64,000 nucleotides of DNA from Acidimicrobiia bacterium (GTDB lineage Bacteria; Actinomycetota; Acidimicrobiia; Spongiisociales; ZC4RG35): assembly GCA_040902845.1 (NCBI GenBank), contig JBBDWM010000034.1, positions 147,001 to 211,000 on the forward strand. The letters are read 5' to 3'. Shown one piece after another: positions 1-64,000 of this stretch (its first letter is position 1; each line of letters opens with the position of its first letter). A model generated the notes under the pieces. That model was not told the DNA's origin, ran no database searches, and worked only from the letters and a program-made list of their open reading frames with translations. Made by a program: the position numbers and the translations under genes.

Positions 1-205
1 GGGCGTGTCCCCGCATGAGTTCGAGCGCCGCGATCACAGCGACGACGAGATGGCGGCAGGATCCGCGATTCTGGTGCGCGAGGGATTGGCGAGCGTCGGA
101 GACACGGTGGTGATGGTCGCCGGGGTGCCCCCCAACATCCAGGCGTCTACCAACCTGCTCAAAGTGCATGTGATCGGCGATGAGCCCGATGGCCCCGGCT
201 CCTGA
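1..205 (+). CDS. pyk: pyruvate kinase, C-terminal fragment; the 5' end lies outside the window
   Basis: Translation ...ILVREGLASVGDTVVMVAGVPPNIQASTNLLKVHVIG matches the conserved C-terminal regulatory domain of pyruvate kinases (GDxVVvtaGvP...tNxlkVhxv). The ORF runs to the window edge. Confidence 0.75.
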   Translation, partial: GVSPHEFERRDHSDDEMAAGSAILVREGLASVGDTVVMVAGVPPNIQASTNLLKVHVIGDEPDGPGS

Positions 206-222
206 TTACGATCCCGGTCCCC

Positions 223-528
223 ATGGGCCAGACCGTCGTCATCAGAGACAGTGTGACGATGGAGGATGTCCTCCTGATCAGCACCGACCGAAGCTTCACG
301 GGACAGGACGGCCAGGCGATCACCCCTGATTCCCCGGGGCAAGCGGTTCCGGGGCTGCTCGCCGAAAAGCTGTTCGACCTCGACCTCGGGATCGATCATG
401 TCTACGTGCTGCAGAACATGATCTCGGTGCGTCGGCCCGGTGGGTGGGACTCCGAGACTGTGGCCCAGACGCTCGATGTGACTTCCTCGTTCCTGCGGCA
501 CTACCCCGACGTCGACGAGGAGGAGTAG
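223..528 (+). CDS. hypothetical protein (101 aa)
   Basis: ATG-initiated ORF 18 nt after the pyk stop on the same strand. No recognisable motif and no clear SD. Codon usage is GC3-rich like its neighbours. Confidence 0.3.
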   Translation: MGQTVVIRDSVTMEDVLLISTDRSFTGQDGQAITPDSPGQAVPGLLAEKLFDLDLGIDHVYVLQNMISVRRPGGWDSETVAQTLDVTSSFLRHYPDVDEEE

Positions 529-541
529 CCCGCCGTCCAGC

Positions 542-2452
542 TCAGGTCGACGGGGGACTGGTGGGAATCGTGGTTGACGTGGGCACCGTGGTTGTCGTCG
601 TGGCGGGGCAGGCGACCGCGGTCCCCGGGAGCTTGCATGGGTGGACCTCGATGACGGCGAATCTCGGGGCATAGCGGACCACCCATTCCTGAGAGTCGAC
701 CAATTCGTCTCCACGACGGATCTCGCGGGTGACAGTCACACTCCACCCGCCTTGTTCGGTCTGGGTCTGCTTCTGGGCATCCGCCTCGAGCTCTGGGTTG
801 GCCTCGTATCTGGGTGGCGGAGGGTCGGTGAGTCCGTAACGCTCCGAGACCTCTCCTCTTACATGAAGGGCATCCGGCCCTCCATCACCGTCGGTCCAGA
901 TCGAGGTGTTTCCTCCGCTCTGCTCGCCTTTCATGACCCTGCCGTCGTTGCTGCCGAAGATTCGGACTGTGATCGAGGTATCGGTGTACCTGGTGTCGAT
1001 CAGCACCGCGCCATCAGTGTTGTTGCGAAACCGGAGGTCTGGGTATCTCCAACTGAGGGTGGCTTCGATTCCCTCCGGGTACCGGGAGAAGTAGTACGAG
1101 TGGGGCTTGTGTTCGACGTCTTCATATCCTCCCCAGAAGACCGCGTTGTAAAGGGTCGTGGTGAATTGGCTCACGCCACCGCCGATGGATTCCTCCAGCA
1201 CCCCGCCGAGGATTCCCGGTGCCAGGAGATATCCGCCCTCGAGCGTCCTCTGACCGACGGTGTCGTTGAGGCTGAAGGTCTTTCCCGACGTCACGATCGT
1301 CCCGTCGACGGTGTCAGCCATGGTGTGGATGTTGGTGACCCTTGGTTGGCAGCAGTCGTGATAGGTGGTGAACTGGGAGACCAGGTGGTCGATGTGGAGA
1401 CCCTCCAGATACTCGGTGGTGACCTCGGGATCGGCTCCCTCGACCAACGGCAGCTCGCCGGTCCGTTGGCTGGTGAGTCCCGCGACAATGAGACGACGGG
1501 CGGTTTCCGTGGCGTCTATCTCCGTCCCCTTTGCACCAGGGACGATGCTGATCGCATCGCCTGAGATCTCGAACCGGGCGTTCAATGGCTCATCCTCGAA
1601 GTCCGCCCGAACTGGTTCCAGGAGGCTGTCGACCACCTCGGGGTCGAAGGAGTTGATGATCTGTGGTGGTCCCTCGACGACGGTCTCGGAACGAAATGCC
1701 TCATGCAGTTGAGGCCTTGTGAAGACCACCTCGGTCCCGTCGTGGTCCAATTCGACCGAGTCCGAGAGCAGCTCCTCGGCTTCAGCCAATGCTGCGTCGA
1801 CATCCGCATCGGTCAGGTCGGGAACGATGGTGACTACCGGGATCGTCAGGTTTCGAGCTTCACGGGACAGCATCGACGATTCGACGATGACGGCTGCCGG
1901 CGGCCGATCGACCCCTTTGCCGATCTCGGGGTACACCGGGACCAGTTCCTCGTCGACGAGCTCGACACCGCCCGGGTGCGCCGGGCTTGCGATCACTTCG
2001 GCATCCCAGCCATCGAAGATGGCGTCGACCGCCTCAGGGTCAACGGAACCCGACACCGGCACCTCGACGGTGGAGAAGATATGGCCGAGCCACCAGGCGA
2101 ACTGGGAGATCACATTGCCCTCTCGCCCCACCGACATCGCGTCGTCGACGATCGTCTGTCCGTCTATTTCAAGGCCTGCTTCTGGGGGAAGCACGTTCAC
2201 CACTTGGCCGTCCAGGGTGAAGATGGCCGGGCGCCTCACATATATGTCCTCCACGGCTACCAGGGCGGTCAGGGCCTGCTCGGTGTCGAGGCCGCCGATC
2301 GGGGTGGAGGCAACTTCGACGCGACCCATCACCTCGCCTCTAGACAGGAACCGCGTGAGCCCGTAGAGGCCTAGGAGTAGTGCGAAGATCGCCCCGAAAC
2401 CCAGGGCAAGAGCGATCCATGTAGTTGTCCGTGTGGAAACGTGTTTGTTCAT
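542..2452 (-). CDS. VanW family protein, with an N-terminal TM anchor and a Thr/Pro-rich C-terminal tail
   Basis: VanW signature DGTIVTSGKTFSLNDTVGQRTLEGGYLLAPGILGG...GGGVSQFTTTLYNAVFWGGY. N-terminal hydrophobic helix TWIALALGFGAIFALLLGLYGL. ATG start at 2452. Confidence 0.85.
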   Translation of the reverse strand: MNKHVSTRTTTWIALALGFGAIFALLLGLYGLTRFLSRGEVMGRVEVASTPIGGLDTEQALTALVAVEDIYVRRPAIFTLDGQVVNVLPPEAGLEIDGQTIVDDAMSVGREGNVISQFAWWLGHIFSTVEVPVSGSVDPEAVDAIFDGWDAEVIASPAHPGGVELVDEELVPVYPEIGKGVDRPPAAVIVESSMLSREARNLTIPVVTIVPDLTDADVDAALAEAEELLSDSVELDHDGTEVVFTRPQLHEAFRSETVVEGPPQIINSFDPEVVDSLLEPVRADFEDEPLNARFEISGDAISIVPGAKGTEIDATETARRLIVAGLTSQRTGELPLVEGADPEVTTEYLEGLHIDHLVSQFTTYHDCCQPRVTNIHTMADTVDGTIVTSGKTFSLNDTVGQRTLEGGYLLAPGILGGVLEESIGGGVSQFTTTLYNAVFWGGYEDVEHKPHSYYFSRYPEGIEATLSWRYPDLRFRNNTDGAVLIDTRYTDTSITVRIFGSNDGRVMKGEQSGGNTSIWTDGDGGPDALHVRGEVSERYGLTDPPPPRYEANPELEADAQKQTQTEQGGWSVTVTREIRRGDELVDSQEWVVRYAPRFAVIEVHPCKLPGTAVACPATTTTTVPTSTTIPTSPPST

Positions 2453-3338
2453 TCAGAAGGCCGCCCCAAACGACCTCGTGGATGGGCCGGCGGATGGTAA
2501 CGGGGGCGGTCCCGTAGTCGCAGTCGTCTCCGGGGCTGTTTCATACCTAGCCTCGGCGTCAGTGCCGGTGGTGTTCCCAACTGTGATCGACGGTGACCGC
2601 ATTCGAGTCTCGGCGACTATCTACGTCAACTACAAGAAGTGCCCGGGGCAGGCGAATGCCCTTCTCCATGGGATCTACGGCCCAGATTCGAGGCCGGCAT
2701 TTCTGGGAAGTCTCGCCCACAGGATCTTCAGTCGTCATTTGACCGCGGGCCCGATTAGCTCTGATGAGTTCATCCAGGCATGCAGGGAGGAGATCGGGGG
2801 ATCGACTCTCAACAACAAGATCGCGGGTCTCGAACTGAAGCCTTCGATTATCGACTCGATGATCGAAGAGACACGGGGCCTCTACGAGCGTTTCACCCGG
2901 CTGCCGACAGAGGGTTTCGAGGGCTCTGAAGTGTCGTTGGCCAGCGAGCCACTGGAGGGTTTGGAGCTGGTCGGAAAGGTGGACGCGGTCTATCGGGAGA
3001 GTCTGGGTGGGCATCGTCTCGTCGATTGGAAGACCGGTGACCTCGGTGAGCCCGAGGATCAGCTCTTTTTCTACGCACTGCTCTGGGCCGTGGCGAAGGA
3101 CGAGGTGCCGGCTTACGTCGAGGCGGTGTCGGTGCGGACCGGCGAGCGATATCGAACCGTTCCATCCTCAGGGGATATCAACCGGGTTGCGACCGAGGTT
3201 GGGAACCTGGTAAATGAGATGCGCGGGGCGTGGTCCTCGGGAGTAGAGCCGGTGCGGACCGCGGGGCCTTGGTGCCGGTATTGCCCGATCCTGGCGGAAT
3301 GTGCCGAAGGTCAGGCGGCCGGGGCGCTGCTCGGCTAG
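2433..3338 (+). CDS. PD-(D/E)XK nuclease superfamily protein (Cas4/RecB-like, with a C-terminal Cys cluster)
   Basis: N-terminal YKKCPGQ motif, catalytic-core-like HRLVDWKTGD (D-x-K-T), and C-terminal WCRYCPILAEC three-Cys cluster typical of Fe-S Cas4/AddB-type nucleases. The true start may be an internal GTG, because 20 nt overlap the VanW gene start. Confidence 0.55.
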   Translation: METCLFIQKAAPNDLVDGPADGNGGGPVVAVVSGAVSYLASASVPVVFPTVIDGDRIRVSATIYVNYKKCPGQANALLHGIYGPDSRPAFLGSLAHRIFSRHLTAGPISSDEFIQACREEIGGSTLNNKIAGLELKPSIIDSMIEETRGLYERFTRLPTEGFEGSEVSLASEPLEGLELVGKVDAVYRESLGGHRLVDWKTGDLGEPEDQLFFYALLWAVAKDEVPAYVEAVSVRTGERYRTVPSSGDINRVATEVGNLVNEMRGAWSSGVEPVRTAGPWCRYCPILAECAEGQAAGALLG

Positions 3339-3429
3339 GAACAGCGCCCGGCCCGATCCTCTGTCAACCGCAGCAGCCTCCGCCGCCACAGCATCCAGAA
3401 CCGTCATCGATAGGGATCATCTCGACTCC

Positions 3430-3489
3430 TTTCAGATCGACGACCTTCGATGTATTGATCTTGGTCTATAGATCGAAGTATGTCAATAT
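3430..3489 (+). promoter_or_regulatory. AT-rich promoter/operator region of the ArsR-family gene; inverted repeat CTTCGAT(3445-3451)-N20-ATCGAAG(3472-3478)
   Basis: Unusually AT-rich stretch for this genome immediately 5' of the arsR-like ATG, containing a perfect 7-bp inverted repeat. ArsR/SmtB repressors bind dyads overlapping their own promoters. Confidence 0.35.
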
Positions 3490-3828
3490 ATGGGGATGGA
3501 ATTCTGTTGCACACCACTTTTCGGAGGGGTGATCGACGAGGAGCAGGCAGCCGATACCGCCAGGGCCCTCGCTGCGCTCGGCGACCCGGTGCGTCTGCGG
3601 ATCGTGTCGTTGCTGGCGGCGTCACCTGAGGGCACGGCATGTGGGTGCGAGCTCGAGTCACCCTTAGGGCTCAGCCAGCCCACGGTGTCCCATCATCTGC
3701 GCATCCTCCGTGAGGCCGGTCTCGTCATCGGCCGCAGGGAAGGTCGTTGGGTGCACTATCAGGTCGTCCCCCGGCGTCTCGAGGAGATTCGGGAAGCGCT
3801 GAGTCCGCGGGTGTCCGTCACCGTTTAG
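3490..3828 (+). CDS. ArsR/SmtB family metalloregulator
   Basis: wHTH region LGDPVRLRIVSLLAASPEGTACGCELESPLGLSQPTVSHHLRILREAGLV. The CGCEL segment aligns with the ELCVCDL metalloid-binding site of ArsR. Confidence 0.85.
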   Translation: MGMEFCCTPLFGGVIDEEQAADTARALAALGDPVRLRIVSLLAASPEGTACGCELESPLGLSQPTVSHHLRILREAGLVIGRREGRWVHYQVVPRRLEEIREALSPRVSVTV

Positions 3829-3892
3829 GCCGATTCGAGCACCGATGGAGGCTGACGTAGGCTCTGCATCGCAGTCGAAGACAGGAGTCATG

Positions 3893-4324
3893 ATGCAAAG
3901 TCGAGCCACCGCCACCTGGGAAGGCGATCTCTTCACCGGCACCGGGACCGCCAGCCTCGCCACTGGAGTGGCGACCGACCTCCCCGTCAGTTGGCCGAGT
4001 CGAACCGAGGCCGCCAAAGGGAAAACCAGTCCTGAGGAATTGATTGCAGCCGCTCACGCCGCTTGTTACTCGATGGCGTTCTCCAACGGCCTGTCAGGCA
4101 GGGGGTTTCCACCAGCTCGGCTCGATACCAGTGCCGAGGCCACGTTTGAGAAGATGGAACCCGGATGGCGCCTCACCAAAATGGCGTTGAGTGTCCGAGG
4201 AAATGTGCCCGGGATCAGCGCTGACGAGTTTCAGGAAGCCGCAGCCGTGGCCAAGGATGGGTGCCCGGTCTCGAATGCTCTGAAGGGCAACGTGGAGATC
4301 ACCATCCAGGCCGTGCTCGCCTGA
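3893..4324 (+). CDS. OsmC/Ohr family peroxiredoxin-like protein
   Basis: MQSRATATWEGDLFTG... and ELIAAAHAACYSMAF motif (the conserved Cys-containing helix of OsmC). AGGAG SD 5 nt before the second ATG at 3893. Co-directional with arsR. Confidence 0.8.
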   Translation: MQSRATATWEGDLFTGTGTASLATGVATDLPVSWPSRTEAAKGKTSPEELIAAAHAACYSMAFSNGLSGRGFPPARLDTSAEATFEKMEPGWRLTKMALSVRGNVPGISADEFQEAAAVAKDGCPVSNALKGNVEITIQAVLA

Positions 4325-4336
4325 TTGTCGAGTATC

Positions 4337-4873
4337 TCAACTCACCATTTCTAGGAGCTTGGTGACGGTGTTCCAGTTGCGTACGGTCCCCGCCATGCCC
4401 AGCACCCGTTCGAAGTAGTCGAGACCTAGTTTGCTACGGCCCTGTCCGTTGGGATAGCTCAAGTAGGCCTCTTGCCCGCTCACCTCGAACCGATCTGATG
4501 GGGAACGGTCCGGATCGAGACCGGCGACTTTGCCCGCATCCGGCAGTCCCTCCAGAAAGACCACATGGAGTCGGGAATGGTCGGAGTCCTCGGTGAGAAA
4601 CGGGTGTGCTGCGGCGACGGCCGAGAGCTCGTCCCTGGACCGGACGATGACCCGTATCTTGAGCCCGAACTCGTCGGCGATCGCGGTCTCGAGTGCGCTG
4701 GGAAGGTCCTGGAGCCGCCGCTGACCGGGATCGAAGACCACGTTTCCACTCTGCAGATAGGTCCGGACCCCATCGAAGCCGAGGTTGGAGAGGATCGATC
4801 GCAACTCTGCCATCGGCAGCCTGGAATGCCCTCCGACGTTGACGCCCCGGAGGAGGGCCACCGCCACACTCAT
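4337..4873 (-). CDS. DUF1697 family protein
   Basis: MSVAVALLRGVNVGGHSRLPMAELRSILSNLGFDGVRTYLQSGNVVF... matches the DUF1697 N-terminus. The ORF in the track is longer, but the family start is at this Met. Confidence 0.8.
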   Translation of the reverse strand: MSVAVALLRGVNVGGHSRLPMAELRSILSNLGFDGVRTYLQSGNVVFDPGQRRLQDLPSALETAIADEFGLKIRVIVRSRDELSAVAAAHPFLTEDSDHSRLHVVFLEGLPDAGKVAGLDPDRSPSDRFEVSGQEAYLSYPNGQGRSKLGLDYFERVLGMAGTVRNWNTVTKLLEMVS

Positions 4874-4877
4874 GGAG

Positions 4878-5603
4878 CTAGCTGCCCTCGATTGCATGAC
4901 GGAACGCGGTGAAAAGCGGTTTGTGATGATCGGCATCGAGCCGCTCCGGATGCCACTGCACTCCAACCGCCCACCAGCCACCGGGGCATCGGACCGCTTC
5001 GATCAGCCCATCGGAGGTGCTTCCTTCGACGACCAGATCGTCGGCGAGACGTTCAACGCCCTGATGGTGCAAGGTGTTGACGGCCAACTCCTGAGATCCG
5101 TAAACGTCCGCCAGGATCGACCCGGGCTCGAACCGGACCACATGGCGCCGCTCGTTGAGTGACTCGGGATCCCCTTGCACCGGGGTGTGGAGACCTCCCT
5201 CACTGGTGACCTCCTGATTCAACGTGCCACCCAAGGCCACGTTCAGGAGTTGAAGGCCGCGACAGATCGCCAGAAGCGGCTTTCCCTGGGCTCGGGCCTC
5301 CCGGACCAACGCAATCTCGAATTCGTCGACAACCGGATCGTCTCCATACGTCGCCCGGTTGCGGGGCGCGCCGTAGACCGAAGGGTCGACGTCCCCTCCC
5401 CCGCTGAGCACCAGGCCATCGACCATCGCGACCAGGCGGCCGGCTTCGGTGGTGGATTGGCCGGCCGGGAACAGGATCGGGACCATCCCAGAGTCGACCA
5501 CCGCCGCCACGTAATGGTCTGCCAGGCTGTGCAGCGGGTCGTTGCCGATGTAAGTCTCGAACCGCCTTCGCCAGGTGGTGACACCGACTAGGGGGTGGGT
5601 CAC
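4878..5603 (-). CDS. gamma-glutamyl-gamma-aminobutyrate hydrolase-type class I glutamine amidotransferase (peptidase C26)
   Basis: GVTTW...LSGGGDVDP...LAICRGLQLLNVALGG (nucleophile Cys) and VQWHPE (His/Glu). 4 nt before the DUF1697 start on the same strand. Confidence 0.85.
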   Translation of the reverse strand: MTHPLVGVTTWRRRFETYIGNDPLHSLADHYVAAVVDSGMVPILFPAGQSTTEAGRLVAMVDGLVLSGGGDVDPSVYGAPRNRATYGDDPVVDEFEIALVREARAQGKPLLAICRGLQLLNVALGGTLNQEVTSEGGLHTPVQGDPESLNERRHVVRFEPGSILADVYGSQELAVNTLHHQGVERLADDLVVEGSTSDGLIEAVRCPGGWWAVGVQWHPERLDADHHKPLFTAFRHAIEGS

Positions 5604-6481
5604 GATTCATCCTCCGCTTCGTAATGCCTGGCCTCGGGTCCCAGTGGGGCCCGGATTCCCCTGTGCTCCCAATCACCCCCGAGGGCGGTGGAGATCACCT
5701 CTTCGGATTCACTGGGTTGGGCGCCGACGTCGGTGCGGATCGGGAACCGGCCCTCGACGATGGTGTTGGTCAATGCCCCCAACCCTTCCACTTCAACGGT
5801 TACCACATCCCCCGGCACCACCGGCCGGGAGCCTGCCGGCGTCCCGCTCAGGATCACGTCACCCGGGAGCAAGGTGATGGTGCGGGCCAGGTCCGCCACC
5901 AGGTAGGCCATGTCCCACTCCATCTCGGAGGTGGTGGCCTCCTGTCTCACTTGGTTGTTGACCAGAGTCCTGATTGTCTTGTTCCGAAAGTCCCAGTCGT
6001 CCACCAGACCCGGTCCCAGCGGGCAAAGGGTGTCCGATCCTTTGACTCGAAGCATCGACCCTGCATCGGTGTCGCGAAAATCGTGGAGCCCGTAGTCGTT
6101 GGCGATGGTGTAGCCCGCGATGTAGACGTCGGCCTCGTCGGGGGAAACGTCCTTGCAGGTCTCTCCGATGACAATGGCGACCTCGCCCTCATAGTTGAGG
6201 TACTTGCACCCGATCGGCCGGACCACCTCGCCAAGATGCCAGTTGAGCGCGGTGGTGGGCTTCTGGAAGTAGGTCGGTGCGGGGGGAAGGCGGGTCATGA
6301 ACTCCTCGACCCGGCTCCGGTAGTTGAGATGGACGGCGAGGATCTTCGAGGGTTCGGCGGGTGGGAGATGATCTGCGGTCCGAGCATCGAATCTTCGGCC
6401 GTCATCTGCCACCAGTTCGTCACCGTCGCGTCGAACGTCGACTGGGCTCCCATCGACCAGGATTCTCCGGTGCTCGCCCAT
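5600..6481 (-). CDS. fumarylacetoacetate hydrolase (FAH) family protein (HpcE/HpaG-like hydratase/decarboxylase/isomerase family)
   Basis: FAH-fold motifs KILAVHLNYRSRVEE...GEVAIVIGE...GTPAGS...GDVV. ATGA overlap with the downstream amidotransferase gene. Confidence 0.85.
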   Translation of the reverse strand: MGEHRRILVDGSPVDVRRDGDELVADDGRRFDARTADHLPPAEPSKILAVHLNYRSRVEEFMTRLPPAPTYFQKPTTALNWHLGEVVRPIGCKYLNYEGEVAIVIGETCKDVSPDEADVYIAGYTIANDYGLHDFRDTDAGSMLRVKGSDTLCPLGPGLVDDWDFRNKTIRTLVNNQVRQEATTSEMEWDMAYLVADLARTITLLPGDVILSGTPAGSRPVVPGDVVTVEVEGLGALTNTIVEGRFPIRTDVGAQPSESEEVISTALGGDWEHRGIRAPLGPEARHYEAEDES

Positions 6482-7799
6482 GAGTCACACGGTAACCAGG
6501 GGTGCAGGCCGATTATGTTTGGTTCCTAACGATCTCATGTCGCTCAACATTCTCCATCAGGACCTCGGCGACACGCATGCCGACCTCGCCTCTCATGACA
6601 CCTTCGTCCGGTGCGTCCCTCACGCCACGTTTGCCCGGATGCGCCAGGAGGAACCGGTGGCCTGGGTCGAGGAGAGCGACGGGTCCGGTTTCTGGGCCGT
6701 CACCCGACACGCCGACGTGGAGACGGTCAGTCGCGACTTCGCCAGGTTCACCGCGTCACGGGGGATCCGGATCGAGGACATGGCTCCCGACGAGCTCGAG
6801 GCCAGGCGGACCATGATGGAGTTCGACCCTCCCGAGCACGCCCGTCTCCGCAGGCTGGTCCAACCCGGCTTCACCCCAAAGGTGGTTTCCACCTACGAAG
6901 AGGCGTTCCGGCGGCTGGCCGGGCATGTGCTCGACGAGGTGCTGCCTTTGGGCGAGTTCGATTTCGTCACCGAGATCGCTCGTGAGCTGCCGATTCGCCT
7001 GCTCTGCCGCCTGCTGGGCGTTCCTGAGTCAGATGCCTCCCAACTGGTGGCCTGGGGCGATCAGATGATCTCCAACGCCGACCCGGAGTACACCCCGGTC
7101 GTCATCGACAAAGACGACTCAGAGGAATATCGGCTGCTCCCCTTCCGCTCCCCGGCGGCCATCGAAGTGTTCCGCTATGCCGAGGAGATGGCCGTTGAGC
7201 GGAGGGCCAGCCCTGAGGACGACATCATTACCACCCTGCTCCACGCCGAGCCGGACGGCGAGCCATTGACCGACCTGGAGTTCAAGAATTTCTTCACCTT
7301 GATGATGGTTGCGGGCAATGAGACCACCCGGCACACCATCAGTCACGGGCTCGTCTTCCTCACCAACCATCCCGAGCAACTGGAGGAACTTCATGCCGAT
7401 CCCGCAGGGCGCTCGGTCTCGGCAACCGAGGAGATCCTGAGGGCGTCAGCGGTGACGATGCACTTTCGCCGCACCGCGACGGAAGACACCGAATTGGGAG
7501 GGGTTGCCATCGAGAAGGGTGACCGGGTCGTGGTCTGGTACCCGTCGGCCAACTATGACGAAGAGGTCTTTGAAGACCCGTTCCGCTTCGATATCAGGCG
7601 GACACCCAACGACCACCTGACTTTCGGGGCGGGACGTCATGTCTGTCTGGGAGCATCGCTGGCCCGCCTTGAAGTCCGGGTGGTGTTCGAGGAGCTGTTG
7701 AAACGGGTGGGAAGCATCGAGATCATCGGCGAGCCGGACCGGCTTCGCTCCAACTTCATCAACGGGATCAAGCACCTGCCGGTCCGGATGAGCGCCTAG
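6480..7799 (+). CDS. cytochrome P450
   Basis: Heme-binding loop FGAGRHVCLGASLARLE, EXXR (EILR) and AGNETT I-helix motif. An alternative ATG at 6537 directly follows the shared 19-bp motif. Confidence 0.9.
   Translation: MSHTVTRGAGRLCLVPNDLMSLNILHQDLGDTHADLASHDTFVRCVPHATFARMRQEEPVAWVEESDGSGFWAVTRHADVETVSRDFARFTASRGIRIEDMAPDELEARRTMMEFDPPEHARLRRLVQPGFTPKVVSTYEEAFRRLAGHVLDEVLPLGEFDFVTEIARELPIRLLCRLLGVPESDASQLVAWGDQMISNADPEYTPVVIDKDDSEEYRLLPFRSPAAIEVFRYAEEMAVERRASPEDDIITTLLHAEPDGEPLTDLEFKNFFTLMMVAGNETTRHTISHGLVFLTNHPEQLEELHADPAGRSVSATEEILRASAVTMHFRRTATEDTELGGVAIEKGDRVVVWYPSANYDEEVFEDPFRFDIRRTPNDHLTFGAGRHVCLGASLARLEVRVVFEELLKRVGSIEIIGEPDRLRSNFINGIKHLPVRMSA
6518..6536 (+). promoter_or_regulatory. 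candidate operator TTTGGTTCCTAACGATCTC (copy A), immediately 5' of the ATG at 6537
   Basis: 17/19 identical to the copy at 19921-19939. Contains the dyad TT(T/A)GG-tt-CCTAA. Confidence 0.35.
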
Positions 7800-7818
7800 C
7801 TGTCATCGGCAGCAAAGG

Positions 7819-9693
7819 TTGATGACGATTCCGGGCTCGGAAAGCCGGGGACCGGTCTCAAGGGCTTTCCACAGACACCCGATATCACTTGAAATGGTTG
7901 GTGACGGCGCTTCTGAGCGACCGCCACCCGACCTCCACGCTGAGCCCTGGGGACGTCGCGCTCTCATCGTTGGACTGACGGGTGTGCTCGCTACTTCAGC
8001 CATCTTCGGATGGGTGTGGATCGACGCCGACCGCAGCGCCGAGGAACGGCTTATCAGTCAGAGTGAGACCGTCGCTAGTTCAACCCACGAAGCCCTGGAG
8101 CGCGTAGCCGACAAGTTGGTGGCTTTGGCCGGCCTCTTCCGCGCCAGCGAGACGGTGACCCGCGACGAGTTCGACCGATTTGTGGCCGATATCGGTGCAA
8201 CTCCGGGTATGGAAGGCATCGGATTCGTGACACGGATCCCAGGCACAGATCTCGAAATCGTCGAGAGGCAGATGTCGGAAGAGTTGGGGCGAGAGGTGGT
8301 GGTTTTCGGTATCGGCCCTTCGGGCAGCCCTTCACGGGTGGAGCCAGGCGGGCATCACTCCGTTCTGCGCTATCTATCCGCTCCGAGCGAGACCTGGGAT
8401 GGCTTCACCGGGTTCGATCTTCGGTCCGAGGCTGGCATCAGCGCCACCCTGGACGCCGCCACCGCGAGCGGGGAAGCGGCAAGCACCGCCTTCCTGGAGC
8501 TTCTCGGTCAACCCGACGCTGACAATTTCCTCATGGTGCTTCCGGTCATAGATCCGTCTCGCGGGGTCCTCGATGGCTTCGTGGCGGCGCTCATGGACTC
8601 GTCGGAACTCGTCGAAGCCAACATCTCATCGGGCCTTCGACCCTTCCTCGCGTGGGATCTCGAGGATGCCACCGGAGAGCAAGTCCGAGCACTCGAAGCC
8701 GGGGTAGCGTCCATCGACTTCGGTGGGCGGGATTGGCTCCTCGAGGTCCAGCCGACCGCCAACTCGCCCTTCCTCGCCGATCGGATCGGGGCTCTTGTCA
8801 TCCTCGGCCTAGGGCTGATTGCCAGCACATTGGCAGCCATCGCTTTCTTCTTCTGGCGACAGCGGGTCGAGGCAGCCGCCGAGCTGCAAACGGTTCGTGA
8901 ACTGAATGCGGCCAAGGATCGATTCATAGCCTCGGTGAGCCACGAGTTGCGCACGCCGCTCACCGGAATCCTCGGGTATGCCGCGGTGCTACAGGACGAG
9001 GATCAGGCGACATCCCAGGGGGAGCAGCGTGAAATGCTGCACTCGATCAGCCAGAGCGCCAACGACCTCGCCCACATCATTGATGACCTGCTGGTTGCCG
9101 CTCGGTTCGAGATAGGTGAGATCTCCATCACCACGGTACCGGTCTCGTTACGGGCCGCGATCCTGGATGTGGCCAACGGTTCGGAGACCGCATTCGAGGT
9201 CGCCCTCGAAATCGACGAGACAGGCAGCGACATGGCACTCGCCGACCCGATGCGGGTCCGTCAGATTGTGCGGAATCTGCTTGAGAACGTCCAGCGGCAC
9301 GGCGGTGACCGGGTGCGAATCAGGATCGCTTCCGATGAGACCCTGGTCCACCTCGAGATCAAGGACGATGGGCCCGGGATTCCGGACACGGTGGTCGACA
9401 CGGTCTTTGAGCCATATCAAAGGTTCCACAACATCATTGGAGTCACCGAAGCCTTGGGTTTGGGTCTGAGTGTCTCTCGCCAGCTCGCTCAGTTGATGGA
9501 AGGCGAGCTGAGCTATGACCGTCGTAGCGGTTGGACTGTCTTCACCCTCACCCTTCCCACCGTTGCCAGCCAAGCCGACGTGCGCCATCTCCCTCCGCCT
9601 CGCCCCGTGTTCGCGGTCGCTCGGCCGGCCGGTCAGACAGGCACCGAGACCCGGGAGGCCGACCGGAAGGTCATCCCCATCCGTGGTCATTAG
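7819..9693 (+). CDS. sensor histidine kinase with an extracytoplasmic CHASE-like sensor domain (orphan, no adjacent response regulator)
   Basis: HisKA H-box FIASVSHELRTPLTGILGYA. HATPase_c N/G boxes (LLENVQRHGG, IKDDGPGI, GLGLSV). Two TM segments flanking a ~280-aa extracytoplasmic domain with RDEFDRFV-type CHASE features. Confidence 0.8.
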   Translation: MMTIPGSESRGPVSRAFHRHPISLEMVGDGASERPPPDLHAEPWGRRALIVGLTGVLATSAIFGWVWIDADRSAEERLISQSETVASSTHEALERVADKLVALAGLFRASETVTRDEFDRFVADIGATPGMEGIGFVTRIPGTDLEIVERQMSEELGREVVVFGIGPSGSPSRVEPGGHHSVLRYLSAPSETWDGFTGFDLRSEAGISATLDAATASGEAASTAFLELLGQPDADNFLMVLPVIDPSRGVLDGFVAALMDSSELVEANISSGLRPFLAWDLEDATGEQVRALEAGVASIDFGGRDWLLEVQPTANSPFLADRIGALVILGLGLIASTLAAIAFFFWRQRVEAAAELQTVRELNAAKDRFIASVSHELRTPLTGILGYAAVLQDEDQATSQGEQREMLHSISQSANDLAHIIDDLLVAARFEIGEISITTVPVSLRAAILDVANGSETAFEVALEIDETGSDMALADPMRVRQIVRNLLENVQRHGGDRVRIRIASDETLVHLEIKDDGPGIPDTVVDTVFEPYQRFHNIIGVTEALGLGLSVSRQLAQLMEGELSYDRRSGWTVFTLTLPTVASQADVRHLPPPRPVFAVARPAGQTGTETREADRKVIPIRGH

Positions 9694-9779
9694 CCGTTGC
9701 CGGTCCTGGATTCCATAATCACCGTCCGGTAACCGAACATCGACCCAACGCCCACAATCTGAGACCGTTTCGCACCCAG

Positions 9780-10092
9780 ATGGTGGCCCGCTCCCCCGAC
9801 GAGCAACATCGGGCGGCCACACCCCTCGAGCTGTTGTTCGACCTGGTCTTCGTGGTGGCGGTGGCACGGGCTTCATCCCAGCTCCATCACGGCATCGCGG
9901 GCGCTTCGCCTTCCGATGGCCCAGGGCCCGGCCGACAGGTTCCTAGCGCCTGTGACTGTGGTCTTGATCCTGTTGACCCCGTGGACCGGCGAGGCTCCAC
10001 TCTTGACCGGTCTGACGTTGGCGGCGCTGCTCGTCGTGAAGCGCCTGATCGGCCGAACACGGGGAAAGACCGGCACCGCTCGACCGGTATAG
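9780..10092 (+). pseudogene. remnant of an LtrA (low-temperature-requirement A) family membrane protein gene, truncated and frameshifted
   Basis: MVARSPDEQHRAATPLELLFDLVFVVAVARASSQLHHGIAG matches the LtrA N-terminus (ELFFDLVFVFA). The reading frame then degenerates, and a second frame continues with TM-like ...RFLAPVTVVLILLTPWTGEAPLLTGLTLAALLVVKRLIGR before a stop at 10090-10092. About 100 aa remain of a ~380-aa family. Confidence 0.45.
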
Positions 10093-10142
10093 TCACGAAA
10101 CTCGTCCGGTCGGACGTCCCCCAACGATCGAGGTCTTGCTCC

Positions 10143-10622
10143 ATGTTTCACGTCTCACGCACCAGTCTCCTCGTGGTTGCGGTCTTGGTGGCTGCGGCTT
10201 GCGGTGGTGGCTCGAGTTCCAGCGACGACAACCTGCCCCTCTCCGAAGATCAGGTCGAGATCTCTGGGGCACAGACGCTCACCATCTCCGAGCCCGGGGG
10301 GTGTGGCCCCCATGACTTCGAACCGGGTGCTTGGAACGGCATGTTCAGCACCGACGGCTCCGAGCCGTGGCTGCTCGACGTCACCATCGTCACCTTCGAG
10401 GCACCAAAGGTCTACGAGACGTCGGTCGAGGACGAATCGGGTAAGGCCAGCATCTTCTTGACCAATGGGGCCGGCACCACCTACGAGACCACCGACGGGA
10501 CAGGGATATTCGCCATCGACGAGGGTGGTCTCAGCGGGTCACTCGACATCACTTTGACCAACACCGACGACGACTCAACGGTCAGCCTGAATGGCAGCTT
10601 CACCTGCGAGGACCTCAGCTGA
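10143..10622 (+). CDS. putative secreted lipoprotein (hypothetical)
   Basis: MFHVSRTSLLVVAVLVAAACGGGSSSSDD: signal peptide with a lipobox-like AAAC followed by a Ser-rich linker. The long upstream extension of this ORF in the track is the LtrA remnant. Confidence 0.55.
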   Translation: MFHVSRTSLLVVAVLVAAACGGGSSSSDDNLPLSEDQVEISGAQTLTISEPGGCGPHDFEPGAWNGMFSTDGSEPWLLDVTIVTFEAPKVYETSVEDESGKASIFLTNGAGTTYETTDGTGIFAIDEGGLSGSLDITLTNTDDDSTVSLNGSFTCEDLS

Positions 10623-10630
10623 GGCCCTGA

Positions 10631-12058
10631 TCAGCCGATCAGAGTCTTCTCGATGATGTCGATTGCATGATCGATGTGCTCGATCGTGGTCCTTCGGTTG
10701 AGGATTGCGAAGCGGAGCACGAACCGGTTGTCGACCATCGTGGGTGACACATGTACCACCCGATCCCGGTTGATCGCTTCCATCGCCGCCCGCCCCTGAT
10801 CGTCGTCACGGAAGCGGAAGGCGACGATGGAGAGGCCCGGTCGCCAAGGGGTCTCGATGCCGTCGATCCCGGCCAACCGGTTGTAGGCCGACTCGGCCAG
10901 GTCGAGACTCTGGTCCAATGCCTCCCGGAACGGGGCCACCCCGTGGAGATGGAGGGGAAGCCAGACCTGTAGGCCTCGAAACGGTCGTGACAACTCGGGG
11001 CCCAACGAGGCGATGTCTCGCAACCCGGAATGGCTGTCCTCGGCGAGGAGGTAGGCGCCACGCCCTTGGTTGGCGTCGATCAGATGTGCCTCCTCCCTCA
11101 CCAACAGGGCACCGTTGCCGAAGGGGATGGAGAGGCCCTTGTGGGGGTCGATGGAGATCGAGTCGGCCCGCTCGATTCCGGTGAGCCGGGCCCGGCCCCG
11201 GTCGGTCAGCTGGAAGAAGCCGCCGTATGCGCCATCGATATGGAACCAGAGCTCGTTGGTCGCCGCTACCTCGGCAATGTCCAGGAGCGGATCGACAGTT
11301 CCTGTGTCGGTGGTCCCCGCCGACCCCACCACCAGGAATGGCTGTTGCCCGGCTTTGCGGTCCCTATCGATGGCTGCAGTGAGCGCTTCGGGGTCCATAC
11401 GGAGGTCGGCGTCGACAGCTACGACCCGGATCTGGTCGTTGCGGAACCCGGCAAGACGGGCTGCCTTGGCCACTGAATGATGGGTGTGGGTGGTGAGGTA
11501 GAGGACGCCTCGTGTCAGGTCGTCACCCAGTCGGGAGGTGCGGGCGGCGACGATCGCGGTGAAGTTGGCCAGCGAGCCGCCGGAGAGCATGAGGCCGGAA
11601 GCCTTCTCGCCGAGATCGAACAGCGACGTCATCCAGGCGATGACTCCGTGCTCTATGGCGCTCATACCCGGTGCGGCTGCTGCGACCCCGGTGTAGCGGT
11701 TGAGCCCGGCGGCGAGAAACTCCGCCAGGGCGGCGGTGTACAGGCCACCGTTGGGGATGTAGGAGAGGTGGCCACCGGACGGGTGGTAGAACCCTGAGCG
11801 GCCGGCCTCATCGATGTCGGTCAGGATCGATTGCAGTGGTCGACCGTCTTCCGACGGAGGGTCAAGCAGACGCTCGACCAGGGCAGGGTCGAGTTCGATA
11901 CCGACGGCAGGCATCGTGGCTGCCTGTCCGATCCAATCCTCCAAGAATGAAAGGATGTTGGCGGTGAGCTCTGCGCGCTCGCCCCGGTCGGGCTCGAGAG
12001 ACTTCGACATCGGGGTCAAGGTAGCCCACGCGGGGGGCTCCAGATTGAGTTTCGGCAT
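10631..12058 (-). CDS. pyridoxal-dependent decarboxylase (group II, aromatic-L-amino-acid / glutamate decarboxylase family)
   Basis: PLP-lysine motif SISIDPHKGLSIPFG. Conserved HTHHSVAKAARLAG and DGAYGG motifs. 475 aa. Confidence 0.85.
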   Translation of the reverse strand: MPKLNLEPPAWATLTPMSKSLEPDRGERAELTANILSFLEDWIGQAATMPAVGIELDPALVERLLDPPSEDGRPLQSILTDIDEAGRSGFYHPSGGHLSYIPNGGLYTAALAEFLAAGLNRYTGVAAAAPGMSAIEHGVIAWMTSLFDLGEKASGLMLSGGSLANFTAIVAARTSRLGDDLTRGVLYLTTHTHHSVAKAARLAGFRNDQIRVVAVDADLRMDPEALTAAIDRDRKAGQQPFLVVGSAGTTDTGTVDPLLDIAEVAATNELWFHIDGAYGGFFQLTDRGRARLTGIERADSISIDPHKGLSIPFGNGALLVREEAHLIDANQGRGAYLLAEDSHSGLRDIASLGPELSRPFRGLQVWLPLHLHGVAPFREALDQSLDLAESAYNRLAGIDGIETPWRPGLSIVAFRFRDDDQGRAAMEAINRDRVVHVSPTMVDNRFVLRFAILNRRTTIEHIDHAIDIIEKTLIG

Positions 12059-12079
12059 CTACGATGTGACCACTCTCTC

Positions 12080-12889
12080 ATGCCCGGATTTCTGTTCCCA
12101 CGTACCGCCGACGGGCGTTCGTCGCTGATACCGCCTCCACCCTGGCACTACTCGGGCGAGATGCTCACGGTCGAGTATCGCGCCGATCCAGATCGGGTAT
12201 CTGCGCTGCTTCCCGACGGCCTGACTCTCGCATCGGAGGACCCCGGGGCGGTCGCCGTGATCTGGGCGGACTGGCAGAGCTGTGGTGACGACTTCACTGA
12301 GATCCTCGACCCGGTGCGCTCCCAGTACAAGGAGTGCTTCGTGGTGGTGCGTTGTGCCTGGGAGGGATCTACCTGGAGCAGGTGCCCCTACATCTGGGTG
12401 GACAAGGACTTTGCACTCGTCCGTGGCTATCACCAGGGCTATCCCAAGAAGCTGGGCGAGATCTGGATGACCCGACCCGTCCTTGTCGGCAAGGCGGGGC
12501 CCCGGCTCGAGAGCGGGGGCCGTTTCGGGGCCACGTTGTCGGTGACCGGTCGTCGCATTGCCGAGGCCACTATCACCTTGCGTGAGCAGGGGGAGAGCCC
12601 GGGATTCGTCAACAGTCACCCGATGCTGCACAACAGATGGTGGCCCGCCATCGAGTCCGACGGGGTCGACTCGATGGACGAGTTGGTGACGATGCGCGGA
12701 GTGGATGGTGAGGTGAGCGAGGTGTGGTCGGGGGACGCCGAGATCAAGTTGTTCGACGCCCCCACCGAGGAGCTCGCCGGGCTCGAGCCGGTGGAGATGA
12801 TCGGTGGTTACTTCCACCGGGTTGGCGTGACATGGAAGGAAGGGACAACCCTGCGGCGTACTGTTCCCCTGGAGGTCGAAGAAGAATGA
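12080..12889 (+). CDS. acetoacetate decarboxylase (ADC)-like family protein
   Basis: N-terminal PPPPWHYSGEMLTVEYRADPDRVSALLPDGL pattern typical of the ADC-like fold (MppR/Sbi-like). Divergent from the decarboxylase gene, with only 21 bp between the starts. Confidence 0.6.
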   Translation: MPGFLFPRTADGRSSLIPPPPWHYSGEMLTVEYRADPDRVSALLPDGLTLASEDPGAVAVIWADWQSCGDDFTEILDPVRSQYKECFVVVRCAWEGSTWSRCPYIWVDKDFALVRGYHQGYPKKLGEIWMTRPVLVGKAGPRLESGGRFGATLSVTGRRIAEATITLREQGESPGFVNSHPMLHNRWWPAIESDGVDSMDELVTMRGVDGEVSEVWSGDAEIKLFDAPTEELAGLEPVEMIGGYFHRVGVTWKEGTTLRRTVPLEVEEE

Positions 12890-14340
12890 CAGCAATCCTG
12901 GAAGAACTCAGAGCCGGCGGCATGACCGGGCTCTTTATCGGCGGGGAGTGGGTCGAGGGCGCCGGAGAGCTGCCGGTGGTCGATCCCGCCTCCGAGGAGG
13001 TCCTGGTCGGGGTGGGCCTGGCCGAGGCTTCCCATGCCGACGATGCGGTGGCGGCCGCCTTCGACGCATCGAAGTCCTGGGCGCAGACCCCGCCACGGGA
13101 ACGGGGTGAAGTCCTGCGCCGCACCTTCGAGGCGATGCGAGCCAGGGAAGAGGACCTCGCTGAGCTGATCGTCCTCGAGAACGGCAAGGCATTCGCGGAT
13201 GCGCTCGGCGAGGTTCGCTACGCCGCCGAGTTCTTCCGGTGGTTCTCCGAAGAGGCATCCCGAGTCTCGGGGGAGCTGCGGACGGCCCCCGGCGGCGACA
13301 AGCGGATCATGACCTTCCGCCAGCCGGTCGGGGTTTCGGTAATGGTGACCCCGTGGAACTTCCCGGCGGCGATGGCGACCAGGAAACTGGGCCCGGCTTT
13401 GGCTGCCGGCTGCACAACAATCGTCAAGCCCGCATCCGACGCCCCGCTGACGACCCTTGCCATCGTCCATCTCATGGAGCAGGCGGGCCTCCCGCCAGGG
13501 GTGGTCAATGTGGTGGTTGCCCGGGGATCCTCGGGTGTCATCGAAAACGTCCTCCGCGACCCCAGAGTTCGCAAGCTCTCGTTCACCGGCTCAACCGAGG
13601 TCGGCCGGACGCTGATGAACGTCGCCTCCGATCAGGTGCTTCGGGTGTCGATGGAATTGGGCGGCAACGCGCCTTTCCTCGTTTTCGATGACGCCGATCT
13701 GAATGCAGCCCTCGAAGGTGCGATGGTGGCCAAGATGCGCAACGCCGGCGAGGCGTGCACCGCTGCCAACCGGTTCCTGGTCCACGCCGCGGTTGCAGAT
13801 GAGTTCACCTCGATGCTTGCGGGAGCCATGGGCTCGCTGAAGATGGGACCCGGGATCGACCGCTCCAATCAGGTTGGCCCGATGATCAACGAACGCTCGC
13901 GCGATGACATCGCCAAATTGGTCCAGGAAGCCGTCGACGACGGCGCCAGGGTGGTGGTGGGGGCCTCGGTCCCCGACCGCCGTGGCTACTTCTACGAGCC
14001 GACTGTGCTGTCCGGTGTTGCCGCAGATTCTGAGATCCTCCAGCAGGAGATCTTCGGACCGGTGGCGCCGGTGGTGACCTTCGAATCCGACGAGGAGGCA
14101 ATCGCCCTGGCTAACGACACCGTCTACGGGCTGGCCGCCTATCTGTACAGCGGTGATCTGGCCCGCGGCCTGCGGGCCGCGGAGGCCATCGAGTCGGGAA
14201 TGGTGGGCGTCAATCGAGGCTTAGTCTCGGACCCGGCCGCCCCGTTCGGGGGTGTCAAGCACTCCGGCATCGGGCGGGAAGGCTCCCACGAGGGGATGGA
14301 CGAATACCTGGAAACGAAATACGTGGCGGTGAGCTGGTAG
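12886..14340 (+). CDS. NAD(P)-dependent aldehyde dehydrogenase (succinate-semialdehyde dehydrogenase-like)
   Basis: ALDH motifs VTPWNFP, ELGGNAPFLVFDDADL (catalytic Glu), GEACTAANRFLVH (catalytic Cys). ATGA overlap with the ADC-like gene. Confidence 0.9.
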   Translation: MTAILEELRAGGMTGLFIGGEWVEGAGELPVVDPASEEVLVGVGLAEASHADDAVAAAFDASKSWAQTPPRERGEVLRRTFEAMRAREEDLAELIVLENGKAFADALGEVRYAAEFFRWFSEEASRVSGELRTAPGGDKRIMTFRQPVGVSVMVTPWNFPAAMATRKLGPALAAGCTTIVKPASDAPLTTLAIVHLMEQAGLPPGVVNVVVARGSSGVIENVLRDPRVRKLSFTGSTEVGRTLMNVASDQVLRVSMELGGNAPFLVFDDADLNAALEGAMVAKMRNAGEACTAANRFLVHAAVADEFTSMLAGAMGSLKMGPGIDRSNQVGPMINERSRDDIAKLVQEAVDDGARVVVGASVPDRRGYFYEPTVLSGVAADSEILQQEIFGPVAPVVTFESDEEAIALANDTVYGLAAYLYSGDLARGLRAAEAIESGMVGVNRGLVSDPAAPFGGVKHSGIGREGSHEGMDEYLETKYVAVSW

Positions 14341-14394
14341 GGCTAGGGGGGTCGGTGAGTCTGGCGTCGGCAGCGGTCAGCTGATGGCATTCGC

Positions 14395-14673
14395 TTACTC
14401 GTCTGGAGTGAAGAAGTCACCATCCCAGTTCATGGGTTCGCCCTCTGCGTATTGCCACATCGAGACGAGCGAGAGGCCGGGAGTCGTCGTGTGGAACTTC
14501 TCGATGACGAGACAGTCGTAAGCCGCCATCCCCGGCTTCACGACCAGGTTAAGACTCCCAACTGGACGGATCTCGCCCTGAGGAAACACTGGCTTAACGA
14601 CGAAGGTCTTACCCTCGATCCGCTGAGGTTCCATTCCTCCATCGTAGGTAGAGAAGGCTACGTGACCACGCAT
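14395..14673 (-). CDS. hypothetical protein (92 aa)
   Basis: ORF downstream of and co-directional with the HNH/DUF222 gene. No recognisable motif. Confidence 0.35.
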   Translation of the reverse strand: MRGHVAFSTYDGGMEPQRIEGKTFVVKPVFPQGEIRPVGSLNLVVKPGMAAYDCLVIEKFHTTTPGLSLVSMWQYAEGEPMNWDGDFFTPDE

Positions 14674-14748
14674 GTCGTCAAACTGGTAGCGAGTTGGGTT
14701 GACGAGCCAGCACGAGCGACCGTAACTCGGAACGGCTGAGCGAGTGCG

Positions 14749-15114
14749 TTATCCGGCCCACGAAGCGCTGGTGAACCGGGCCGTCCTGAAGGCCTCGGGC
14801 ATCCCGACTCGTTCGCGCAGGATTGTGACGACCAGAAGCAAATCGGAAGCGCGGTTGTAGTCCTCGAAGGCTTCGGGGGAGATCACGTCTCGCATCGTCG
14901 CAACCACTGGATCATCGCCCAGGAAAGACCGGGCCTCATTGAGGACCGAGTCGATAGTCGGGATAGCGATTCCGCTTACATCGAGGTCGGGTTCTCGTAG
15001 AGTCATGCTCTCCAATTGCCTTTGGAGAACCCCCAACGTTTGCCAGACCCGTGCGTGGGTGTCATTGCTCATCCGCGTCAGGATAACAGGTAAAGGGAAC
15101 AGGTGTTCGATCAA
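14749..15114 (-). CDS. hypothetical protein (121 aa)
   Basis: ORF between the HNH/DUF222 gene and the 92-aa ORF on the same strand. No recognisable motif. Confidence 0.35.
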   Translation of the reverse strand: MIEHLFPLPVILTRMSNDTHARVWQTLGVLQRQLESMTLREPDLDVSGIAIPTIDSVLNEARSFLGDDPVVATMRDVISPEAFEDYNRASDLLLVVTILRERVGMPEAFRTARFTSASWAG

Positions 15115-15201
15115 TCCGCGGCCCCCGGCAGAACTCGGCCGACTTGAATTCCGCTTGAGCCAACTTACCGAATGATGGTGGTTCCCGCCTTCGAGCCCTG
15201 A

Positions 15202-16524
15202 TTACGGAGGCTCCGGTTCGACGGTGTAGGTGTGGCCGAGGGGGCTGGTCCACTGGTAGATGCCGGGTGCGAGTCGTTGCAGTTTCCATCCTGGTTTGTG
15301 TTTGAGTCGGTGGTCGTGGCGGCAGAGTGGTGCGAGGTTGTCGGGCTCGGTGGGTCCGCCTTGGGAGTAGGCGATGGTGTGGTCGATGTCACACTCCGAT
15401 GCCGGGTTCCGGCATCCAGGGAAGGCACAGGTTGGGTTCCTTGCTTCTACCTGGCGTTTTTGGTGGGTGGTGGGTCGTCTTCGGGTGGTTCCGGTCCAGA
15501 TCGGCTCCCCACCTTCGGTGACGGTGACCCGGTGTTCAGCTTTTGATTGGTTTTCGGCGACTTGACGGGCGATGTCGGCGATGACCGGTCCGTACCCTTT
15601 GAGATCTCCGGGATGGTCGTTGAGGCCGGCCAGAGTGGTGAGTTCGACGCTGATGTCGACCATTCCCCGGCCTTTTCCTTGCTTCAAATGGCGGCCGTTG
15701 AGAAGGTCCAAGTAGACGTCGGCTCGGACCTGGTCCATGCTCCGGGGGTCGTCTGCTCCCTTGGCGGCTTTGGCGAGATTGTTGATCCGTCGCATCGCAG
15801 CTTGAGCGTGTGCTGCGGGCAGATCAAGGCCGATCAGGTTGGTGGTGCCGTGATCATTGGGTTGGAGCACCACCCGACGTTCCAGGATCGCCTCCTCATA
15901 CCGGACCTGTGCCGCGTCCGGGTCGATGAGGATGACCAGTTTGCGGATTCGGGCTCCCAACTGGCCGGTCGTCTGCTGTGAAGCACGTTCCAGGGCGGCT
16001 TCGGCCACCCGTCTTGCGGTGTCCTCGTCGAGGTGACAGGTTTCATTGCCGATCACCCGGGCCTTTGCCAGGTCGATAACTCCGTGTCGGAGGGCTGCTC
16101 CGACTTGGGGGAGACGTCGGATCAGTTCCCAGGCCAGACCAAGGTGGTAGTCGGCGGAACGTCTGGTGAGGGTGAGCGCCGCTCGAATCTCTGATGCGGC
16201 TATCTCGTCGACATCTGAAGTCCACTCTCCGGGAAAGACCTTGGTCTCCGCCTCGTGGATTGCGGTGATGTCGGCGTAGAACTCGGCCTGGTCGTATCCG
16301 ATCTGACGGGATCGGGCCTGCAAGACGACCACCCGGTCATAACCCGAAATCTGGTTCCGGTCGATCGAAGCCAACACTCCAGCCAACATCGGACCGGGTG
16401 GCATTTCGGCCAAACCTTGGGGAATCCCTCCACCCTCGAACATACGTTCGACCATGATTGGAACATACAACCCACCCCCGACAGATTCCATACCCCTGTT
16501 CCGACAATTTGGGATTATTTCCAA
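15202..16524 (-). CDS. HNH endonuclease with an N-terminal DUF222 domain (REP13E12-type selfish element protein)
   Basis: C-terminal HNH motif CAFPGCRNPASECDIDHTIAYSQGGPTEPDNLAPLCRHDHRLKH. The N-terminal helical region resembles DUF222, the standard actinobacterial HNH-DUF222 architecture. Confidence 0.8.
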   Translation of the reverse strand: MEIIPNCRNRGMESVGGGLYVPIMVERMFEGGGIPQGLAEMPPGPMLAGVLASIDRNQISGYDRVVVLQARSRQIGYDQAEFYADITAIHEAETKVFPGEWTSDVDEIAASEIRAALTLTRRSADYHLGLAWELIRRLPQVGAALRHGVIDLAKARVIGNETCHLDEDTARRVAEAALERASQQTTGQLGARIRKLVILIDPDAAQVRYEEAILERRVVLQPNDHGTTNLIGLDLPAAHAQAAMRRINNLAKAAKGADDPRSMDQVRADVYLDLLNGRHLKQGKGRGMVDISVELTTLAGLNDHPGDLKGYGPVIADIARQVAENQSKAEHRVTVTEGGEPIWTGTTRRRPTTHQKRQVEARNPTCAFPGCRNPASECDIDHTIAYSQGGPTEPDNLAPLCRHDHRLKHKPGWKLQRLAPGIYQWTSPLGHTYTVEPEPP

Positions 16525-16627
16525 TCGTCGCCGAGGTGGGCTGTCTGGAGGTCGAACGCGGGTCGTTTGGCCCTAGCCGGGTCCGAGTCTCATGTGGCAT
16601 GTTTGATGGAGCCATCAAGAAGGCTGC

Positions 16628-17134
16628 ATGTCATTGACCACTCAAGACGTCTGGGAGGCAATGGAGGACTCGATATTCGGGGTCTTGGCATTCGTCAATC
16701 CCAATGGCGAACCCAGATCCGCCGGCGTCTGTTATGTGATCGACGGGAGTTCAGTCCTCATCTCCTCAGGCATGGACTCGTGGAAGGTGCGCCACATCGA
16801 GGCCAACCCAAACGTGTCGATGACGATCACCGTGCCCAAGCACATCCCATTCCTGCCCTTCATCAAGATCCCTGCCGCCACTATCACCTTTCAAGGCGAG
16901 GCCGAGATTCTGCGCGTCACGGACGTCGATTCGCCCGTCGTGGCAAGGCTCCTACGCGGTCTCGATCTGGGTCGGCATGCGGTTGAGGACACTCGCCTCA
17001 TTCGGGTGACCCCTCGCGGTGATTTCGTCACCTACGGGATCGGAATGCCCTTAATGCAGATGCGCAAGGTCGACCAGGCGAGGGGACGGGCGCCATGTGG
17101 GACCGCTCGCGAGACCGCGAGCACCCAGGTTTGA
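16628..17134 (+). CDS. pyridoxamine 5'-phosphate oxidase family protein (FMN/F420-binding split barrel)
   Basis: IFGVLAFVNPNGEPRSAGVCYVIDGSSVLI pattern of PNPOx-like split-barrel proteins. 168 aa. Confidence 0.7.
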   Translation: MSLTTQDVWEAMEDSIFGVLAFVNPNGEPRSAGVCYVIDGSSVLISSGMDSWKVRHIEANPNVSMTITVPKHIPFLPFIKIPAATITFQGEAEILRVTDVDSPVVARLLRGLDLGRHAVEDTRLIRVTPRGDFVTYGIGMPLMQMRKVDQARGRAPCGTARETASTQV

Positions 17135-17170
17135 TCGATGAGGCGCTGAAGCCACACAGTCAGAGGAATT

Positions 17171-17848
17171 TCAATCCTCGGCCAGACCCCAGAACGGCCC
17201 CTTCAGACCCACCCTCCTGAAGTAGTCCTTTGCCTCCGTCGGCTCGCGTCGTTGATACCCGAAGTCGAGTCGCCCCTCGTACCACCGGCTGGCCAGACGC
17301 CACAACGTGGCGGTTTCCATCACGTAGCCCTTCTGATAATCGTGAGCTTGCAACCAGTCGGTGAGACACCCTTCGGAGCAGAACAGACGTTGGTTGGAAC
17401 AGGTGTGGACCACGTCATCCCACATCTGCGCCACCGGCACCAGGAAGTGGGCGACCCAATCGGTGGCCGGAGGCGACTCCCGGCTGACGATCCAGGCCGC
17501 GGGCCGATCGCATCCCGGGCACCGGGTTGCGACCAAGACATCAGGTTCCTCGGTTATGAGATGGGGGAGCGCGAACGAATCCCAGGAACAGCCGCCCCAC
17601 CACAAGGCGTTGGCGCCCATCACGGAGAACCCCATCGGTATCGCCGAGAACGGGTGCGCCATCACGATTTCACCGGTCTCATCCAGAACTAGGTGTCTTT
17701 GGGTTGCTAGCTCGGCGAGGCTGTTGGTGATCAACTCGACCGACATGCCGAGTTGGCCTGCGAGTTGTCCCGCTGTTGGTGCCCTGCCGGTTCTGCGAAA
17801 CGACTGGTAGATGGCCAGCCGAACATCTTCCGTGCCCATCGGTTTCAA
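17171..17848 (-). CDS. alkylmercury lyase (MerB) family protein homolog with an N-terminal HTH
   Basis: WGGCSWDSFALPHLI aligns with MerB YAWCALDTLIFPALI (catalytic Cys96 and Asp99 conserved). QRLFCSEGCLTDW aligns with the Cys159 region SFCCHVHFF...DW. ATGA overlap with the upstream ALDH. Confidence 0.55.
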   Translation of the reverse strand: MKPMGTEDVRLAIYQSFRRTGRAPTAGQLAGQLGMSVELITNSLAELATQRHLVLDETGEIVMAHPFSAIPMGFSVMGANALWWGGCSWDSFALPHLITEEPDVLVATRCPGCDRPAAWIVSRESPPATDWVAHFLVPVAQMWDDVVHTCSNQRLFCSEGCLTDWLQAHDYQKGYVMETATLWRLASRWYEGRLDFGYQRREPTEAKDYFRRVGLKGPFWGLAED

Positions 17849-19308
17849 CCGACTGTGCCCTGATTGACCTGAACTGTCTTCAGGTCGGAGTGGAAATCGA
17901 GGGCGTAGTCGCCCCCCTCCCGGCCTATCCCTGAGATCCGGGCCCCCCCAAAGGGCGCGGTCAGGTCACGAATCAGGAAGGTGTTCACCCAAATCGTCCC
18001 GGCCCTGATGGCACGCCCCACCCGCTCGGCCCGTTCCTCGGAGCCGGTGTAGACGATGCCGGACAGCCCGTATTGGGTGGAATTGGCCAGGGCGATCGCC
18101 TCGGCTTCGGTGGTAAAGGTCTGATAGGTGAGCACCGGCCCGAAGACCTCGCGTTGCACCACCTCGGACTCGTTCGACTTGGGCTCGATCAGCGTCGGTT
18201 CATACCACAACCCGTCTTGTTTCCATCGCTCACCGCCACGGACGATCCGGTCACCAGCATCCCTGGCTCGTCTCACGAAGCCATCGACCCGTGCCAGATG
18301 GTCGGGGTGGATCAGCGGGCTGATCGTGGTGAGCGGACTTCGGCTGTCGCCGAGCACATGGGCGTCGGTGAACCGGTGAAACAACTCCAGGAAGTCGCCC
18401 GAGACACTGTCCTCCACCAGGAGCCGGGTGCCGGCGAGGCAGACCTGTCCCGCGTCGTCGTATTGACCGGCCGCCTTTTCGGCCGCCGCCTCCAGATCGG
18501 AGTCGGCGAAGACCACAAACGGGCCCTTGCCGCCGAGCTCGGCGGTGAAGGGGACGATGTTGCCGGCGGCGGCGATCCCGATGTGCCGCGCGGTCTCCGG
18601 TGAGCCGGTGAAGGAGATTCGACGCACCCTGCGGTCGGACACCAACGCCGCTCCGACCTCGTCACCGATGCCCTGGACCACGTTCAAGACTCCGGGGGGC
18701 AGACCCGCCTGGTCTGCGAGATCAGCGAGAAGGGAAGCGGAGAGTGGGGCCCACTCGGCCGGCTTGAGGATCACGGGGTTGCCGGCAGTAAGGGCCGGGG
18801 CCAGCTTCCAGGTTGAGAGCAGCCAGGGGGCGTTCCAGGGGGTGATGATCACCGCCGGTCCTGCGGGCATTCGCTGCACCTGGTTGTCGGTGCCCTTCGA
18901 CGACCAGCGACGGCCCTCCCATTCGGAGGCCAGGTCGGCGTAGTTGCGGAGATTCTCGGCGCCCCTATGGATGACCCGGGCCTGCAGGCTCTCGAGGAGC
19001 ATGGCCATGTCGACACACTCGACCTGGGCGATGACGTCGATGTTCTGGTCGATTACGTCGGCGAGACGATGCAGGTACTCGCCACGCTCCTTGGGGGTGA
19101 GCGCCGCCCAGCCGGGGAATGCCGTCACCGCCGAGCTGACCGCGTCGTCTGCAGTCAGGGCATCACCCCTGGCGACGTCCGCGAGCTTCCAATCCCAGTC
19201 GAGTGGGGAGCGCACCTCGAAGGTATTGGGCGACGCAACCCGCTTGCCTCCGATGTAGTGATCGGGGGAAACGGCGTATTCGGAGATCTCGACTCGTGTG
19301 GTTGGCAT
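17845..19308 (-). CDS. aldehyde dehydrogenase (5-carboxymethyl-2-hydroxymuconate / 2-hydroxymuconate semialdehyde dehydrogenase-like)
   Basis: ALDH motifs ITPWNAP, ELGGKGPFVVFADSDL, GQVCLAGTRLLV. The start is set at the Met beginning MPTTRVEISEY...HYIGGK. The longer track ORF would collide with the marR start. Confidence 0.85.
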   Translation of the reverse strand: MPTTRVEISEYAVSPDHYIGGKRVASPNTFEVRSPLDWDWKLADVARGDALTADDAVSSAVTAFPGWAALTPKERGEYLHRLADVIDQNIDVIAQVECVDMAMLLESLQARVIHRGAENLRNYADLASEWEGRRWSSKGTDNQVQRMPAGPAVIITPWNAPWLLSTWKLAPALTAGNPVILKPAEWAPLSASLLADLADQAGLPPGVLNVVQGIGDEVGAALVSDRRVRRISFTGSPETARHIGIAAAGNIVPFTAELGGKGPFVVFADSDLEAAAEKAAGQYDDAGQVCLAGTRLLVEDSVSGDFLELFHRFTDAHVLGDSRSPLTTISPLIHPDHLARVDGFVRRARDAGDRIVRGGERWKQDGLWYEPTLIEPKSNESEVVQREVFGPVLTYQTFTTEAEAIALANSTQYGLSGIVYTGSEERAERVGRAIRAGTIWVNTFLIRDLTAPFGGARISGIGREGGDYALDFHSDLKTVQVNQGTVG

Positions 19309-19363
19309 GGCAGATGCGGATCGTTCGCAAGCTAAGGATAAACTCCCTGCCCCGTACCACCCC

Positions 19364-19912
19364 ATGCCAAGACCACTCATCGACCACGATCCCGAAGTCG
19401 TGCTCGAGGCGGAGCGAGATATTCGTGCCCGGCTCGGGGATCGGCAGCTCGACTTTGACGCACTCCTCGCCGTCTCCAACATCTATCGCGCTGCCAACGC
19501 GGTGCGCAATCGGATGGAAAGGGAGGTCCTGGGACCGGAAGGATTGTCCTGGGGAGGGTTCACGATCCTCTTCGTCCTTTGGGTGTGGGGAGAGCGCGAG
19601 ACCGGCCAACTGGCCGACGACTGTGGGCTGGCCAAGGGGACCCTGAGCGGCATGCTCGGCACCCTCGAGAAGACAGGCCTCGTGTCACGCGCCCGTCATC
19701 CTGAGGACGGGCGCCGGGTGATCGTCGACCTGGAGGAAGGTGGCCTGGAGCTGATCGAGCGGGTTTTTCCCCGGTTCAACGAGCACGAGACGAAGTTCAC
19801 ATCGAAACTCGGCCAGAAGGAGCGCGGTGAGCTGGCCCGCCTGCTTCGCATCGTCACAGCCACCGCCGACGATCTTCCACTCGTGGCCGACGACTGGGCG
19901 ACGGATCACTAA
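19364..19912 (+). CDS. MarR family transcriptional regulator (HpaR-like candidate)
   Basis: wHTH core GFTILFVLWVWGERETGQLADDCGLAKGTLSGMLGTLEKTGLVSRARHPEDGRRVIVDLEEGG. Divergent from the ALDH/MerB-like operon and immediately 5' of the extradiol dioxygenase. Confidence 0.8.
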   Translation: MPRPLIDHDPEVVLEAERDIRARLGDRQLDFDALLAVSNIYRAANAVRNRMEREVLGPEGLSWGGFTILFVLWVWGERETGQLADDCGLAKGTLSGMLGTLEKTGLVSRARHPEDGRRVIVDLEEGGLELIERVFPRFNEHETKFTSKLGQKERGELARLLRIVTATADDLPLVADDWATDH

Positions 19913-19920
19913 AATCTCAT

Positions 19921-19939
19921 TTAGGTTCCTAACGACCTC
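19921..19939 (+). promoter_or_regulatory. candidate operator TTAGGTTCCTAACGACCTC (copy B), 13 nt 5' of the dioxygenase ATG, followed by a GGAGG SD
   Basis: Dyad TTAGG-tt-CCTAA. 17/19 identity with the copy at 6518-6536. Confidence 0.35.
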
Positions 19940-19952
19940 GAGGAGGGACTGA

Positions 19953-20828
19953 ATGGGTGAGATAGTCGGCGCCGGGCTGATCAGTCACGCACCCACGATC
20001 ATGTTCGACGAGGCGACCCGTCTCGAGCTCAACGAGGGCGAGGAGATCTCCCTGGTACCCGGGCTGATTCGGCTCCGCACCGAAGTATTCGCTCGTCTCC
20101 AACCGGACACGATCGTGATCGTCGACTCTCATTGGTTCTCCACGGTTGAGCATCTGATCTCGGCGCATGCCCGGCGTCAGGGCATCTTCACCTCATCGGA
20201 GCTACCCCGGGGAATGGCTCAGATCCCTTATGACTACCCCGGTGACCCGGAGCTGGCCAAGCTCTCGGCCACCCTCGGCTCGGAGCTCGGCACGCCCACC
20301 CATGCCAACGAAGACGATTACATGCCCGTCTATTACGCCACCATCAACCTCGTCCACTATCTGCGAAAAGACGAGAAGGTCGTCTCGGTTTCCCTGGTCC
20401 AGACCGGGGATACCGACGACTTCATGACGATGGGTGAAGCCATCGGGGAAGCAGTATCACGGCTCGACCGAAGAGTTGTGGTGCTGGCATCGGGTGGCAT
20501 GAGCCACACCTTCTGGCCCCTCAAGGAGATCTCGAAGCACGAGGCCTCCGACCCGGTGCACATCATCACCCCTGCCGCCCGGGCGGCCGATGAGGAGCGA
20601 CTCGAGATGATGGTGGCCGGCGACCACGCTCGGGTCGTCGACACCATGGACGACTACTTCGAGTATGCGCCCGAGGGGCGATTCGGCCACTATCTGATGA
20701 TGCTCGGCGCCATCGGCGGCCGGAACTGCGTGGCTCGCGGGGAGTTGTTCTCCGACTACGAGAACGCTACCGGCACCGGACAGGTCCACGTGTGGTTCGA
20801 GCGGCCTTCGGGGGGCTGGACCGCCTGA
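19953..20828 (+). CDS. class III extradiol ring-cleavage dioxygenase (LigB family; homoprotocatechuate 2,3-dioxygenase-like)
   Basis: LigB-fold features: N-terminal GLISHAPTIMF, VIVDSHWF, and Fe-ligand His regions (SGGMSHTF). 291 aa. GGAGG SD upstream. Confidence 0.8.
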   Translation: MGEIVGAGLISHAPTIMFDEATRLELNEGEEISLVPGLIRLRTEVFARLQPDTIVIVDSHWFSTVEHLISAHARRQGIFTSSELPRGMAQIPYDYPGDPELAKLSATLGSELGTPTHANEDDYMPVYYATINLVHYLRKDEKVVSVSLVQTGDTDDFMTMGEAIGEAVSRLDRRVVVLASGGMSHTFWPLKEISKHEASDPVHIITPAARAADEERLEMMVAGDHARVVDTMDDYFEYAPEGRFGHYLMMLGAIGGRNCVARGELFSDYENATGTGQVHVWFERPSGGWTA

Positions 20829-20848
20829 CATCGATCAGACCTGGGTCC

Positions 20849-22384
20849 ATGCCACAATTTCACCCAGTGGTGGCAATCAGCGCGGCCAATGATTTGACGT
20901 CCGAGCTCGATGAGCTCGCCAGGGCGGTAGACGGCCTGGTCTTTGGCGACGAGCCCGCCGGATGGATTCACGCCAGGGAACGTGACCGCGTCGTCATGAC
21001 GATCCGCTCCTATCTGCTGCCCAGAATGCTCAACCCGTCGACCCCGCTCCTGGTGGTGTTCGCAGGCCCGACCGGTGCGGGGAAGTCGACTCTCCTCAAC
21101 AGTGTCTCCGGTCTCGAAATCGCCGAGACCGGGCCGCTGCGCCCGACGACCAGGGACCCGGTGGTCCTGGCCGCGGATATCTCTGGTTATGACCGAGTCG
21201 GTGGCATCGATTGCGTTGTGGTCGAGGGTCGAGCACCGATCCTCGGCTCGATGAGTCTGGTGGACACTCCCGACCTCGATTCCACGACCCTTGCCCATCG
21301 GGTCGCCGCGGAGACCATGATCGATCACGCCGATGTCGTCGTATTCGTCACCTCCGCCCTCAGATATGCCGACCTGGTCCCCTGGGAGGTATTGCGTCGG
21401 GCACAGTCCCGGGGTGCGCCGGTCATTCACGTATTGAACCGGGTGACCAGCGCGACGACGGGGGCGACGACCGATTATCGGAATCGGCTGAAGCGGGAGG
21501 GCACAGACGGCAACCTCCTCGTGGTGCACGAGCACCACCTATCCGCCGGCTCGCCATCGGTTCCCTCGGTCGCAGTGCGTTCCTTGCGCAGGCGTCTGAT
21601 GAGCCACGTCGAAAAATCTCAATCGGAAAGAGCCGAAGTCGTCCGTTCGGTGCTGTGGGTGACCTTGGGACAGGCGCGCGATCTCATCGCGACGGCGGAG
21701 CTCGGTTCTACCGAAGCCGACCTCGTCGAGGGGATGCTGGATCAGGTGTTCACCACCGACCTGGAAAGGATCCTGACTTCGGCGGCGGGCCAATTCGAGC
21801 CCGGCTTCGACGTCTCGCCGCTCGCCCGTCACGGCAGGGCTCACCGGCGACGGGTCCGCAGTTGGATGCGGAGAATGGCGCCTGCGGTCGAGCTCGTGGC
21901 AGCCTCGAGGCATCGTGTGCTCGATACCTTGATCACCGCGGTCGCCACCGACCTCAGGGTCTCCATCCACGACGGTGCCGTTGCCCTCCACGACCAGGGC
22001 CTGGTTGCCACGAGACTCGACCAGACGACTCATGCCGCGATTGTCGAGGCCGTCGCCCTCTGGTGGGTGGAATTGGAGGAAATGTGTGCTCCGACGGTGG
22101 GAAATCGCTCTGACATTGGGGCCCTGTTGTTGGCGATCTCCACGCTCAGGGTCGATCTGACGCTCGAAGCCGCCCTCGGTGCGGTCCAGCCGGGCACCGA
22201 GACCGCAACGTCGATAAGCGAGGCCCGGGATGCCCTGGTTCGGGCCCTCACAACGGTGTACGACTCGGTGCGGGACCACCTAGTCTCGTCGGTCATCGAT
22301 GAGGTCACTCCGGCCCCGGACGTGGACCGGGCCAGGACGCTCGTGGCCGAAGTGGTGGCGCGGTCGGCCTTCGCCAATGCGTGA
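20849..22384 (+). CDS. dynamin-like / HSR1-type GTPase family protein (DLP-1)
   Basis: G1 VVFAGPTGAGKSTLLNSV, G2 PTTRD, G3 LVDTPDLDS, G4-like VLNRVT, followed by a ~250-aa helical C-terminal region. Start taken at the ATG at 20849 (MPQFHPVV). Confidence 0.55.
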   Translation: MPQFHPVVAISAANDLTSELDELARAVDGLVFGDEPAGWIHARERDRVVMTIRSYLLPRMLNPSTPLLVVFAGPTGAGKSTLLNSVSGLEIAETGPLRPTTRDPVVLAADISGYDRVGGIDCVVVEGRAPILGSMSLVDTPDLDSTTLAHRVAAETMIDHADVVVFVTSALRYADLVPWEVLRRAQSRGAPVIHVLNRVTSATTGATTDYRNRLKREGTDGNLLVVHEHHLSAGSPSVPSVAVRSLRRRLMSHVEKSQSERAEVVRSVLWVTLGQARDLIATAELGSTEADLVEGMLDQVFTTDLERILTSAAGQFEPGFDVSPLARHGRAHRRRVRSWMRRMAPAVELVAASRHRVLDTLITAVATDLRVSIHDGAVALHDQGLVATRLDQTTHAAIVEAVALWWVELEEMCAPTVGNRSDIGALLLAISTLRVDLTLEAALGAVQPGTETATSISEARDALVRALTTVYDSVRDHLVSSVIDEVTPAPDVDRARTLVAEVVARSAFANA

Positions 22385-23603
22385 CGCCATCATCGGCCTC
22401 CTGCCGATGATCGACCAGGCCCTGGCCGATTGCGTCGGAGTGGTGGACCAGCGGACATTGGAACCGGTTGCCCACATGCGAAACCGGATGATGGCCCGGT
22501 TGGCCTACCCCGACGACATGCTGTTGGCAGCCCTCGCCGGCGGCACCGGCTCCGGCAAGTCGAGTCTCTTCAATGCCATCGCCGGAGAGGACGTGGCCGC
22601 CACGGGCGGTGTTCGCCCCACCACTTCGCACCCCCAGGCGCTGGTGCCGATGTCACGAGAGTCGGCAATTGCGGGTTATCTCGACGAGATAGGGGTCGAT
22701 GATCGGGTGTCCCATGAGGGACGTGAATGGCTTTGCCTGATCGACCTCCCTGACACCGATAGTGTCGAAGTCGACCACCGACAACGGGTGGACTCGCTCC
22801 TGCCCCGACTCGATTGCGTGGTGTGGGTAGTCGATCCGGAGAAATACCGAGACGCCGCCCTGCACCACGGCTATCTGGCTCCCATGGCGGCTTATCACAG
22901 CCAATTCGTCTTCGTTCTCAACCAGAGCGACCGGCTGACCGACGACGATATCTCGCGGGTGAAAGCCGATCTGGTGTCGGCCTTGGTCGAAGACGGGATC
23001 GAGAATCCGACGGTCTTCGACACCGTGGCCCAACCCCCCGCCGGGCCCACACTGGGGATCGAAGGGCTGCTGGCGCATCTCGAGCAGGAGCTGGGTGGGT
23101 CGGTGTACGAGAAGCTGCTGGTCGATCTCCGGGCCGGGTGCTCATCGCTCCTGGAGGCAAGTGGTGACGGCTCCGCCTTGGATTTCGGCAACCGTTGGGA
23201 AGGAATCATGGATCAGGCGAGCGCTCGGATCGATGCCGGAGACCTCTCCGGAGCCGGCCACCAGGTTGCCACCTTCCTCGAGGAAATCGCCGATGAGACC
23301 GGTGGTGAGCTTGGAAGTTCGATAGGAGAAATCGCGGCCCGGGCACCCGGGGTGGTGCTCGGCGCTGCGCCCTTCGGCTCCCAATCCCATGCCCTGAAGC
23401 CACGACGAAGGTGGTGGGGACGTCGGGTAGACAATCCCTCGGTCTCGGCCGCCGATTCTGGCTCAAACAGGTTGAAAGCCGCCCTGGAGAGCGAGGTCGG
23501 GGATCCGGTGCGGGCGGTGGTGGCGAAGAAGGCCAGGGCGCAGGCCTCGATCTCCGAACTGACGCTGGCCGTGAATGAGCTGACCCTGCGGTCCGCCGGG
23601 TAA
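22377..23603 (+). CDS. dynamin-like / HSR1-type GTPase family protein (DLP-2)
   Basis: G1 LAGGTGSGKSSLFNAI, G2 PTTSHP, G3 IDLPDTDS, G4 VLNQSD, plus a helical C-terminus. ATG at 22377 overlaps the DLP-1 stop by 8 nt. Confidence 0.55.
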   Translation: MRDAIIGLLPMIDQALADCVGVVDQRTLEPVAHMRNRMMARLAYPDDMLLAALAGGTGSGKSSLFNAIAGEDVAATGGVRPTTSHPQALVPMSRESAIAGYLDEIGVDDRVSHEGREWLCLIDLPDTDSVEVDHRQRVDSLLPRLDCVVWVVDPEKYRDAALHHGYLAPMAAYHSQFVFVLNQSDRLTDDDISRVKADLVSALVEDGIENPTVFDTVAQPPAGPTLGIEGLLAHLEQELGGSVYEKLLVDLRAGCSSLLEASGDGSALDFGNRWEGIMDQASARIDAGDLSGAGHQVATFLEEIADETGGELGSSIGEIAARAPGVVLGAAPFGSQSHALKPRRRWWGRRVDNPSVSAADSGSNRLKAALESEVGDPVRAVVAKKARAQASISELTLAVNELTLRSAG

Positions 23604-23618
23604 GTACTCTCGCCGGCC

Positions 23619-24392
23619 ATGGACCCGAGATGGATCAAGACCGCGGTGGTGGTGGTCCTGGCGCTGATCCTCTACTTCGTCCTCGTAAAGGTCGGCAACC
23701 GCTTCATCGAAGGAATCGCCCTCCGCGGGCCGCAGGCCGCCTCCCGCTCCCGCACCCTGTGGTTGATGGTCCGCCGGGTCATCCAGGTCACGCTCATCGT
23801 GCTCGTGGTCCTCATGGTGTTCACGATCTGGGGATTCAGCATGGCGCCGTTCCTGGCCTTGGGGACCGTGATCGGCGCCGCCATCGGCTTCGGCGCCCAG
23901 AATGTGGTCAGGGATGTGCTTGCCGGCTTCTTCATCCTCGCCGAGGACCAGTACCAGATCGGTGACACGGTGTCGATCAGCGGAGCCACGGGCACGGTCG
24001 AAGACATCCAATTCCGGGTCACGGTGCTTCGAGACTTCGAGGGCAACGTCCATTACGTGCCGAACGGCCAGATAACGGTCGCCTCCAACTTCACCAGGGT
24101 CTTCGCCCAGCCGGTGATCGATATCTCGATCGCCTATGACCAGGATGTGGACCGTGCCATGGAGGTGATGCTCGACGAGCTCACCAAGATGGCGGACGAT
24201 CCCGAGTTGGGGCCCATGCTTCGGGGCCCCGCCGAGATGCTCGGTGTCCAGGATGTCGGTGACTCCGGGGTCGTGCTCAGGGGGCGGCTCACCTCTGACG
24301 GCCACCAGCGCACGACGGTGCGGAGGGAGGCATTGCTTCGCATCAAGAATCGTTTCGACGCCGAGGGAATTCGGTTCTCGGGGGCAAAGTAA
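23619..24392 (+). CDS. mechanosensitive ion channel family protein (MscS-like)
   Basis: Three N-terminal TM helices and the MscS beta-domain signature GDTVSISGATGTVEDIQFRVTVLRDFEGNVHYVPNGQI. 15 nt after the DLP-2 stop. Confidence 0.85.
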   Translation: MDPRWIKTAVVVVLALILYFVLVKVGNRFIEGIALRGPQAASRSRTLWLMVRRVIQVTLIVLVVLMVFTIWGFSMAPFLALGTVIGAAIGFGAQNVVRDVLAGFFILAEDQYQIGDTVSISGATGTVEDIQFRVTVLRDFEGNVHYVPNGQITVASNFTRVFAQPVIDISIAYDQDVDRAMEVMLDELTKMADDPELGPMLRGPAEMLGVQDVGDSGVVLRGRLTSDGHQRTTVRREALLRIKNRFDAEGIRFSGAK

Positions 24393-24395
24393 CGC

Positions 24396-25328
24396 CTACT
24401 TGATTGGTGGCGCAGGGACGATGACAGCCAACGCGTCCGGCTCCCATTGGACGGTTCCACCATCGACCATTCCCAGTGCCTCGCCGTCCGCCTGAACCTC
24501 CACTGGCGGGTCCGCCTTCAGCTCAAATAGGTCGACCCTGCGCCATACCTCCATGTCGGGGATCGACTCCAGATCCTTCCCCGCAAAGAGGGTGACCGCG
24601 ATACGCGGTATGTGTCTCCGCCGAAGGCGCTTGACCACCAAGACCGTCATCGGGTCAGGGTCGGCGGGTGCAACCTTGAGCGGCACCCTCCCGAAGTAGG
24701 TGTAGATCTCACGGAACTGGATCATGGCCGCGGTCACATAGGCCTCACGATCACCCGAGTGGACCGCTACATGCGGTTTGCGGCGGGGAAAGTCCTGAAG
24801 CGCGGTGCCGAACGCGGAGCGGGCGTAGTGGATCGAGCCGAACCGGTACTTGCGATATGGCTCCTTTTCGGCCCGTTGCACAACTGCGGCGTCGAGGCCG
24901 AACCCACAGGCGAAGATCGAATGGTGCACGGTCTCGGTCGATCCTCGCTGCAGGGTCATGGTGGCGACACCTACCCGCCGAATCTGGGGCGACGTCACCA
25001 GGAGACGCGCCGCCTTGATCGGTTTGGAGGGGATACCCATCAATCTGGCAAAGACGTTGGTGGTCCCCACCGGGATCACACCGAGCGAGGCCACGGTTCC
25101 GATCACCCCCTGGCTGACATGATGGACCATCCCGTCGCCTCCCATCGCGACGACGATGTCCGCCCCTCCTTCTGCAGATTCCCGCGCCTTCTCGGTGGCT
25201 TCGGCAGGTGATCCGGGCCAGATCGAATCGACGTCCGCGACCCGATCGAGTGTTGCCATGACGTCGCGGTGAGAGCCACCGGTGAACTGAGAGGCAGCCG
25301 GGTTGGCTATGACCACTATCCGGTGCAT
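24396..25328 (-). CDS. diacylglycerol kinase catalytic domain (DAGK_cat) family lipid kinase
   Basis: DIVVAMGGDGMVHHV and GVIPVGTTNVFAR motifs of the DAGK/YegS/sphingosine-kinase-type catalytic domain. Confidence 0.85.
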   Translation of the reverse strand: MHRIVVIANPAASQFTGGSHRDVMATLDRVADVDSIWPGSPAEATEKARESAEGGADIVVAMGGDGMVHHVSQGVIGTVASLGVIPVGTTNVFARLMGIPSKPIKAARLLVTSPQIRRVGVATMTLQRGSTETVHHSIFACGFGLDAAVVQRAEKEPYRKYRFGSIHYARSAFGTALQDFPRRKPHVAVHSGDREAYVTAAMIQFREIYTYFGRVPLKVAPADPDPMTVLVVKRLRRRHIPRIAVTLFAGKDLESIPDMEVWRRVDLFELKADPPVEVQADGEALGMVDGGTVQWEPDALAVIVPAPPIK

Positions 25329-25417
25329 TGGGAGTCGAGCCTACCCCGGTACCCTGCCCAACCGTGAGTGACTCCGATTCCCGCTTCTCGCTGGTGGCTG
25401 GAGAAGGTGATGGCGCC

Positions 25418-26329
25418 ATGCTCGGCCTGGCGGCGGGTGACAGCGCCGGGGGAGCCTGGGAATTGGGCTATTCGGCGATCACGGAACAGGCGACTGTCAT
25501 TGCCTACCAACTCATAGAAAACGCGGAGTTCGATACGGCTCAGATGGTGCGGGCGATACGCGAGCTCGACGGCGACGGCGACGAGGAGCCCGTATATCGA
25601 GCCGAGACCCCCCATTTTCGGACCTGGCTTGCCCGCGCCGCGGCGGGCGGTCTGGTTCCCGAGGAAGATCCCTCTCTCGACGCAGCACCTCGTGCTGTGC
25701 CGGTGGGTGTGGCGCTTCGTCGCGATCCCGCCGCCCTACGTGGGACGGTGGTCGGGCTCGGCTCGATGTTTCATTCGGACCTCTCTTCGGTGGTGGCCGG
25801 AGTGGTGAGCGCCGGCGCCGCCGCGGCGTCGTGTTTCGGGCAATCGGGCAGGGACCTCATCGCCGGCGTCGTCGAGACGGTTGAGCTCACGGCGGCCCAG
25901 TTCGCGTCGACATTGAGACACACGGGACCGGCCTCCTGGGACGAGCTGGTCGCCGACTTGCATTTGCTGTTGGATCACGTCGGGGTGGCCGAGGGGGCAG
26001 AGGCGCTCGCAATTGTCGGCGCCGATAGCGAGCCCCGGCCCTGGGACCTGATGAGAGCCGGCCTGCTCCTGGCGGCGCCTCTGGCCGACCGACCCCACAT
26101 CCCCATCGAACAGGCGGCCCGGATCGGGGGCAGCACTCTCGGCGCCGTGGTTGGAGGGATCATTGGGGCCAGAGTTGGGATTCGAGCTTGGCCGTGGGCC
26201 TTCGCCAACGACACCTGGTTCGCTGAGATCGGAAGACGCCTGGTGCGGGGGCCCCATGAGGTCAGTGATCTCCCGATTCCCTACGCGGTGGAACAGCACC
26301 TCATCTCTGGGGAGCGGGACTTCCGCTGA
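25418..26329 (+). CDS. ADP-ribosylglycohydrolase family protein
   Basis: N-terminus MLGLAAGDSAGGAWELGY resembles the ARH family Gly/Asp-rich metal-binding start. GGAGAAGG SD 10 nt upstream of the ATG at 25418. The longer track ORF would overlap the DAGK start. Confidence 0.5.
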   Translation: MLGLAAGDSAGGAWELGYSAITEQATVIAYQLIENAEFDTAQMVRAIRELDGDGDEEPVYRAETPHFRTWLARAAAGGLVPEEDPSLDAAPRAVPVGVALRRDPAALRGTVVGLGSMFHSDLSSVVAGVVSAGAAAASCFGQSGRDLIAGVVETVELTAAQFASTLRHTGPASWDELVADLHLLLDHVGVAEGAEALAIVGADSEPRPWDLMRAGLLLAAPLADRPHIPIEQAARIGGSTLGAVVGGIIGARVGIRAWPWAFANDTWFAEIGRRLVRGPHEVSDLPIPYAVEQHLISGERDFR

Positions 26330-27575
26330 AGACCAGGCGGTCCTTGGGTGGCCAGTTCCGCTCAGAGTCGTCCACTCGCCTCAGAGACCACCATCCAACG
26401 GCGATGAAGATGATCAAGGCGCCCATGGCCACCCGGCGCCCCCAGCCAAAGACGTCGACGACCAATGCCCACGTGAGCGGGCCCAGGATGGTGGCAAACC
26501 GGCCGACGGTGGCGTACAGACCGTAGAACTCCCCGAGATGCCGGGGGGGTGAGATACGGGTCATCACGACCCGGTCTGCGGTCCAGGTTGCACCCAGGGC
26601 GAGGCCACCCAGAGGCCCGATCGCCCAGGCGAGGCTCGTCTGCCCGGTCACCGCGGCGGCCACGCCGGAAGCGATGGCGACCATCCACAAGATCAGGGCG
26701 GCCCGAAGCACCCGCAGTGGGCCGGCGAATTCGACAAAACGCCCGGCCACCAGGGCCCCAACCACGGCCGCGGTTATCGCAACACCCAAGAGTTGTGTGA
26801 CGAACTGCCCATCGAGGCGGAGTTCCTCGATCACGAAGATTGTCAGGAACCCCCCGATCAGGGTGTTGATGGCATCGGTGTAGAGAAAGCGGCTCACCAG
26901 GAAACGGACCATGCCGTCATAGCCGCGGGCTTTCTGCCACGAGGAGATGATCCGGCTTGCAACGTCACGGAGCCTGGGCGCGGGGGAGGCGGCGTCTCCC
27001 TGCCGCTCTTTGATGAAGAAGAACGCGGGCAAGGCGAACAGCAGGAAGCCGAGCGCGAGGACCCTGAAGGTATCGGCGAACGACCAACCCAGGACCTCCA
27101 GGGTCACCACTCCTATGCCCAACCCGATAAAAGAGCCGATGTAGCCGATGCCAACGCCGAGCCCTGAGATTCGGCCCCGATTCGCCGGGGTGCTGACGTC
27201 GACCAGCAGGGCGTCGTAGACCACGGATCCCACGTTGAACCCGACGAGCCCGATCCCGAGCAGGATGAGTGTCATGGTCATAGGTCCCGCCGCGAGCCCC
27301 GCGGTCGCCCCGACCGCAATCAGGGTGGTTACGCGAAGAGTGGGGACTCGGGCGCCCCGGGCGTCACTACGAGCGCCCGCCCAAGGTGCGAGGAAGATGA
27401 CCAGTGCGCCGGCCGCGGCCTCGACCAGAGCCAGGGCGGAGTCTGGCTGACCGACGGTTGTCAGCCATTCCGGGAAATATCGGCCGACCACACCGAGGGC
27501 GAAGATGGTGTTGGCGAGGTCGTAGAGGACCCAGGACCCGACCGACAGCCGATCAGGACTGCGAGCCGCGGTCAT
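26301..27575 (-). CDS. MFS transporter (UMF1/Atg22-like subfamily)
   Basis: 12 predicted TM helices. N-terminal WVLYDLANTIFALGVV and YDALLVDVSTP motifs. Intact paralog of the frameshifted gene at 35807-37155. Confidence 0.85.
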   Translation of the reverse strand: MTAARSPDRLSVGSWVLYDLANTIFALGVVGRYFPEWLTTVGQPDSALALVEAAAGALVIFLAPWAGARSDARGARVPTLRVTTLIAVGATAGLAAGPMTMTLILLGIGLVGFNVGSVVYDALLVDVSTPANRGRISGLGVGIGYIGSFIGLGIGVVTLEVLGWSFADTFRVLALGFLLFALPAFFFIKERQGDAASPAPRLRDVASRIISSWQKARGYDGMVRFLVSRFLYTDAINTLIGGFLTIFVIEELRLDGQFVTQLLGVAITAAVVGALVAGRFVEFAGPLRVLRAALILWMVAIASGVAAAVTGQTSLAWAIGPLGGLALGATWTADRVVMTRISPPRHLGEFYGLYATVGRFATILGPLTWALVVDVFGWGRRVAMGALIIFIAVGWWSLRRVDDSERNWPPKDRLVFSGSPAPQR

Positions 27576-27576
27576 C

Positions 27577-28653
27577 TCAGAAGGTTACGGCGACCGAGAT
27601 CAACTCTTCCCGACCCAGGAGACCTGCCGCCGCCTGGAGGGCGCGTGGAGCCTCGGACAGCGGAAACTGGTGTGAGACGAGGTCGTCGATCCGGGGGTCG
27701 ATCTCGATCTGACGGGTTGCCCACTGGTATCCGACGCTGCTCGCCCCCATGGCGCCGCGGATGGTGAGTTGCTTGGCCACCAGCACGTCACTGAGGAAAT
27801 GGAAGGCGCGGTTTCCCTTGGTGGAGGCCAGTATCACCCGACCGCCACTCCGCACCAGGTCGAGTGCGGTGAAGACTGCTTCCGGATCATCGGAGGTCAC
27901 ATCGACGATGATGTCCGGTCGGCGCCCGACGGCCTCGGCGATAGCCCCTCCCACGTCTTCGCTCTCGATATTGATGGTCAGGTCTGCGCCAAGCCGCTTG
28001 GCGAGCTCGAGACGATCACGGTCATGGGCCAGGCCGGTGACCCCCACCCACCCGGCGCCGGCAGCCTTGGCGGCGATCAGACAGGCGAGCCCACGAGGGC
28101 CAGGGCCCAGGATGAGAACGCTCTCGCCTGCTTGCAGCGAGGGCAGCTCGACGGCCCAGGTGTGACCGGCAGCCAGGGGATGGACGAATGTCGAGACCTC
28201 TGCCGGTACGTCGTCGGTGAGTTGGTGGAGCCGTGCGTCGGGGTCGATGAACAGATACTCGGCGAGGCCGCCCCAGAGCCCTGGTGGCTCGATGGAGGGG
28301 ATGAACCCATAGGAGTTAGATGGTCGGCGTCTGACACAGGTGGCCAGGCTCTGCTTGCAACGATGGCACTCGCCGCAGCGGATACGAGGCTCAACCGCGA
28401 CTCGGGTTCCGATGGGAAAGGGGATGGTTGGCCCTTCGGTGGCGATTCGGCCCACAACCTCGTGACCGGGAACAAGTGGGTAGACCACATCGCGGGCCTC
28501 GCCTTTCCAGACCTGGATGTCGGCGCCTGAGATCCCGGTTGCCTCTACGGCCAGCCAGCCACCCCGGTCAACAGGTTGGGTTGGCAACTCGGTCAACGTG
28601 AAGTGCTTGGGCTCGACGAGCATCATGGCCCGGGCTTTGATCCCTCGCTCCAT
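27577..28653 (-). CDS. zinc-dependent alcohol dehydrogenase (MDR family)
   Basis: Catalytic Zn motif GHEVVG, structural Zn Cys cluster CGECHRCKQSLATC, NAD Rossmann LILGPGPRGLACLIAAKAAGA. 1 nt after the MFS gene on the same strand. Confidence 0.85.
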   Translation of the reverse strand: MERGIKARAMMLVEPKHFTLTELPTQPVDRGGWLAVEATGISGADIQVWKGEARDVVYPLVPGHEVVGRIATEGPTIPFPIGTRVAVEPRIRCGECHRCKQSLATCVRRRPSNSYGFIPSIEPPGLWGGLAEYLFIDPDARLHQLTDDVPAEVSTFVHPLAAGHTWAVELPSLQAGESVLILGPGPRGLACLIAAKAAGAGWVGVTGLAHDRDRLELAKRLGADLTINIESEDVGGAIAEAVGRRPDIIVDVTSDDPEAVFTALDLVRSGGRVILASTKGNRAFHFLSDVLVAKQLTIRGAMGASSVGYQWATRQIEIDPRIDDLVSHQFPLSEAPRALQAAAGLLGREELISVAVTF

Positions 28654-28689
28654 CGTCGGCGAGTGTAAACCCGCTTCCCGGGCCCTCCG

Positions 28690-29865
28690 TCAAGTGGCGA
28701 GTAAGGCGGCGATCCGATCGACTCCGCGCTCGATTTCCTCCTCGCCAACCGCGTAGGAAAGCCGTAGAAACCCGGGTGTGCCGAACGACTCGCCGGGTAC
28801 CAGCGCCACTCCCGCCTTCTCGAGTATGGCGGTAGCCAGCTCATCGGTGCTTGCCCAGCGGTCGCCGAGATGCGCCGAAAAGTCAGGGAAAACGTAGAAC
28901 GCCCCTTCTGGCTCGATGCATACGACGCCGGGGAGTGAGCTGACCATCGAGTACATCAGCTTTCGTCTGGCGTCGAAGGCGAGGCGCATCTCTTCGACGG
29001 CCTCCTGAGGGCCGGTGAGGGCGGCCAGCGCCGCGTGTTGGGCCACATTCGCCACGTTGCCCGTTGCGTGTGACTGGTGGCTGTTGGCGGCGTCGATCAC
29101 GTCGACGGGACCGACCATCCAGCCGACCCTCCATCCGGTCATCGAGTAGCTCTTGGCCACGCCATTGATCAGGACCCAGTTCTCGAATCGAGGGGTCACC
29201 GCGGCAATCGAGGGCGCCACATCGGTGAAATAAGTGAGACGCTGGTAGATCTCATCGGCCATCACCCAGATGTCGTTGGCTGCCGCCCACTCTCCGATGA
29301 CGCGGGCTTCCTCGGCGGTGTAGACCGCACCTGTCGGGTTGGAGGGGGAGACAAAGACCAAGAGCTTGGTGCGATCGGTCCGAGCCCGCTCCAGGCTGTC
29401 GATGGTCACCTTGAACCCGTCTTCGAGGTCGGCCGGGACCGATACGGTGATTCCCCCGGCGAGTTCGATGCCTGCCGGGTAGGTAACCCAATGGGGCGAC
29501 GGCAGCAGGACCTCATCACCAGGGTCGAGAAGGGCGGCGAAAGCCTGGAAGACCGCCTGCTTGGCTCCGTTGGTGACCATCACCTCCGACCAGTCGACTT
29601 CGACCTTGGAGTAACGGGCGACGTCCTCGGCGATGGCTTTCCGGAGTTGGGGGAGACCTGCGGAGGCGGTGTACTTGTGATTCTGGGGGTCGAAACAAGC
29701 CCGTGCCGCTTCGGCGACCACATGCTCGGGCGTGGGGAAGTCGGGCTCGCCGGCCCCGAACGAGATCACGTCGATCCCGGCGGCGCGCAACTCCCTGGCC
29801 CGGGCGGCGATGCCCAGGGTGGCGGACGGGGGCAAGTGCCCGAGTCGGTCGGAAACCCTCTTCAT
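28690..29865 (-). CDS. pyridoxal-phosphate-dependent aminotransferase, class I (aspartate aminotransferase family)
   Basis: ISFGAGEPDFPTP, NPTGAVYT, VLINGVAKSYSMTGWRVG (PLP Lys) motifs. Confidence 0.9.
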   Translation of the reverse strand: MKRVSDRLGHLPPSATLGIAARARELRAAGIDVISFGAGEPDFPTPEHVVAEAARACFDPQNHKYTASAGLPQLRKAIAEDVARYSKVEVDWSEVMVTNGAKQAVFQAFAALLDPGDEVLLPSPHWVTYPAGIELAGGITVSVPADLEDGFKVTIDSLERARTDRTKLLVFVSPSNPTGAVYTAEEARVIGEWAAANDIWVMADEIYQRLTYFTDVAPSIAAVTPRFENWVLINGVAKSYSMTGWRVGWMVGPVDVIDAANSHQSHATGNVANVAQHAALAALTGPQEAVEEMRLAFDARRKLMYSMVSSLPGVVCIEPEGAFYVFPDFSAHLGDRWASTDELATAILEKAGVALVPGESFGTPGFLRLSYAVGEEEIERGVDRIAALLAT

Positions 29866-29914
29866 GTTGGCGACCGCAGCCTAAGCAACTCCTGGGCTTT
29901 CGCAGCCGTCGTTT

Positions 29915-30250
29915 TCAACTCGAGAATTGGTCCCTGACGTCGTCTTCCACGTTCTCTGCTGCTTCCGGAACGGCATCCGCCGCCTCGCCCGCGGCCTCCT
30001 TGGCCGAATCGACTGTCTCGGTGGCGGCGTCCTCACCGGCGTCAACCGCCTCCTCCCCCTTGTCCGTCATGTCTGCGATCTTGTCCTTGGCCGATCCGTA
30101 GAGGTCCTGCGACGTCTCTTTGACCTTCGCACCTGCGTCGCTGGCGAAGTCCTTGGTCTTTTCGACATAGGGCTGTGCTTTCTCGGCCAGATCGGAGCCT
30201 TGGTCCTTGGCCTTGCCGAACCATCCCTTGAGGGTGTCCATGAATCCCAT
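29915..30250 (-). CDS. MT0933-like antitoxin-family small acidic protein (orphan)
   Basis: MGFMDTLKGWFGKAKDQGSDLAEKAQPYVEKTKDFASDAGAKVKE... resembles the mycobacterial Rv0909/MT0933 family (MGFLDKAK...). AAAGGA SD 6 nt upstream of the ATG at 30250. Confidence 0.5.
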   Translation of the reverse strand: MGFMDTLKGWFGKAKDQGSDLAEKAQPYVEKTKDFASDAGAKVKETSQDLYGSAKDKIADMTDKGEEAVDAGEDAATETVDSAKEAAGEAADAVPEAAENVEDDVRDQFSS

Positions 30251-30365
30251 TGCGGTCCTTTCAGTCCCGTGGGCCCATCGTAGGGCGGGTTCGTGGGGGT
30301 AATCGTCGCCCCGCCACGGGCAACGGAGATCCGGGAGCCGATCCGAGCAGTTCACCTTGGTTTGA

Positions 30366-32852
30366 GTGACCAGTATTTTGAGCGGCGTGACTTTGCCCAA
30401 GATCGATCGGCGTCGCGTCTGGCGGCGCTCGTTGGTGATCCTCGGCCTGATGACTGCAGGTGTCGCTGCTCCGGTCCTGGACCTGTATGGGAGGAATCCT
30501 GGGGTCTTCGTAGCCAATCGAAGCACACCCGAGCAGATCGTCATGTTCGGGCTTTTGGTGACGTTCACCCTGCCTCTCGTCGCCGTGATCATCCTCACGA
30601 TCACCGAGAAGATCAGCACCCGAGCCGCTGATATCGCCTACTACGTGCTGGTTGGGATCTCGGCGGCGGCGACCGGTCTGGTTATAAGCCGCCAGGTGGT
30701 GCCCGAGAACACGGTGGCTGCTGTCGCTCTGGCTGTGGGCGTCACCGCCGTCGTGCTGCTCCTTTGCCGCCGGATCGAACCAGGGCTGCTGTTCTTTTCG
30801 CTGCTCGGTCCTGCAGTGCTGGTGATGTTTCTTGCGATCTCGCCCACATCGCAACTGCTGGCCGAGCCTGCGGTCCCACCCATTGCCCCGGATCAGATCG
30901 GGATACCGGCATCGATCGTCATCATCCAACTCGACGAGCTCCCCATTGCATCGCTCATGGATGAGGACGGAGCCATCAACGCTGCCCTGTTCCCGAATTT
31001 CGCCCGCTTGGCCAACTCCGGAAACTGGTACCGAAATGCCTTCTCCAACTCGATCGCGACCACCCAGAGCGTCCCGGCCATTCTCAGCGGTCGTCTGGGT
31101 GAGTCCGATGCCACCCCATCACTGATCGATCACCCCAACAACCTGTTCACCCTCCTCGGCGAGGGGTACGAGATGCACGTCGTCGAGTGGCTCACCGACA
31201 TGTGCCCTGAGGAGTTTTGCAAGGACTATGCCGGCAGAGGACCGGCCCGATTCGGCTCTCTGCTCCAGGACGTGGGGGTGGTCTACGGCCATCTCTCCCT
31301 TCCCGAGTCTGTACGTGCCGGTCTTCCCAGCATCGACGGCAGCTGGAAAGGATTTCTCGGTCAGGCGGAGGCCAGGGAGGCGGCGCCGGTGGATGTCGGC
31401 GACCTACCCGTTCCCGAGGCGGGGGTGAGGAGCAAGTGGATCGATTGGATCGAGCGGATCATCGACGGGGTCGATGCCGCTGCCCCTCCGACCCTGCACT
31501 TTGCGCATCTCCAGGCGCCGCATATCCCGTGGAGGGTCAACCCTTCAGGAAGCCACTACCAACGACCGGAGCAGTACGACGAGGTCGACGGCATCGAGGG
31601 CGGCAAGTGGGTGACCCGGGCCGACCTCCCCCGACTGGGATACCAGAGATACCTCTACCAGCTCGGTTTCTTGGATCAGCGTCTCGGAGCGTTGTTCGAC
31701 CGGTTGGAGGAGACCGGCAATTGGGACGACTCGCTGATCGTGGTGGTGGCCGACCACGGGGCTTCGTTCGTCCCGGGAGAGCATCGTCGTTGGCCGATGG
31801 GGGGCAATCTCAGCGATCTCTACCGGATTCCCCTGATCATCAAGCTTCCGGGACAGGTCGACGGCCAAACCTTCGACGAGCCGGCGTTCGCCATCGACAT
31901 CCTCCCCACGATCGTCGATGCACTCGATATCACGACCGATTGGGAATTCGACGGTCACTCGTTGCTGGACATCGAAGGGACCGACTATCCACATGAGCCG
32001 ATCTTCTATTGCTGTAGTCGGGAGCCCGCCAGCACCGATCTCAGTGAGCTCTTCGACCAGGTGCGGCGCAATCACGAGTGGGTGCCCAACCAGAGAAGTT
32101 GGATGGGTGTCGCCGGGTCAGGCCCGTATGCGGACTTCGTAGGGCGACCCGTGGCCGAGTTGGATCCGCAACCGAGCGACGACCTGCACTGGTCGCTGAC
32201 ACAATCCGAGGAGCTGGCAGAAGTGAGCCGGGCCTCGGGTTTCGTTCAGACTTTCATCTCGGGTCGGTTGGAGCTACCCGCCGGGATCGAAGGTGATGAC
32301 CTTCTCCTCGCGGTCAACGGCACGGTGGCCGGGACCGGGTTCGTGATCAGGGACAGCGATACCAGCGGCGAGCTCCGCGGGTTGCTGGCCGAAGAGCTTT
32401 TGATAGACGGCGCTAACGAGGTGGCGATCCTGGTGCCGGACCCAGACGGCAACGGATGGCTGGTGGGGGCCGCCGCTGACATCACTGTGGACTACTTCGC
32501 CGAAGACGGGCATCAGCTCGATATTCGCTCCGAAGGGGATCGCCGCTTGGAGATAAGCGCGGCGCGGGAGACGGAGACGGGTTGGCTGGTGAAAGGATGG
32601 GCGGCTGACGTCAAGGAGAAGCGCACCGCCGATTGGATCTATGTGTTCGCTGGTGACCAATTGCTGGTTTCCAGCCCACCCAACCTCGACAACGAGAACG
32701 TGGTGCGCTGGTTCAAGAGCGACGACCTCCTCCGTTCCGGGTTCACCTTCGACATCCCGGCCGCGGAGGTGCCTGATGACCTCGACCGCCTGACCGTGAT
32801 CGCCGAATTCGGCGACTACGCCATCGAGAGCCCGGCAACTCTCCCCCGTTGA
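30366..32852 (+). CDS. membrane-anchored sulfatase / LTA-synthase family protein (alkaline phosphatase superfamily)
   Basis: Five N-terminal TM helices then an extracytoplasmic sulfatase-like domain (LIVVVADHGASF, HFAHLQAPHIPW). 828 aa. Confidence 0.7.
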   Translation: MTSILSGVTLPKIDRRRVWRRSLVILGLMTAGVAAPVLDLYGRNPGVFVANRSTPEQIVMFGLLVTFTLPLVAVIILTITEKISTRAADIAYYVLVGISAAATGLVISRQVVPENTVAAVALAVGVTAVVLLLCRRIEPGLLFFSLLGPAVLVMFLAISPTSQLLAEPAVPPIAPDQIGIPASIVIIQLDELPIASLMDEDGAINAALFPNFARLANSGNWYRNAFSNSIATTQSVPAILSGRLGESDATPSLIDHPNNLFTLLGEGYEMHVVEWLTDMCPEEFCKDYAGRGPARFGSLLQDVGVVYGHLSLPESVRAGLPSIDGSWKGFLGQAEAREAAPVDVGDLPVPEAGVRSKWIDWIERIIDGVDAAAPPTLHFAHLQAPHIPWRVNPSGSHYQRPEQYDEVDGIEGGKWVTRADLPRLGYQRYLYQLGFLDQRLGALFDRLEETGNWDDSLIVVVADHGASFVPGEHRRWPMGGNLSDLYRIPLIIKLPGQVDGQTFDEPAFAIDILPTIVDALDITTDWEFDGHSLLDIEGTDYPHEPIFYCCSREPASTDLSELFDQVRRNHEWVPNQRSWMGVAGSGPYADFVGRPVAELDPQPSDDLHWSLTQSEELAEVSRASGFVQTFISGRLELPAGIEGDDLLLAVNGTVAGTGFVIRDSDTSGELRGLLAEELLIDGANEVAILVPDPDGNGWLVGAAADITVDYFAEDGHQLDIRSEGDRRLEISAARETETGWLVKGWAADVKEKRTADWIYVFAGDQLLVSSPPNLDNENVVRWFKSDDLLRSGFTFDIPAAEVPDDLDRLTVIAEFGDYAIESPATLPR

Positions 32853-32964
32853 CAGATTCGTTGGCGGGGAACCCTTCCGTAATTGAGATCCACAGGGGTC
32901 ACATACGGCCCTCACGGTCCCAATTACGGAGACCCAAACACGGACCCCACGGTCCCAACTGCGG

Positions 32965-32984
32965 GCGCCCCAATTACGGGGCGC
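32965..32984. terminator. GC-rich hairpin GCGCCCC-aattac-GGGGCGC in the convergent intergenic region, no U tract
   Basis: Perfect 7-bp stem with a 6-nt loop, seen directly. Overlaps the stop codon of the minus-strand methyltransferase gene and lies 113 nt after the plus-strand sulfatase-like gene. Confidence 0.3.
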
Positions 32985-34342
32985 TATCGGGGATTGAGAT
33001 CGAAGAGGACTCTCGTGCCCAAGCCAAGCGTCTGCTCATGGACGATCTCGAACATCTCTTCCAGAATGGCCCGGAATTCGGCCTCCTCGCGGCCGCCATG
33101 CAACTCCTGAGGCAGCTTGTTCCCGACGAGCTTGGCCACCATCTCATCGGCCGGTGAGACATATTCGACAACCACCGGTGTGCCAAAGGAGTGCAACCAG
33201 CGGAGGACTTCCTTGGGCGGGATGCTGGCCGAGTAGATGAGGTGGTGGATGAGCCCGTAGGCGATCACCAGATCGGGCCGGGCCCGCTCGATGATCCCCG
33301 ATCGCTCCATCCCGGCCCATCCCTGGGCCGGCGATGGGTTGCCCAGGTCGGTGAGGACCACCGACAGGCTCTGCCCGGCACTCCTTCGATAAAGGTCGTC
33401 GAGGACTGCTTCGTCGCTGTCGACGGCGATGGCTTCGGCTCCGGCGGAGGCGGCGATGGTCGAGAAATGCCCATCATTGGCGCCGAGGTCGAGGACCCGG
33501 TGCGGGCCGACTCGCCCCAGAGCCGATAGCAGGAACTCACTCTTGGCATCTCGATCCCGTGACACATGACTGCACGAGCCGTAATCCGACCAGCCATCGA
33601 CGCCGTGCTCCCAATCGAGGGATGTCACCAAAGAGCGGAGCTTCTTCACGTTGGCCAGGATCAGCTCGGGGGTGAAGCCGGCGGTTCGAAGGTCCTCCCT
33701 GACCGCGCGATCCGACATCCGGGTCTCCATCCGCGCCTGGAGTCGCACATGAAGCAGCGCACCTGAATTGAATCGCTTCTTGCCGCCGAGGAGCTTGGCC
33801 ATCTGGCCCGGAGTGGGGCCTTCCAGATCGCCACGAAGCCAGGGTTGGAAGGGGACCCCAACCCATGCCCGCAGCATGAGGGGGAAGAGAAACTGGCGTG
33901 TGAACTGGCGGTAGCCGATCCAGGCCTCTCCCTGGCGATAGGCCTCAAAGGAGCCGATATCGATGAAAACCGGTCGGCCTGCAACGAATTGGATGTTGTA
34001 CGGGGTGCTGTCCTTGATGGTCAGCCCTTCGTGGAGGGCGCCCTCCAGAAGGTCGAGTTGGAGAAGGGCAGCATCCTTGAGCATGGAGTAGGTCCACTCG
34101 TACGGGTAGCTGATGAGTGGCAAACGAGGGTGTTCGAGAGCTCCGGCGCTGCCCGGCGGAGGGTCGATCTCGACCGCGGCAATCAGCCGGCCTTCGGCGA
34201 CGGCAGATGCGAAGAACTTGGTCCCGGCGAGAGCGCGCCACCCCTGGAGGCCACGTTGGTCGAGGAGGCGCAGGACCTTCTCCCCATTGAGAACGACTCG
34301 TGAGGCCGGGTCGCGAAACGACCCGGGGTCGGGCGATATCAC
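32984..34342 (-). CDS. fusion protein: N-terminal protein-kinase-like (APH-like) domain plus C-terminal class I SAM-dependent methyltransferase
   Basis: Catalytic-loop-like LTIKDSTPYNIQFVAGRPVFIDIGSFE (Brenner-like K-D-x4-N plus an IDxG DFG-like motif). MTase motif I VLDLGANDGHFS and motif II/III DLVIAYGLIHHL. Start set at the GTG at 34342, because the longer ORF overlaps the upstream microprotein gene. Confidence 0.55.
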   Translation of the reverse strand: MISPDPGSFRDPASRVVLNGEKVLRLLDQRGLQGWRALAGTKFFASAVAEGRLIAAVEIDPPPGSAGALEHPRLPLISYPYEWTYSMLKDAALLQLDLLEGALHEGLTIKDSTPYNIQFVAGRPVFIDIGSFEAYRQGEAWIGYRQFTRQFLFPLMLRAWVGVPFQPWLRGDLEGPTPGQMAKLLGGKKRFNSGALLHVRLQARMETRMSDRAVREDLRTAGFTPELILANVKKLRSLVTSLDWEHGVDGWSDYGSCSHVSRDRDAKSEFLLSALGRVGPHRVLDLGANDGHFSTIAASAGAEAIAVDSDEAVLDDLYRRSAGQSLSVVLTDLGNPSPAQGWAGMERSGIIERARPDLVIAYGLIHHLIYSASIPPKEVLRWLHSFGTPVVVEYVSPADEMVAKLVGNKLPQELHGGREEAEFRAILEEMFEIVHEQTLGLGTRVLFDLNPR

Positions 34343-34349
34343 TGCGCGA

Positions 34350-34538
34350 TCAGGATTCGGCGGACAGGGCGGGGTCTTCGGCGGTGTCCACTTCGGCCGC
34401 GACAGCGTCGGACTTGACACCCCGACGCCCGTACTTCATGCGCATGGCCTTGTAGGCGACACCGATCCCGGCCAGACCGCCGATCAGTGCCTGAAGGAGC
34501 AGACTTCCCGAGCCCGCATCCAAATATCCAAAGATCAT
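34350..34538 (-). CDS. small membrane protein (62 aa), hypothetical
   Basis: MIFGYLDAGSGSLLLQALIGGLAGIGVAYKAMRMKYGRRG...: one TM helix then a basic patch. Strong SD GGAGGAG 9 nt upstream of the ATG. Ends 7 nt before the kinase-like/MTase gene. Confidence 0.4.
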   Translation of the reverse strand: MIFGYLDAGSGSLLLQALIGGLAGIGVAYKAMRMKYGRRGVKSDAVAAEVDTAEDPALSAES

Positions 34539-34633
34539 TTTTCTTGCTCCTCCCGAGAGCAGCGGCAACAAAATGCCGTCTCCATTGTCGTCCAACTCAA
34601 CAGTGAAGCAAACCTCACGCTCTAGTGGGCCGC

Positions 34634-35446
34634 TCAGGGCCGATACCGCTGACGGGCGGTCACCCCTCCATCGGGTGTCAACAGCAGCGCCATGTCGCCG
34701 GTGTTGTTCCACACCGGAGTTCCACCCGGTTCCCAGCCCGGGTCGTCGCTGGTCACCTGGATGGCGGCGCCAGGCCCGATGACCGAGCCGCCAGGGAACC
34801 GGAACCGATGTGCCGAGGACTCATCGCGGAGGACCCATCCCGAGATGTCGACCGCTTCGTCGCCGTTGTTGATGATCGTGACCTGCTCGAGGTCGAGCAC
34901 TTGGTCGTCGGCTCCCGGCGGGTTGTGGCCGGCGGTGTCGATCGAGAGATCGATGTCTGTGGTTGCGTGACCGCTGCAAGCGGTTTGATCCCATAACCCG
35001 ATCCGGGCCCGGTAGGCGGCCTCTTCGGCGGCCAGGAGTCTTGGCCCCCAGGTGTCGGTGTCTCCGGGGGTGGTGGCGATGGCGAGCCCGTTCGCGACCA
35101 AAGCGAGATTGACGAGAGTGTCTCCCGCCCAGACGTAGCCGAGGGTTCGCCCAAACTGGTCCTCGCCGTGGTCTTCGACTCCGACAGCCCTGTTGTCGAG
35201 ATAGGAGGCCAACCCCGCAGCTGCTTTGTCGTGGAAGCATTCGTCGCGCTCGGGAGCATTGACCCCGAGCAATCGGATCGTGATCTCTCGCCCGACGGTT
35301 CCGAGGACGAAGGTGTCCCCGTCTTCGACTTCCAGGACATCTCCTGTCACCAGCCCTACCGGTCGTTCTACTCCGCTCCCGTCCGTAGAGGTCGGAAAAG
35401 TGGGCTGCGCGGCACAGGAAACGAGAAGGACAGTGCCGAGAATCAC
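34634..35446 (-). CDS. secreted thermonuclease (SNase-like) fused to a lamin-tail domain (LTD); putative lipoprotein
   Basis: Signal/lipobox LLVSCAA. SNase core GDVLEVEDGDTFVLGTVGREITIRLLGVNAPE...GRTLGYVW. C-terminal LTD QVTIINNGDEAVDISGWVLRDESSAHRFRFPGGSVIGPGAAIQV. Confidence 0.75.
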   Translation of the reverse strand: MILGTVLLVSCAAQPTFPTSTDGSGVERPVGLVTGDVLEVEDGDTFVLGTVGREITIRLLGVNAPERDECFHDKAAAGLASYLDNRAVGVEDHGEDQFGRTLGYVWAGDTLVNLALVANGLAIATTPGDTDTWGPRLLAAEEAAYRARIGLWDQTACSGHATTDIDLSIDTAGHNPPGADDQVLDLEQVTIINNGDEAVDISGWVLRDESSAHRFRFPGGSVIGPGAAIQVTSDDPGWEPGGTPVWNNTGDMALLLTPDGGVTARQRYRP

Positions 35447-35463
35447 GCGCCCAGCGGTGGGGA

Positions 35464-35796
35464 TCAGGAGGCGTCGCGGAACTTCTTCAACTCCTGGCGC
35501 TCGCCAAGTCTCTTCCGTCTCCGCCGGCGATAGAACATCCCGAACAACTCAACGAGTAGGACCACGACCGCGACTGTGATCAGGATCACCAATGCGAGCG
35601 GGTACTCACCGTCCAGCCACAGGAACTCGACCGGCACCGGATCGGTGTTCTGGATGGCGAAGACGACCAGCAGAGCCAATCCCAGGAGAATGATCACCGC
35701 CCCCCAGGCAACCCCCGACCCTGCGTGGGTGACCTGAGTAGTCCCGCCCAGGGTTTCCTCGGGTGGCTCGGCAGGATTCAGGGAGTCATCGGACAT
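35464..35796 (-). CDS. small membrane protein (LapA/DUF1049-like), hypothetical
   Basis: Two TM helices (GAVIILLGLALLVVFAI, LALVILITVAVVVLLVELF) followed by an RRRRRKR basic tail. Confidence 0.55.
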   Translation of the reverse strand: MSDDSLNPAEPPEETLGGTTQVTHAGSGVAWGAVIILLGLALLVVFAIQNTDPVPVEFLWLDGEYPLALVILITVAVVVLLVELFGMFYRRRRRKRLGERQELKKFRDAS

Positions 35797-35806
35797 GTGC
35801 CCCAGG

Positions 35807-37155
35807 CTACGTGGTCGTGACCGTCACCCGAAGGGATTCACGATTGCTCCGACCCTGCTCGATGTCCACGGTCCTGAACAGGAGACCGCCCACGATGAAG
35901 AAGAGTGCGATGGAGAGGATCGCCCAACGCGCAGAGCCAGTGGTCTGGCGGACCAGAGCAAAGATCCACGGTCCCCAGATGGCGCTGAACTTGGAGAAGA
36001 CGGAGAAGAACCCGTAGAACTCGGCCGACTGCTCCTCGGGGATCATCGACCCATAGAGGCTGCGGGACAGGGCTTGGGTCCCGCCCAACACGAATCCGAT
36101 CAGGATGGCCAAGGCGAGAAACGGTCCGGCGGCGCCCACCGGCAGGAAGTAGGCGGCCACCGACACCGAGGCCCAGACCATGATGCTGGTCAGGAGGGCT
36201 CGTTTGGTGCCGACCCGCACCGCATAGCGACCGAACCCCATGGCCCCGAAGAAGGCGACGAACTGGACCAACAGCACGGCGACGATGACGATCGTGATCC
36301 CGAGCTCGAGGGTTTCCGTGGCGTAGATGGAGGCCATCGCAATGGTGGTCTGGACCCCATCGTTGAAGAGGATGAAGGCGACGACGAAGACCAGCAGGGG
36401 CCGGTTGTGAATGACCCGTCCGGTCGTCTTGATGGTCTGGGAGAACCCGATCCGAACATATCTGGCCCATCCCGGACGCGGTTGGCCGGGGAGGACCGAG
36501 GAATGCCCGGTCTCGGGGAAGCCACGCAGGGCCTTGACCGAGAAGGCCAGCCACCAAACTCCAACCGAGCCGAGAGCGATCCGGGTGGCCAGGATCGGGT
36601 CGAGGGGTATGAACCCGGCGTCGGAGCCCTGGATCAAGATGAGGGAGAGCAGTAGATGCACGCCGCCTCCGATGTATCCCCAGGCGAACCCGCGTGAGCT
36701 GACCATGTCGATGGTGTCGTCGGTGGTGAGATCGGGGAGGAATGCGTCATAGAAGACGTTGGCGCCGACGAACCCGAGATGGGCGAACAGGAACAGTCCC
36801 AGGGTGAGGGCGACATCGCCGGACATCGAAAAGAACAGCAGCGAGGTGAACAGGGCGCCCCAGGTGGCGAAGACCGTGAGGAATCGCTTCTTCGACGCCG
36901 AGTAGTCGGCGATGGGCCGAGGATCGGTGTGGCGAGGAACATGATCAGCGGCCCGAACCCGACGGTGACGGCCCACAGGTCCTGACCGGTCCACAACCTC
37001 CCCAGGAACTCCACATCTGAGTCCCCAACCACCTCGGAGGCGAAGTAGGCAGGGAGGACGGCAGCCAGAATCGTTGTGGCATAGGCCGAATTGGCCCAGT
37101 CGTAGGTGACCCAGCCCCGGATGGCTCCGGGGTCGTTCTTGAAGCCACTGCTCAC
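35807..37155 (-). pseudogene. MFS transporter (UMF1 subfamily), disrupted by a -1 frameshift near 36915
   Basis: The N-terminal frame (from 37155) reads MSSGFKNDPGAIRGWVTYDWANSAYATTILAAVLPAYF...ATPILG then becomes nonsense. The second frame resumes with PIADYSASKKRFLTVFATWGALF...YDAFLPD..., colinear with the intact paralog at 26301-27575. A single missing base (ggcGcc to ggccc) explains the shift. Confidence 0.55.
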
Positions 37156-37188
37156 GGTCGCCGCAACCTAGACATAATCTGTCGCCCC

Positions 37189-38388
37189 ATGCGCCCTGGA
37201 CTGATCTCGATCTTGCTCGTAGTTTCGGCATGCACCGGTGCCCCGGAAATCGCCACTTCCACGTCCGCGGATGCAGCCACCTCGTCGACCCACCCCAACA
37301 CCACGACCCTGGCAACGACGACGACCTTGGCAACGACGACGACCTTGGCAACGACGACGACCTTGGCAACGACGACCACATTGGAGTCGCTGCAGTCACT
37401 TGCCTATCGGGAGTTGGCCACTATGCCGTTCCCGGTCCAGGTCGTGGCCCGGCCCGGCGATGAGTCTGCCTATGTGATCACCAAAGGAGGCCAGATCTGG
37501 CTGCTGGTCGCAGGCGAGGTGGCGCCCGAGCCGGTGCTCGACATCTCGGACCGGGTGCGGAGCCAGGACGAGCAGGGCCTGCTTTCGATGGCACTTCATC
37601 CGACCGACCCGAGCCGGTTCTATCTCCATTACTCCGACGACGCCGGAGACACCGTGGTCTCCGAGTTCACCTTCCTCTCACCGACTCAGGCCGACCCGGA
37701 AAGCGAGCGGGTGTTGTTCCAGGCCGAGCAGCCGGCGCCGAATCACAACGGCGGCATGCTCCAATTCGCCCCCGACGATGCCCTACTGCTCGGGCTCGGC
37801 GACGGGGGAGGCTCCGGTGACCGCTACAACAATGGTCAGAACCCCGACTCCCTGCTGGCGGGGCTGGTCGCCGTAGACGTCGATGGAGGGACCGCGCCTG
37901 CCTCCTATGCCAAGGGCTTGCGCAATCCCTGGCGCTTTTGGATCGACGGCGACCTGATCTATGTGGCCGACGTCGGGCAGGATATTTTCGAGGAGGTCGA
38001 TGTGGTTCCCCTCGAGTCTGGCCACAATTTCGGTTGGCCGATCGCCGAGGGGCTTCATTGCTTCAACGCCCCGGTTTGCGACACCTCGGGCCAGGTGATC
38101 CCTGTGATAGAGATTCGACATGGTGACGCCGGCACCTGTTCGATCACGGGGGGCGTCGTCTATCGAGGCGCTGCGATCCCGGAATTGGACGGTGTCTATC
38201 TCTACTCCGACTATTGCGGCGGATGGCTCCGCTCGTTCCGTTACACCAATGGAGCCGCTGTCGACCAGACCGATTGGACCGATCAGGTCGGGGTACCGGG
38301 TCGGGTGACCAGTTTTGGCGTCGATGGCTCAGGAGAGGTCTATGTGACCACCATCGAGGGTCTGTTTGCCCTCGTCCCCGTTCGCTGA
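37189..38388 (+). CDS. PQQ-dependent sugar dehydrogenase (soluble glucose/sorbosone dehydrogenase family, beta-propeller); lipoprotein with a repeat linker
   Basis: Signal/lipobox LLVVSACTG. Propeller motifs LSMALHP, NHNGGMLQFAPDD, LLLGLGDGGG, NFGWP, YSDYCGGW. Thr-rich TTTTLA repeat linker after the signal peptide. Confidence 0.75.
   Translation: MRPGLISILLVVSACTGAPEIATSTSADAATSSTHPNTTTLATTTTLATTTTLATTTTLATTTTLESLQSLAYRELATMPFPVQVVARPGDESAYVITKGGQIWLLVAGEVAPEPVLDISDRVRSQDEQGLLSMALHPTDPSRFYLHYSDDAGDTVVSEFTFLSPTQADPESERVLFQAEQPAPNHNGGMLQFAPDDALLLGLGDGGGSGDRYNNGQNPDSLLAGLVAVDVDGGTAPASYAKGLRNPWRFWIDGDLIYVADVGQDIFEEVDVVPLESGHNFGWPIAEGLHCFNAPVCDTSGQVIPVIEIRHGDAGTCSITGGVVYRGAAIPELDGVYLYSDYCGGWLRSFRYTNGAAVDQTDWTDQVGVPGRVTSFGVDGSGEVYVTTIEGLFALVPVR
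37297..37386 (+). repeat. 18-bp coding tandem repeat, five units (three perfect acgacgacgaccttggca), encoding (T)TTTLA x5
   Basis: Direct reading: aacaccacgaccctggca / acgacgacgaccttggca x3 / acgacgaccacattggag. Lies in the linker of the PQQ-dehydrogenase lipoprotein. Confidence 0.9.
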
Positions 38389-38412
38389 TCCCGTCTGAAT
38401 AGGCTCCTGCCG

Positions 38413-38835
38413 ATGGCCACCCTGTTCACCAGAATCATCGAGGGCGAGATTCCGGCGACCTTTGTCTGGAAGGACGAACTCTCGGTCGCCTTCATGTCGA
38501 TCAACCCGCTCCGGCCGGGGCACACCCTCGTGGTCCCCCGCGAGGAGGTGGATCACTGGATCGACTGCCCTTCTGCCCTACGCGAGCACCTCCTGGATGT
38601 CGCCCGCGACATCGGCCAGGCCCAGCAAAGGGCCTTTCGCCCGGAGCGGATCGGACTCGTGATCGCCGGGCTCGAGGTGCCACATCTTCATCTCCATGTG
38701 GTCCCGATCAACGGAGCAGCGGACCTCGATTTCTCGAACGCAGCCAAGACCGTCGACGGAAAGGCGTTGGAGGAGTCGGCCTCAGCGATCCGTTACATCC
38801 TTCGCTCGATGGGATCGACCGGAGTCGTCGACTAG
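38413..38835 (+). CDS. HIT (histidine triad) family protein
   Basis: HxHxHxx motif EVPHLHLHVVP. N-terminal FTRIIEGEIPATFVWKDE. 140 aa. Confidence 0.9.
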   Translation: MATLFTRIIEGEIPATFVWKDELSVAFMSINPLRPGHTLVVPREEVDHWIDCPSALREHLLDVARDIGQAQQRAFRPERIGLVIAGLEVPHLHLHVVPINGAADLDFSNAAKTVDGKALEESASAIRYILRSMGSTGVVD

Positions 38836-39666
38836 GTGGAGGTCATCCTCGGGGGACTGACCTCGATCCTCTACGGCGTCGCTGATTTCCTGGGCGGCGA
38901 AGGCGCCAAGCGAGCCCCAGCCGCCTCTGTGGTTCTCTGGGCTGGCGTCTTCAGCTTCCCTATTGTCGTGGTCGTTGCCCTGGTCGTGGGGGGTGAGACT
39001 TCGCCGGGGGACTATCTGATAGGTAGCGCCGCCGGTGTGTCCGGAGCGTTCGGGCTCGTGCTGCTCTTCGCCGGGTTGGGTCGGGGGCACGCGGCTGCGG
39101 TGGCTCCGGTGTCTGCTGCCCTTGCCGCGATCGTCCCTGTGGTTGGCGCCGTGATTGGGGGTGAACGGCCCTCGACTCTGGCGTGGATCGGTGTGGGTGT
39201 GGCCGTTCCAGCCATCGTCCTCTGCGCATGGGTGGCCGATCCGGGAGACACACTCGGCGGCGGTGTTCTCTACGGGCTAGCGGCCGGGCTCGGTTTCGGC
39301 GGATTTGCGGCAATCATCAGGTTTACCTCAACCGATTCCAACCTCCTGCCTTTGATCGCATCGCGTGGTGCCACGATGGTCATCGTCCTTTCTTTGACCG
39401 CGGTGGGCGTGTGGAAGTTGGTGGGATTCAAGTCGCTGCCACGTCCGGTGGTCCTGGGTAGCGGACTTCTTGACGTCGCCGGGAATGTCACCCTGTTGCT
39501 GGCGCTTCGCGCCGGTTCCGTGGCGGCGGCGGCCGTGGCGGCGTCCTTCTATCCGGTGGTCACGGTGACATTGGCCGGGTTCGTCAACTCGGAGCACCTA
39601 CGCACCCGGCAGGCTCTGGGTCTCGGACTGGCACTCGCGGCGATGGTTGCAATCACCCTGGGATGA
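38836..39666 (+). CDS. EamA/DMT superfamily transporter
   Basis: Ten predicted TM helices, Gly/Ala-rich. Starts at a GTG abutting the HIT stop. Confidence 0.7.
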   Translation: MEVILGGLTSILYGVADFLGGEGAKRAPAASVVLWAGVFSFPIVVVVALVVGGETSPGDYLIGSAAGVSGAFGLVLLFAGLGRGHAAAVAPVSAALAAIVPVVGAVIGGERPSTLAWIGVGVAVPAIVLCAWVADPGDTLGGGVLYGLAAGLGFGGFAAIIRFTSTDSNLLPLIASRGATMVIVLSLTAVGVWKLVGFKSLPRPVVLGSGLLDVAGNVTLLLALRAGSVAAAAVAASFYPVVTVTLAGFVNSEHLRTRQALGLGLALAAMVAITLG

Positions 39667-40101
39667 TTATCCCCTTACCACCAGCCAGGTCCCGAGGATC
39701 ACCAAACCCATCCCTAGCGCCCGTGGGCCGTCCACCAGGCGCGCCTCAGCGAACCACCCCAGGTGCTCGATCGCGGCCCCGAGGATCAGGGTGGCCGCGG
39801 TGAACAGGGTGAGGCCTGCGCCGAGACCGAGGCGGTCGACGGTGATTCCAAGGGCCGACACAATCACCAACCCCATCAGACCGGCAGTGAACACCCACCA
39901 GGGAAGGCCCTTGAGCTCGCCCAAGCGGCCTCCGCGGAGGGCAAGCATGAGGAGCCCGACGGCGAGGCCTCCGCCTCCGTAGGTTACGAACGTCGAGGCG
40001 AGGGTGCCTACGCGTTGCTCCATCACTCCCAGAAACTGTGACTGCAGGGCGCCGGCCAACCCACCAACGGCCCCCACCAGGACAACAAAAATGAAACTCA
40101 T
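39667..40101 (-). CDS. DMT superfamily small transporter (YdcZ/DUF606-like)
   Basis: Four TM helices, ~144 aa, with a MSFIFVVLVGAVGGLAGALQSQF start typical of DUF606. Confidence 0.6.
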   Translation of the reverse strand: MSFIFVVLVGAVGGLAGALQSQFLGVMEQRVGTLASTFVTYGGGGLAVGLLMLALRGGRLGELKGLPWWVFTAGLMGLVIVSALGITVDRLGLGAGLTLFTAATLILGAAIEHLGWFAEARLVDGPRALGMGLVILGTWLVVRG

Positions 40102-40171
40102 GATTGGCTAAGACTGGTCGGTTCACACGTGTCCTTGGTGGATCGGTGAGGCTCGGAGGCGACCCGATGGT

Positions 40172-40666
40172 TCATTCGAGGGGGATTTCCCACTCGTAGG
40201 AGAATTTGGCGACTCGGAGTATCAGTGAAGTCTCAACTCTGGTCACCCCCTGCATGTGACCCAGGCTCTGTGATACGAACTCGAGAAGATGCTCCTGGTC
40301 ATGAAAGAAGGCTTCGACGATCACGTCGTGGCGACCGGTGGCCATACCGACGTATCTCACCTCTGGGTGGGTCATCAACTCGGCGACTATCTCTTCCATC
40401 ATCGGGAGTGATACCGATATCCCGAGAATGGCCGACATGGTCATGCCCACCGCTCTCGGCGTGGGCACCGCCACGATGTTGATGAGGTCGTCCTCGATCA
40501 GTCGTGAGATCCGGTTCCTGACGGTGGCTTCGCTCACATTGAGCAATCGCGCCACTTCACGGTTCGAGGTGCGACCGTTCTTCTGGAGGATGGCCACGAT
40601 TCGACGGTCGATCTCGTCGAGACCTCCGCGTCGACCGACATTCCGCATCGGCTGCTGGCTACTCAT
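40172..40666 (-). CDS. Lrp/AsnC family transcriptional regulator
   Basis: LDEIDRRIVAILQKNGRTSNREVARLLNVSEATVRNRISRL HTH, plus a RAM ligand-binding domain. Confidence 0.9.
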   Translation of the reverse strand: MSSQQPMRNVGRRGGLDEIDRRIVAILQKNGRTSNREVARLLNVSEATVRNRISRLIEDDLINIVAVPTPRAVGMTMSAILGISVSLPMMEEIVAELMTHPEVRYVGMATGRHDVIVEAFFHDQEHLLEFVSQSLGHMQGVTRVETSLILRVAKFSYEWEIPLE

Positions 40667-40669
40667 AAC

Positions 40670-40710
40670 GCACTATGCAAGCCCCCAGGGTTCGCATATG
40701 CAACAAATGA
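40670..40710. promoter_or_regulatory. candidate Lrp operator: TATGCAA direct repeat and perfect palindrome GCATATGC (40694-40701) in the lrp / permease divergent intergenic region
   Basis: Seen directly. Lrp-family proteins autoregulate through AT-rich dyads near their own start. Confidence 0.3.
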
Positions 40711-40785
40711 GGGGGTGATATTCACGACACGCGCCTCTTTTTGACCCCTACAGTGTCGACACGCGCAGTCTGTAAGGAGGTCGTC

Positions 40786-42438
40786 GTGACAGAACCGGAC
40801 ACCACCGGCTCCCGCCCCGGTGTGTTTTCCAGACCCGCATCGGGCCTGATCCGGGTGGCTGGGTCGACCGACGTCTTCATCTTCAATGTCGGGCTGGTCT
40901 CGATCGGCATCGCGATCGCATTCAACCAGTTGTACGGTCCGAGTCTCTACCCGGGCTCCGCTCCCTGGATCTCGACCCTGCTGGCCGTTGCCGGGATGCT
41001 GTTCGTAGCCATGACGTTCTATTCGTGGTCGATCACGTTCCCGAGGTCGGGTGGAGTGTACGTATCACTGTCGCGTTCGGTGAGCCCGGGCGTCGGGTTC
41101 GTGCTTTCTCTCATAGAGACCATGATCCTGATGTATTACGCGGCGTTAGCGTCTGCCCTGATCGCCACCGTTGGCCTTTCTTCGTTCTTCGGGACGGTTG
41201 GCTTCATCGGTGAGAGTGACATGCTCATTTCGTGGGCAACGTGGACGTCGTCACCGCAGGGAATCTTCTGGATCGGGACCGGGGTGCTGGTTCTTGCAGG
41301 CATCCTCCTTACGCTGGGAACCCGTCGCTACTTCGCGGTGCAGAAGGTGCTGTTCGCCGTGGCGGTCATAGGCACCCTGGTCATCATTGGGGTGTTGCTC
41401 TTTGGTGACACAGCCACCTTCTTCTCCAATTTCGAGAGGTTCACCGGCCTGACCGAACAGCAGGTGATTTCTGGAGCAGCGGAACTGGGCTGGGCATCGG
41501 CGCCAATCAGCTTTAGCGCTTCGTGGGCTTTTCTCGTTTGGCCCCTCCTTCCCCTCCTTGGGGCGGTGCAATCGGTCGGCATAGGCGGGGAGATCAAATC
41601 GGTCCGGCGCAGCCAGATGTATGGAATGCTCGGTGCGCTCATCAGCACGGGCCTAGTCATCGCATTGGTCGACATCCTGGCCACCAGGGTCTTCGGATAC
41701 GACTTCCAGGGAGCAATCGGATTCAATTCGATCGTTGGGCTCGTCGATCCTTCGACGAATGCCTGGGCTCTGTCGACTGAATCGTCGATCGGGGCCAGTC
41801 CTTGGTTCACGGTCTTGGTGGGAATCCTGGCTGACAATCTGCTCATAGTGGTCATCGTGATGGCGACCTTCGTTGCCTGGATCTGGTTCTGGGTGCCGGC
41901 CGAGATCGCATACACGACGAGAACGATGATCGCCTGGTCGTTCGACAGAATTGCCCCCGACCGACTCGGCGCGGTGAGCGAGCGCTACAACACCCCGACC
42001 ATGGCGATCTGGCTGTCGACAGCAGGTTCCATCGTCTTCATGTGGTTCATCGCCTTTCAGGCGATCGCCTTGCTCACATTGATCGAGGCTCTGACGATCG
42101 TCTGGGGCACGGCCATGGTTGCGGCGATCGTGTTCCCCAAGACCCGTCCCAACCTCTTCAAAGCCTCACCGGCCTCTGAACAACGCCTGTTTGGTATTCC
42201 TCTGATGACGATCTCGGGGACGGTGGCGGCTGTCTTCATGCTCGTTGTCCTGATCATGTTGTGGGTCGATCCCAATGCCGCCGGACCCCTGTTCTCATCG
42301 GAGACGATTCGGGGCGAGTTCTGGCTGCTCGTAGGCGTGGTCGTGTTTGGCATCGTGTGGTATCTAGGGGCGAAGGCCTACCGCCGCAGGCAAGGCATCG
42401 ATATCTCATTGGCGTTCAAGCAGATTCCTATCGAGTGA
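40786..42438 (+). CDS. APC (amino acid-polyamine-organocation) superfamily permease
   Basis: 12-13 TM helices with APC-type architecture. GTG start at 40786 preceded by AAGGAGG. Divergent from lrp. Confidence 0.8.
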   Translation: MTEPDTTGSRPGVFSRPASGLIRVAGSTDVFIFNVGLVSIGIAIAFNQLYGPSLYPGSAPWISTLLAVAGMLFVAMTFYSWSITFPRSGGVYVSLSRSVSPGVGFVLSLIETMILMYYAALASALIATVGLSSFFGTVGFIGESDMLISWATWTSSPQGIFWIGTGVLVLAGILLTLGTRRYFAVQKVLFAVAVIGTLVIIGVLLFGDTATFFSNFERFTGLTEQQVISGAAELGWASAPISFSASWAFLVWPLLPLLGAVQSVGIGGEIKSVRRSQMYGMLGALISTGLVIALVDILATRVFGYDFQGAIGFNSIVGLVDPSTNAWALSTESSIGASPWFTVLVGILADNLLIVVIVMATFVAWIWFWVPAEIAYTTRTMIAWSFDRIAPDRLGAVSERYNTPTMAIWLSTAGSIVFMWFIAFQAIALLTLIEALTIVWGTAMVAAIVFPKTRPNLFKASPASEQRLFGIPLMTISGTVAAVFMLVVLIMLWVDPNAAGPLFSSETIRGEFWLLVGVVVFGIVWYLGAKAYRRRQGIDISLAFKQIPIE

Positions 42439-43172
42439 ACGGGCTTGAGAAGCTGAGCGCGGAGGCAGCTCGCCTGATCGACGACGCCTCTCGAGTCGGC
42501 CTTGTGCTGAGAGCCCTCGGTTCTGTCGGCGTTCGTTTGCATTGCCAGACCAGTTCGATCGAGATGGATCAACGTGATCGGTACCCCAAGGACATCGACT
42601 TGATCACGCGAAAGGATGACCGGCGCGGTTTGAGGCAGTTCCTCGAGGGGGAAGGATACGCGGTCGATCGAAACATGCTCGTCGCGATGGAGGGTACGAG
42701 GTATCTGTTCCGCAACCCCGAGAAGGAAGTCGACATCGATGTGTGGGTGGACATCCTCGATCTGTGTCATCGACTCGATGTGACTCATCGGATGGGTGAG
42801 GGGCCAAGCCTGTCCATCGAGGATCTGATTCTCTCCAAGCTCCAGATTGTCGAGCTGACCGAAAACGACACCCACGACCTGGCTGCCATGCTCTCAGCTC
42901 ATGAGACGAAAGAGACCGACTCCGATGCCGAGGTGATAGATCTTTCCTACCTCACCAGCGTGTTGTCCAACGACTGGGGGTTCTGGCGGACCGCCACCGG
43001 CAACCTGATGAGGATCATGCCCGAACTCGGTCCGGTCGCTCACGAACGGGCGGCGGAGATCCTGAACCGGGTCGAGGACGCTCCAAAAGGGGTCAAATGG
43101 AAGCTTCGGGCGAAGGTAGGGGAGCGTGTCCAATGGTGGCAGGATGTTGATATCCCAAGGGATACCTACTGA
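42435..43172 (+). CDS. putative nucleotidyltransferase-fold protein (hypothetical)
   Basis: ALGSVGVRLHC...DIDLI fits the Pol-beta-like NTase motif hG[GS]x9-13Dh[DE]h. GTGA overlap with the permease stop. Confidence 0.4.
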   Translation: MNGLEKLSAEAARLIDDASRVGLVLRALGSVGVRLHCQTSSIEMDQRDRYPKDIDLITRKDDRRGLRQFLEGEGYAVDRNMLVAMEGTRYLFRNPEKEVDIDVWVDILDLCHRLDVTHRMGEGPSLSIEDLILSKLQIVELTENDTHDLAAMLSAHETKETDSDAEVIDLSYLTSVLSNDWGFWRTATGNLMRIMPELGPVAHERAAEILNRVEDAPKGVKWKLRAKVGERVQWWQDVDIPRDTY

Positions 43173-44161
43173 TGGCGCTGCTTAAGCGATCCCAAGGGGC
43201 CCGACCAGAAGGCGTGAATCTGTTCTTCGCCAGTGACATCCACGGGTCCGATGTCTGTTGGCGCAAGTTCATCGCGGCGGCCAGATTCTACGAGGCCGAC
43301 ACTCTGATCCTAGGTGGCGACTTCACGGGCAAATTGGTGGTCCCGGTAGTCGACCAGGGGGGTGGTCGATTCCAGGCCCATTTCCTGGGAAAGGACCATG
43401 AGTTGGTTCGCGACGATCTTCCCGAATTCAATCGTCGGATTGCTGACGCCGGTTTCTATTCGGTTGAGATGGGGCCGGACCGCTTGAGCGAGCTGGAGAG
43501 CGATCCAGAAGGGATCACGTCGATCTTCGAAGAGCTCATGACATCCCGGCTGATCGAATGGATAGCCCTTGCGCGAGAGCGATTGGCAGGGACCGGGGTT
43601 CGAGTCCTCACCGCCCCGGCTAACGATGATCCCTACTTCATCGATGGTGTAATCGCATCGCACGGGGGCGACGTATTCGTCAACGTCGAGGATCAGGTCG
43701 TCGAGCTCGCTCCGGGACACGAGATGATCTCTAGTGGTTACACCAACCGCACTCCCTGGGATACCCCGCGGGAATTCGACGAGGACGAGATCAAGGCTCA
43801 TGTCGATCAGATGGTGACACGCCTTTCCGACGTCGAGTCGGCAGTTTTCAATCTTCATCCCCCGCCCTTCGGCACGAATCTCGATCCCGCACCGAAGTTG
43901 AACGACGACCTTGAGGTGGTGACCTCGACGGGAGCAACCGTCATGGAGCACGTCGGCTCGAAGGCTGTGCTTGCGGCCATCACAGAGCACCAGCCGTTGA
44001 TCAGTCTCCACGGCCACATCCACGAGTCGGCAGGACAGGTGCGAATTGGCCGCACGATTGCGATCAATCCGGGTTCGGAGTATGGCGAGGGGATTCTCAA
44101 GGGCGCTTTGGTTCGGATCGGGGGCGGTCGGGTCCACAGCTACCAGGCGACATCAGGATGA
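43172..44161 (+). CDS. metallophosphoesterase (calcineurin-like)
   Basis: FFASDIHGS, LILGGDFTG and HGHIHES motifs. TGATG overlap with the preceding gene. Confidence 0.8.
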   Translation: MALLKRSQGARPEGVNLFFASDIHGSDVCWRKFIAAARFYEADTLILGGDFTGKLVVPVVDQGGGRFQAHFLGKDHELVRDDLPEFNRRIADAGFYSVEMGPDRLSELESDPEGITSIFEELMTSRLIEWIALARERLAGTGVRVLTAPANDDPYFIDGVIASHGGDVFVNVEDQVVELAPGHEMISSGYTNRTPWDTPREFDEDEIKAHVDQMVTRLSDVESAVFNLHPPPFGTNLDPAPKLNDDLEVVTSTGATVMEHVGSKAVLAAITEHQPLISLHGHIHESAGQVRIGRTIAINPGSEYGEGILKGALVRIGGGRVHSYQATSG

Positions 44162-44179
44162 CAGGAGGTCAATCTGCGG

Positions 44180-45544
44180 ATGACAGATCACTTTGACTAT
44201 CAGGCGCTTTCCGCCGAGCTCGCAGGGAAAGGAGTCCAGGTCCTTTTTGGGTGTTATGTGGACGTCCATGGGGTGCCCAAAGCCAAAGCGGTGCCCATCG
44301 CAAAACTTGAGCAATGGGCCAAAGGGTCCGAGCTCTATACGGTCGGCGCGCTCGAAGGAATGGGCCCGCTCGGGCCCAATGAAGACGAGTGTGTGTCACT
44401 TCCCGATCTCGGTGCACTGACTCAGCTCCCTTGGGAACCGAGATATGCGGTGGCGCCAGCGGACCTCAACTTCCACGGCAGACCATACACCCACGACAGT
44501 CGGGCGATGTTGAAACGCCAGGTGGAGCGTGCCGCGGAAATGGGATACACGGTCAACGTCGGCATCGAACCCGAGGTATATGTCCTCCGGGAGACCGAAG
44601 ACGGTTTCGAACCCTTTATCGCGGAGGACCTCGACAACGTGCCCACCTACGGGTACGACCTTGAGGCGACGATCCTCGCCGAGCCGTACCTCGAGCCCAT
44701 GGTCAGATACATGACCGAGCTCGACTGGGGGGTGTACTCCTTCGATCATGAAGGGGGCGACGGTCAATACGAGTTCGACTTCGGCTACACCGATGCCCTC
44801 GGAATGGCCGATCGGATGATCATCTTCAGGCTGATGGCGAAGGCCGTGGCCCGCCAGCTCGGTTGTATCGCCAGCTTCATGCCCAAGCCATATTCAACGG
44901 CCTTTGGATCCGGCGCCCACATCAACATCTCGATCGCGGATTCCGGGACGGGTAAGAACCTGTTCGAAGGCGAAGGGGAGCTAGGACACGTGGCCGGATA
45001 CTCAGACCTTGCCCTCGCCTTCACCGCCGGTGTGCTCAAACACGGCAACGGGCTCAGTGCGGTGCTCTGCCCGACGGTCAATTCCTACAAGCGACTCCTG
45101 CCCCGCGGGTTGATGAACGAGATTTCCTGGGCACCCGTTTACCGAGCGTACGGGAGCAACAACCGCACGCTCATGGCGCGGTTACCGGTCAACAGAAGGT
45201 GTCTCGAGGTCCGCACGGCAGACAGTGCATGCAACCTCTATCAGGGATTGGCGGTGACGATTGCCGCCGGGCTCGAAGGCATCGAGGAGGGTCTCGATCC
45301 AGGTCCGGCGATCAATGTCGACACTTATCAGACGCCCCTCGATGAGCTGATCGCCCTTGGTGTCCACCGGCTGCCGCCCAATCTCGGGGATGCACTCGAC
45401 GCCTTCGCCGCGGACTCGCTCATGGAGGAAACATTCGGCAAGGAGTTCCATGCGGACTACCAGTCATACAAGAGGTTGGAGTGGGATGAGTACAACACGG
45501 TGGTCGACCAGTGGGAGATCAAGAAGTATCTGAAGCTGTGGTGA
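44180..45544 (+). CDS. glutamine synthetase family protein (type I-like; gamma-glutamyl-amine ligase candidate)
   Basis: GS catalytic-domain motifs NVGIEPEVYVL, YSFDHEGGDGQYEFDF, SFMPKPYSTAFGSGAHINISI, NRTLMARLP. Confidence 0.85.
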   Translation: MTDHFDYQALSAELAGKGVQVLFGCYVDVHGVPKAKAVPIAKLEQWAKGSELYTVGALEGMGPLGPNEDECVSLPDLGALTQLPWEPRYAVAPADLNFHGRPYTHDSRAMLKRQVERAAEMGYTVNVGIEPEVYVLRETEDGFEPFIAEDLDNVPTYGYDLEATILAEPYLEPMVRYMTELDWGVYSFDHEGGDGQYEFDFGYTDALGMADRMIIFRLMAKAVARQLGCIASFMPKPYSTAFGSGAHINISIADSGTGKNLFEGEGELGHVAGYSDLALAFTAGVLKHGNGLSAVLCPTVNSYKRLLPRGLMNEISWAPVYRAYGSNNRTLMARLPVNRRCLEVRTADSACNLYQGLAVTIAAGLEGIEEGLDPGPAINVDTYQTPLDELIALGVHRLPPNLGDALDAFAADSLMEETFGKEFHADYQSYKRLEWDEYNTVVDQWEIKKYLKLW

Positions 45545-45555
45545 AAGGAGGGGCG

Positions 45556-46809
45556 ATGATCGATCATCTACGGCGAAACGACGCAAATCAGGAGGCGCTT
45601 CGACGTCTCACCGAAGCCGACCCGATACTGGTCGACGTCAGAGCGGCGGTGGAGGTAGTGCCGGGCATGACCCCGACCACAATCCTCACCTCAGGCCCTC
45701 CCCATCCCTGGGAGGCCTATTATGGACCGCAGCGAAACGCTCTCATCTACGGGGCGATGTATGAGGGCCTGGCCAAGGACGAATCCGAAGCCGAGGCACT
45801 GCTCGCCGCCGGAGATATCAAGATCGAACCTTGCCACCATCACGGATGTGTCGGTTCGGTGGCCGGCATCTACACGGCCTCAATGCCGGTGTTCGTCGTT
45901 CAAAACCGGGCCGGAAGCAATATCGGTTTCTGCAATTTCTACGAAGGCGAATCGCGTCGTCGTCTGAACTATGGGGCGTACGGCGACGACGTCAAGGAGC
46001 GGCTCGACTTCGTCCACGGCGTCGTGGCACCAGTGATCCGGGAGGCGGTGCTGGCCTCCGGTGGGATCGCCCTGAAACCGATGATGTCGCGGGCCTTGCG
46101 GATGGGCGACGAGTTGCACAGCCGGAATACTGCCGGGACGATGCTGTTCGCCCGGGCATTATTCCCACATCTTCTCCAGCCCGTCGACGTGAGCGCCGAT
46201 GCAGTGCGCACGACGCTCGCCTTTCTCGATGAGAACGATTACTTCTTCCTCCGTCTGTCCATGGCTGCATCCAAGGTCGCTGTTGATGCGGCGAAGGGCG
46301 TTGAGGCTTCGAGCCTGGTCAACACCATGAGCATTTCGTGCAATGGCTATGGGATTCGAGTCTCAGGCCTTGGTGACGAATGGTTTGTGGGCCCCGAACC
46401 CACTGTGCAAGGCCACTTTTTCGAAGGGTTCACCGCGGAGGACCTGGTGTGGATGGGTGGGGAGAGCCATGTGACCGAGACTGCCGGTCTCGGTGGCTTT
46501 GCCCAGGCTTGCGCATTCCCGCTCCAGAAGTATCAGGGTGGCACGCCCGAGGCCATGATCAAGAGCAACCTCGAAATGTACGAGATCACGGTCGGTGAGC
46601 ACCCCGACTTCTTCATTCCGTATTTCGAGTTTCGTGGAACCCCAACCGGGATCGACATCTTCAAGGTCGTGGAAACCGGGATCACTCCGGTGATCGACGG
46701 CGGTCTTGGAGGTCGGGACGGTGGGCAGATCGGGGCTGGAGTCTTGCGCGCCCCGATCGAGTGTTTCGAGATGGCAGTCGCGGCATACGAATCTCGCTAT
46801 GGGTCCTGA
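45556..46809 (+). CDS. hypothetical protein, possibly DUF1116 (YlbE/AllG-like) family
   Basis: 417 aa. Strong SD AAAGGAGGGG before the ATG. The family assignment is a tentative recollection only (IEPCHHHGCVGS region). Confidence 0.45.
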   Translation: MIDHLRRNDANQEALRRLTEADPILVDVRAAVEVVPGMTPTTILTSGPPHPWEAYYGPQRNALIYGAMYEGLAKDESEAEALLAAGDIKIEPCHHHGCVGSVAGIYTASMPVFVVQNRAGSNIGFCNFYEGESRRRLNYGAYGDDVKERLDFVHGVVAPVIREAVLASGGIALKPMMSRALRMGDELHSRNTAGTMLFARALFPHLLQPVDVSADAVRTTLAFLDENDYFFLRLSMAASKVAVDAAKGVEASSLVNTMSISCNGYGIRVSGLGDEWFVGPEPTVQGHFFEGFTAEDLVWMGGESHVTETAGLGGFAQACAFPLQKYQGGTPEAMIKSNLEMYEITVGEHPDFFIPYFEFRGTPTGIDIFKVVETGITPVIDGGLGGRDGGQIGAGVLRAPIECFEMAVAAYESRYGS

Positions 46810-47755
46810 CCGAATCTTCGATCGCGATCAGACAACCCTCTTTTTTGACCCTGATGCGGAGCCAATTGCCGAGATCGGAGACGGCGAACGGATCGTTGTC
46901 CGAACGGCGGACTCGATCTGTGGTCTTTGGCGGCAGATGCCTCCGAACGGCCTCCACATAGAGGATGTAGTGCAGCGACTTGGGGGCGCATGTCCGTTGA
47001 CGGGGCCTTTCGCGGTAGTCGGATCGAAGCGGGGCCAGGTGATCGAGGTTGAGATCCAGCGGGTCGACCCCGACCCGGCCAGCGGAACGGGATGGAACGG
47101 TGTTTTTCACGGTTTTGGGGCTCTCTCGACCGACACCTATGGGCTGCAATCGTCGGTCGGCTCCGAGGTCAGGGAGATTCCCTACCGCGATGGAGTCGCC
47201 GAACTGGAGATGGCGGGTCGCAAGATTTCGATCCCGATGCATCCATTCCTGGGAACCATCGGAGTTGCTCCACCGAGGGAGCGGCGCATGAGTTTCAGTC
47301 AAGGGCCCGATTACCTCGGGGATGTCGACCAGCCCGGGATCACAGCCGGAGCCACCGTGGTCCTTCCCGTAAACGTGGATGGTGCCCTCCTCGCGCTAGG
47401 TGACGCCCATGGGGCGCAGGGCGACGGGGAGATCACAGGCGTCGCCCTGGAGATCGAGGCCGAGGTCGAGTTGACAGTCCGCGTTTCCGACGCCGATCAG
47501 GTTGGGTTCGTCGCTCTGCCGCAACTCAACACGCCACACTCGATCGGTTCCATCGCGGGATTCCATGGGGTGAATCTGGGAGATTGCGCCAGAGCCGCCT
47601 ACACCGATCTCGCACGAAGGCTGGTTCGTAGTCACGGATTGTCCCAGCTCGAGGCCTATGAGCTGTTGGGCCAGGTAGGGAGACTCCAGGTAGGGAATAT
47701 GATCGACCCGTTCTATTCGGTTACAGCTTCGGTGGCGAGGGTCTATTGCGACTGA
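46799..47755 (+). CDS. acetamidase/formamidase (FmdA_AmdA) family amidohydrolase
   Basis: LALGDAHGAQGDGEITGVALE signature, GPFAVVG, PFLGTIGVAPP. 11-nt overlap with the upstream gene. Confidence 0.8.
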   Translation: MGPDRIFDRDQTTLFFDPDAEPIAEIGDGERIVVRTADSICGLWRQMPPNGLHIEDVVQRLGGACPLTGPFAVVGSKRGQVIEVEIQRVDPDPASGTGWNGVFHGFGALSTDTYGLQSSVGSEVREIPYRDGVAELEMAGRKISIPMHPFLGTIGVAPPRERRMSFSQGPDYLGDVDQPGITAGATVVLPVNVDGALLALGDAHGAQGDGEITGVALEIEAEVELTVRVSDADQVGFVALPQLNTPHSIGSIAGFHGVNLGDCARAAYTDLARRLVRSHGLSQLEAYELLGQVGRLQVGNMIDPFYSVTASVARVYCD

Positions 47756-47781
47756 GTCTTGCACTCTGGCGTTAGGCGGAC

Positions 47782-48939
47782 CTACGCCTCTTCGGCCAGC
47801 ATCTCGTAGTCGCGGATCGTTACTTCCAGATAGGCGATCGCCCGCTCGTACCCGGTTTGCGCTTGATTCGTGGTGTAGGACAGAACTCTGGTCAGCCAGA
47901 GGCGAAAGGCGAGTGACTCCCAGGCCGGGTCTCCCAACCGGAACCCGGTGAGAAGGAACCGGAGGGTGTCGAGCCAGGTCCCGGCATCCATGAATGACAC
48001 CTCCGGCCGATCGATAACAGCCACGATGCCCTCCCTGGCCCGCACTGGCAGATCGGCGGCGAGTTGGGCCTCCGCGTCGGTCCAGCCACTCGTGAGCAAG
48101 GGCAAGGTGGAGGCCAGGTCGTAGGCCACGGTGCGCTTCAGATCGACTGGCACCGGGGCAGCGGGGTCGCTCCCATGGCGGGCCCCAGGCTCGGGGCCTT
48201 CCAGACCGGCCAGCCGGCAAACGGCATCGAGGCACTCCAGCACCATCGGGCGCAACTCATCCAACGACCCGTAGAGGGTGTGCCTCTTTCCGTCCGCCAC
48301 GAGATGTTCGTAGAGCCCGACTCCCATCACCGACGTGGCAAAGGTGATCACGGTGTCGATCCCCCAATCGGAGCGCGACCTGACCAATTGGGAGTCGGCA
48401 AGGGATTCCAGCGCCACCCGGGTGAGCAGCAGTTCCCCCCCCAGCGGTTGGTTGAGTCTGGGGAGGAAGGTCCCCGGGAAGAGCAAGGCGAGCCCAGGCC
48501 TCGTGATCATCCAGGTGATCATGGCGTCGGTGGCCGCCCGCGGGAAGCGGTGACGGACGACGCCATAACCGCCATCGGCGGCCTCCTCGGCGCCATCGAT
48601 CCAGGTTGCGCCGAAGTTGGTGATGTCGGCGTCGTAGAAATGGACCCGCTCCCTGCCCTCACCGGCGGCGCGCCTGATGGCGGTGTTCATGGCGTCCCCT
48701 TTCCCCGGTCGGAGATCCCCGATTCGCTCCTGGGGGATGACCAACACCGGTTTGGCGAGCTGCGCCGAGGTCCCTGCGGCCCCGGCTTCGACCTTGCGGG
48801 TCGTGGAGCTATCTTCGGAGGCCACCGCCCACACCTCGTCGATTCGGGGATGGGAGGCGGCGGTCCTCAGGTTGGCAATCACCAGGGCAGGATCCTCGTC
48901 CTTGAATGGGAAGACCGCCAGGCTCACCGAGACCACCAT
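47782..48939 (-). CDS. glycosyltransferase, mannosyl-3-phosphoglycerate synthase-like (GT55-like), tentative
   Basis: VHFYDADITNFGATWIDG resembles the GT55 MpgS motif GFIDADNYFPGAVW. KGDAMNTAI resembles GKAEGMILAL. Start set at the Met of MVVSVSLAVFPFKDED. Confidence 0.45.
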   Translation of the reverse strand: MVVSVSLAVFPFKDEDPALVIANLRTAASHPRIDEVWAVASEDSSTTRKVEAGAAGTSAQLAKPVLVIPQERIGDLRPGKGDAMNTAIRRAAGEGRERVHFYDADITNFGATWIDGAEEAADGGYGVVRHRFPRAATDAMITWMITRPGLALLFPGTFLPRLNQPLGGELLLTRVALESLADSQLVRSRSDWGIDTVITFATSVMGVGLYEHLVADGKRHTLYGSLDELRPMVLECLDAVCRLAGLEGPEPGARHGSDPAAPVPVDLKRTVAYDLASTLPLLTSGWTDAEAQLAADLPVRAREGIVAVIDRPEVSFMDAGTWLDTLRFLLTGFRLGDPAWESLAFRLWLTRVLSYTTNQAQTGYERAIAYLEVTIRDYEMLAEEA

Positions 48940-48983
48940 AGGAGACCGATTCCTGTCCCAGCGCGGGTCTACTCTCGCCTCCG

Positions 48984-50654
48984 ATGGATGAAATGGTCGG
49001 CCGGGTCCTAGGGACCAGAGACGCCACCCCACTCGAGTTCTGGATCGGGATCGATGAGGGGCAATACGTCCAACTCGACGACGTCGTCGCCCTCGAGCGG
49101 GTGCTCCCAACCGGTGAGATGGTTCGAATGTTCGGGATGGTCGGCCAGGTGGTCGCCCGGCACGAGGGTGCCCGCTTCGACTCCGACGTGTTTCTCATCG
49201 AGGACGGGATCCTTCCCGCGGAGGTCGTAGAAACCGCCCAGGTCACGACCACCCGCTTCGAGCCGGAGGTCTTCGTACCACCGCTCCCCGGCCAACCGGT
49301 GCGCATCGCCGTGGGAGACGAGCGTGATCAGGCTCTCTTCTTCGATCAGATGGAGCAGAAGTTCCCGGTGGGGCTGGCGCGCAACAAGGAGCCGCTGTGG
49401 GTCAACTTCGAGTTCATCAACGGCGACCGGGGTGCACATGTCAACATCTCAGGTATCTCCGGGGTGGCCACCAAGACGAGTTACGCCACCTTCCTGCTCC
49501 ACTCCTTGTTCACCTCGGGTGTCCTCGGCAAGGCGGTGGTCAACACCAAAGCCCTGATCTTCAACGTGAAGGGCGAGGATCTGCTCCATCTCGACCGGGT
49601 CAACACCCGTCTCGATGACCATCACCGTCTCGGCTACGCCCATCTCGGCCTTCCCTCGACTCCCTTCGACTCGGTGGGGATCTTTGCCCCTCCCCGAATC
49701 GACGATCAAAGGGCGACGGCAGATGTTGCATCCCGGTCCGACGTGACCTCCTTTTTCTGGACGCTTCACGAGTTCTGTGTAGACGAGCTCCTCCCATTCC
49801 TCTTCGCCGACGCCGAAGACGACCGTGCCCAATACACGACCGTGGTCTACAACGTGATGGCCCAATTGCGTCAGGCCGAGGCCACGGAAGCTGGTGCCGC
49901 GGTGGTCGACGGGGTCAAGGTGCGCACCTTTCGGGAGTTCGTCGATCTGGTGACCGACCGGGTCCAAAGCGAGGAGCATCGGTTCCTGTGGGCCGGCCCT
50001 GCCATCGGCATCGGCACCATCAACGCCTTTGTGCGGAGGTTGCAGGCGTCGGTTCGCCATCTGGAGCGAATGATCCGGGCCGATGTTCCCGACCCCGAGC
50101 GCCACAAGATACGGCTCGACCCCAATCAGGTGACGGTGGTCGACCTCCACAATCTCAACGACCGGGCGAAGCGCTTCGTCGTGGGGGTGACGTTGAAGCG
50201 CGCCTTCGACGAGAAGGAGCGAGCCGGCCAATCCGATGAGCTCTTATTGGTGGTGCTGGACGAGTTGAACAAATACGCCCCGCGCGAGGGGACCAGCCCG
50301 ATCAAAGAAGTCCTGCTCGATGTGGCTGAGCGCGGGCGCTCGCTCGGCGTCATCCTGATTGGTGCCCAACAGACAGCCTCCGAGGTGGAGCGTCGGATCA
50401 TCGCCAATTCCTCGATCCGGGTCGTAGGGCGTCTCGATGCGGCCGAGGCCTCCCGGGAGGAGTACGGCTTTCTTCCGTCGGTGCACCGGCAGCGAGCGAC
50501 GATTCTGAAGCCGGGGACCATGATCCTGAGCCAGCCCGAGCTGCCGGTGCCGTTGGTGTTGGAGTTCCCATTTCCGGCATGGGCCACCAGGGCGTCCGAG
50601 GCAGTGCCGGTGCCCGCATTCACCGGCCCGGACGACCCTTTCGAGGGCTTGTAG
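48984..50654 (+). CDS. herA: HerA-like FtsK/HerA-superfamily ATPase (HAS-barrel N-terminus; deviant Walker A)
   Basis: N-terminal MVGRVLGTRD...YVQLDD...GMVGQVV HAS-barrel-like pattern. P-loop position reads ISGISGVATKTSY (non-canonical). Walker B LLLVVLDELNKYAP. First gene of the operon. Confidence 0.55.
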   Translation: MDEMVGRVLGTRDATPLEFWIGIDEGQYVQLDDVVALERVLPTGEMVRMFGMVGQVVARHEGARFDSDVFLIEDGILPAEVVETAQVTTTRFEPEVFVPPLPGQPVRIAVGDERDQALFFDQMEQKFPVGLARNKEPLWVNFEFINGDRGAHVNISGISGVATKTSYATFLLHSLFTSGVLGKAVVNTKALIFNVKGEDLLHLDRVNTRLDDHHRLGYAHLGLPSTPFDSVGIFAPPRIDDQRATADVASRSDVTSFFWTLHEFCVDELLPFLFADAEDDRAQYTTVVYNVMAQLRQAEATEAGAAVVDGVKVRTFREFVDLVTDRVQSEEHRFLWAGPAIGIGTINAFVRRLQASVRHLERMIRADVPDPERHKIRLDPNQVTVVDLHNLNDRAKRFVVGVTLKRAFDEKERAGQSDELLLVVLDELNKYAPREGTSPIKEVLLDVAERGRSLGVILIGAQQTASEVERRIIANSSIRVVGRLDAAEASREEYGFLPSVHRQRATILKPGTMILSQPELPVPLVLEFPFPAWATRASEAVPVPAFTGPDDPFEGL

Positions 50655-50711
50655 CCGCCCGGAGCGACCGGCTCCCCGAATCTGTCCCACCCGCTCTTTA
50701 CGATCGACCCT

Positions 50712-51845
50712 GTGACAGTGAAGATCCTCCACACCTCCGATTGGCATGTCGGACGACGGATCCGCGGCCGGGACCGGTCTGAGGAGCACCGCTCGGTTCT
50801 GGCCGAGTTGGTGGCGATTGCCGCCGGGGCCGAAGTCCAGCTCGTGGTCGTGGCCGGCGACGTGTTCGACGCGTCGGCTCCGACACCCGCGGCCGAGCAG
50901 ATCGTATGGAGAGGCCTTCTCGACCTGGCCGAAGTGGCGCCGGTGGTGGTCATCGCCGGCAACCACGACAACCCGGCTCGACTGGAAGCGGTATCCCCGC
51001 TGCTCGAGATGGGCCGGATCGTCGCCTGTTCCGAACCGTCGGCACCGGACCGGGGCGGAGTGGCCTATTACGAGGAAATGGGCATCAAGATCGCAATGCT
51101 CCCATTTATCTCCCAGCGTGGGATTGTGCGCGCCGAGCAGATAATGGGCTCCGATCCCGATCAGCACGCCGGAGCGTACGAGGAGCGGATCAAGAGACTG
51201 ATCGACGCCCTCACCGCGGGGATGACCACCGACACCGTCAACCTGCTCGCCGGCCACCTCACGGTGCATAACGCCCAAGAAGGTGGGGGAGAGCGGCAGG
51301 CCCACATCTTCGGGTATGCAGTGCCCACCTCGGTGTTTCCCGGACACCTCTCCCACGTGGCGCTGGGACATCTCCATCGCCAGCAGAAGGTGCCCCATGG
51401 GGGGTCGGTCTGGTACTCGGGGTCACCCCTGCAACTCGACTTCGGCGAGGTTGACGACCGGAAGGGGGCGCTCTTGATCGAGGCGGTTCCCGGGCTCCCT
51501 TCCAAGGTGACGACCGTGCCGCTTACTTCGGGTCGGCGTCTGGTCACCCTCACGGGATCGGTCGATCAGGTTCTGGCTCGGGCCGACGAGGTCGAAGACG
51601 CGTATGTGAAGGTCGTGCTCACCGAAAAAGCCCGAGTCGGGCTGGCAGACACAGTGCGAATGGCAATTCCCGGGGCGGTCGACGTGACCCTTCAGATGCC
51701 GACTCCCACGCGGCCCCGCGCGGTGGAGAGTCGCCGCGCCATCTCACCCACCGACGCTTTCCACAGGTACCTCGAGGACAACAACGTCGGCGACGACCGG
51801 GTTGAGGCCCTCTTCGCCGAGTTGTTCGACGAGGCCACCACATGA
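50712..51845 (+). CDS. sbcD: Mre11/SbcD family DNA repair nuclease
   Basis: Phosphoesterase motifs I ILHTSDWHVG, II VVVAGDVFD, III IAGNHD, plus GHLHR. 377 aa. Confidence 0.85.
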   Translation: MTVKILHTSDWHVGRRIRGRDRSEEHRSVLAELVAIAAGAEVQLVVVAGDVFDASAPTPAAEQIVWRGLLDLAEVAPVVVIAGNHDNPARLEAVSPLLEMGRIVACSEPSAPDRGGVAYYEEMGIKIAMLPFISQRGIVRAEQIMGSDPDQHAGAYEERIKRLIDALTAGMTTDTVNLLAGHLTVHNAQEGGGERQAHIFGYAVPTSVFPGHLSHVALGHLHRQQKVPHGGSVWYSGSPLQLDFGEVDDRKGALLIEAVPGLPSKVTTVPLTSGRRLVTLTGSVDQVLARADEVEDAYVKVVLTEKARVGLADTVRMAIPGAVDVTLQMPTPTRPRAVESRRAISPTDAFHRYLEDNNVGDDRVEALFAELFDEATT

Positions 51846-54199
51846 GACCGCTGAGCATCACCCTGGAAGGGTTCTCGGCCTATCGGGCGTCCAGCAGCGT
51901 CAGCTTTGCCGAAGTCGACTTCTTCTCACTCAGCGGACCGACGGGCTCGGGCAAGTCGAGTCTGATCGATGCCATGATCTTCGCCCTCTACGGGCGGGTT
52001 CCCCGGCTCGGCGGTTCTCAGGTGGCGCCGGTCATCTCCGCCGGAGCCGACCGGGCGCGAGTTTCCGTCGAGTTCGCCGTTGGAGACCAGGTCTACACGG
52101 TGGCGAGGCAGGTGTTGCGCACCAAGACCGGGGCCAATACCAATGAGGCGCGTCTCGAACGAGGCGCCGAGTCGTTGGCCTCGGGTGCCGACGACGTGAC
52201 CAAGGCAGTCGAGGATCTGCTCGGGCTGCGGTACGAGGACTTCACCAGGACCGTGGTGCTGCCCCAGGGTGAGTTCGCCAGGTTTCTCACTGCAACCAAG
52301 TCCGATCGTCAGGCCCTCCTGCGCAAGCTTCTCGACCTCGACATCTACGCAGAGCTCCGGGTGTTGGCGGGGGTCAGGGAAAAAGAGGCGAAGTACCGGG
52401 CAGATCAGGCTCGGACCAGAAGGGACGCACTCGAAATCCCGGACGAGCGGGCCCTGACCGTTGCCCGCGACCGATTGGGGCAGCTCGACGAGATGGCCGA
52501 AAGGATCGGGGACCTCGAAGCAACCGTCACCGGTCTGGAGGGCGCCGCCGGCGCCGCGGTTGAGGTGGTGTCCCGTTTGGAGGGCAACCTGGGGCGTCTC
52601 GACTCGATCACACCTCCCGAAAACCTCGAATTGCTCGACGAGACAATCAATCGGGCCCGAGATGCCTTCGACGGGCTCGAGAAGCGGCGCGATCAGTTGA
52701 AGGCCGAATTCGACCTGGCCGAGGTGGGTTTGGAGGAGCTTCCTTCGACCGAATCGCTCGAGACTGATGCCCGGACCTACTTGCGGCTCACCGAACTCGA
52801 GGCGCGATTCGCAGAGCTCGACATCCCCGGGGCCGAGGCCCGAGTCACGGAAGCAACCATGGCCCTGCACGCTGTCACCACCAATCACGGGCAGGCGACC
52901 TTGGAACTGGCGGCGGCCCGCGTCACCCACTCCGCCCACGCCTTGCGTGCGACCCTGGTGGTGGGTGAGCCGTGCCCGGTTTGTGATCTGCCAGTGGCCA
53001 AGGTTCCCGACGGCGGCCGTGATCCCGATCTCACGCGGCTCGAGGAAGCGGAACGAGAGGCTTCTACTAGCGTGAACACGGCTGGCGTCGGTCTCGATGC
53101 GGCCCGCGCCGAGGGTGCCAGGATCGAGGCCATCCGCATCGAGTTGGAGACCCAACGCGGCTCCCTCATCAGCGATCTCGAATCCGCCCCACCGGTGGAG
53201 ACCCTGCAAGACCAGATGACAGCGGTGGAGGCGGCGAAGGCGCTCATCGTCGAGAAACAGCGTGATCTCGGAGTCGTCGATGGGCTCCTCTCGACCACCC
53301 GCGGCGAGTTGGAGACGGCGGCCGAGGCCTTTCGATCCATCGGTCGCGATCTGATGGCGGCCCGGGAGACGGTGGCAGATCTCCAGCCGCCCTTGCCCGA
53401 AAGCGACGACAACCTCGTTCGGTGGAAGGAGCTGATGGATTGGGTGGGTCAGGCTCGTCTCGACACCAGGGCCCGTCTTGACGAGGCGGGAACCGCGGCC
53501 CGGGTGGCGGCCTCCGATGCGGTGAAGGCCCGCGAGCGCCTGGTAACCGAGCTCGAGAGCATCGGGATCGAGGCAATCGCTCCGTTTGCGGTTCAAGTGG
53601 CGAGGGAGCAGGAACAGGCCAAGCAGACGGTCAAGGAGATGGAGACGGTCATCGGCCTGGCCGCAGAATTGGCCACGGTCGTCGAGGAGGCGGAGACCAG
53701 CACCGCCATCGCCCACTCCCTTGCCGGCCACCTTCGAGCCGATGGCTTCGAGCGCTGGCTGATGGTTGGGGCCGTTACCGACCTGGTCGCCGGGGCCAAC
53801 GGTCTCCTCGCCCAACTGTCGGGTGGAGGCTTCTCGCTGTACGCCGACGACGACGGGGGGTTTGCCATTGTCGACCACCGCAACGCCGACGAAACTCGAT
53901 CCGTCTCCACGCTTTCCGGAGGCGAGACCTTTCTGGTGGCCCTCGCTCTTGCGCTCTCTCTGGCGGAGACGTTGTCCACCGGGGCGGCCTCCGGCTTGGA
54001 TGCGATCTTCCTCGACGAGGGATTCGGCACCCTCGACGAGGAGTCACTTGACACAGTGGCCGCGGTGCTCGAGGAGTTGACCGGTCGAGGCCTCATGGTC
54101 GGGATCGTCACCCACGTCAAGGAGTTGGCTGCAAGGGCGACGGTCCGGCTCGAGGTTCGACGTGAGCCCACCGGGTCTGTGGTCGAGGTGGCGTCGTGA
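51842..54199 (+). CDS. sbcC: Rad50/SbcC family SMC-like ATPase with a CPVC zinc hook
   Basis: Walker A SLSGPTGSGKSSLIDAM. Coiled-coil with VVGEPCPVCDLPV (CXXC hook). Signature STLSGGETFLVALAL. Walker B IFLDEGFGTLD. ATGA overlap with sbcD. Confidence 0.85.
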   Translation: MRPLSITLEGFSAYRASSSVSFAEVDFFSLSGPTGSGKSSLIDAMIFALYGRVPRLGGSQVAPVISAGADRARVSVEFAVGDQVYTVARQVLRTKTGANTNEARLERGAESLASGADDVTKAVEDLLGLRYEDFTRTVVLPQGEFARFLTATKSDRQALLRKLLDLDIYAELRVLAGVREKEAKYRADQARTRRDALEIPDERALTVARDRLGQLDEMAERIGDLEATVTGLEGAAGAAVEVVSRLEGNLGRLDSITPPENLELLDETINRARDAFDGLEKRRDQLKAEFDLAEVGLEELPSTESLETDARTYLRLTELEARFAELDIPGAEARVTEATMALHAVTTNHGQATLELAAARVTHSAHALRATLVVGEPCPVCDLPVAKVPDGGRDPDLTRLEEAEREASTSVNTAGVGLDAARAEGARIEAIRIELETQRGSLISDLESAPPVETLQDQMTAVEAAKALIVEKQRDLGVVDGLLSTTRGELETAAEAFRSIGRDLMAARETVADLQPPLPESDDNLVRWKELMDWVGQARLDTRARLDEAGTAARVAASDAVKARERLVTELESIGIEAIAPFAVQVAREQEQAKQTVKEMETVIGLAAELATVVEEAETSTAIAHSLAGHLRADGFERWLMVGAVTDLVAGANGLLAQLSGGGFSLYADDDGGFAIVDHRNADETRSVSTLSGGETFLVALALALSLAETLSTGAASGLDAIFLDEGFGTLDEESLDTVAAVLEELTGRGLMVGIVTHVKELAARATVRLEVRREPTGSVVEVAS

Positions 54200-55098
54200 A
54201 GTTCACAGTCGAGGCTTGGGACCCGGACTACGGGGCTCCGTCCGATGCCGATTTGGCCGATTCCACCGACAAGGTGGACCCCTCGGTCGAGATCAGCCCC
54301 GACCAGTGGCGCCCGTTGTTGCCGGAATGCGCTCCCGCTGGGGACATCCTCTTCGTGGATGGGGTACGACGGGTGGACGCCAACCTATGGATCGATAGAG
54401 AAGGCCTCTTCCCCGGGTTCGGGCTCGCTGCCACTTTCGCCGCCGGCGCCGTTCGGTGCAACGGTGACGCCAAGGTGGTTGCTTCCAGCGTGCGCCGGGG
54501 GATCTTCACTTCGGGCCCTGCGGAATCGATCGACACCAAGGTGGGCCGTTACGAGGTGATGAGCACCAAAGGGTCGACTCCCGAGGAGCTCTGGTTGGGT
54601 ATCCAGGAACGAATGGGGGACCTCGAGGGGGAAGTGGCAGGCGAACACGCCGATGCTGCGCTGGTGGTGGTCGACGGACCGCTCTCTCATCGTCGTCACC
54701 TTGAGGGCGCGGTGGGGTACATCAAGACCCAGCATGTGCAATACCTGCCGGACGATCTGCGGGCAACCCTGGGGACGCTTCCGGTTGGGTATCGCACCCC
54801 GCTGTTCCTCACCACCACTTCCTGGAGCCGCTTCTCGTGGTATCTGCGTCTGGCCAACGGCGCCGGCCCCGCGGGGGGCCTGGTCCGATGTGAGGTGAAG
54901 GCGGATATGAATGTGGCCGACGCCGCCCGTCTCGCTCATCTGGTGTCGGCCACGCTGCCCCGGTACGCCTCAGCGAGACACAAGGATCCCAGGGCGCCCC
55001 AGAATCTCTACCCGATCGGTGGTCTGGAGCGGGAGCTGCGCCGACGGCTGGGGGACCGCGACCTGGTGATCAGGGCCCTTCGGCTGGCAGCGGCTTGA
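54196..55098 (+). CDS. nurA: NurA-like 5'-3' nuclease (tentative)
   Basis: Two hhhDG motifs (DILFVDGVRRVD and AALVVVDGPLSHR) resembling NurA catalytic motifs I and III. GTGA overlap with the rad50 stop. Last gene of the operon. Confidence 0.5.
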   Translation: MKFTVEAWDPDYGAPSDADLADSTDKVDPSVEISPDQWRPLLPECAPAGDILFVDGVRRVDANLWIDREGLFPGFGLAATFAAGAVRCNGDAKVVASSVRRGIFTSGPAESIDTKVGRYEVMSTKGSTPEELWLGIQERMGDLEGEVAGEHADAALVVVDGPLSHRRHLEGAVGYIKTQHVQYLPDDLRATLGTLPVGYRTPLFLTTTSWSRFSWYLRLANGAGPAGGLVRCEVKADMNVADAARLAHLVSATLPRYASARHKDPRAPQNLYPIGGLERELRRRLGDRDLVIRALRLAAA

Positions 55099-56035
55099 GC
55101 CCAACCTCGCTCCGGGAGGCGAGAATCGCACCGGCAATCACCAACACGACGCCCAGTATCGCAATCGGGGAGACCACCTCGTCCCGAAACACCACTCCGA
55201 GGAACAGGGCGACGATCGGGATGACGTAGGTGATGAACGTTGCCCGGGTCGGTCCCACACTCCCTACGAGGGAACCCATCAGCACCATTGCCACGCCGGT
55301 CCCCAGCACGCCGACCGCCAGCATCGCGGCCAGCGAGGGCCAGGCGAACCTCGATTGGGTGAGACCGTAGATCCCATACGGGGTCACCAGCGCGACTGCC
55401 ACCCATTGCATCCGTGCCATCACTGCAAGCGACCCGTACTTCTGTTGAAGCGGAACCACGATGTTGGTGGCGAATGCGTAACAAACCGTGGCCAACACCA
55501 CCAGCACGACACCGACGGCTGCCGTAGATCCTTCTCCGGCCGAGGGAAGGGCGATGGCCAGGATCCCTGCGAAACCGACCACGAGACCGATCATCTGGAG
55601 CCGACCCGGAAGGTGCCAGAGCAGGATCGAGGCAACCACCGCGGTGAAGATCGGGGTGGCGCCGTTGAGCATCCCCGCCACCGCCGAGTCGATCCACTGC
55701 ATGGCGATGGGGAAGATCACGAATGGGATGGCCAGCCAAAGCAACCCGAGTACCCCGACTCGGCGCCACTCCGACCGGGGAATCTTCGCCTGCCGGGCTC
55801 TGGGGAGCATCGCCATGAACGCGGCCCCGAATCCAAGGCGAAGCCAGGTGACCAGACCGGGGTGGAACGCATCGAGACCGATCGCCATGAAGAGGAACGA
55901 CGATCCCCAGATGGCCGAAAGGCTGAGAAACAGACCCCAATCCTTGGGGCTGAAAGCTTCACGGTTGGTCCCGTGGGAGGTTGTCAGGATTTGGTTGGCC
56001 ACGTGCGTTTCGATTCCATCTCCACAAGAGAACAC
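55070..56035 (-). CDS. EamA/DMT superfamily transporter
   Basis: Ten TM helices over two EamA-like halves. Start uncertain (GTG at 56035 or 56002). Confidence 0.75.
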   Translation of the reverse strand: MFSCGDGIETHVANQILTTSHGTNREAFSPKDWGLFLSLSAIWGSSFLFMAIGLDAFHPGLVTWLRLGFGAAFMAMLPRARQAKIPRSEWRRVGVLGLLWLAIPFVIFPIAMQWIDSAVAGMLNGATPIFTAVVASILLWHLPGRLQMIGLVVGFAGILAIALPSAGEGSTAAVGVVLVVLATVCYAFATNIVVPLQQKYGSLAVMARMQWVAVALVTPYGIYGLTQSRFAWPSLAAMLAVGVLGTGVAMVLMGSLVGSVGPTRATFITYVIPIVALFLGVVFRDEVVSPIAILGVVLVIAGAILASRSEVGLKPLPAEGP

Positions 56036-56062
56036 CAGGAGCGCTGCAGGGGTTGCAGGCTT

Positions 56063-56701
56063 TTAGGAACGCCGGTAGCCGGTCAGATAGTCCGGGGTTT
56101 CGACACCCGGCTCCAGGTCAGGGGCGGGCTGGGGAGCCCCGACGGCCAATTCGAGGGGAATGACCCCCGCCCATATTCCGGTCCCCAGGTCCGATTCGGC
56201 GTCCTCGGGCGGGCCGTCGTGGACTTTTGCGGAGACCTCCTCCAGACCGACCGCGATGATGGCGGTCTTTCGCAACTCCTTCGTGGTTGGGCGTCGGATG
56301 TCGGCCAGCCGCCCCGGGATCAAAGCCTCGACCATCACATCGAGACCCCTCTCGTGCTCATCACCCTCCAGAAGCCGGCCGCTGCCGTGAATCACCACGC
56401 TGCGGTAGTTCGTCGAGGACTCGAATCCGCTGCGTGCCACCACCAGGCCGTCGATGAGGGTTACCGCGATGCTCAATGGGGAGCCCCACTTGACCGCCAC
56501 CATCAATCCCGAGGCATGAGATCCATGGAGCAGCACCCGATCGCCATCACGCGCATACAGGGTCGGGATGACCACCGGCCGGTCGTCGTTGAGATAGGCA
56601 ACGTGACAGACGAAGCCCTCGTCGAGGATGGCCTCGATTTGCTCTCGATCGTGGACGGCGAGCTCAGGAAGCCGTCGAATCCCGGTCTTGGCGGTTGCCA
56701 T
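56063..56701 (-). CDS. pyridoxamine 5'-phosphate oxidase family (FMN-binding split barrel) protein
   Basis: ILDEGFVCHVAYLNDDRPVVIPTLYARDGDRVLLHGS pattern of the PNPOx-like/general-stress-26 family. Confidence 0.75.
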   Translation of the reverse strand: MATAKTGIRRLPELAVHDREQIEAILDEGFVCHVAYLNDDRPVVIPTLYARDGDRVLLHGSHASGLMVAVKWGSPLSIAVTLIDGLVVARSGFESSTNYRSVVIHGSGRLLEGDEHERGLDVMVEALIPGRLADIRRPTTKELRKTAIIAVGLEEVSAKVHDGPPEDAESDLGTGIWAGVIPLELAVGAPQPAPDLEPGVETPDYLTGYRRS

Positions 56702-56703
56702 GT

Positions 56704-57702
56704 TCAGTCTTCCTCTTTCGCGTCACGGGTCATGAGCCTGAGCACGGCTTCCTTGGGGTCGAGGCCCTCGTATAGGACGTGACCAACGTGACTGGCGATC
56801 GGCATTTCGATCCCGCTCCGCTGAGCGAGATCCAGGACCGCCTGGGTCGTCTTGACTCCCTCGGCGACCATTCTCATCTCGGTCACCACGTCGTTGAGGC
56901 TCTTGCCCGAAGCCAGGCCGACTCCGACCTGATGGTTGCGACTTGCAGTCGAGATGCAGGTCGCGATCAGGTCACCCATACCGGCGAGCCCGGCAAAGGT
57001 GGCAGGTCTGCCACCCAAAGCCACCCCGAGCCTGGTCAGCTCTGCCAGGGCACGCGTGATCAGAGTGGCCCGGGTGTTGTCGCCGAAGCCGAGACCGTCC
57101 GACATCCCGGCTGCTATCGCCATCACGTTCTTGAGGGCTCCACCCAGTTCGCATCCGACAACGTCGTCGTGGGTGTAGACCCGGAAGGTTGGCCCCATGA
57201 ACACGTCCTGGAGTCGGCGGGCAGTGGCCCGGTCGGCCATTGCGATAACAGTCGCCGTCGGTTGGCCGGCGGCGACCTCGCTGGCGAGATTGGGCCCGGT
57301 CATGACTCCTACCAGGGACCGGTTCTTGCGGGGTGAGGTCTCAGTCACGACCTGGGTCATGGTGGCCAGGGTGTCCTGTTCGATTCCCTTGGTCAACGAC
57401 AGCACCGGCACGTCCTCTCCCAACCCTTCAGCGATCCTGGTGTAGATCTCCCTGAAGCCATGGGAGGGAACTGCCATCACTAGTGCGGATGCGCCTTCGA
57501 CCGCGGTGTTGAGGTCGGCGGTGGCGGTGAGGCCATCGGGGAGGGCGAGGCCGGGGAGATATTGGCGGTTCTCCCGGGTCTCGTTCATCTCTGCGGCCAG
57601 CTCGGGTCGTCGTGCCCAGAGCACGGTGGGGGTCGAGCGCGCAGCGAATGCCGCCACCGTGGTCCCCCAGGACCCGGCTCCGACTACTGCGATCCTGTCC
57701 AC
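56704..57702 (-). CDS. gpsA: NAD(P)H-dependent glycerol-3-phosphate dehydrogenase
   Basis: MDRIAVVGAGSWGTTVA Rossmann start, NRQYLPGLALP, and GpsA-typical length of 332 aa. Confidence 0.9.
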   Translation of the reverse strand: MDRIAVVGAGSWGTTVAAFAARSTPTVLWARRPELAAEMNETRENRQYLPGLALPDGLTATADLNTAVEGASALVMAVPSHGFREIYTRIAEGLGEDVPVLSLTKGIEQDTLATMTQVVTETSPRKNRSLVGVMTGPNLASEVAAGQPTATVIAMADRATARRLQDVFMGPTFRVYTHDDVVGCELGGALKNVMAIAAGMSDGLGFGDNTRATLITRALAELTRLGVALGGRPATFAGLAGMGDLIATCISTASRNHQVGVGLASGKSLNDVVTEMRMVAEGVKTTQAVLDLAQRSGIEMPIASHVGHVLYEGLDPKEAVLRLMTRDAKEED

Positions 57703-57753
57703 GTCGGCACGCTAGCCAGCTGCGGTGTCACGCTCCCTAACCTGCGCCGGCGA

Positions 57754-58836
57754 ATGAGTCTGACAATCGGCATCGTGGGTCTCCCCAATGTGGGCAAGTC
57801 CACGCTCTTCAACGCGCTCACAGATGCCAAGGTCCTGGCAGCCAACTACCCGTTCGCAACCATCGAGTCCAACACCGGTGTGGTCCCGATTCCCGACCCA
57901 CGGCTCGACACCCTCGCAACCATGTTCAATTCGAAGAAGGTCACCCCGGCGACCGTGACCTTTGTCGACATCGCAGGTCTTGTTCACGGCTCCAGCAAGG
58001 GCGAAGGTCTCGGCAACCAGTTCCTGGCGAGTATCCGCGACGTGAACGCCATCTGCCACGTGGTTCGGGCGTTCGACTCCGGGAGCGTCGTCTCGATTGG
58101 CGAGGGTGGCGGCCCGGCCTCGGACATCGACATCCTCGAAACCGAGCTGGCAATCGCCGATCTGCAAACGATCGAGAAACGACTTCCCAGGTTGGAGCGA
58201 GAGGCCACGGTCGACCGGTCGCTGGGCCCCCAGGTCGACCTGCTTCATCTGCTCCGGCAGGCAGTTGGCTCCGGGCAGATGGTCAGCCGCAGCCCGGAGT
58301 TGCTGGCTCGCCTTCCCGAGTACGCCGACCTCCATCTGCTGACCGCCAAGCCGATCATCTACGTGTTCAACAGCGGCCCAGCCCTGCTGGTCGACCTCGA
58401 ACAACGCTCCGGTTTGGCCGCAGCCGTGGCTCCAGCAGAGGCCCTCTTCCTCGACGCCCAGATCGAGGCGGAGCTCAACGAGCTCGACGAGGAGGATCGT
58501 GTTGAGATACTGGCTTCCGTCGGTCAAGAAGAGCCCGGGCTGCATGCCGTGATCCGCGCTGCATATCGGACCCTGGGTCTGCAGAGTTTTCTCACGGTAG
58601 GGGAGAAGGAGGCGCGGGCCTGGACCATCCGATCCGGGGCCACCGCCCCGGAAGCGGCCGGTGCGATCCACACCGACTTCGAGCGGGGCTTCATCGCTGC
58701 CGAGGTGGTCGACTATCCACTCCTGGTGAAGGCAGGCTCCTGGATCGAGGCGAGGGCGAAGGGCCTTGTCCGCACCGAGGGACGGTCCTACGTCATGCGA
58801 CCCGACGACGTCGTCGACTTTCGCTTCAACGTATGA
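57754..58836 (+). CDS. ychF: redox-regulated ribosome-binding ATPase YchF
   Basis: GIVGLPNVGKSTLFNALT G1, FATIEPN-like FATIESNTG, DIAGLV G3, C-terminal TGS domain. 360 aa from the ATG at 57754. Confidence 0.9.
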   Translation: MSLTIGIVGLPNVGKSTLFNALTDAKVLAANYPFATIESNTGVVPIPDPRLDTLATMFNSKKVTPATVTFVDIAGLVHGSSKGEGLGNQFLASIRDVNAICHVVRAFDSGSVVSIGEGGGPASDIDILETELAIADLQTIEKRLPRLEREATVDRSLGPQVDLLHLLRQAVGSGQMVSRSPELLARLPEYADLHLLTAKPIIYVFNSGPALLVDLEQRSGLAAAVAPAEALFLDAQIEAELNELDEEDRVEILASVGQEEPGLHAVIRAAYRTLGLQSFLTVGEKEARAWTIRSGATAPEAAGAIHTDFERGFIAAEVVDYPLLVKAGSWIEARAKGLVRTEGRSYVMRPDDVVDFRFNV

Positions 58837-58899
58837 GCGTCGGTGTCTATGAGACATCAGCTTCCAGGGTCCATTGGGGATCGCCCTATGATGGGCCCG

Positions 58900-59040
58900 G
58901 CCAACGACATCGAATGGGAGAGCCCTGGAATGCGGGGCGCCGAAGGGGCAACTCCTCCCCGGAAACTCTCAGGCACGTGGACCATTCGGGTGAGGCACCG
59001 CTGGAGATGACGACAGCGGGGGAGGGCTGACAGCCTTAGA
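58900..59040 (+). promoter_or_regulatory. glycine riboswitch (single well-conserved aptamer) in the gcvP leader
   Basis: AUGGGAGAGCCC...GGCGCCGAAGGGGCAACUCC...CUCUCAGGCACGUGGAC matches the glycine-aptamer core (GGAGAG, CGCCGAAGGRGCAA, CUCUCAGGCA...GGAC). Followed by a GAGGAG SD and the gcvP ATG. Confidence 0.65.
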
Positions 59041-59048
59041 GGAGACTG

Positions 59049-61874
59049 ATGCCCAACCCCAGAGAGCGCTTCGCCGACCGCCACATCGGGCCCGACCCCG
59101 AAGATATCGAGAAGATGCTGGCGACGGTTGGGGCCGCGAGTCTCGACGAGCTCGTCTCACAGACCGTGCCCGCATCGATCCTCGACATAACCTTGGAACT
59201 GCCGCCGGCGATGACAGAGCGTGAGGTGGTTGCCCGGCTCTCCGAACTGGCGGCAAGAAACGTGGTGTTGCCCTCGCTGATCGGGCTCGGATACCACGAC
59301 ACCATCACACCTCCGGTGATCCAGCGCAACGTCCTGGAGAGCCCTTCGTGGTACACGGCTTACACCCCGTATCAAGCGGAGATCTCCCAGGGGCGATTGG
59401 AGGCTCTCCTCAACTTCCAGACGATGGTCACCGACCTCACCGGGCTCGATATTGCCAACGCATCACTTCTTGACGAGCCGACCGCAGCGGCCGAAGCAAT
59501 GGCGATGTGCCGGCGTTTGGACAAAGGCGACAGGAACGTCTTCTACGTCGATGACGATTGTCACCTTCCGACCATCGAGGTGGTCAGGACCAGAGCCCGG
59601 GCGATCGGTGTCGAAGTCCGCATGCTCTCCGAGGGAGTGATTCCCGGAGTTGGGTTCGGCGTATTGCTTCAGTACCCGGGATCCTCCGGTGCTGTCACCG
59701 ACCATTCCGAGCTCGTCAGCCGTCTCCACGACGACGGAACGCTCGTCACGGTTGCCACCGATCTGCTGTCCCTGGCCCTACTCATCCCACCGGGGGAGTG
59801 GGGAGCCGACATCGCCGTCGGATCGGCGCAGAGGTTTGGGGTTCCTATGGGTTACGGGGGCCCGCACGCCGGATTCATCGCCACCCGGGAAAGCATGGTC
59901 AGGGTCCTTCCCGGTCGTCTGGTCGGGGTCTCATCGGATCGCTCTGGGAAAACCGCCTACCGGCTGGCGCTCCAGACCAGAGAGCAACACATCCGCCGCG
60001 AGAAGGCGACGTCAAACGTATGCACGGCGCAGGTGCTTCTCGCCGTGGTCGCAGGCTTCTATGCCTGCTGGCACGGGCCGGAAGGGATTGGGGACATCGC
60101 CTCCGAGGTACATGGGTTGACGTCGAGACTCGCCCGATCGTTGAGAGTCGGCGGCTTGGAGGTGATCAACGACACCTGGTTCGACACCTTGACCGTTCGC
60201 CCCCTCCAGGGTGCCGATGAAGCTATTGAGGCCGCCCTCGCCGCTGGCGTGAATCTCGGCCGGGTTGACAACGAGCACGTACGGATCGCCCTGGATGAGA
60301 CCACCACCCTGGACATTGTGTCCCGGGTGCTCGTTGCTCTCGGCCTGGATGAGTTGGTCTCCGACGCCGCCACCGGGATCCCCGAAGGCCTGGTGCGTCG
60401 ATCGGAATTCCTCACCCACCCGGTGTTCAACACCCACCGGTCCGAGCATGAGATGCTCCGCTATCTGCGACGGCTTGCCGACCGTGACCTGGCCCTGGAT
60501 CGCAGCATGATTCCACTCGGCTCCTGCACGATGAAGCTGAACGCCACCACGGAGATGATTCCGATCACCTGGCCGGGATTTGCCGGGGTCCATCCCTACG
60601 TCCCCAGCTCTCAGGCGACGGGGTACCTCGAGATGATCCGGGAGCTCGAGGTATACCTCTGTGCGGTCACCGGTTATGACGTGGTGACGTTTCAGCCCAA
60701 TGCCGGCTCCCAGGGTGAGCTCGCCGGTCTTCTGGCCATTCGCGCCTACCACCTGAGCCGTGGAGAAGGTCACCGCGATATCTGTCTCATTCCTGCCTCA
60801 GCTCATGGGACCAATGCGGCGTCGGCTGTGATGGCCGGCATGAAGGTCGTGGTGGTGGCCACCGATGAGCGTGGGAACGTCGATAACACGGATCTGCGGT
60901 CCCGTGCGGAGGCCGCTGGGGACAATCTGGCAGCCGTGATGGTGACCTACCCCTCGACACACGGAGTTTTTGAGGAAGGGATCCTCGAGCTCATCGAGAT
61001 CGTGCATGACCACGGTGGCCAGGTGTACGTCGATGGGGCCAACTTGAACGCAATGGTCGGGCTGGCCCGTCCCGGAGACCTCGGTGCCGACATCGGGCAC
61101 CTCAACCTGCACAAGACTTTCACCATCCCCCACGGAGGTGGCGGTCCCGGGGTGGGCCCGGTCGGCGCCAGGAGCCATCTGGCTCCGTTCCTTCCCAATC
61201 ATCCCTTGAACCCGGCGGCCGGCCCACCGACCGGGATCGGGCCCATCTCAGGAGCTCCGTTCGGTTCGGCGGGGATCCTCCCGATCCCATATGCCTTCAT
61301 CCGTCTCATGGGCGGAGATGGGCTCCGGAAAGCGACCATGGTCGCGATCCTCGCCGCCAACTACGTGGCCCGCCGTCTCGACCCCTATTTCCCGGTGCTC
61401 TACACCGGTTCTCAGGGGCGGGTCGCCCACGAGTGCATCCTCGACCTGAGACCGCTGGCCAAAGCGACCGGTGTCTCCGCCGAGGACGTCGCCAAGCGTC
61501 TCGCCGACTACGGGCTCCACGCACCCACCTTGTCGTTCCCGGTCGCCGGCACATTGATGGTCGAGCCCACCGAGTCTGAGAGCCTTGCAGAACTGGACAG
61601 GCTCTGTGACGCCATGATTTCCATCGCCGAAGAGGCAGGGAGGATCGAAGCCGGAGAGTGGCCCCGCGACGACAACCCTCTGGTCAATGCCCCCCATCCT
61701 GCGGACATGTTGACAGCCGACGAATGGGCCCATCCCTACTCGCGGAACACTGCGGGCTATCCGCTGCGTAGTCTGCATCGCGACAAGTACTGGCCACCGG
61801 TGGGCCGTATCGACGGTCCAGGGGGCGACCGGAATCTGGTTTGTGCCTGCCCGCCCCCGGAGGCCTATGAATGA
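59049..61874 (+). CDS. gcvP: glycine dehydrogenase (decarboxylating), glycine cleavage system P protein
   Basis: 941 aa. N-terminus [20 protein letters not shown] region [16 protein letters not shown]. Two-domain GcvP architecture. Confidence 0.95.
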
Positions 61875-61958
61875 TTCTTCCCTTGACTTTCCCCGCCACA
61901 ATGGGATCGTGACTCGTGGACGGGTGACGGCTGGGACAGACAAAGAAGCGGTGATGCG

Positions 61959-63152
61959 GTGAGATTCACCGGTCAGGTAAGGGTTCCGGAGGTCGACCAC
62001 CCCGGCGTCCCCGCCACCTTCGTGGTCGAAGACGACCAAGCGGAGGTGCTTCTCGACGGGGAATCACTGGGTCGTTGGTCGTTGTTCGACGTGCATGCGT
62101 CACGTCTGGTTTCCGCCGCCTTCTCTGTGTCGCTGGCGGGAGACGAGATCACATTCATCGCTGACGAACCGGTCGATTTTGCTTACAAGGGCGTCGACCA
62201 CATGGCCGAGTCCTGGGCTCGGTACAAGGCGATGGCCCTTCCCCGGCGGATGGTGGCGGTGGGGCGCTCCCGGCGCGGCACCCTCCCGTCTCGTGTCACC
62301 GAGTTGCGTGACGCCATGCTGGCGAACCTGGAGAACCTGAGCATGGCGGATTGGGCCGAGGAGACGGAGGAGATCGAGGCTGCCCCGGCTGCAATCACTG
62401 CCCCCCTTCCCATCCCCGTGGCGCCACCCACCGAGGTTCCAGCACCACCGGTCGACCAACTTGCAGAGCCGATCCAGGCGCCAGTCGAGCGTGAAGATAT
62501 AGCGCCGCCGGTCGAGGAGAAAGCTCTCCCACCGTTGCGATCGCTGCCGATGCGCCCGGGCCCGGGTCTTGCGGCCCGCCCACGGACCGAGGCGCCGCCG
62601 ATTCCCGCGGTCGACCCGATCGACATCTTCCGACCCGAACCACCCAAGGTCGAACCGCGCCAGCCGGAGCCGGTTGAGATTGAGTTGGTCGAAAGTCTTG
62701 AAACCGAACCGATGGAGCCCTTCGAGCCGGAGCCCGTTGAGCCAGAGCCGGTTGAAACCCTCGCGCCGGTCGCTCTCGTCGAGCCGGAGTCGGAGCCAGT
62801 GCCTGAGGTTCCGCAACTGGTCAGAGAGTTGTTGGACACGTCGAGCGACGACGATCGGGATGAGACACCAAAGCGCCTGGTCGTCGACCTAGGGGCCTAT
62901 GAGGTTGCTGCACCGCCGGCCCCGGAGCCGGTCATCACCACTACCCAGAATCGGGCGCCGGCACTCGCAACCACGGCGCCGGTTCCAGATCGTTCGGGAA
63001 TCTTTGGGGCGGTGCGCGCCGCCTTCGTGAGAAACAAGGGCTCGCATCTGCACGAATTCGTTGAGGCGCCCGGTGGGATCGGCATCACACGGCACATTTG
63101 CAGCGAGTGCGGATACATCTCGATCGGAGTCACCGACACCGAGGCCGAATAG
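61959..63152 (+). CDS. hypothetical protein with a Pro/Glu-rich low-complexity core and a C-terminal Cys/His zinc-ribbon-like motif
   Basis: GTG start. N-terminal ~130-aa domain, then PEPVEPEPVE-type repeats over ~200 aa. C-terminal HLHEF...HICSECGY. Confidence 0.5.
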   Translation: MRFTGQVRVPEVDHPGVPATFVVEDDQAEVLLDGESLGRWSLFDVHASRLVSAAFSVSLAGDEITFIADEPVDFAYKGVDHMAESWARYKAMALPRRMVAVGRSRRGTLPSRVTELRDAMLANLENLSMADWAEETEEIEAAPAAITAPLPIPVAPPTEVPAPPVDQLAEPIQAPVEREDIAPPVEEKALPPLRSLPMRPGPGLAARPRTEAPPIPAVDPIDIFRPEPPKVEPRQPEPVEIELVESLETEPMEPFEPEPVEPEPVETLAPVALVEPESEPVPEVPQLVRELLDTSSDDDRDETPKRLVVDLGAYEVAAPPAPEPVITTTQNRAPALATTAPVPDRSGIFGAVRAAFVRNKGSHLHEFVEAPGGIGITRHICSECGYISIGVTDTEAE

Positions 63153-63153
63153 C

Positions 63154-63960
63154 TCAGCTCGAGCCGTGCAACGATCCGCCTGCCCGCGGCTCCCACGAGA
63201 AATAGCGCACGGCCAGCAGCGCCCCGGCCGCCAACCACGCAGTCATCGTCAGCACGGCTATCCATGGAAACCCGGGGTCCAACGTCGGGTTGAAGAGCTC
63301 GACTACGGCACTGGCCAACGGCTCCAATGGGAATAGGGATGCCAGTGTCTGCAACCACTCGGGGGCCCCTTCGAGAGGGAAGAAGATCCCGGAGATGAAT
63401 GACAGGGGAAGGATGAAGGCATTGGCCAGCGCCGGTGCCGACCTGGCGTTGGGGGTCAACGCGGCCAGCGCCAGTCCCATGGCCGAGAATGTGGCGGCGC
63501 CCAGAGCCATCAGCAAGATGACCAATGGAAGGTTGCCCCATGGGATCTCGACCCCGAACAGCAGGCTTCCCACAGTCAGCATGATCACCACCGAGACCAG
63601 GCCCACCCCCACCGCGGAGAGCAATCTCCCCGCGACGTGCACCGACATCGGGACCGGTGTTGACAGGACTCGTTTCAAGACTCCGTTGTCTCGAGCGTTT
63701 GCGGTGTTGATCGCGAGATTGGTGAAGGTGGCGGTGACCATCCCGAAGACCGCGATGCCGGGAGTAAACCACTGAGCAATAGAGATTCCACCCAACTCGT
63801 CGATAGTGACCCCCGAATTGAGCAGGTTGATGAGGACCAGGAAGAACAACGGCAGGACCAGAGTGAAGAAGGCTGCGATCGGGGTTCGAAGAAAGATCCT
63901 GGTTTGGACCCGGGTCTCTGATCGCACCAGTCGCCACGACGTGGATGCAGACGTCACCAT
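63154..63960 (-). CDS. ABC-2 type transporter permease
   Basis: Six TM helices with ABC-2 topology. The upstream ATPase gene would begin beyond the window end (ATGGTGA overlap at 63954-63960). Confidence 0.8.
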   Translation of the reverse strand: MVTSASTSWRLVRSETRVQTRIFLRTPIAAFFTLVLPLFFLVLINLLNSGVTIDELGGISIAQWFTPGIAVFGMVTATFTNLAINTANARDNGVLKRVLSTPVPMSVHVAGRLLSAVGVGLVSVVIMLTVGSLLFGVEIPWGNLPLVILLMALGAATFSAMGLALAALTPNARSAPALANAFILPLSFISGIFFPLEGAPEWLQTLASLFPLEPLASAVVELFNPTLDPGFPWIAVLTMTAWLAAGALLAVRYFSWEPRAGGSLHGSS

Positions 63961-64000
63961 GCCCGCACTGAATCGGGGATGACACGGATCGGGACCGAAT

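Follow-up and report, generated by a model that had tools for sequence, protein, structure and literature searches.

DynA and DynB of Streptomyces (vnz_12110/vnz_12105) are the closest described relatives of the gene pair analysed here. They stabilise FtsZ rings in sporulation septation. DynB has two transmembrane (TM) segments, which anchor the complex and mediate SepX binding, while DynA is its cytoplasmic partner. The pair has been studied only in Streptomyces, and its divisome association (FtsZ, SepF2, SsgB, and SepX) comes from experiments in that genus only.

Other dynamin-like proteins (DLPs) resemble the present pair in organisation or fold. Mycobacterial IniA and IniC (IniA, 6J72/6J73) likewise come from a paired actinobacterial DLP operon, with a link to envelope stress. 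Cj-DLP1 and Cj-DLP2 of Campylobacter jejuni (5OWV/5OXF) are encoded by an adjacent operon pair and are expected to hetero-oligomerise, as we would expect of the proteins described below. Both Cj-DLPs and Nostoc BDLP (2J68/2J69) combine a G domain with a neck/trunk; at 600-730 aa, they carry the trunk in full as well as a membrane paddle.

Here, we describe two tandem GTPase genes, G1 and G2, which are followed by an MscS gene in a 64,000-nucleotide window from an Acidimicrobiia MAG. Translation confirms these as three genes on the same strand, in the following setting:

19298..19912, + strand: MarR-family regulator, HpaR-like (Pfam MarR, 44.7 bits); first gene of the same-strand run
19953..20828, + strand: LigB-type extradiol dioxygenase, HpaD-like (Pfam LigB, 97 bits); directly upstream of G1
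20849..22384, + strand: G1, predicted DynA-type dynamin-like GTPase (ORF and translation; 511 aa)
22377..22384, + strand: predicted G1/G2 translational-coupling junction, ATGCGTGA (from the sequence; the G2 start lies within the last G1 codons)
22377..23603, + strand: G2, predicted DynB-type dynamin-like GTPase, short form (ORF and translation; 408 aa)
23619..24392, + strand: MscS-family small-conductance mechanosensitive channel (Pfam and hydropathy; 257 aa)
24396..25328, - strand: DAGK_cat/YegS-type lipid kinase, convergent (Pfam DAGK_cat, 74.5 bits; YegS_C, 31.8 bits)

The ATG of G2 overlaps the stop of G1 by 8 nt, and the MscS gene starts 15 nt past the TAA of G2, both as the first-pass annotation had read them. 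All 12 Acidimicrobiia loci examined have the same 8-nt overlap, of the form (A/G)TGNNTGA. By this start/stop overlap, G1 and G2 are predicted to be translationally coupled, which would lead to roughly equimolar synthesis of the two proteins. The annotated length of 408 aa for G2 is correct, while that of 512 aa for G1 becomes 511 aa, or 505 aa if translation begins at the GTG at 20867. The latter start is implied by an NCBI protein (P0001) that is identical to G1 and 505 aa long, and G1 relatives begin with ‘MVAI...’. Since either start may apply, the gap between the dioxygenase stop (20828) and G1 is 20 or 38 nt; the 20 nt first reported is valid for the start at 20849.

We consider it likely that G1 and G2 are the Acidimicrobiia version of the DynA/DynB pair, and that the MscS gene is a neighbour inserted once rather than a conserved partner.

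Predicted fold and motifs of the two GTPases

Structural models identify G1 and G2 as dynamin-like proteins. The AlphaFold (AF2) models have pLDDT values of 89 (G1) and 91 (G2) and bear out the long helical C-terminal regions noted at first pass. In Foldseek searches against the PDB, the top matches are IniA, BDLP, Cj-DLP1/2, Drp1, and MxA for G1, and IniA, Cj-DLP1, Fzo1, and mitofusin for G2. IniA is the best structural match to both models (E 4e-10 and 1e-8). The matches to dynamin-family folds (IniA, BDLP, Cj-DLP1/2, and mitofusin) cover 350-700 aligned columns, which upholds the earlier description of a translationally coupled DLP pair. Each model has a helical neck/stalk flanking the G domain, in a fold like that of solved DLPs. 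G2 resembles mini-mitofusin/Fzo1 constructs, which comprise a G domain and HD1 (TM-score 0.47-0.51, and up to 0.49-0.51 with mini-Fzo1/MFN1), and no paddle is found in it.

Sequence similarity to solved structures is largely confined to the P-loop. Dynamin_N scores 43.7 bits for G1 and 30.6 bits for G2 against a Pfam cut-off of 27, mainly over profile positions 1-45 of 168. MMR_HSR1 is likewise above its gathering score of 21.9 (38.6 and 28.5 bits, respectively), so that the proposed choice between these two families ends with both passing for both proteins. Sequence-level PDB searches with G1 and G2 return P-loop matches only, and dynamin membership therefore rests on the predicted structures together with P-loop-weighted Pfam matches. 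Despite the fold match, IniA has no significant sequence similarity to G1 or G2 and belongs to a separate family of the superfamily. Searches of PDB sequences with phmmer and profiles yield no significant IniA match for G1, G2, or the Streptomyces orthologues; the single trace of IniA is a C-terminal match at E 0.045 in the A3 profile search.

We find it very unlikely that G1 and G2 are translation or RNA GTPases of the Era/Der/HflX/MnmE kind with helical extensions. The MMR_HSR1 scores fit such an identity, as do the best sequence-level PDB matches (the G domains of Der/EngA and MnmE) and source annotations that include ‘50S ribosome-binding GTPase’. However, NCBIfam scores peak at 17-37 bits where cut-offs of 116-380 apply, about 10-fold under the equivalog thresholds for every Era, Der, HflX, and MnmE model; the first-pass annotation had named membership of the Era/Der/HflX families as a refuting outcome. 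No KH domain, GTPase tandem, or other RNA-binding domain is found in either protein, and the C-terminal regions are all-helical stalks. Furthermore, over their full length the models superpose on structures of the dynamin family, whereas MnmE matches them in the G domain only (~300 columns, TM-score 0.17-0.20), and the Actinomycetia orthologues are membrane-anchored.

G1 and G2 resemble each other beyond chance (35% identity in the G domain, E 1e-19) and, on this alignment, are paralogues. G1 has the P-loop GPTGAGKS and the G3 motif DTPD, G2 has GGTGSGKS and DLPD, and both have RPTT as switch-I. These P-loop, Thr, and G3 assignments agree with the first-pass annotation, but its NxxD-like G4 applies to G2 (NQSD) and not to G1, where the corresponding NRVT lacks the Asp. 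Alignments of 101 and 111 sequences show no variation in the P-loop, RPTT, or D-x-P-D, and the G4 of G2 is conserved as NQxD. As a family deviation, the Gly of DxxG is replaced by Asp in both G1 and G2. Because of this replacement and the missing G4 Asp of G1, GTP specificity and hydrolysis are not guaranteed.

Relationship to the actinobacterial DynA/DynB pair

A tandem pair orthologous one-to-one to G1/G2 is kept across Actinomycetia. The DNA analysed covers 45 genome and 63 metagenome loci; in those where it spans both genes, the best match is to G1 for the first gene and to G2 for the second. In Streptomyces, the pair is followed by genes for SSB, a thioester-domain protein, and ABC-F, an order that agrees with SCO2685/2684, ssbB (SCO2683), and the sortase substrate SCO2682. 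The supplement of the S. coelicolor DynAB preprint names RT primers sco2685 and sco2684; these map with 0-2 mismatches within the G1-like and G2-like genes, and sco2685 corresponds to sven2472. By this circumstantial link, sco2685/sco2684 are very probably dynA/dynB.

Sequence comparison thus places G1 and G2 as short, anchor-less relatives of DynA/DynB. The pair is a TM-less version of an established family and not one of an undescribed kind. As in Streptomyces, a dynA-type gene precedes a dynB-type gene in overlapping or abutting arrangement, and the fold is dynamin-like. Shared motifs include GxTGxGKS, RPTT, and D-x-P-D-x-DS, along with the type-specific RYAD-x-VPW (A type) and WVxDPEKY (B type), although overall identity is only about 25-32%. 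G1 is ~90 aa shorter than the Streptomyces DynA type, with neither the G-domain insertion nor the hydrophobic stalk segment, and G2 ends ahead of the two TM helices of DynB. The neighbours also differ, being ssbB and ABC-F in Actinomycetia, but LigB, MscS, and DAGK at the window locus. Unlike Streptomyces, the host of the window is not known to sporulate. Neither the genes annotated on either side of the pair, between about 16.6 and 28.7 kb of the window, nor the syntenic contigs include a division gene.

Vertical conservation of the family across Actinobacteria speaks against an anti-phage dynamin system of the LeoBC or ‘Dynamins’ type, a highly improbable identity for the pair. In PADLOC, G1 weakly matches LeoBC (E 3e-5) and LeoA (E 2.5e-4), in line with such a role, and B. 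subtilis DynA is described as contributing to phage defence. Nevertheless, G2 has no PADLOC match, and the locus sits in a stable, syntenic part of the core genome, surrounded by metabolic genes, rather than in a variable defence island.

The G2 protein stops before the two-helix C-terminal TM hairpin seen in its Cutibacterium, Arthrobacter, Nocardioides, and Streptomyces orthologues (alignment A4), and so lacks the DynB-type anchor. Among the 150 best of about 5,700 family representatives, a TM-like segment is missing in 96 of the 103 short (~400 aa) forms and present in 35 of the 39 long ones. G1 starts with N-terminal helices, followed by the G domain (residues 66-230, approximately) and an extended helical stalk. 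A hydropathy scan finds neither a TM-like segment nor a hydrophobic membrane-binding segment in either protein: the maximal 19-residue Kyte-Doolittle mean is 1.5 for G1 and 1.7 for G2, and both maxima fall inside predicted bundle helices. The only candidate membrane contacts are two conserved motifs, an Arg-rich one in G1 (residues 332-345) and RRRWWxRR in G2 (residues 343-350), the latter within a low-confidence loop of the AF2 model; these could instead bind a non-lipid ligand.

As a DynA/DynB pair, G1 and G2 could work as follows. Both retain an intact P-loop, switch-I Thr, and D-x-P-D, and each appears to join its G domain to a BDLP/mitofusin-type helical neck/stalk; they would assemble into a heterotypic, nucleotide-driven complex. 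Since G2 ends before the TM helices, this complex would have to reach the cytoplasmic membrane peripherally, most likely through contacts of the Arg/Trp-rich motifs with anionic lipids or through a protein partner. By homology, it would then remodel or stabilise the membrane, either at the division site, like Streptomyces DynAB, or in repair, like IniA or B. subtilis DynA. More generally, forms of ~400 aa dominate the closest 150 representatives and make up a sizeable part of the family that is unannotated and has no TM anchor. Such TM-less forms must have some other means of reaching the membrane or of acting, which makes them a natural comparison for the role of dynamin pairs in non-sporulating actinobacteria.

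The MscS gene behind the pair

The channel is of the E. coli YggB/Thermoanaerobacter MscS type in its domains, size, and TM count, and nothing about it is unusual except its position behind a DLP pair. MS_channel_2nd (PF00924, 73.8 bits) and MS_channel_3rd (PF21082, 30.6 bits) are above their gathering scores, MS_channel_1st (PF21088, 22.8 bits) is slightly under its cut-off of 23.1, and the three domains are in canonical order. Scores with NCBIfam MscS models are below the equivalog cut-offs (150 bits versus 500). Hydrophobic segments at residues 3-31 and 46-97 correspond to ~3 TM helices. The protein would serve as an ordinary tension-gated osmolyte release valve, probably co-transcribed with the pair where the two are adjacent.

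An MscS gene follows the pair in one syntenic Acidimicrobiia clade only, comprising the window and eight sequenced contigs (L055-L061 and L125), with the same order in one further clade contig known without DNA. The whole block of 11-12 genes is conserved in this clade, in the order Aldedh / MarR-LigB-G1-G2-MscS / DAGK / ADP-ribosylglycohydrolase / MFS-ADH-aminotransferase. Beside the pair, MscS is missing from contig L126, which is nested inside the clade, from the intermediate relatives L062 and L063, and from two deeper Acidimicrobiia lineages (L127, L128, and the P0311 contigs), which keep the pair and its DAGK neighbour. Across the roughly 108 Actinomycetia-type loci, no MscS gene adjoins the pair; just two of the genome loci have one anywhere, about 5-6 kb off and on the opposite strand. 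According to the tree, MscS was gained next to the pair once and lost once. We infer that the gain was an insertion downstream of the pair in the common ancestor of a single Acidimicrobiia clade. Because this single gain lies within a fully syntenic block, the conservation of the adjacency reflects shared ancestry.

The first-pass annotation had proposed a ‘hard-wired’ DLP-DLP-MscS membrane-stress module. In such a module, the channel would relieve tension, the dynamins would repair or remodel the membrane, and the TM-less G2 might use MscS as a membrane platform. Several features speak for it: the same-strand arrangement and 11-15 nt gap make co-transcription likely, the order is kept in the window, the eight sequenced contigs, and the one without DNA at G2 identities down to 44%, the TM anchor of G2 itself is gone, and our literature search found no paper linking DLPs to MscS. 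This dedicated module is nevertheless unlikely, given the single gain in a fully syntenic block, the absence of MscS from L126 within the clade, and the lack of an adjacent copy at the Actinomycetia-type loci. The L128 and P0311 contigs have a short, TM-less G2 without MscS, and the TM-bearing L127 is also without it. The gene-order comparison suggested for actinobacteria thus reveals neither conservation beyond the syntenic clade nor a second acquisition, and on genomic grounds a conserved functional partnership of MscS with the pair is not supported. A tight operon junction that looks well conserved can represent a single lineage-specific gene-order event, and should be treated with caution as evidence for a module.

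Quite improbable, too, is a version in which the TM-less pair is recruited to the membrane by the co-transcribed MscS, or in which both sense tension-dependent lipid exposure, possibly under MarR control. If true, it would constitute a unit for tension sensing and membrane remodelling; no coupling of a dynamin pair to a mechanosensitive channel has been described. With MscS read as a neighbour inserted once, G1, G2, and MscS are still probably co-transcribed in the MscS clade.

The G2-to-MscS gap of 11-15 nt is kept in nine loci. It persists across contigs whose G2 proteins are only 44-64% identical, which would fit co-expression being of some selective value.

Upstream genes and the extent of the transcript

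LigB may be co-transcribed with the pair, and the transcript could extend over MarR-LigB-G1-G2-MscS. No terminator-like site is predicted between LigB and G1, and the LigB-G1 gap is 36-60 nt in relatives. LigB precedes the pair in all MscS-clade contigs and in L126, whereas in L127 and L128 this place is taken by an epimerase or PIG-L gene. The MarR relatives are 176-198 aa long, so the true start of this gene is probably later than 19298.

These genes raise the idea of a MarR-controlled operon induced by phenolics or aromatics, whose products would both cleave aromatic rings and shield the membrane from membrane-active aromatics. The five same-strand genes with short gaps (20 or 38 nt ahead of G1 in the window) and the lack of a terminator-like site agree with it, as does the position of the HpaR-like MarR and HpaD-like LigB genes beside a divergent aldehyde dehydrogenase. 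We regard it as improbable, however. LigB and MarR fall under the HpaD and HpaR equivalog cut-offs (144 bits with TIGR02298 and 50.8 bits with TIGR02337, respectively), and the promoter scan is uninformative for the phylum of the window. Moreover, since the upstream genes differ in L127 and L128, the LigB/MarR linkage goes back to the one origin that also gave rise to the MscS linkage.

On the other side of the pair, the DAGK gene is found in L055-L061 and L125-L128; within Acidimicrobiia, no other neighbour of the pair is conserved as deeply. It is convergent and lies outside the transcription unit.

Gene arrangement and coupling of the pair

The DynA-type gene G1, the DynB-type gene G2 and the mechanosensitive channel gene MscS lie on one strand of a high-GC window (GC ~0.64). 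The 8-nt coupling overlap and the 15-nt gap before MscS are present as the first-pass annotation reported them. Its gene descriptions were also accurate, except that the length of G1 was off by one residue and that the G4 motif of G1 reads N-R-V-T, without the Asp.

20849-22384, + strand: G1, 511 aa; the identical NCBI protein has 505 aa, so that its start would be the GTG at 20867
22377-23603, same strand as G1: G2, 408 aa
23619-24392, same strand as G1 and G2: MscS channel, 257 aa
24396-25328, - strand: DAGK_cat/YegS-type lipid kinase (DAGK), downstream and convergent on MscS

Translation of the pair is coupled. The G2 ATG lies within ATGCGTGA, where it overlaps the G1 stop by 8 nt, and 15 nt separate the G2 TAA from the MscS start. 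The overlap has the form (A/G)TGNNTGA in 12 of 12 Acidimicrobiia loci, GTG-start lineages included. The strongly conserved C-terminus of G1, A-R-S-x-F-A-N-A, overlaps the G2 start (window 22366-22384), and the same junction is found in the relatives L055-L061 and L125-L128. Two further same-strand genes, for a MarR-family regulator and a LigB-type extradiol dioxygenase, lie upstream of G1 and are preceded by a divergent aldehyde dehydrogenase. Just upstream of the latter are an alkylmercury lyase (MerB) homologue (17171-17848, - strand) and a PNPOx-like flavoprotein (16628-17134, + strand). A consensus scan, uninformative here, returned 0 promoter-like sites and terminator-like sites at chance level.

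The predicted dynamin-type fold

Dynamin membership of G1 and G2 is ambiguous at the level of sequence. Each protein scores above the gathering thresholds of both Dynamin_N and MMR_HSR1, the two Pfam families to be told apart, and its Dynamin_N match falls mostly within the P-loop portion of the profile. NCBIfam scores for HydF, Der, MnmE, Era and HflX fall about ten-fold under the cut-offs. Searches of PDB sequences with G1 and G2 (phmmer and profiles) found no family-level match; the P-loop-level matches (EttA, MalK, Der and IRG) are uninformative on family. G1 is annotated in its identical database entry as "MAG: GTPase [Acidimicrobiia bacterium]", and it is a paralogue of G2 (G-domain identity 35%, E 1e-19). 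Because of this ambiguity, we built homologue alignments (101 and 111 sequences) and then predicted structures for G1 (pLDDT 89.1, pTM 0.82) and G2 (pLDDT 91.1, pTM 0.84).

Both models consist of N-terminal helices, a G domain and a long helical region, and dynamin-family structures rank first for both in Foldseek searches against the PDB. The top matches of G1 are IniA 6J72 (E 4e-10), BDLP 2J68/2J69, Cj-DLP1/2 5OWV/5OXF, Drp1 and MxA, followed by EHD and mitofusin/Fzo1. Those of G2 are IniA (E 1e-8), Cj-DLP1, Fzo1, mitofusin-1/2 and BDLP; its best global superposition is with truncated Fzo1/MFN1 constructs comprising the G domain and HD1 (TM-score 0.47-0.51, rmsd 5.5-7 Å). MnmE is matched in the G domain only, with a TM-score <0.2. 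The ranking supports the reading of G1 and G2 as a dynamin-like pair. We reject the alternative, an Era/Der-type identity, which the first-pass annotation had listed as refuting its reading, because the predicted folds match the dynamin family.

The nucleotide-binding motifs of the pair are intact. G3 is D-x-P-D throughout the family, the Gly of the canonical DxxG being replaced by an Asp that is invariant in both paralogues. In the DynA type, G4 reads N/D-R-V and the guanine-specifying Asp is missing; judged from this motif, the A-type subunit may not share the nucleotide specificity of classical dynamins. The G3 and G4 sites are residues 139-142 and 197-198 in G1, and 123-126 and 182-185 in G2.

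A transmembrane-less branch of the DynA/DynB family

DynA and DynB, the dynamin-like pair of Streptomyces, were reportedly defined by Schlimpert et al. in 2017. We identified this pair among our loci through neighbouring gene numbers, a gene correspondence between species and primer mapping. A genome scan with a generic P-loop pattern (one genome per species) gave at least 54 loci, with no Acidimicrobiia genomes among the matches listed. About 45 of these loci carry an Actinomycetia-type pair, in Streptomyces, Arthrobacter, Micromonospora, Nocardioides, Cutibacterium, Brevibacterium, Nonomuraea and others, and Actinomycetia-type loci also make up most of the matches listed from a metagenome scan.

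The recurrent actinomycete gene order, from neighbour clustering and Pfam, is PrsW protease, the pair, an SSB paralogue, a thioester-domain protein (Streptomyces) and an ABC-F ATPase. The PrsW-family intramembrane protease often precedes the pair, and the ssbB-like SSB and EttA-like ABC-F ATPase very often follow it (L003-L048 and L065-L121; e.g., L018 11512-15611 and L013 6536-13782). The S. coelicolor numbering, with SCO2683 as ssbB and SCO2682 encoding a sortase substrate, places the Streptomyces pair very probably at SCO2685/SCO2684. The gene sco2685 corresponds to sven2472, and DynA and DynB are vnz_12110 and vnz_12105. In the primer entries of the supplement to a preprint on S. coelicolor DynAB, RT primers are named sco2685 and sco2684, with no gene identity alongside; all four map in the correct orientation, with 0-2 mismatches, inside the G1-like and G2-like Streptomyces genes. 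By published descriptions, two transmembrane (TM) segments anchor DynB, and DynA is its cytoplasmic partner; actinomycete G2-like proteins have two C-terminal hydrophobic helices. Orthologues of DynB are reportedly frequent in other genera too, unicellular actinobacteria included. We thus assign G1 and G2 to the DynA/DynB family with high, though not complete, confidence.

Since chromosome segregation in sporulating S. coelicolor requires ssbB, the pair there adjoins another sporulation-related gene. In some actinomycete contigs, the first pair is accompanied, at a distance of a few kb, by another pair of DynA/DynB type or by an additional DynA-type gene (L029 256-9627; L100 653-8354; L011 1407-11675).

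G1 and G2 are orthologues of the two members of this membrane-associated pair. The first gene best matches G1 and the second best matches G2 in the genome loci among the matches listed, and in 63 metagenome loci wherever the fetched DNA covers both genes. This one-to-one pairing indicates, on sequence similarity, that the duplication is older than the split between Acidimicrobiia and Actinomycetia.

The Acidimicrobiia version is a TM-less branch of the family, and as such a variant of a known pair. In alignment with DynB-type orthologues, the helix before the TM hairpin is the last one in G2 and its Acidimicrobiia relatives, which lack ~130 residues comprising two TM helices and a return helix. 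Compared with DynA-type proteins, G1 lacks a ~30-residue G-domain insertion and a hydrophobic stalk segment. No TM-like segment was found in either protein, leaving the pair without a TM anchor. The family has 5,713 representatives in an exhaustive profile search at E <=1e-3, of which 3,028 reach E <=1e-10. Among the best 150 of the 5,713, 96 of the 103 forms under 470 aa have no TM-like segment, and 35 of the 39 longer ones have one; G2 thus appears to be a typical member of the TM-less branch.

Two Arg/Trp-rich motifs are the only conserved candidates for membrane contact: RRRW(W)xRR in G2 (residues 343-350), in an otherwise variable loop modeled with low confidence, and an Arg-rich stretch in G1 (residues 332-345) that ends in a conserved Pro. 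A heterotypic G1-G2 complex would be driven by GTP, or possibly by ATP for G1, and would bind the membrane peripherally through these motifs or through a partner protein. It could remodel or stabilize membranes at the division site, as does Streptomyces DynAB, or in repair, as do IniA and B. subtilis DynA. Weak PADLOC matches of G1 to LeoBC/LeoA, with none for G2, did not sustain an anti-phage defence assignment.

Conservation of neighboring genes

Adjacency of the pair to MscS is confined to one syntenic clade. We fetched gene contexts for homologues at decreasing similarity. The order G1-G2-MscS occurs, with a gap of 11-15 nt, in eight sequenced contigs (L055-L061 and L125; G2 44-64% identical); a ninth contig, without DNA, has this order too. 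All share a block of aldehyde dehydrogenase, MarR-LigB-G1-G2-MscS, DAGK, ADP-ribosylglycohydrolase and MFS-ADH-aminotransferase, apart from two contigs in which MarR is split or has not been called, and L125, which has no MFS. The whole block is syntenic, and conservation of the MscS junction is therefore inseparable from shared ancestry.

Other relatives lack the channel gene. L126 keeps MarR-LigB-G1-G2 and DAGK, with a G2-DAGK spacing of only 87 nt and no MscS remnant between them, to be read with some caution in a frameshift-bearing contig. L127 (a long G2 with a TM hairpin) and L128 (a short G2) keep the pair, the 8-nt overlap and a downstream DAGK; in these two and in the P0311 contigs (short G2 forms), MscS is absent and the upstream genes differ. 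In L062 and L063, which are intermediate relatives, the downstream genes are unrelated. Among the genome matches listed and the 63 metagenome loci, MscS adjoins the pair in no Actinomycetia-type locus; the gene is absent from all 63, and two of the listed genome loci have it on the opposite strand at a distance of ~5-6 kb, a background occurrence. In a neighbour-joining tree of concatenated G1 and G2 (a distance tree without bootstrap support), L127 and L128 fall outside the MscS-bearing clade and L126 inside, which would fit one gain of MscS, together with the upstream MarR-LigB insertion, and one loss. Loss of the G2 TM hairpin is not linked to MscS adjacency, as the TM-less L126, L128 and P0311 contigs are without MscS.

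The first-pass annotation had proposed a "hard-wired" membrane-stress module of the pair and MscS; this distribution does not bear out such a conserved unit and gives little reason to expect functional coupling, which we consider very improbable. A literature search for an operon of dynamin-like and MscS genes found nothing relevant. Most simply, MscS would be an ordinary osmotic release valve, probably co-transcribed with the pair in this clade.

DAGK is a more deeply conserved neighbor of the pair than MscS. It lies downstream in every Acidimicrobiia locus with DNA (the window, L055-L061 and L125-L128), thus including L127 and L128, which are without MscS and LigB. L127 is the exception in having two intervening genes; in the other loci DAGK is directly convergent with the pair or with MscS.

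In L126, G2 has two internal stops and DAGK is split (8493-10736). MscS, ADP-ribosylglycohydrolase and the adjacent MFS transporter are absent from its otherwise syntenic block, and another MFS gene lies further on. Either the locus is decaying, or a real deletion is combined with errors of long-read assembly.

The whole window contains no tRNA gene. A mannosylglycerate synthase (MGS_GT and MGS_C; 47782-49110, - strand), a compatible-solute enzyme ~24 kb from MscS with no evident link to the locus, suggests that the organism uses mannosylglycerate for osmoadaptation. The stretch 40000-47800 is lower in GC (0.586-0.61 vs ~0.64) and encodes an AsnC-type regulator, an amino-acid permease, two ORFs without Pfam hits, and glutamine-synthetase-like, AllG-like and formamidase/acetamidase-like proteins. 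Its gene content resembles that of a catabolic cluster for nitrogen compounds, possibly acquired horizontally.

Follow-up and report, generated by a model that had tools for sequence, protein, structure and literature searches.

Why should a bacterial chromosome carry herA, sbcD (mre11), sbcC (rad50) and nurA side by side, in the gene order listed for Sulfolobus, where they make up an essential operon (PMC4351679)? The question is raised by a cluster in a 64-kb stretch of DNA from an Acidimicrobiia bacterium, referred to here as the window. The original prediction saw in it either an end-resection machine acquired horizontally or an uncharacterised bacterial variant. The second comes nearest to the evidence: the cluster is widespread in bacteria and is a known type of system that is little described there, not an oddity that crosses domains, and the surprise is therefore moderate. 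We consider it probable that the genes form a chromosomal, vertically maintained, bacterial-type module of four components that would process the ends of double-strand breaks and be inducible by DNA damage.

Arrangement of the cluster

The four open reading frames follow one another on the + strand: herA (48984-50654, 556 aa, ATG start), sbcD (50712-51845, 377 aa, GTG start), sbcC (51842-54199, 785 aa, ATG start) and nurA (54196-55098, 300 aa, GTG start). A gap of 57 nt (50655-50711) separates herA from sbcD. The sbcC start overlaps the sbcD stop via ATGA, and the nurA start overlaps the sbcC stop via GTGA. This layout had been described correctly beforehand, as had the tight coupling and the four identities, which profiles and structure matches bear out; every quoted motif was located in the four proteins, with the catalytic motifs intact.

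The gene divergent from herA (47785-48939, - strand) had been taken for an MpgS-like enzyme, but encodes instead a single-step mannosylglycerate synthase (Pfam MGS_GT, 2e-86, and MGS_C). Together with EamA, GpsA and GcvP it makes up housekeeping flanks that are kept in close relatives. GC content is flat across the cluster and equal to that of the flanks.

Identity of the four proteins

In a PDB sequence search, HerA matches D. radiodurans HerA (7f6d_B) with E = 2e-143 and 482 bits. The alignment covers query residues 4-540 in two blocks, i.e. the full length. The D. radiodurans protein is an experimentally characterised HerA, a type built of an N-terminal HAS-barrel, a RecA-like ATPase and an inserted helix bundle. 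The motifs GISGVATKT (157) and LLLVVLDE (420) are present; K164/T165, D199 and D426/E427 align with K175/T176, D220 and D487/E488 of D. radiodurans HerA, and the pore arginines R434 and R491 with R495 and R552. The Walker A Lys/Thr, the ASCE catalytic acid, the Walker B Asp-Glu and the translocation arginines are accordingly all present, and K164, T165, D426 and E427 are invariant across 25 diverse homologues. More than 8000 homologues were found, the nearest being Acidimicrobiia proteins of 83-97% identity.

Confirmation of HerA by a Pfam profile, which the original prediction had proposed, did not succeed: no Pfam family matches at E <= 0.01, nor is one recorded for any of the listed homologues. 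Among NCBIfam models named for HerA only the anti-phage one matches, with E = 0.0024 and 16.7 bits where the cut-off is 850. The failure seems to reflect missing profile coverage and not a lack of homology. For NurA the same check passed narrowly, Pfam NurA (PF09376) scoring 24.6 bits on residues 51-271 against a cut-off of 21. The identities of both rest on solved-structure matches. Judged by homology, the herA product is a bacterial-type HerA, a predicted hexameric dsDNA translocase/ATPase.

NurA matches D. radiodurans NurA (7f6d_H, 6.5e-19) and Thermotoga TM1739 (2e-8) in the PDB sequence search. A structure search with its AlphaFold model (pLDDT 70, pTM 0.72) gave 7f6d_G (3.7e-15) and 1zup_A (2.9e-14) as the top folds. 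The motifs FVDG (53) and VVDGP (158) are present. Residues W8, D55, K177 and R266, invariant in 18 homologues, align with W8, D53, K201 and R309 of D. radiodurans NurA, which are essential there and comprise the catalytic Asp and phosphate- or base-positioning residues (PMC9960219). From sequence and modelled fold, the nurA product is a bacterial-type NurA, a putative 5'-3' nuclease with an RNase H-like fold, its activity being assigned by homology.

SbcD scores 158.9 bits (1.9e-46) with NCBIfam TIGR00619 (sbcd; cut-off 77.65) and matches Pfam Metallophos (44.4 bits) and SbcD_C (24.8 against a cut-off of 24.4). It carries DWH (10), GDVFD (49), GNHD (83), a GH candidate (181) and GHLH (219), and is by these features a predicted Mre11-family nuclease subunit. 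SbcC matches AAA_23, SMC_N and SbcC_Walker_B, each above its cut-off, so that the proposed Pfam check gave positive results for both subunits. With NCBIfam TIGR00618 (sbcc) SbcC scores 256.6 bits (4.7e-76), below the cut-off of 478.5; only the head lobes match, the model being about 260 aa longer than the protein. It has Walker A GPTGSGKS (32), Q-loop LPQG (140), a mid-protein zinc hook CPVC (378), the signature LSGGE (691), Walker B and D-loop at 721-732 including DEGFGTLD (725), and an H-loop at 756. The sbcC product is thus recognisable as a Rad50-family ABC ATPase with a putative coiled coil around its central CPVC hook.

For both subunits the best solved-structure match is E. coli SbcCD (PDB 6S6V), with 2.7e-27 for SbcD and 2.6e-43 for SbcC, and the motifs and the CxxC hook are shared. 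E. coli SbcC differs in its length of 1048 aa and in having no HerA or NurA partners; the coiled coil of the 785-aa protein is therefore presumably shorter.

Descent of the cluster

The original prediction read an archaeal flavour in the cluster, in part from the zinc hook and the compact SbcC. To our knowledge, the CxxC hook is universal in the Rad50/SbcC family. The length is not an archaeal mark either, as SbcC matches in related bacterial loci span about 2.3-3.3 kb, or roughly 750-1090 aa. SbcD scores 159 bits with the bacterial TIGR00619 against 55 bits with Mre11_Sulfo, and SbcC 257 bits with TIGR00618 against 95 bits with Rad50_Halo. Archaeal HerA and NurA were absent at E <= 1 from PDB sequence searches with the respective proteins, and the archaeal NurA structures 3tal and 9x1n were weaker fold matches to the NurA model.

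Recent horizontal acquisition of a Sulfolobus-type herA-mre11-rad50-nurA operon would account for the gene order, and bacterial HerA was termed an "archaeal" gene in earlier literature (PMC5448004). It is nevertheless highly improbable and is already contradicted: all four proteins are bacterial-type by models and structures, GC content does not depart from that of the flanks, flanking synteny is kept across close Acidimicrobiia relatives, and the best 80 of at least 594 matching loci are all bacterial. The match in order with archaea stands, but descent from archaea is not supported.

Likeness to the archaeal operon extends to the four functions and to a proposed division of labour, in which Mre11-Rad50 recognises ends and HerA-NurA carries out long-range resection (PMC4351679, PMC3326311). 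The archaeal operon is UV-inducible, and damage-class regulation is likewise predicted here, although of the actinobacterial PafBC type. The proteins here are of the bacterial type, and HerA and NurA of archaea lie too far off for a sequence match. In archaea NurA also forms its dimer and engages HerA in another manner, the contacts being hydrophobic and not ionic (PMC9960219).

The closest studied system is D. radiodurans NurA-HerA (PDB 7F6D/7WRW), which performs resection (PMC9960219). Roughly half of the HerA residues are identical in the aligned blocks and all mutagenised functional residues of HerA and NurA are conserved; by analogy, a HerA6:NurA2 architecture and 5'-strand resection may be presumed. 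In D. radiodurans the genes form a two-gene nurA-herA operon unlinked to sbcCD, whereas here herA lies upstream of sbcD and nurA downstream of sbcC. Among the acidic NurA-contacting residues of D. radiodurans HerA (D78, E80, D81), only the first has a conserved counterpart, D68; E80 and D81 are not conserved, and E73 and D74 are further acidic residues near D68. At 300 aa the NurA is shorter than the deposited D. radiodurans chain of 369 residues, which includes an apparent tag of about 20 residues.

Distribution and gene order in bacteria

Relatives were inspected in a collection with one genome per species, as the best 80 of at least 594 matching loci. In 59 of these 80, herA-sbcD-sbcC-nurA occur in identical order, and 14 further loci, cut by contig ends, are consistent as far as they reach. 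Carriers are found in Acidimicrobiia, Micromonospora, Nitriliruptorales, Gammaproteobacteria, Dehalococcoidia, Saprospiraceae, Acidobacteriota and Gemmatimonadota. Some are cultured actinomycetes (Micromonospora haikouensis DSM 45626, Nonomuraea gerenzanensis). Among these loci are some on complete chromosomes, from a Gammaproteobacterium (L025), a Dehalococcoidia bacterium (L035) and Longimicrobiales (L064, L071). Distant HerA relatives (33-48% identity) show the same order or a permuted nurA-herA-sbcD-sbcC form (L082/83, L086/87 and a cyanobacterial plasmid, L091). Beyond close relatives there is no fifth conserved gene. It had been supposed that bacterial SbcCD stands alone with HerA and NurA elsewhere; genes of this HerA family are as a rule linked to sbcCD, and the synteny survey finds that the conserved unit is the four-gene one and not sbcCD alone.

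The published record of such linkage is sparse. In Oceanithermus profundus sbcDC adjoins nurA-herA, in the order nurA-hepA(herA)-sbcD-sbcC (PMC5448004). There, too, a bacterial HerA/NurA pair is linked to bacterial SbcD and SbcC, but nurA comes first, the phylum is another, and the cluster was noted only incidentally, without ever being studied. No other published mention of HerA/NurA-SbcCD linkage in bacteria was found. A RefSeq-derived Streptomyces plasmid record labels its HerA "ATP-binding protein" and its NurA "hypothetical protein".

SbcCD and HerA-NurA could be two functionally separate modules that are neighbours only, SbcCD acting on hairpins or protein-blocked ends and HerA-NurA serving, e.g., FtsK-like chromosome pumping or cell proliferation. 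Deinococcus and Thermus have HerA-NurA without linked sbcCD (PMC5448004, PMC8708640), and in one relative (L079) sbcD and sbcC are mostly gone while herA and nurA remain, so the pairing with sbcCD is not obligatory. The phenotypes of D. radiodurans nurA and herA mutants are modest: the portion of PMC5448004 that reports Cheng et al. (2015) gives defective proliferation, about 10-fold lower intermolecular recombination and no apparent effect on radioresistance, and the proliferation defect would suit a separate role. Nevertheless, we regard separate modules as fairly unlikely. The sbcDC pair lies between herA and nurA, and nurA is translationally coupled to sbcC; the partner of HerA would therefore be expressed from the SbcCD transcript. 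The four-gene linkage recurs in two permutations across at least eight phylum- or class-level groups, and the identities of the four proteins to those of the window co-vary (Spearman 0.62-0.88, n = 25).

Promoter motifs of the DNA damage class

A damage-promoter motif stands before herA, and a second copy before sbcD; this is new here. P1 (48954-48975, + strand) reads TGTCCC-N10-TACTCT and ends 8 nt before the herA ATG, and P2 (50683-50704, + strand) reads TGTCCC-N10-TACGAT and ends 7 nt before the sbcD GTG. Both are promoter-like sites of the PafBC/RecA-NDp type and match the two published consensus forms, tGTCgg(N10)tA(N3)T, described with the PafBC mechanism (PMC8635444), and the RecA-NDp consensus tTGTCRgtg-8nt-TannnT (PMC5656591). 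As in the mycobacterial PafBC regulon, the motif is bipartite and 22 nt long, with -26 TGTC, N12 and -10 TAnnnT spacing, and stands ahead of DNA-repair genes without a -35 element; positions 5-6 are CC or AC here and not GG. PafBC is near-universal in Actinomycetota (PMC8635444), and its presence in Acidimicrobiia is assumed for that reason. No report places herA or nurA in the PafBC regulon, as model mycobacteria are not known to carry them.

A search of the window for TGTC-N12-TAnnnT gave three matches, all of which stop 6-8 nt short of a start codon. The count is not significant (3 against 1.4 expected), and the argument for promoters rests instead on the positions of the matches and their conservation across loci. 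The third match precedes a DUF222/HNH gene that has a perfect LexA box as well. Upstream of herA the strict motif is found in 31 of 78 loci, compared with an expectation of 0.004 per 150 nt (background, 70 matches in 2.59 Mb), and upstream of sbcD in 15 of 70. There is none upstream of sbcC (0/61) or nurA (0/57). Actinobacterial relatives retain both the P1 and the P2 motif. Six loci (L002, L012, L017, L038, L054, L067) have foreign genes or additional sequence between herA and sbcD, and in these a P2-type motif still lies directly before sbcD.

Insertions occur at the herA/sbcD junction in 10 of 59 loci, compared with 1 of 59 at each other junction, which fits two transcription units. The single operon of the original prediction is upheld as regards coupling; one strict operon is probably incorrect, given the second promoter-like site inside the 57-nt gap. 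Two co-regulated leaderless transcripts are predicted from these motifs, one of herA alone and one of sbcD-sbcC-nurA, and the cluster is probably switched on by DNA damage. A separate predicted promoter for herA, and insertions that gather at its junction with sbcD, would also suit two separate modules, but the same regulatory motif is found at both promoters.

Relation to phage-defence systems

A role in phage defence, suggested at the outset, would make the cluster an anti-phage or anti-plasmid system in which a translocase, a nuclease and an SMC-like ATPase degrade foreign DNA, on the model of TdpAB, SIR2-HerA/DUF4297-HerA or Lamassu/Wadjet-like systems. Defence systems of the HerA-nuclease kind, TdpAB included, likewise pair a HerA-like hexameric translocase with a NurA-like nuclease, and TdpB (8wfd_G) is the fourth-best fold for the NurA model. 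For HerA-NurA of archaea, action against foreign DNA has been a matter of speculation (PMC3326311). PADLOC returns weak matches (HerA models no better than 1.7e-6, mad8 1e-9), with mad3 (4.5e-27) and LmuB (2e-21) for SbcC. Protein identities suggest transfer between phyla. The copy on a Streptomyces linear plasmid adjoins ImmA/IrrE and TIGR02678/TIGR02680/DUF2397 genes. These neighbours may be Wadjet-like.

Several observations make this role unlikely. Similarity to the defence systems is remote (fold 1.3e-4, PADLOC HerA 1e-6 or worse), and these systems are without SbcCD and are found in defence islands or mobile elements. The PADLOC matches of HerA cover only the generic C-terminal ATPase core, compared with the full-length D. 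radiodurans match, and PADLOC gave no match for NurA. The housekeeping flanks are syntenic in relatives and a defence island is absent. Of 72,556 plasmid records only 6 carry the HerA family, and one of these is a replicon of 11.85 Mb; phages gave only two weak matches. HerA is unusually conserved, with 62-84% identity across classes and phyla, unlike fast-evolving defence genes, and the promoter motifs are of the DNA damage class.

Proposed function and significance

Processing of double-strand-break ends, the reading favoured here, can be outlined from archaeal and D. radiodurans biochemistry. By that analogy, an SbcC2-SbcD2 complex (Rad50/Mre11) would find DNA ends and clean them. A HerA hexamer, bound to a NurA dimer by its HAS-barrel face, would pump duplex DNA into NurA, which would part the strands and degrade the 5' strand, leaving a 3' tail for RecA. 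Expression may be driven by two PafBC-class (RecA-independent) promoters, before herA and in the 57-nt gap, giving leaderless mRNAs, and overlapping stop and start codons would couple translation of sbcD, sbcC and nurA. We infer damage induction, PafBC dependence and physical cooperation of HerA-NurA with SbcCD. A wider proposal is tentative and has somewhat less than an even chance: that the cluster represents a distinct bacterial end-resection pathway beside RecBCD/AddAB/AdnAB and RecJ-RecQ, found in Actinomycetota and by transfer in several phyla, wired to PafBC via its two leaderless promoters, with SbcCD and HerA-NurA cooperating physically as is thought to occur in archaea.

Bacterial HerA-NurA has so far been studied only where it is unlinked to SbcCD. 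Judging from the HerA-family loci inspected, linkage of all four genes is common in bacteria, and public annotation under-labels the herA and nurA genes, as in the Streptomyces plasmid record. If the PafBC-type promoters are true, herA, sbcDC and nurA would join the actinobacterial damage regulon. The coupling of Mre11-Rad50 to HerA-NurA is still called unclear, even in archaea (PMC8708640). Should the cooperation prove true, Micromonospora, Nonomuraea or the Streptomyces plasmid would offer a genetically tractable, mesophilic bacterial model for the hand-over of DNA ends from Mre11-Rad50 to HerA-NurA.

Protein identities and affinities

The cluster consists of four plus-strand genes: herA (gene 1, 48984-50654, 556 aa), sbcD (gene 2, 50712-51845, 377 aa, GTG start), sbcC (gene 3, 51842-54199, 785 aa) and nurA (gene 4, 54196-55098, 300 aa, GTG start). 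ORF calling reproduces exactly the positions in the original prediction, and every motif it quoted for the four proteins is found in the translations. Long antisense ORFs within the cluster genes (e.g. 51926-53878, minus strand) were taken as high-GC artefacts, and no Rfam family matches within 47-57 kb.

A Pfam DUF87/HerA check, proposed for gene 1, is negative, with no Pfam match. Pfam and NCBIfam profiles gave nothing useful for identifying this gene, and a sequence search of solved structures was used instead. The PDB search gave gene 1 a full-length alignment to D. radiodurans HerA (7f6d_B; E = 2e-143). Residues of the D. radiodurans protein that are important by mutagenesis or structure, K175/T176, D220, D487/E488, R495 and R552 (PMC9960219), have as counterparts K164/T165, D199, D426/E427, R434 and R491 in the window HerA. 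Gene 4 passes the Pfam NurA model narrowly (24.6 bits against a cut-off of 21), and its PDB sequence matches are D. radiodurans NurA (6.5e-19) and Thermotoga TM1739 (2e-8). The structures of these two proteins are also the best fold matches to its AlphaFold model (pLDDT 70), with the defence nuclease TdpB and archaeal NurA ranking far below. The essential W8, D53, K201 and R309 of D. radiodurans NurA have W8, D55, K177 and R266 as their counterparts. Genes 2 and 3, predicted to be of the Mre11/Rad50 family, are SbcD and SbcC by both NCBIfam models and PDB matches. SbcD scores 158.9 bits on TIGR00619, over the cut-off, TIGR00618 is the top model for SbcC (256.6 bits), and the closest solved structures are E. 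coli SbcD and E. coli SbcC, respectively.

By comparative HMM and PDB scores, the four proteins are of bacterial and not archaeal affinity. Archaeal Mre11 models give SbcD at most 55 bits, restricted to the N-terminal ∼95 residues (4-96 to 4-99), and archaeal Rad50 models give SbcC at most 95 bits. PDB sequence searches with the window HerA and NurA return no archaeal HerA or NurA chain at E ≤ 1. The nearest HerA and NurA homologues are Acidimicrobiia proteins, with 71-97% identity, which places the host bacterium in the Acidimicrobiia (Actinomycetota). The GC content of the cluster (0.65-0.66) is the same as that of adjoining stretches. The zinc hook and the 785-aa Rad50 had been read as archaeal marks, one reading offered being horizontal acquisition of the cluster. 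The CxxC hook is generally regarded as universal in the Rad50/SbcC family, and the SbcC match in related loci spans about 2.3-3.3 kb; thus neither hook nor length is an archaeal signature. Archaeal import is contradicted by the bacterial-type protein scores and by synteny, which shows bacterial carriers and a stable chromosomal site with conserved flanks.

Gene organization and predicted regulation

The 57-nt gap between herA and sbcD and the ATGA and GTGA overlaps downstream are all real. Divergent from herA, with a start only 44 nt from that of herA, is a minus-strand gene (47785-48939) originally described as MpgS-like. Pfam matches to MGS_GT (2e-86) and MGS_C identify it as a single-step mannosylglycerate synthase rather than an MpgS-type enzyme, and it stands beside herA in the closest Acidimicrobiia relatives (loci L001, L002, L004-L010 and L013).

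The 44 nt before herA hold the sequence TGTCCC-N10-TACTCT (48954-48975), and the herA-sbcD gap holds TGTCCC-N10-TACGAT (50683-50704). Both agree with the PafBC/RecA-NDp consensus, written as tGTCgg(N10)tA(N3)T (PMC8635444) or tTGTCRgtg-8nt-TannnT (PMC5656591). PafBC, a RecA-independent DNA-damage regulator, is reported in nearly all actinobacterial species (PMC8635444). In its strict form, TGTC-N12-TAnnnT, the motif occurs just three times in the 64-kb window, ending 8 nt before the herA start codon, 7 nt before that of sbcD and 6 nt before that of a DUF222/HNH endonuclease gene. Such spacing suits leaderless mRNA, and leaderless transcripts are therefore predicted. Among related loci, 31 of 78 have the strict motif in the 120 nt preceding herA and 15 of 70 in those preceding sbcD; sbcC and nurA never have it upstream (0/61 and 0/57). 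Matches in 2.59 Mb total 70, a background of ∼0.004 per 150 nt. Most of the sites end 6-8 nt short of an ATG or GTG. In none of the clearly non-Actinomycetota loci (Gammaproteobacteria, Saprospiraceae, Dehalococcoidia, Gemmatimonadota/Longimicrobiales, Acidobacteriota) does the strict motif occur in the 150 nt preceding herA. A search of 47.5-56.5 kb revealed no sigma-70 promoter, and terminator-like sites there were dismissed as being on the wrong strand or intragenic. There is no LexA box near herA or sbcD, the sole perfect box being at 16436-16451.

Unrelated genes are inserted at the herA/sbcD junction in 10 of 59 loci, versus 1 of 59 at each other junction. Examples are a pyridine-nucleotide disulphide oxidoreductase (L002, 11660-13078), a DsbA-like thioredoxin (L012, 12042-13418) and a Mutator-family transposase (L054, 13221-14900); a PrsW-protease/EndoU-nuclease fusion separates sbcD from sbcC in L027 (5262-7346). 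The genes between herA and sbcD were rejected as extra components, as they are mutually unrelated. In six loci with herA/sbcD insertions, the strict motif is still directly before sbcD. Since the motif precedes only herA and sbcD, insertions cluster at their junction and the motif stays with sbcD, two co-regulated units are predicted: herA, and a translationally coupled sbcD-sbcC-nurA. The single four-gene operon first proposed is therefore unlikely, as each unit has its own predicted promoter.

The DUF222/HNH endonuclease gene (417 aa, minus strand, start at 16455; 15202-16483 including the motif) has its PafBC-type motif at 16483-16462, 6 nt before the ATG, and a perfect actinobacterial LexA box, TCGAACATACGTTCGA (16436-16451), in its first codons. 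Dual PafBC and LexA control, like that of some mycobacterial damage genes, is predicted. Loci L020, L055 and L063 have short tandem repeats ∼100 nt upstream of herA, where other loci have the promoter motif; the repeat unit is GCCCCCG[AG]GCAACAC in L020 and CTGACCTGA in L055.

Distribution and synteny

A HerA profile built from 25 diverse sequences and run on a collection with one genome per species matched at least 594 loci, of which the best 80 were analysed. The order herA-sbcD-sbcC-nurA on one strand is present in 59 of these 80; 14 are truncated at a contig end but agree with it as far as they extend, and seven differ. In this HerA family, linkage with sbcCD is usual. Carriers among the best 80 include Acidimicrobiia, Nitriliruptorales, cultured Micromonospora strains, Gammaproteobacteria, Dehalococcoidia, Saprospiraceae, Acidobacteriota and Gemmatimonadota/Longimicrobiales, with complete chromosomes from, among others, a 5.8-Mb Azotimanducaceae (Gammaproteobacteria) and one Dehalococcoidia. 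OZ241908.1 and OY760867.2 are among the complete carrier chromosomes. Close relatives conserve the flanks, with the mannosylglycerate synthase gene before herA and, after nurA, genes for EamA, a pyridoxamine-oxidase-like protein, GpsA and GcvP; the cluster is therefore stably chromosomal in this lineage. No conserved fifth gene was found in the flanks beyond close Acidimicrobiia relatives.

Divergence is correlated among the four proteins (Spearman 0.62-0.88); identity is highest for HerA (62-84%) and lowest for SbcC (33-47%). Non-Actinomycetota HerA copies are nearer to that of the window (64-69% identity) than is the Micromonosporaceae copy (62%), which points to transfer among bacterial phyla. 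Among HerA relatives at a greater distance (33-48% identity), three arrangements occur: herA-sbcD-sbcC-nurA (L088, L089), nurA-herA-sbcD-sbcC (L082/83, L086/87 and the cyanobacterial plasmid L091) and herA alone (L081, L084).

Several individual loci vary. Acidimicrobiia loci L018 and L059 have herA without sbcD, sbcC or nurA up to 10 kb downstream (L018, 7880-17880), and L059 has in addition an incomplete second herA copy. In L011, herA is followed by a gene for an AlkZ-like DNA glycosylase (6073-7245). In the nurA-first metagenomic contigs L086/L087, a 392-aa SMC_N/AAA_23/AAA_15 ATPase gene (13598-14776) lies directly after sbcC on the same strand and is a candidate fifth component for this lineage. 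The linear plasmid NZ_CP134205.1 of Streptomyces sp. BB1-1-1 (L090, 413748-429397) carries a four-gene cluster adjoining genes for an ImmA/IrrE metallopeptidase and TIGR02678/TIGR02680/DUF2397, which presumably represent a Wadjet-type plasmid-defence set. In this PLSDB/RefSeq-derived record HerA is an 'ATP-binding protein' and NurA a 'hypothetical protein'; some NCBI MAG records name NurA, and public annotation is patchy.

The combination of HerA with a nuclease had suggested phage defence. This is unlikely: PADLOC matches are weak and partial, flanking genes are housekeeping, HerA is highly conserved, and the promoter motifs are of the damage class. The HerA family is also rare on mobile elements (6 of 72,556 plasmid records and two weak phage matches).

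Proposed function

All four proteins have known families, and archaea already provide the precedent for a four-gene repair cluster. In the literature, bacterial HerA/NurA-SbcCD linkage was found only in a single paragraph about Oceanithermus profundus (PMC5448004), and older HerA papers may hold other mentions. What is added here is the wide range of bacterial carriers and the prediction of PafBC control.

By homology to the systems of D. radiodurans and archaea (PMC9960219, PMC3326311, PMC4351679), SbcCD would find and trim DNA ends, and the HerA hexamer would feed duplex DNA into the NurA dimer. NurA would then part the strands and digest the 5′ one, so that a 3′ tail remains for RecA. In archaea, Mre11 is reported to bind HerA (PMC2288612). 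The placement of nurA on the predicted sbcDC transcript, with its partner herA separate, argues that the SbcCD and HerA-NurA sub-complexes would act together. The most serious rival is that they are independent modules and merely neighbours. Against this, nurA is positioned after sbcC and away from herA, linkage recurs in two gene-order permutations, and herA and sbcD share a promoter motif.

If the sub-complexes do act together, coupling is probably not obligatory, since Deinococcus and Thermus have HerA-NurA without sbcCD linkage (PMC5448004, PMC8708640) and one relative keeps herA and nurA after an sbcDC deletion. In this complete Acidimicrobiales chromosome (OY730440.1; L079, 11744-13089), sbcD is a 90-aa N-terminal stub and sbcC is reduced to its C-terminal 358 aa, with herA and nurA intact on both sides. 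The loss apparently occurred via one internal deletion that took the greater part of sbcD together with the 5′ half of sbcC. The chromosome offers a natural case of HerA-NurA retained after SbcCD loss.
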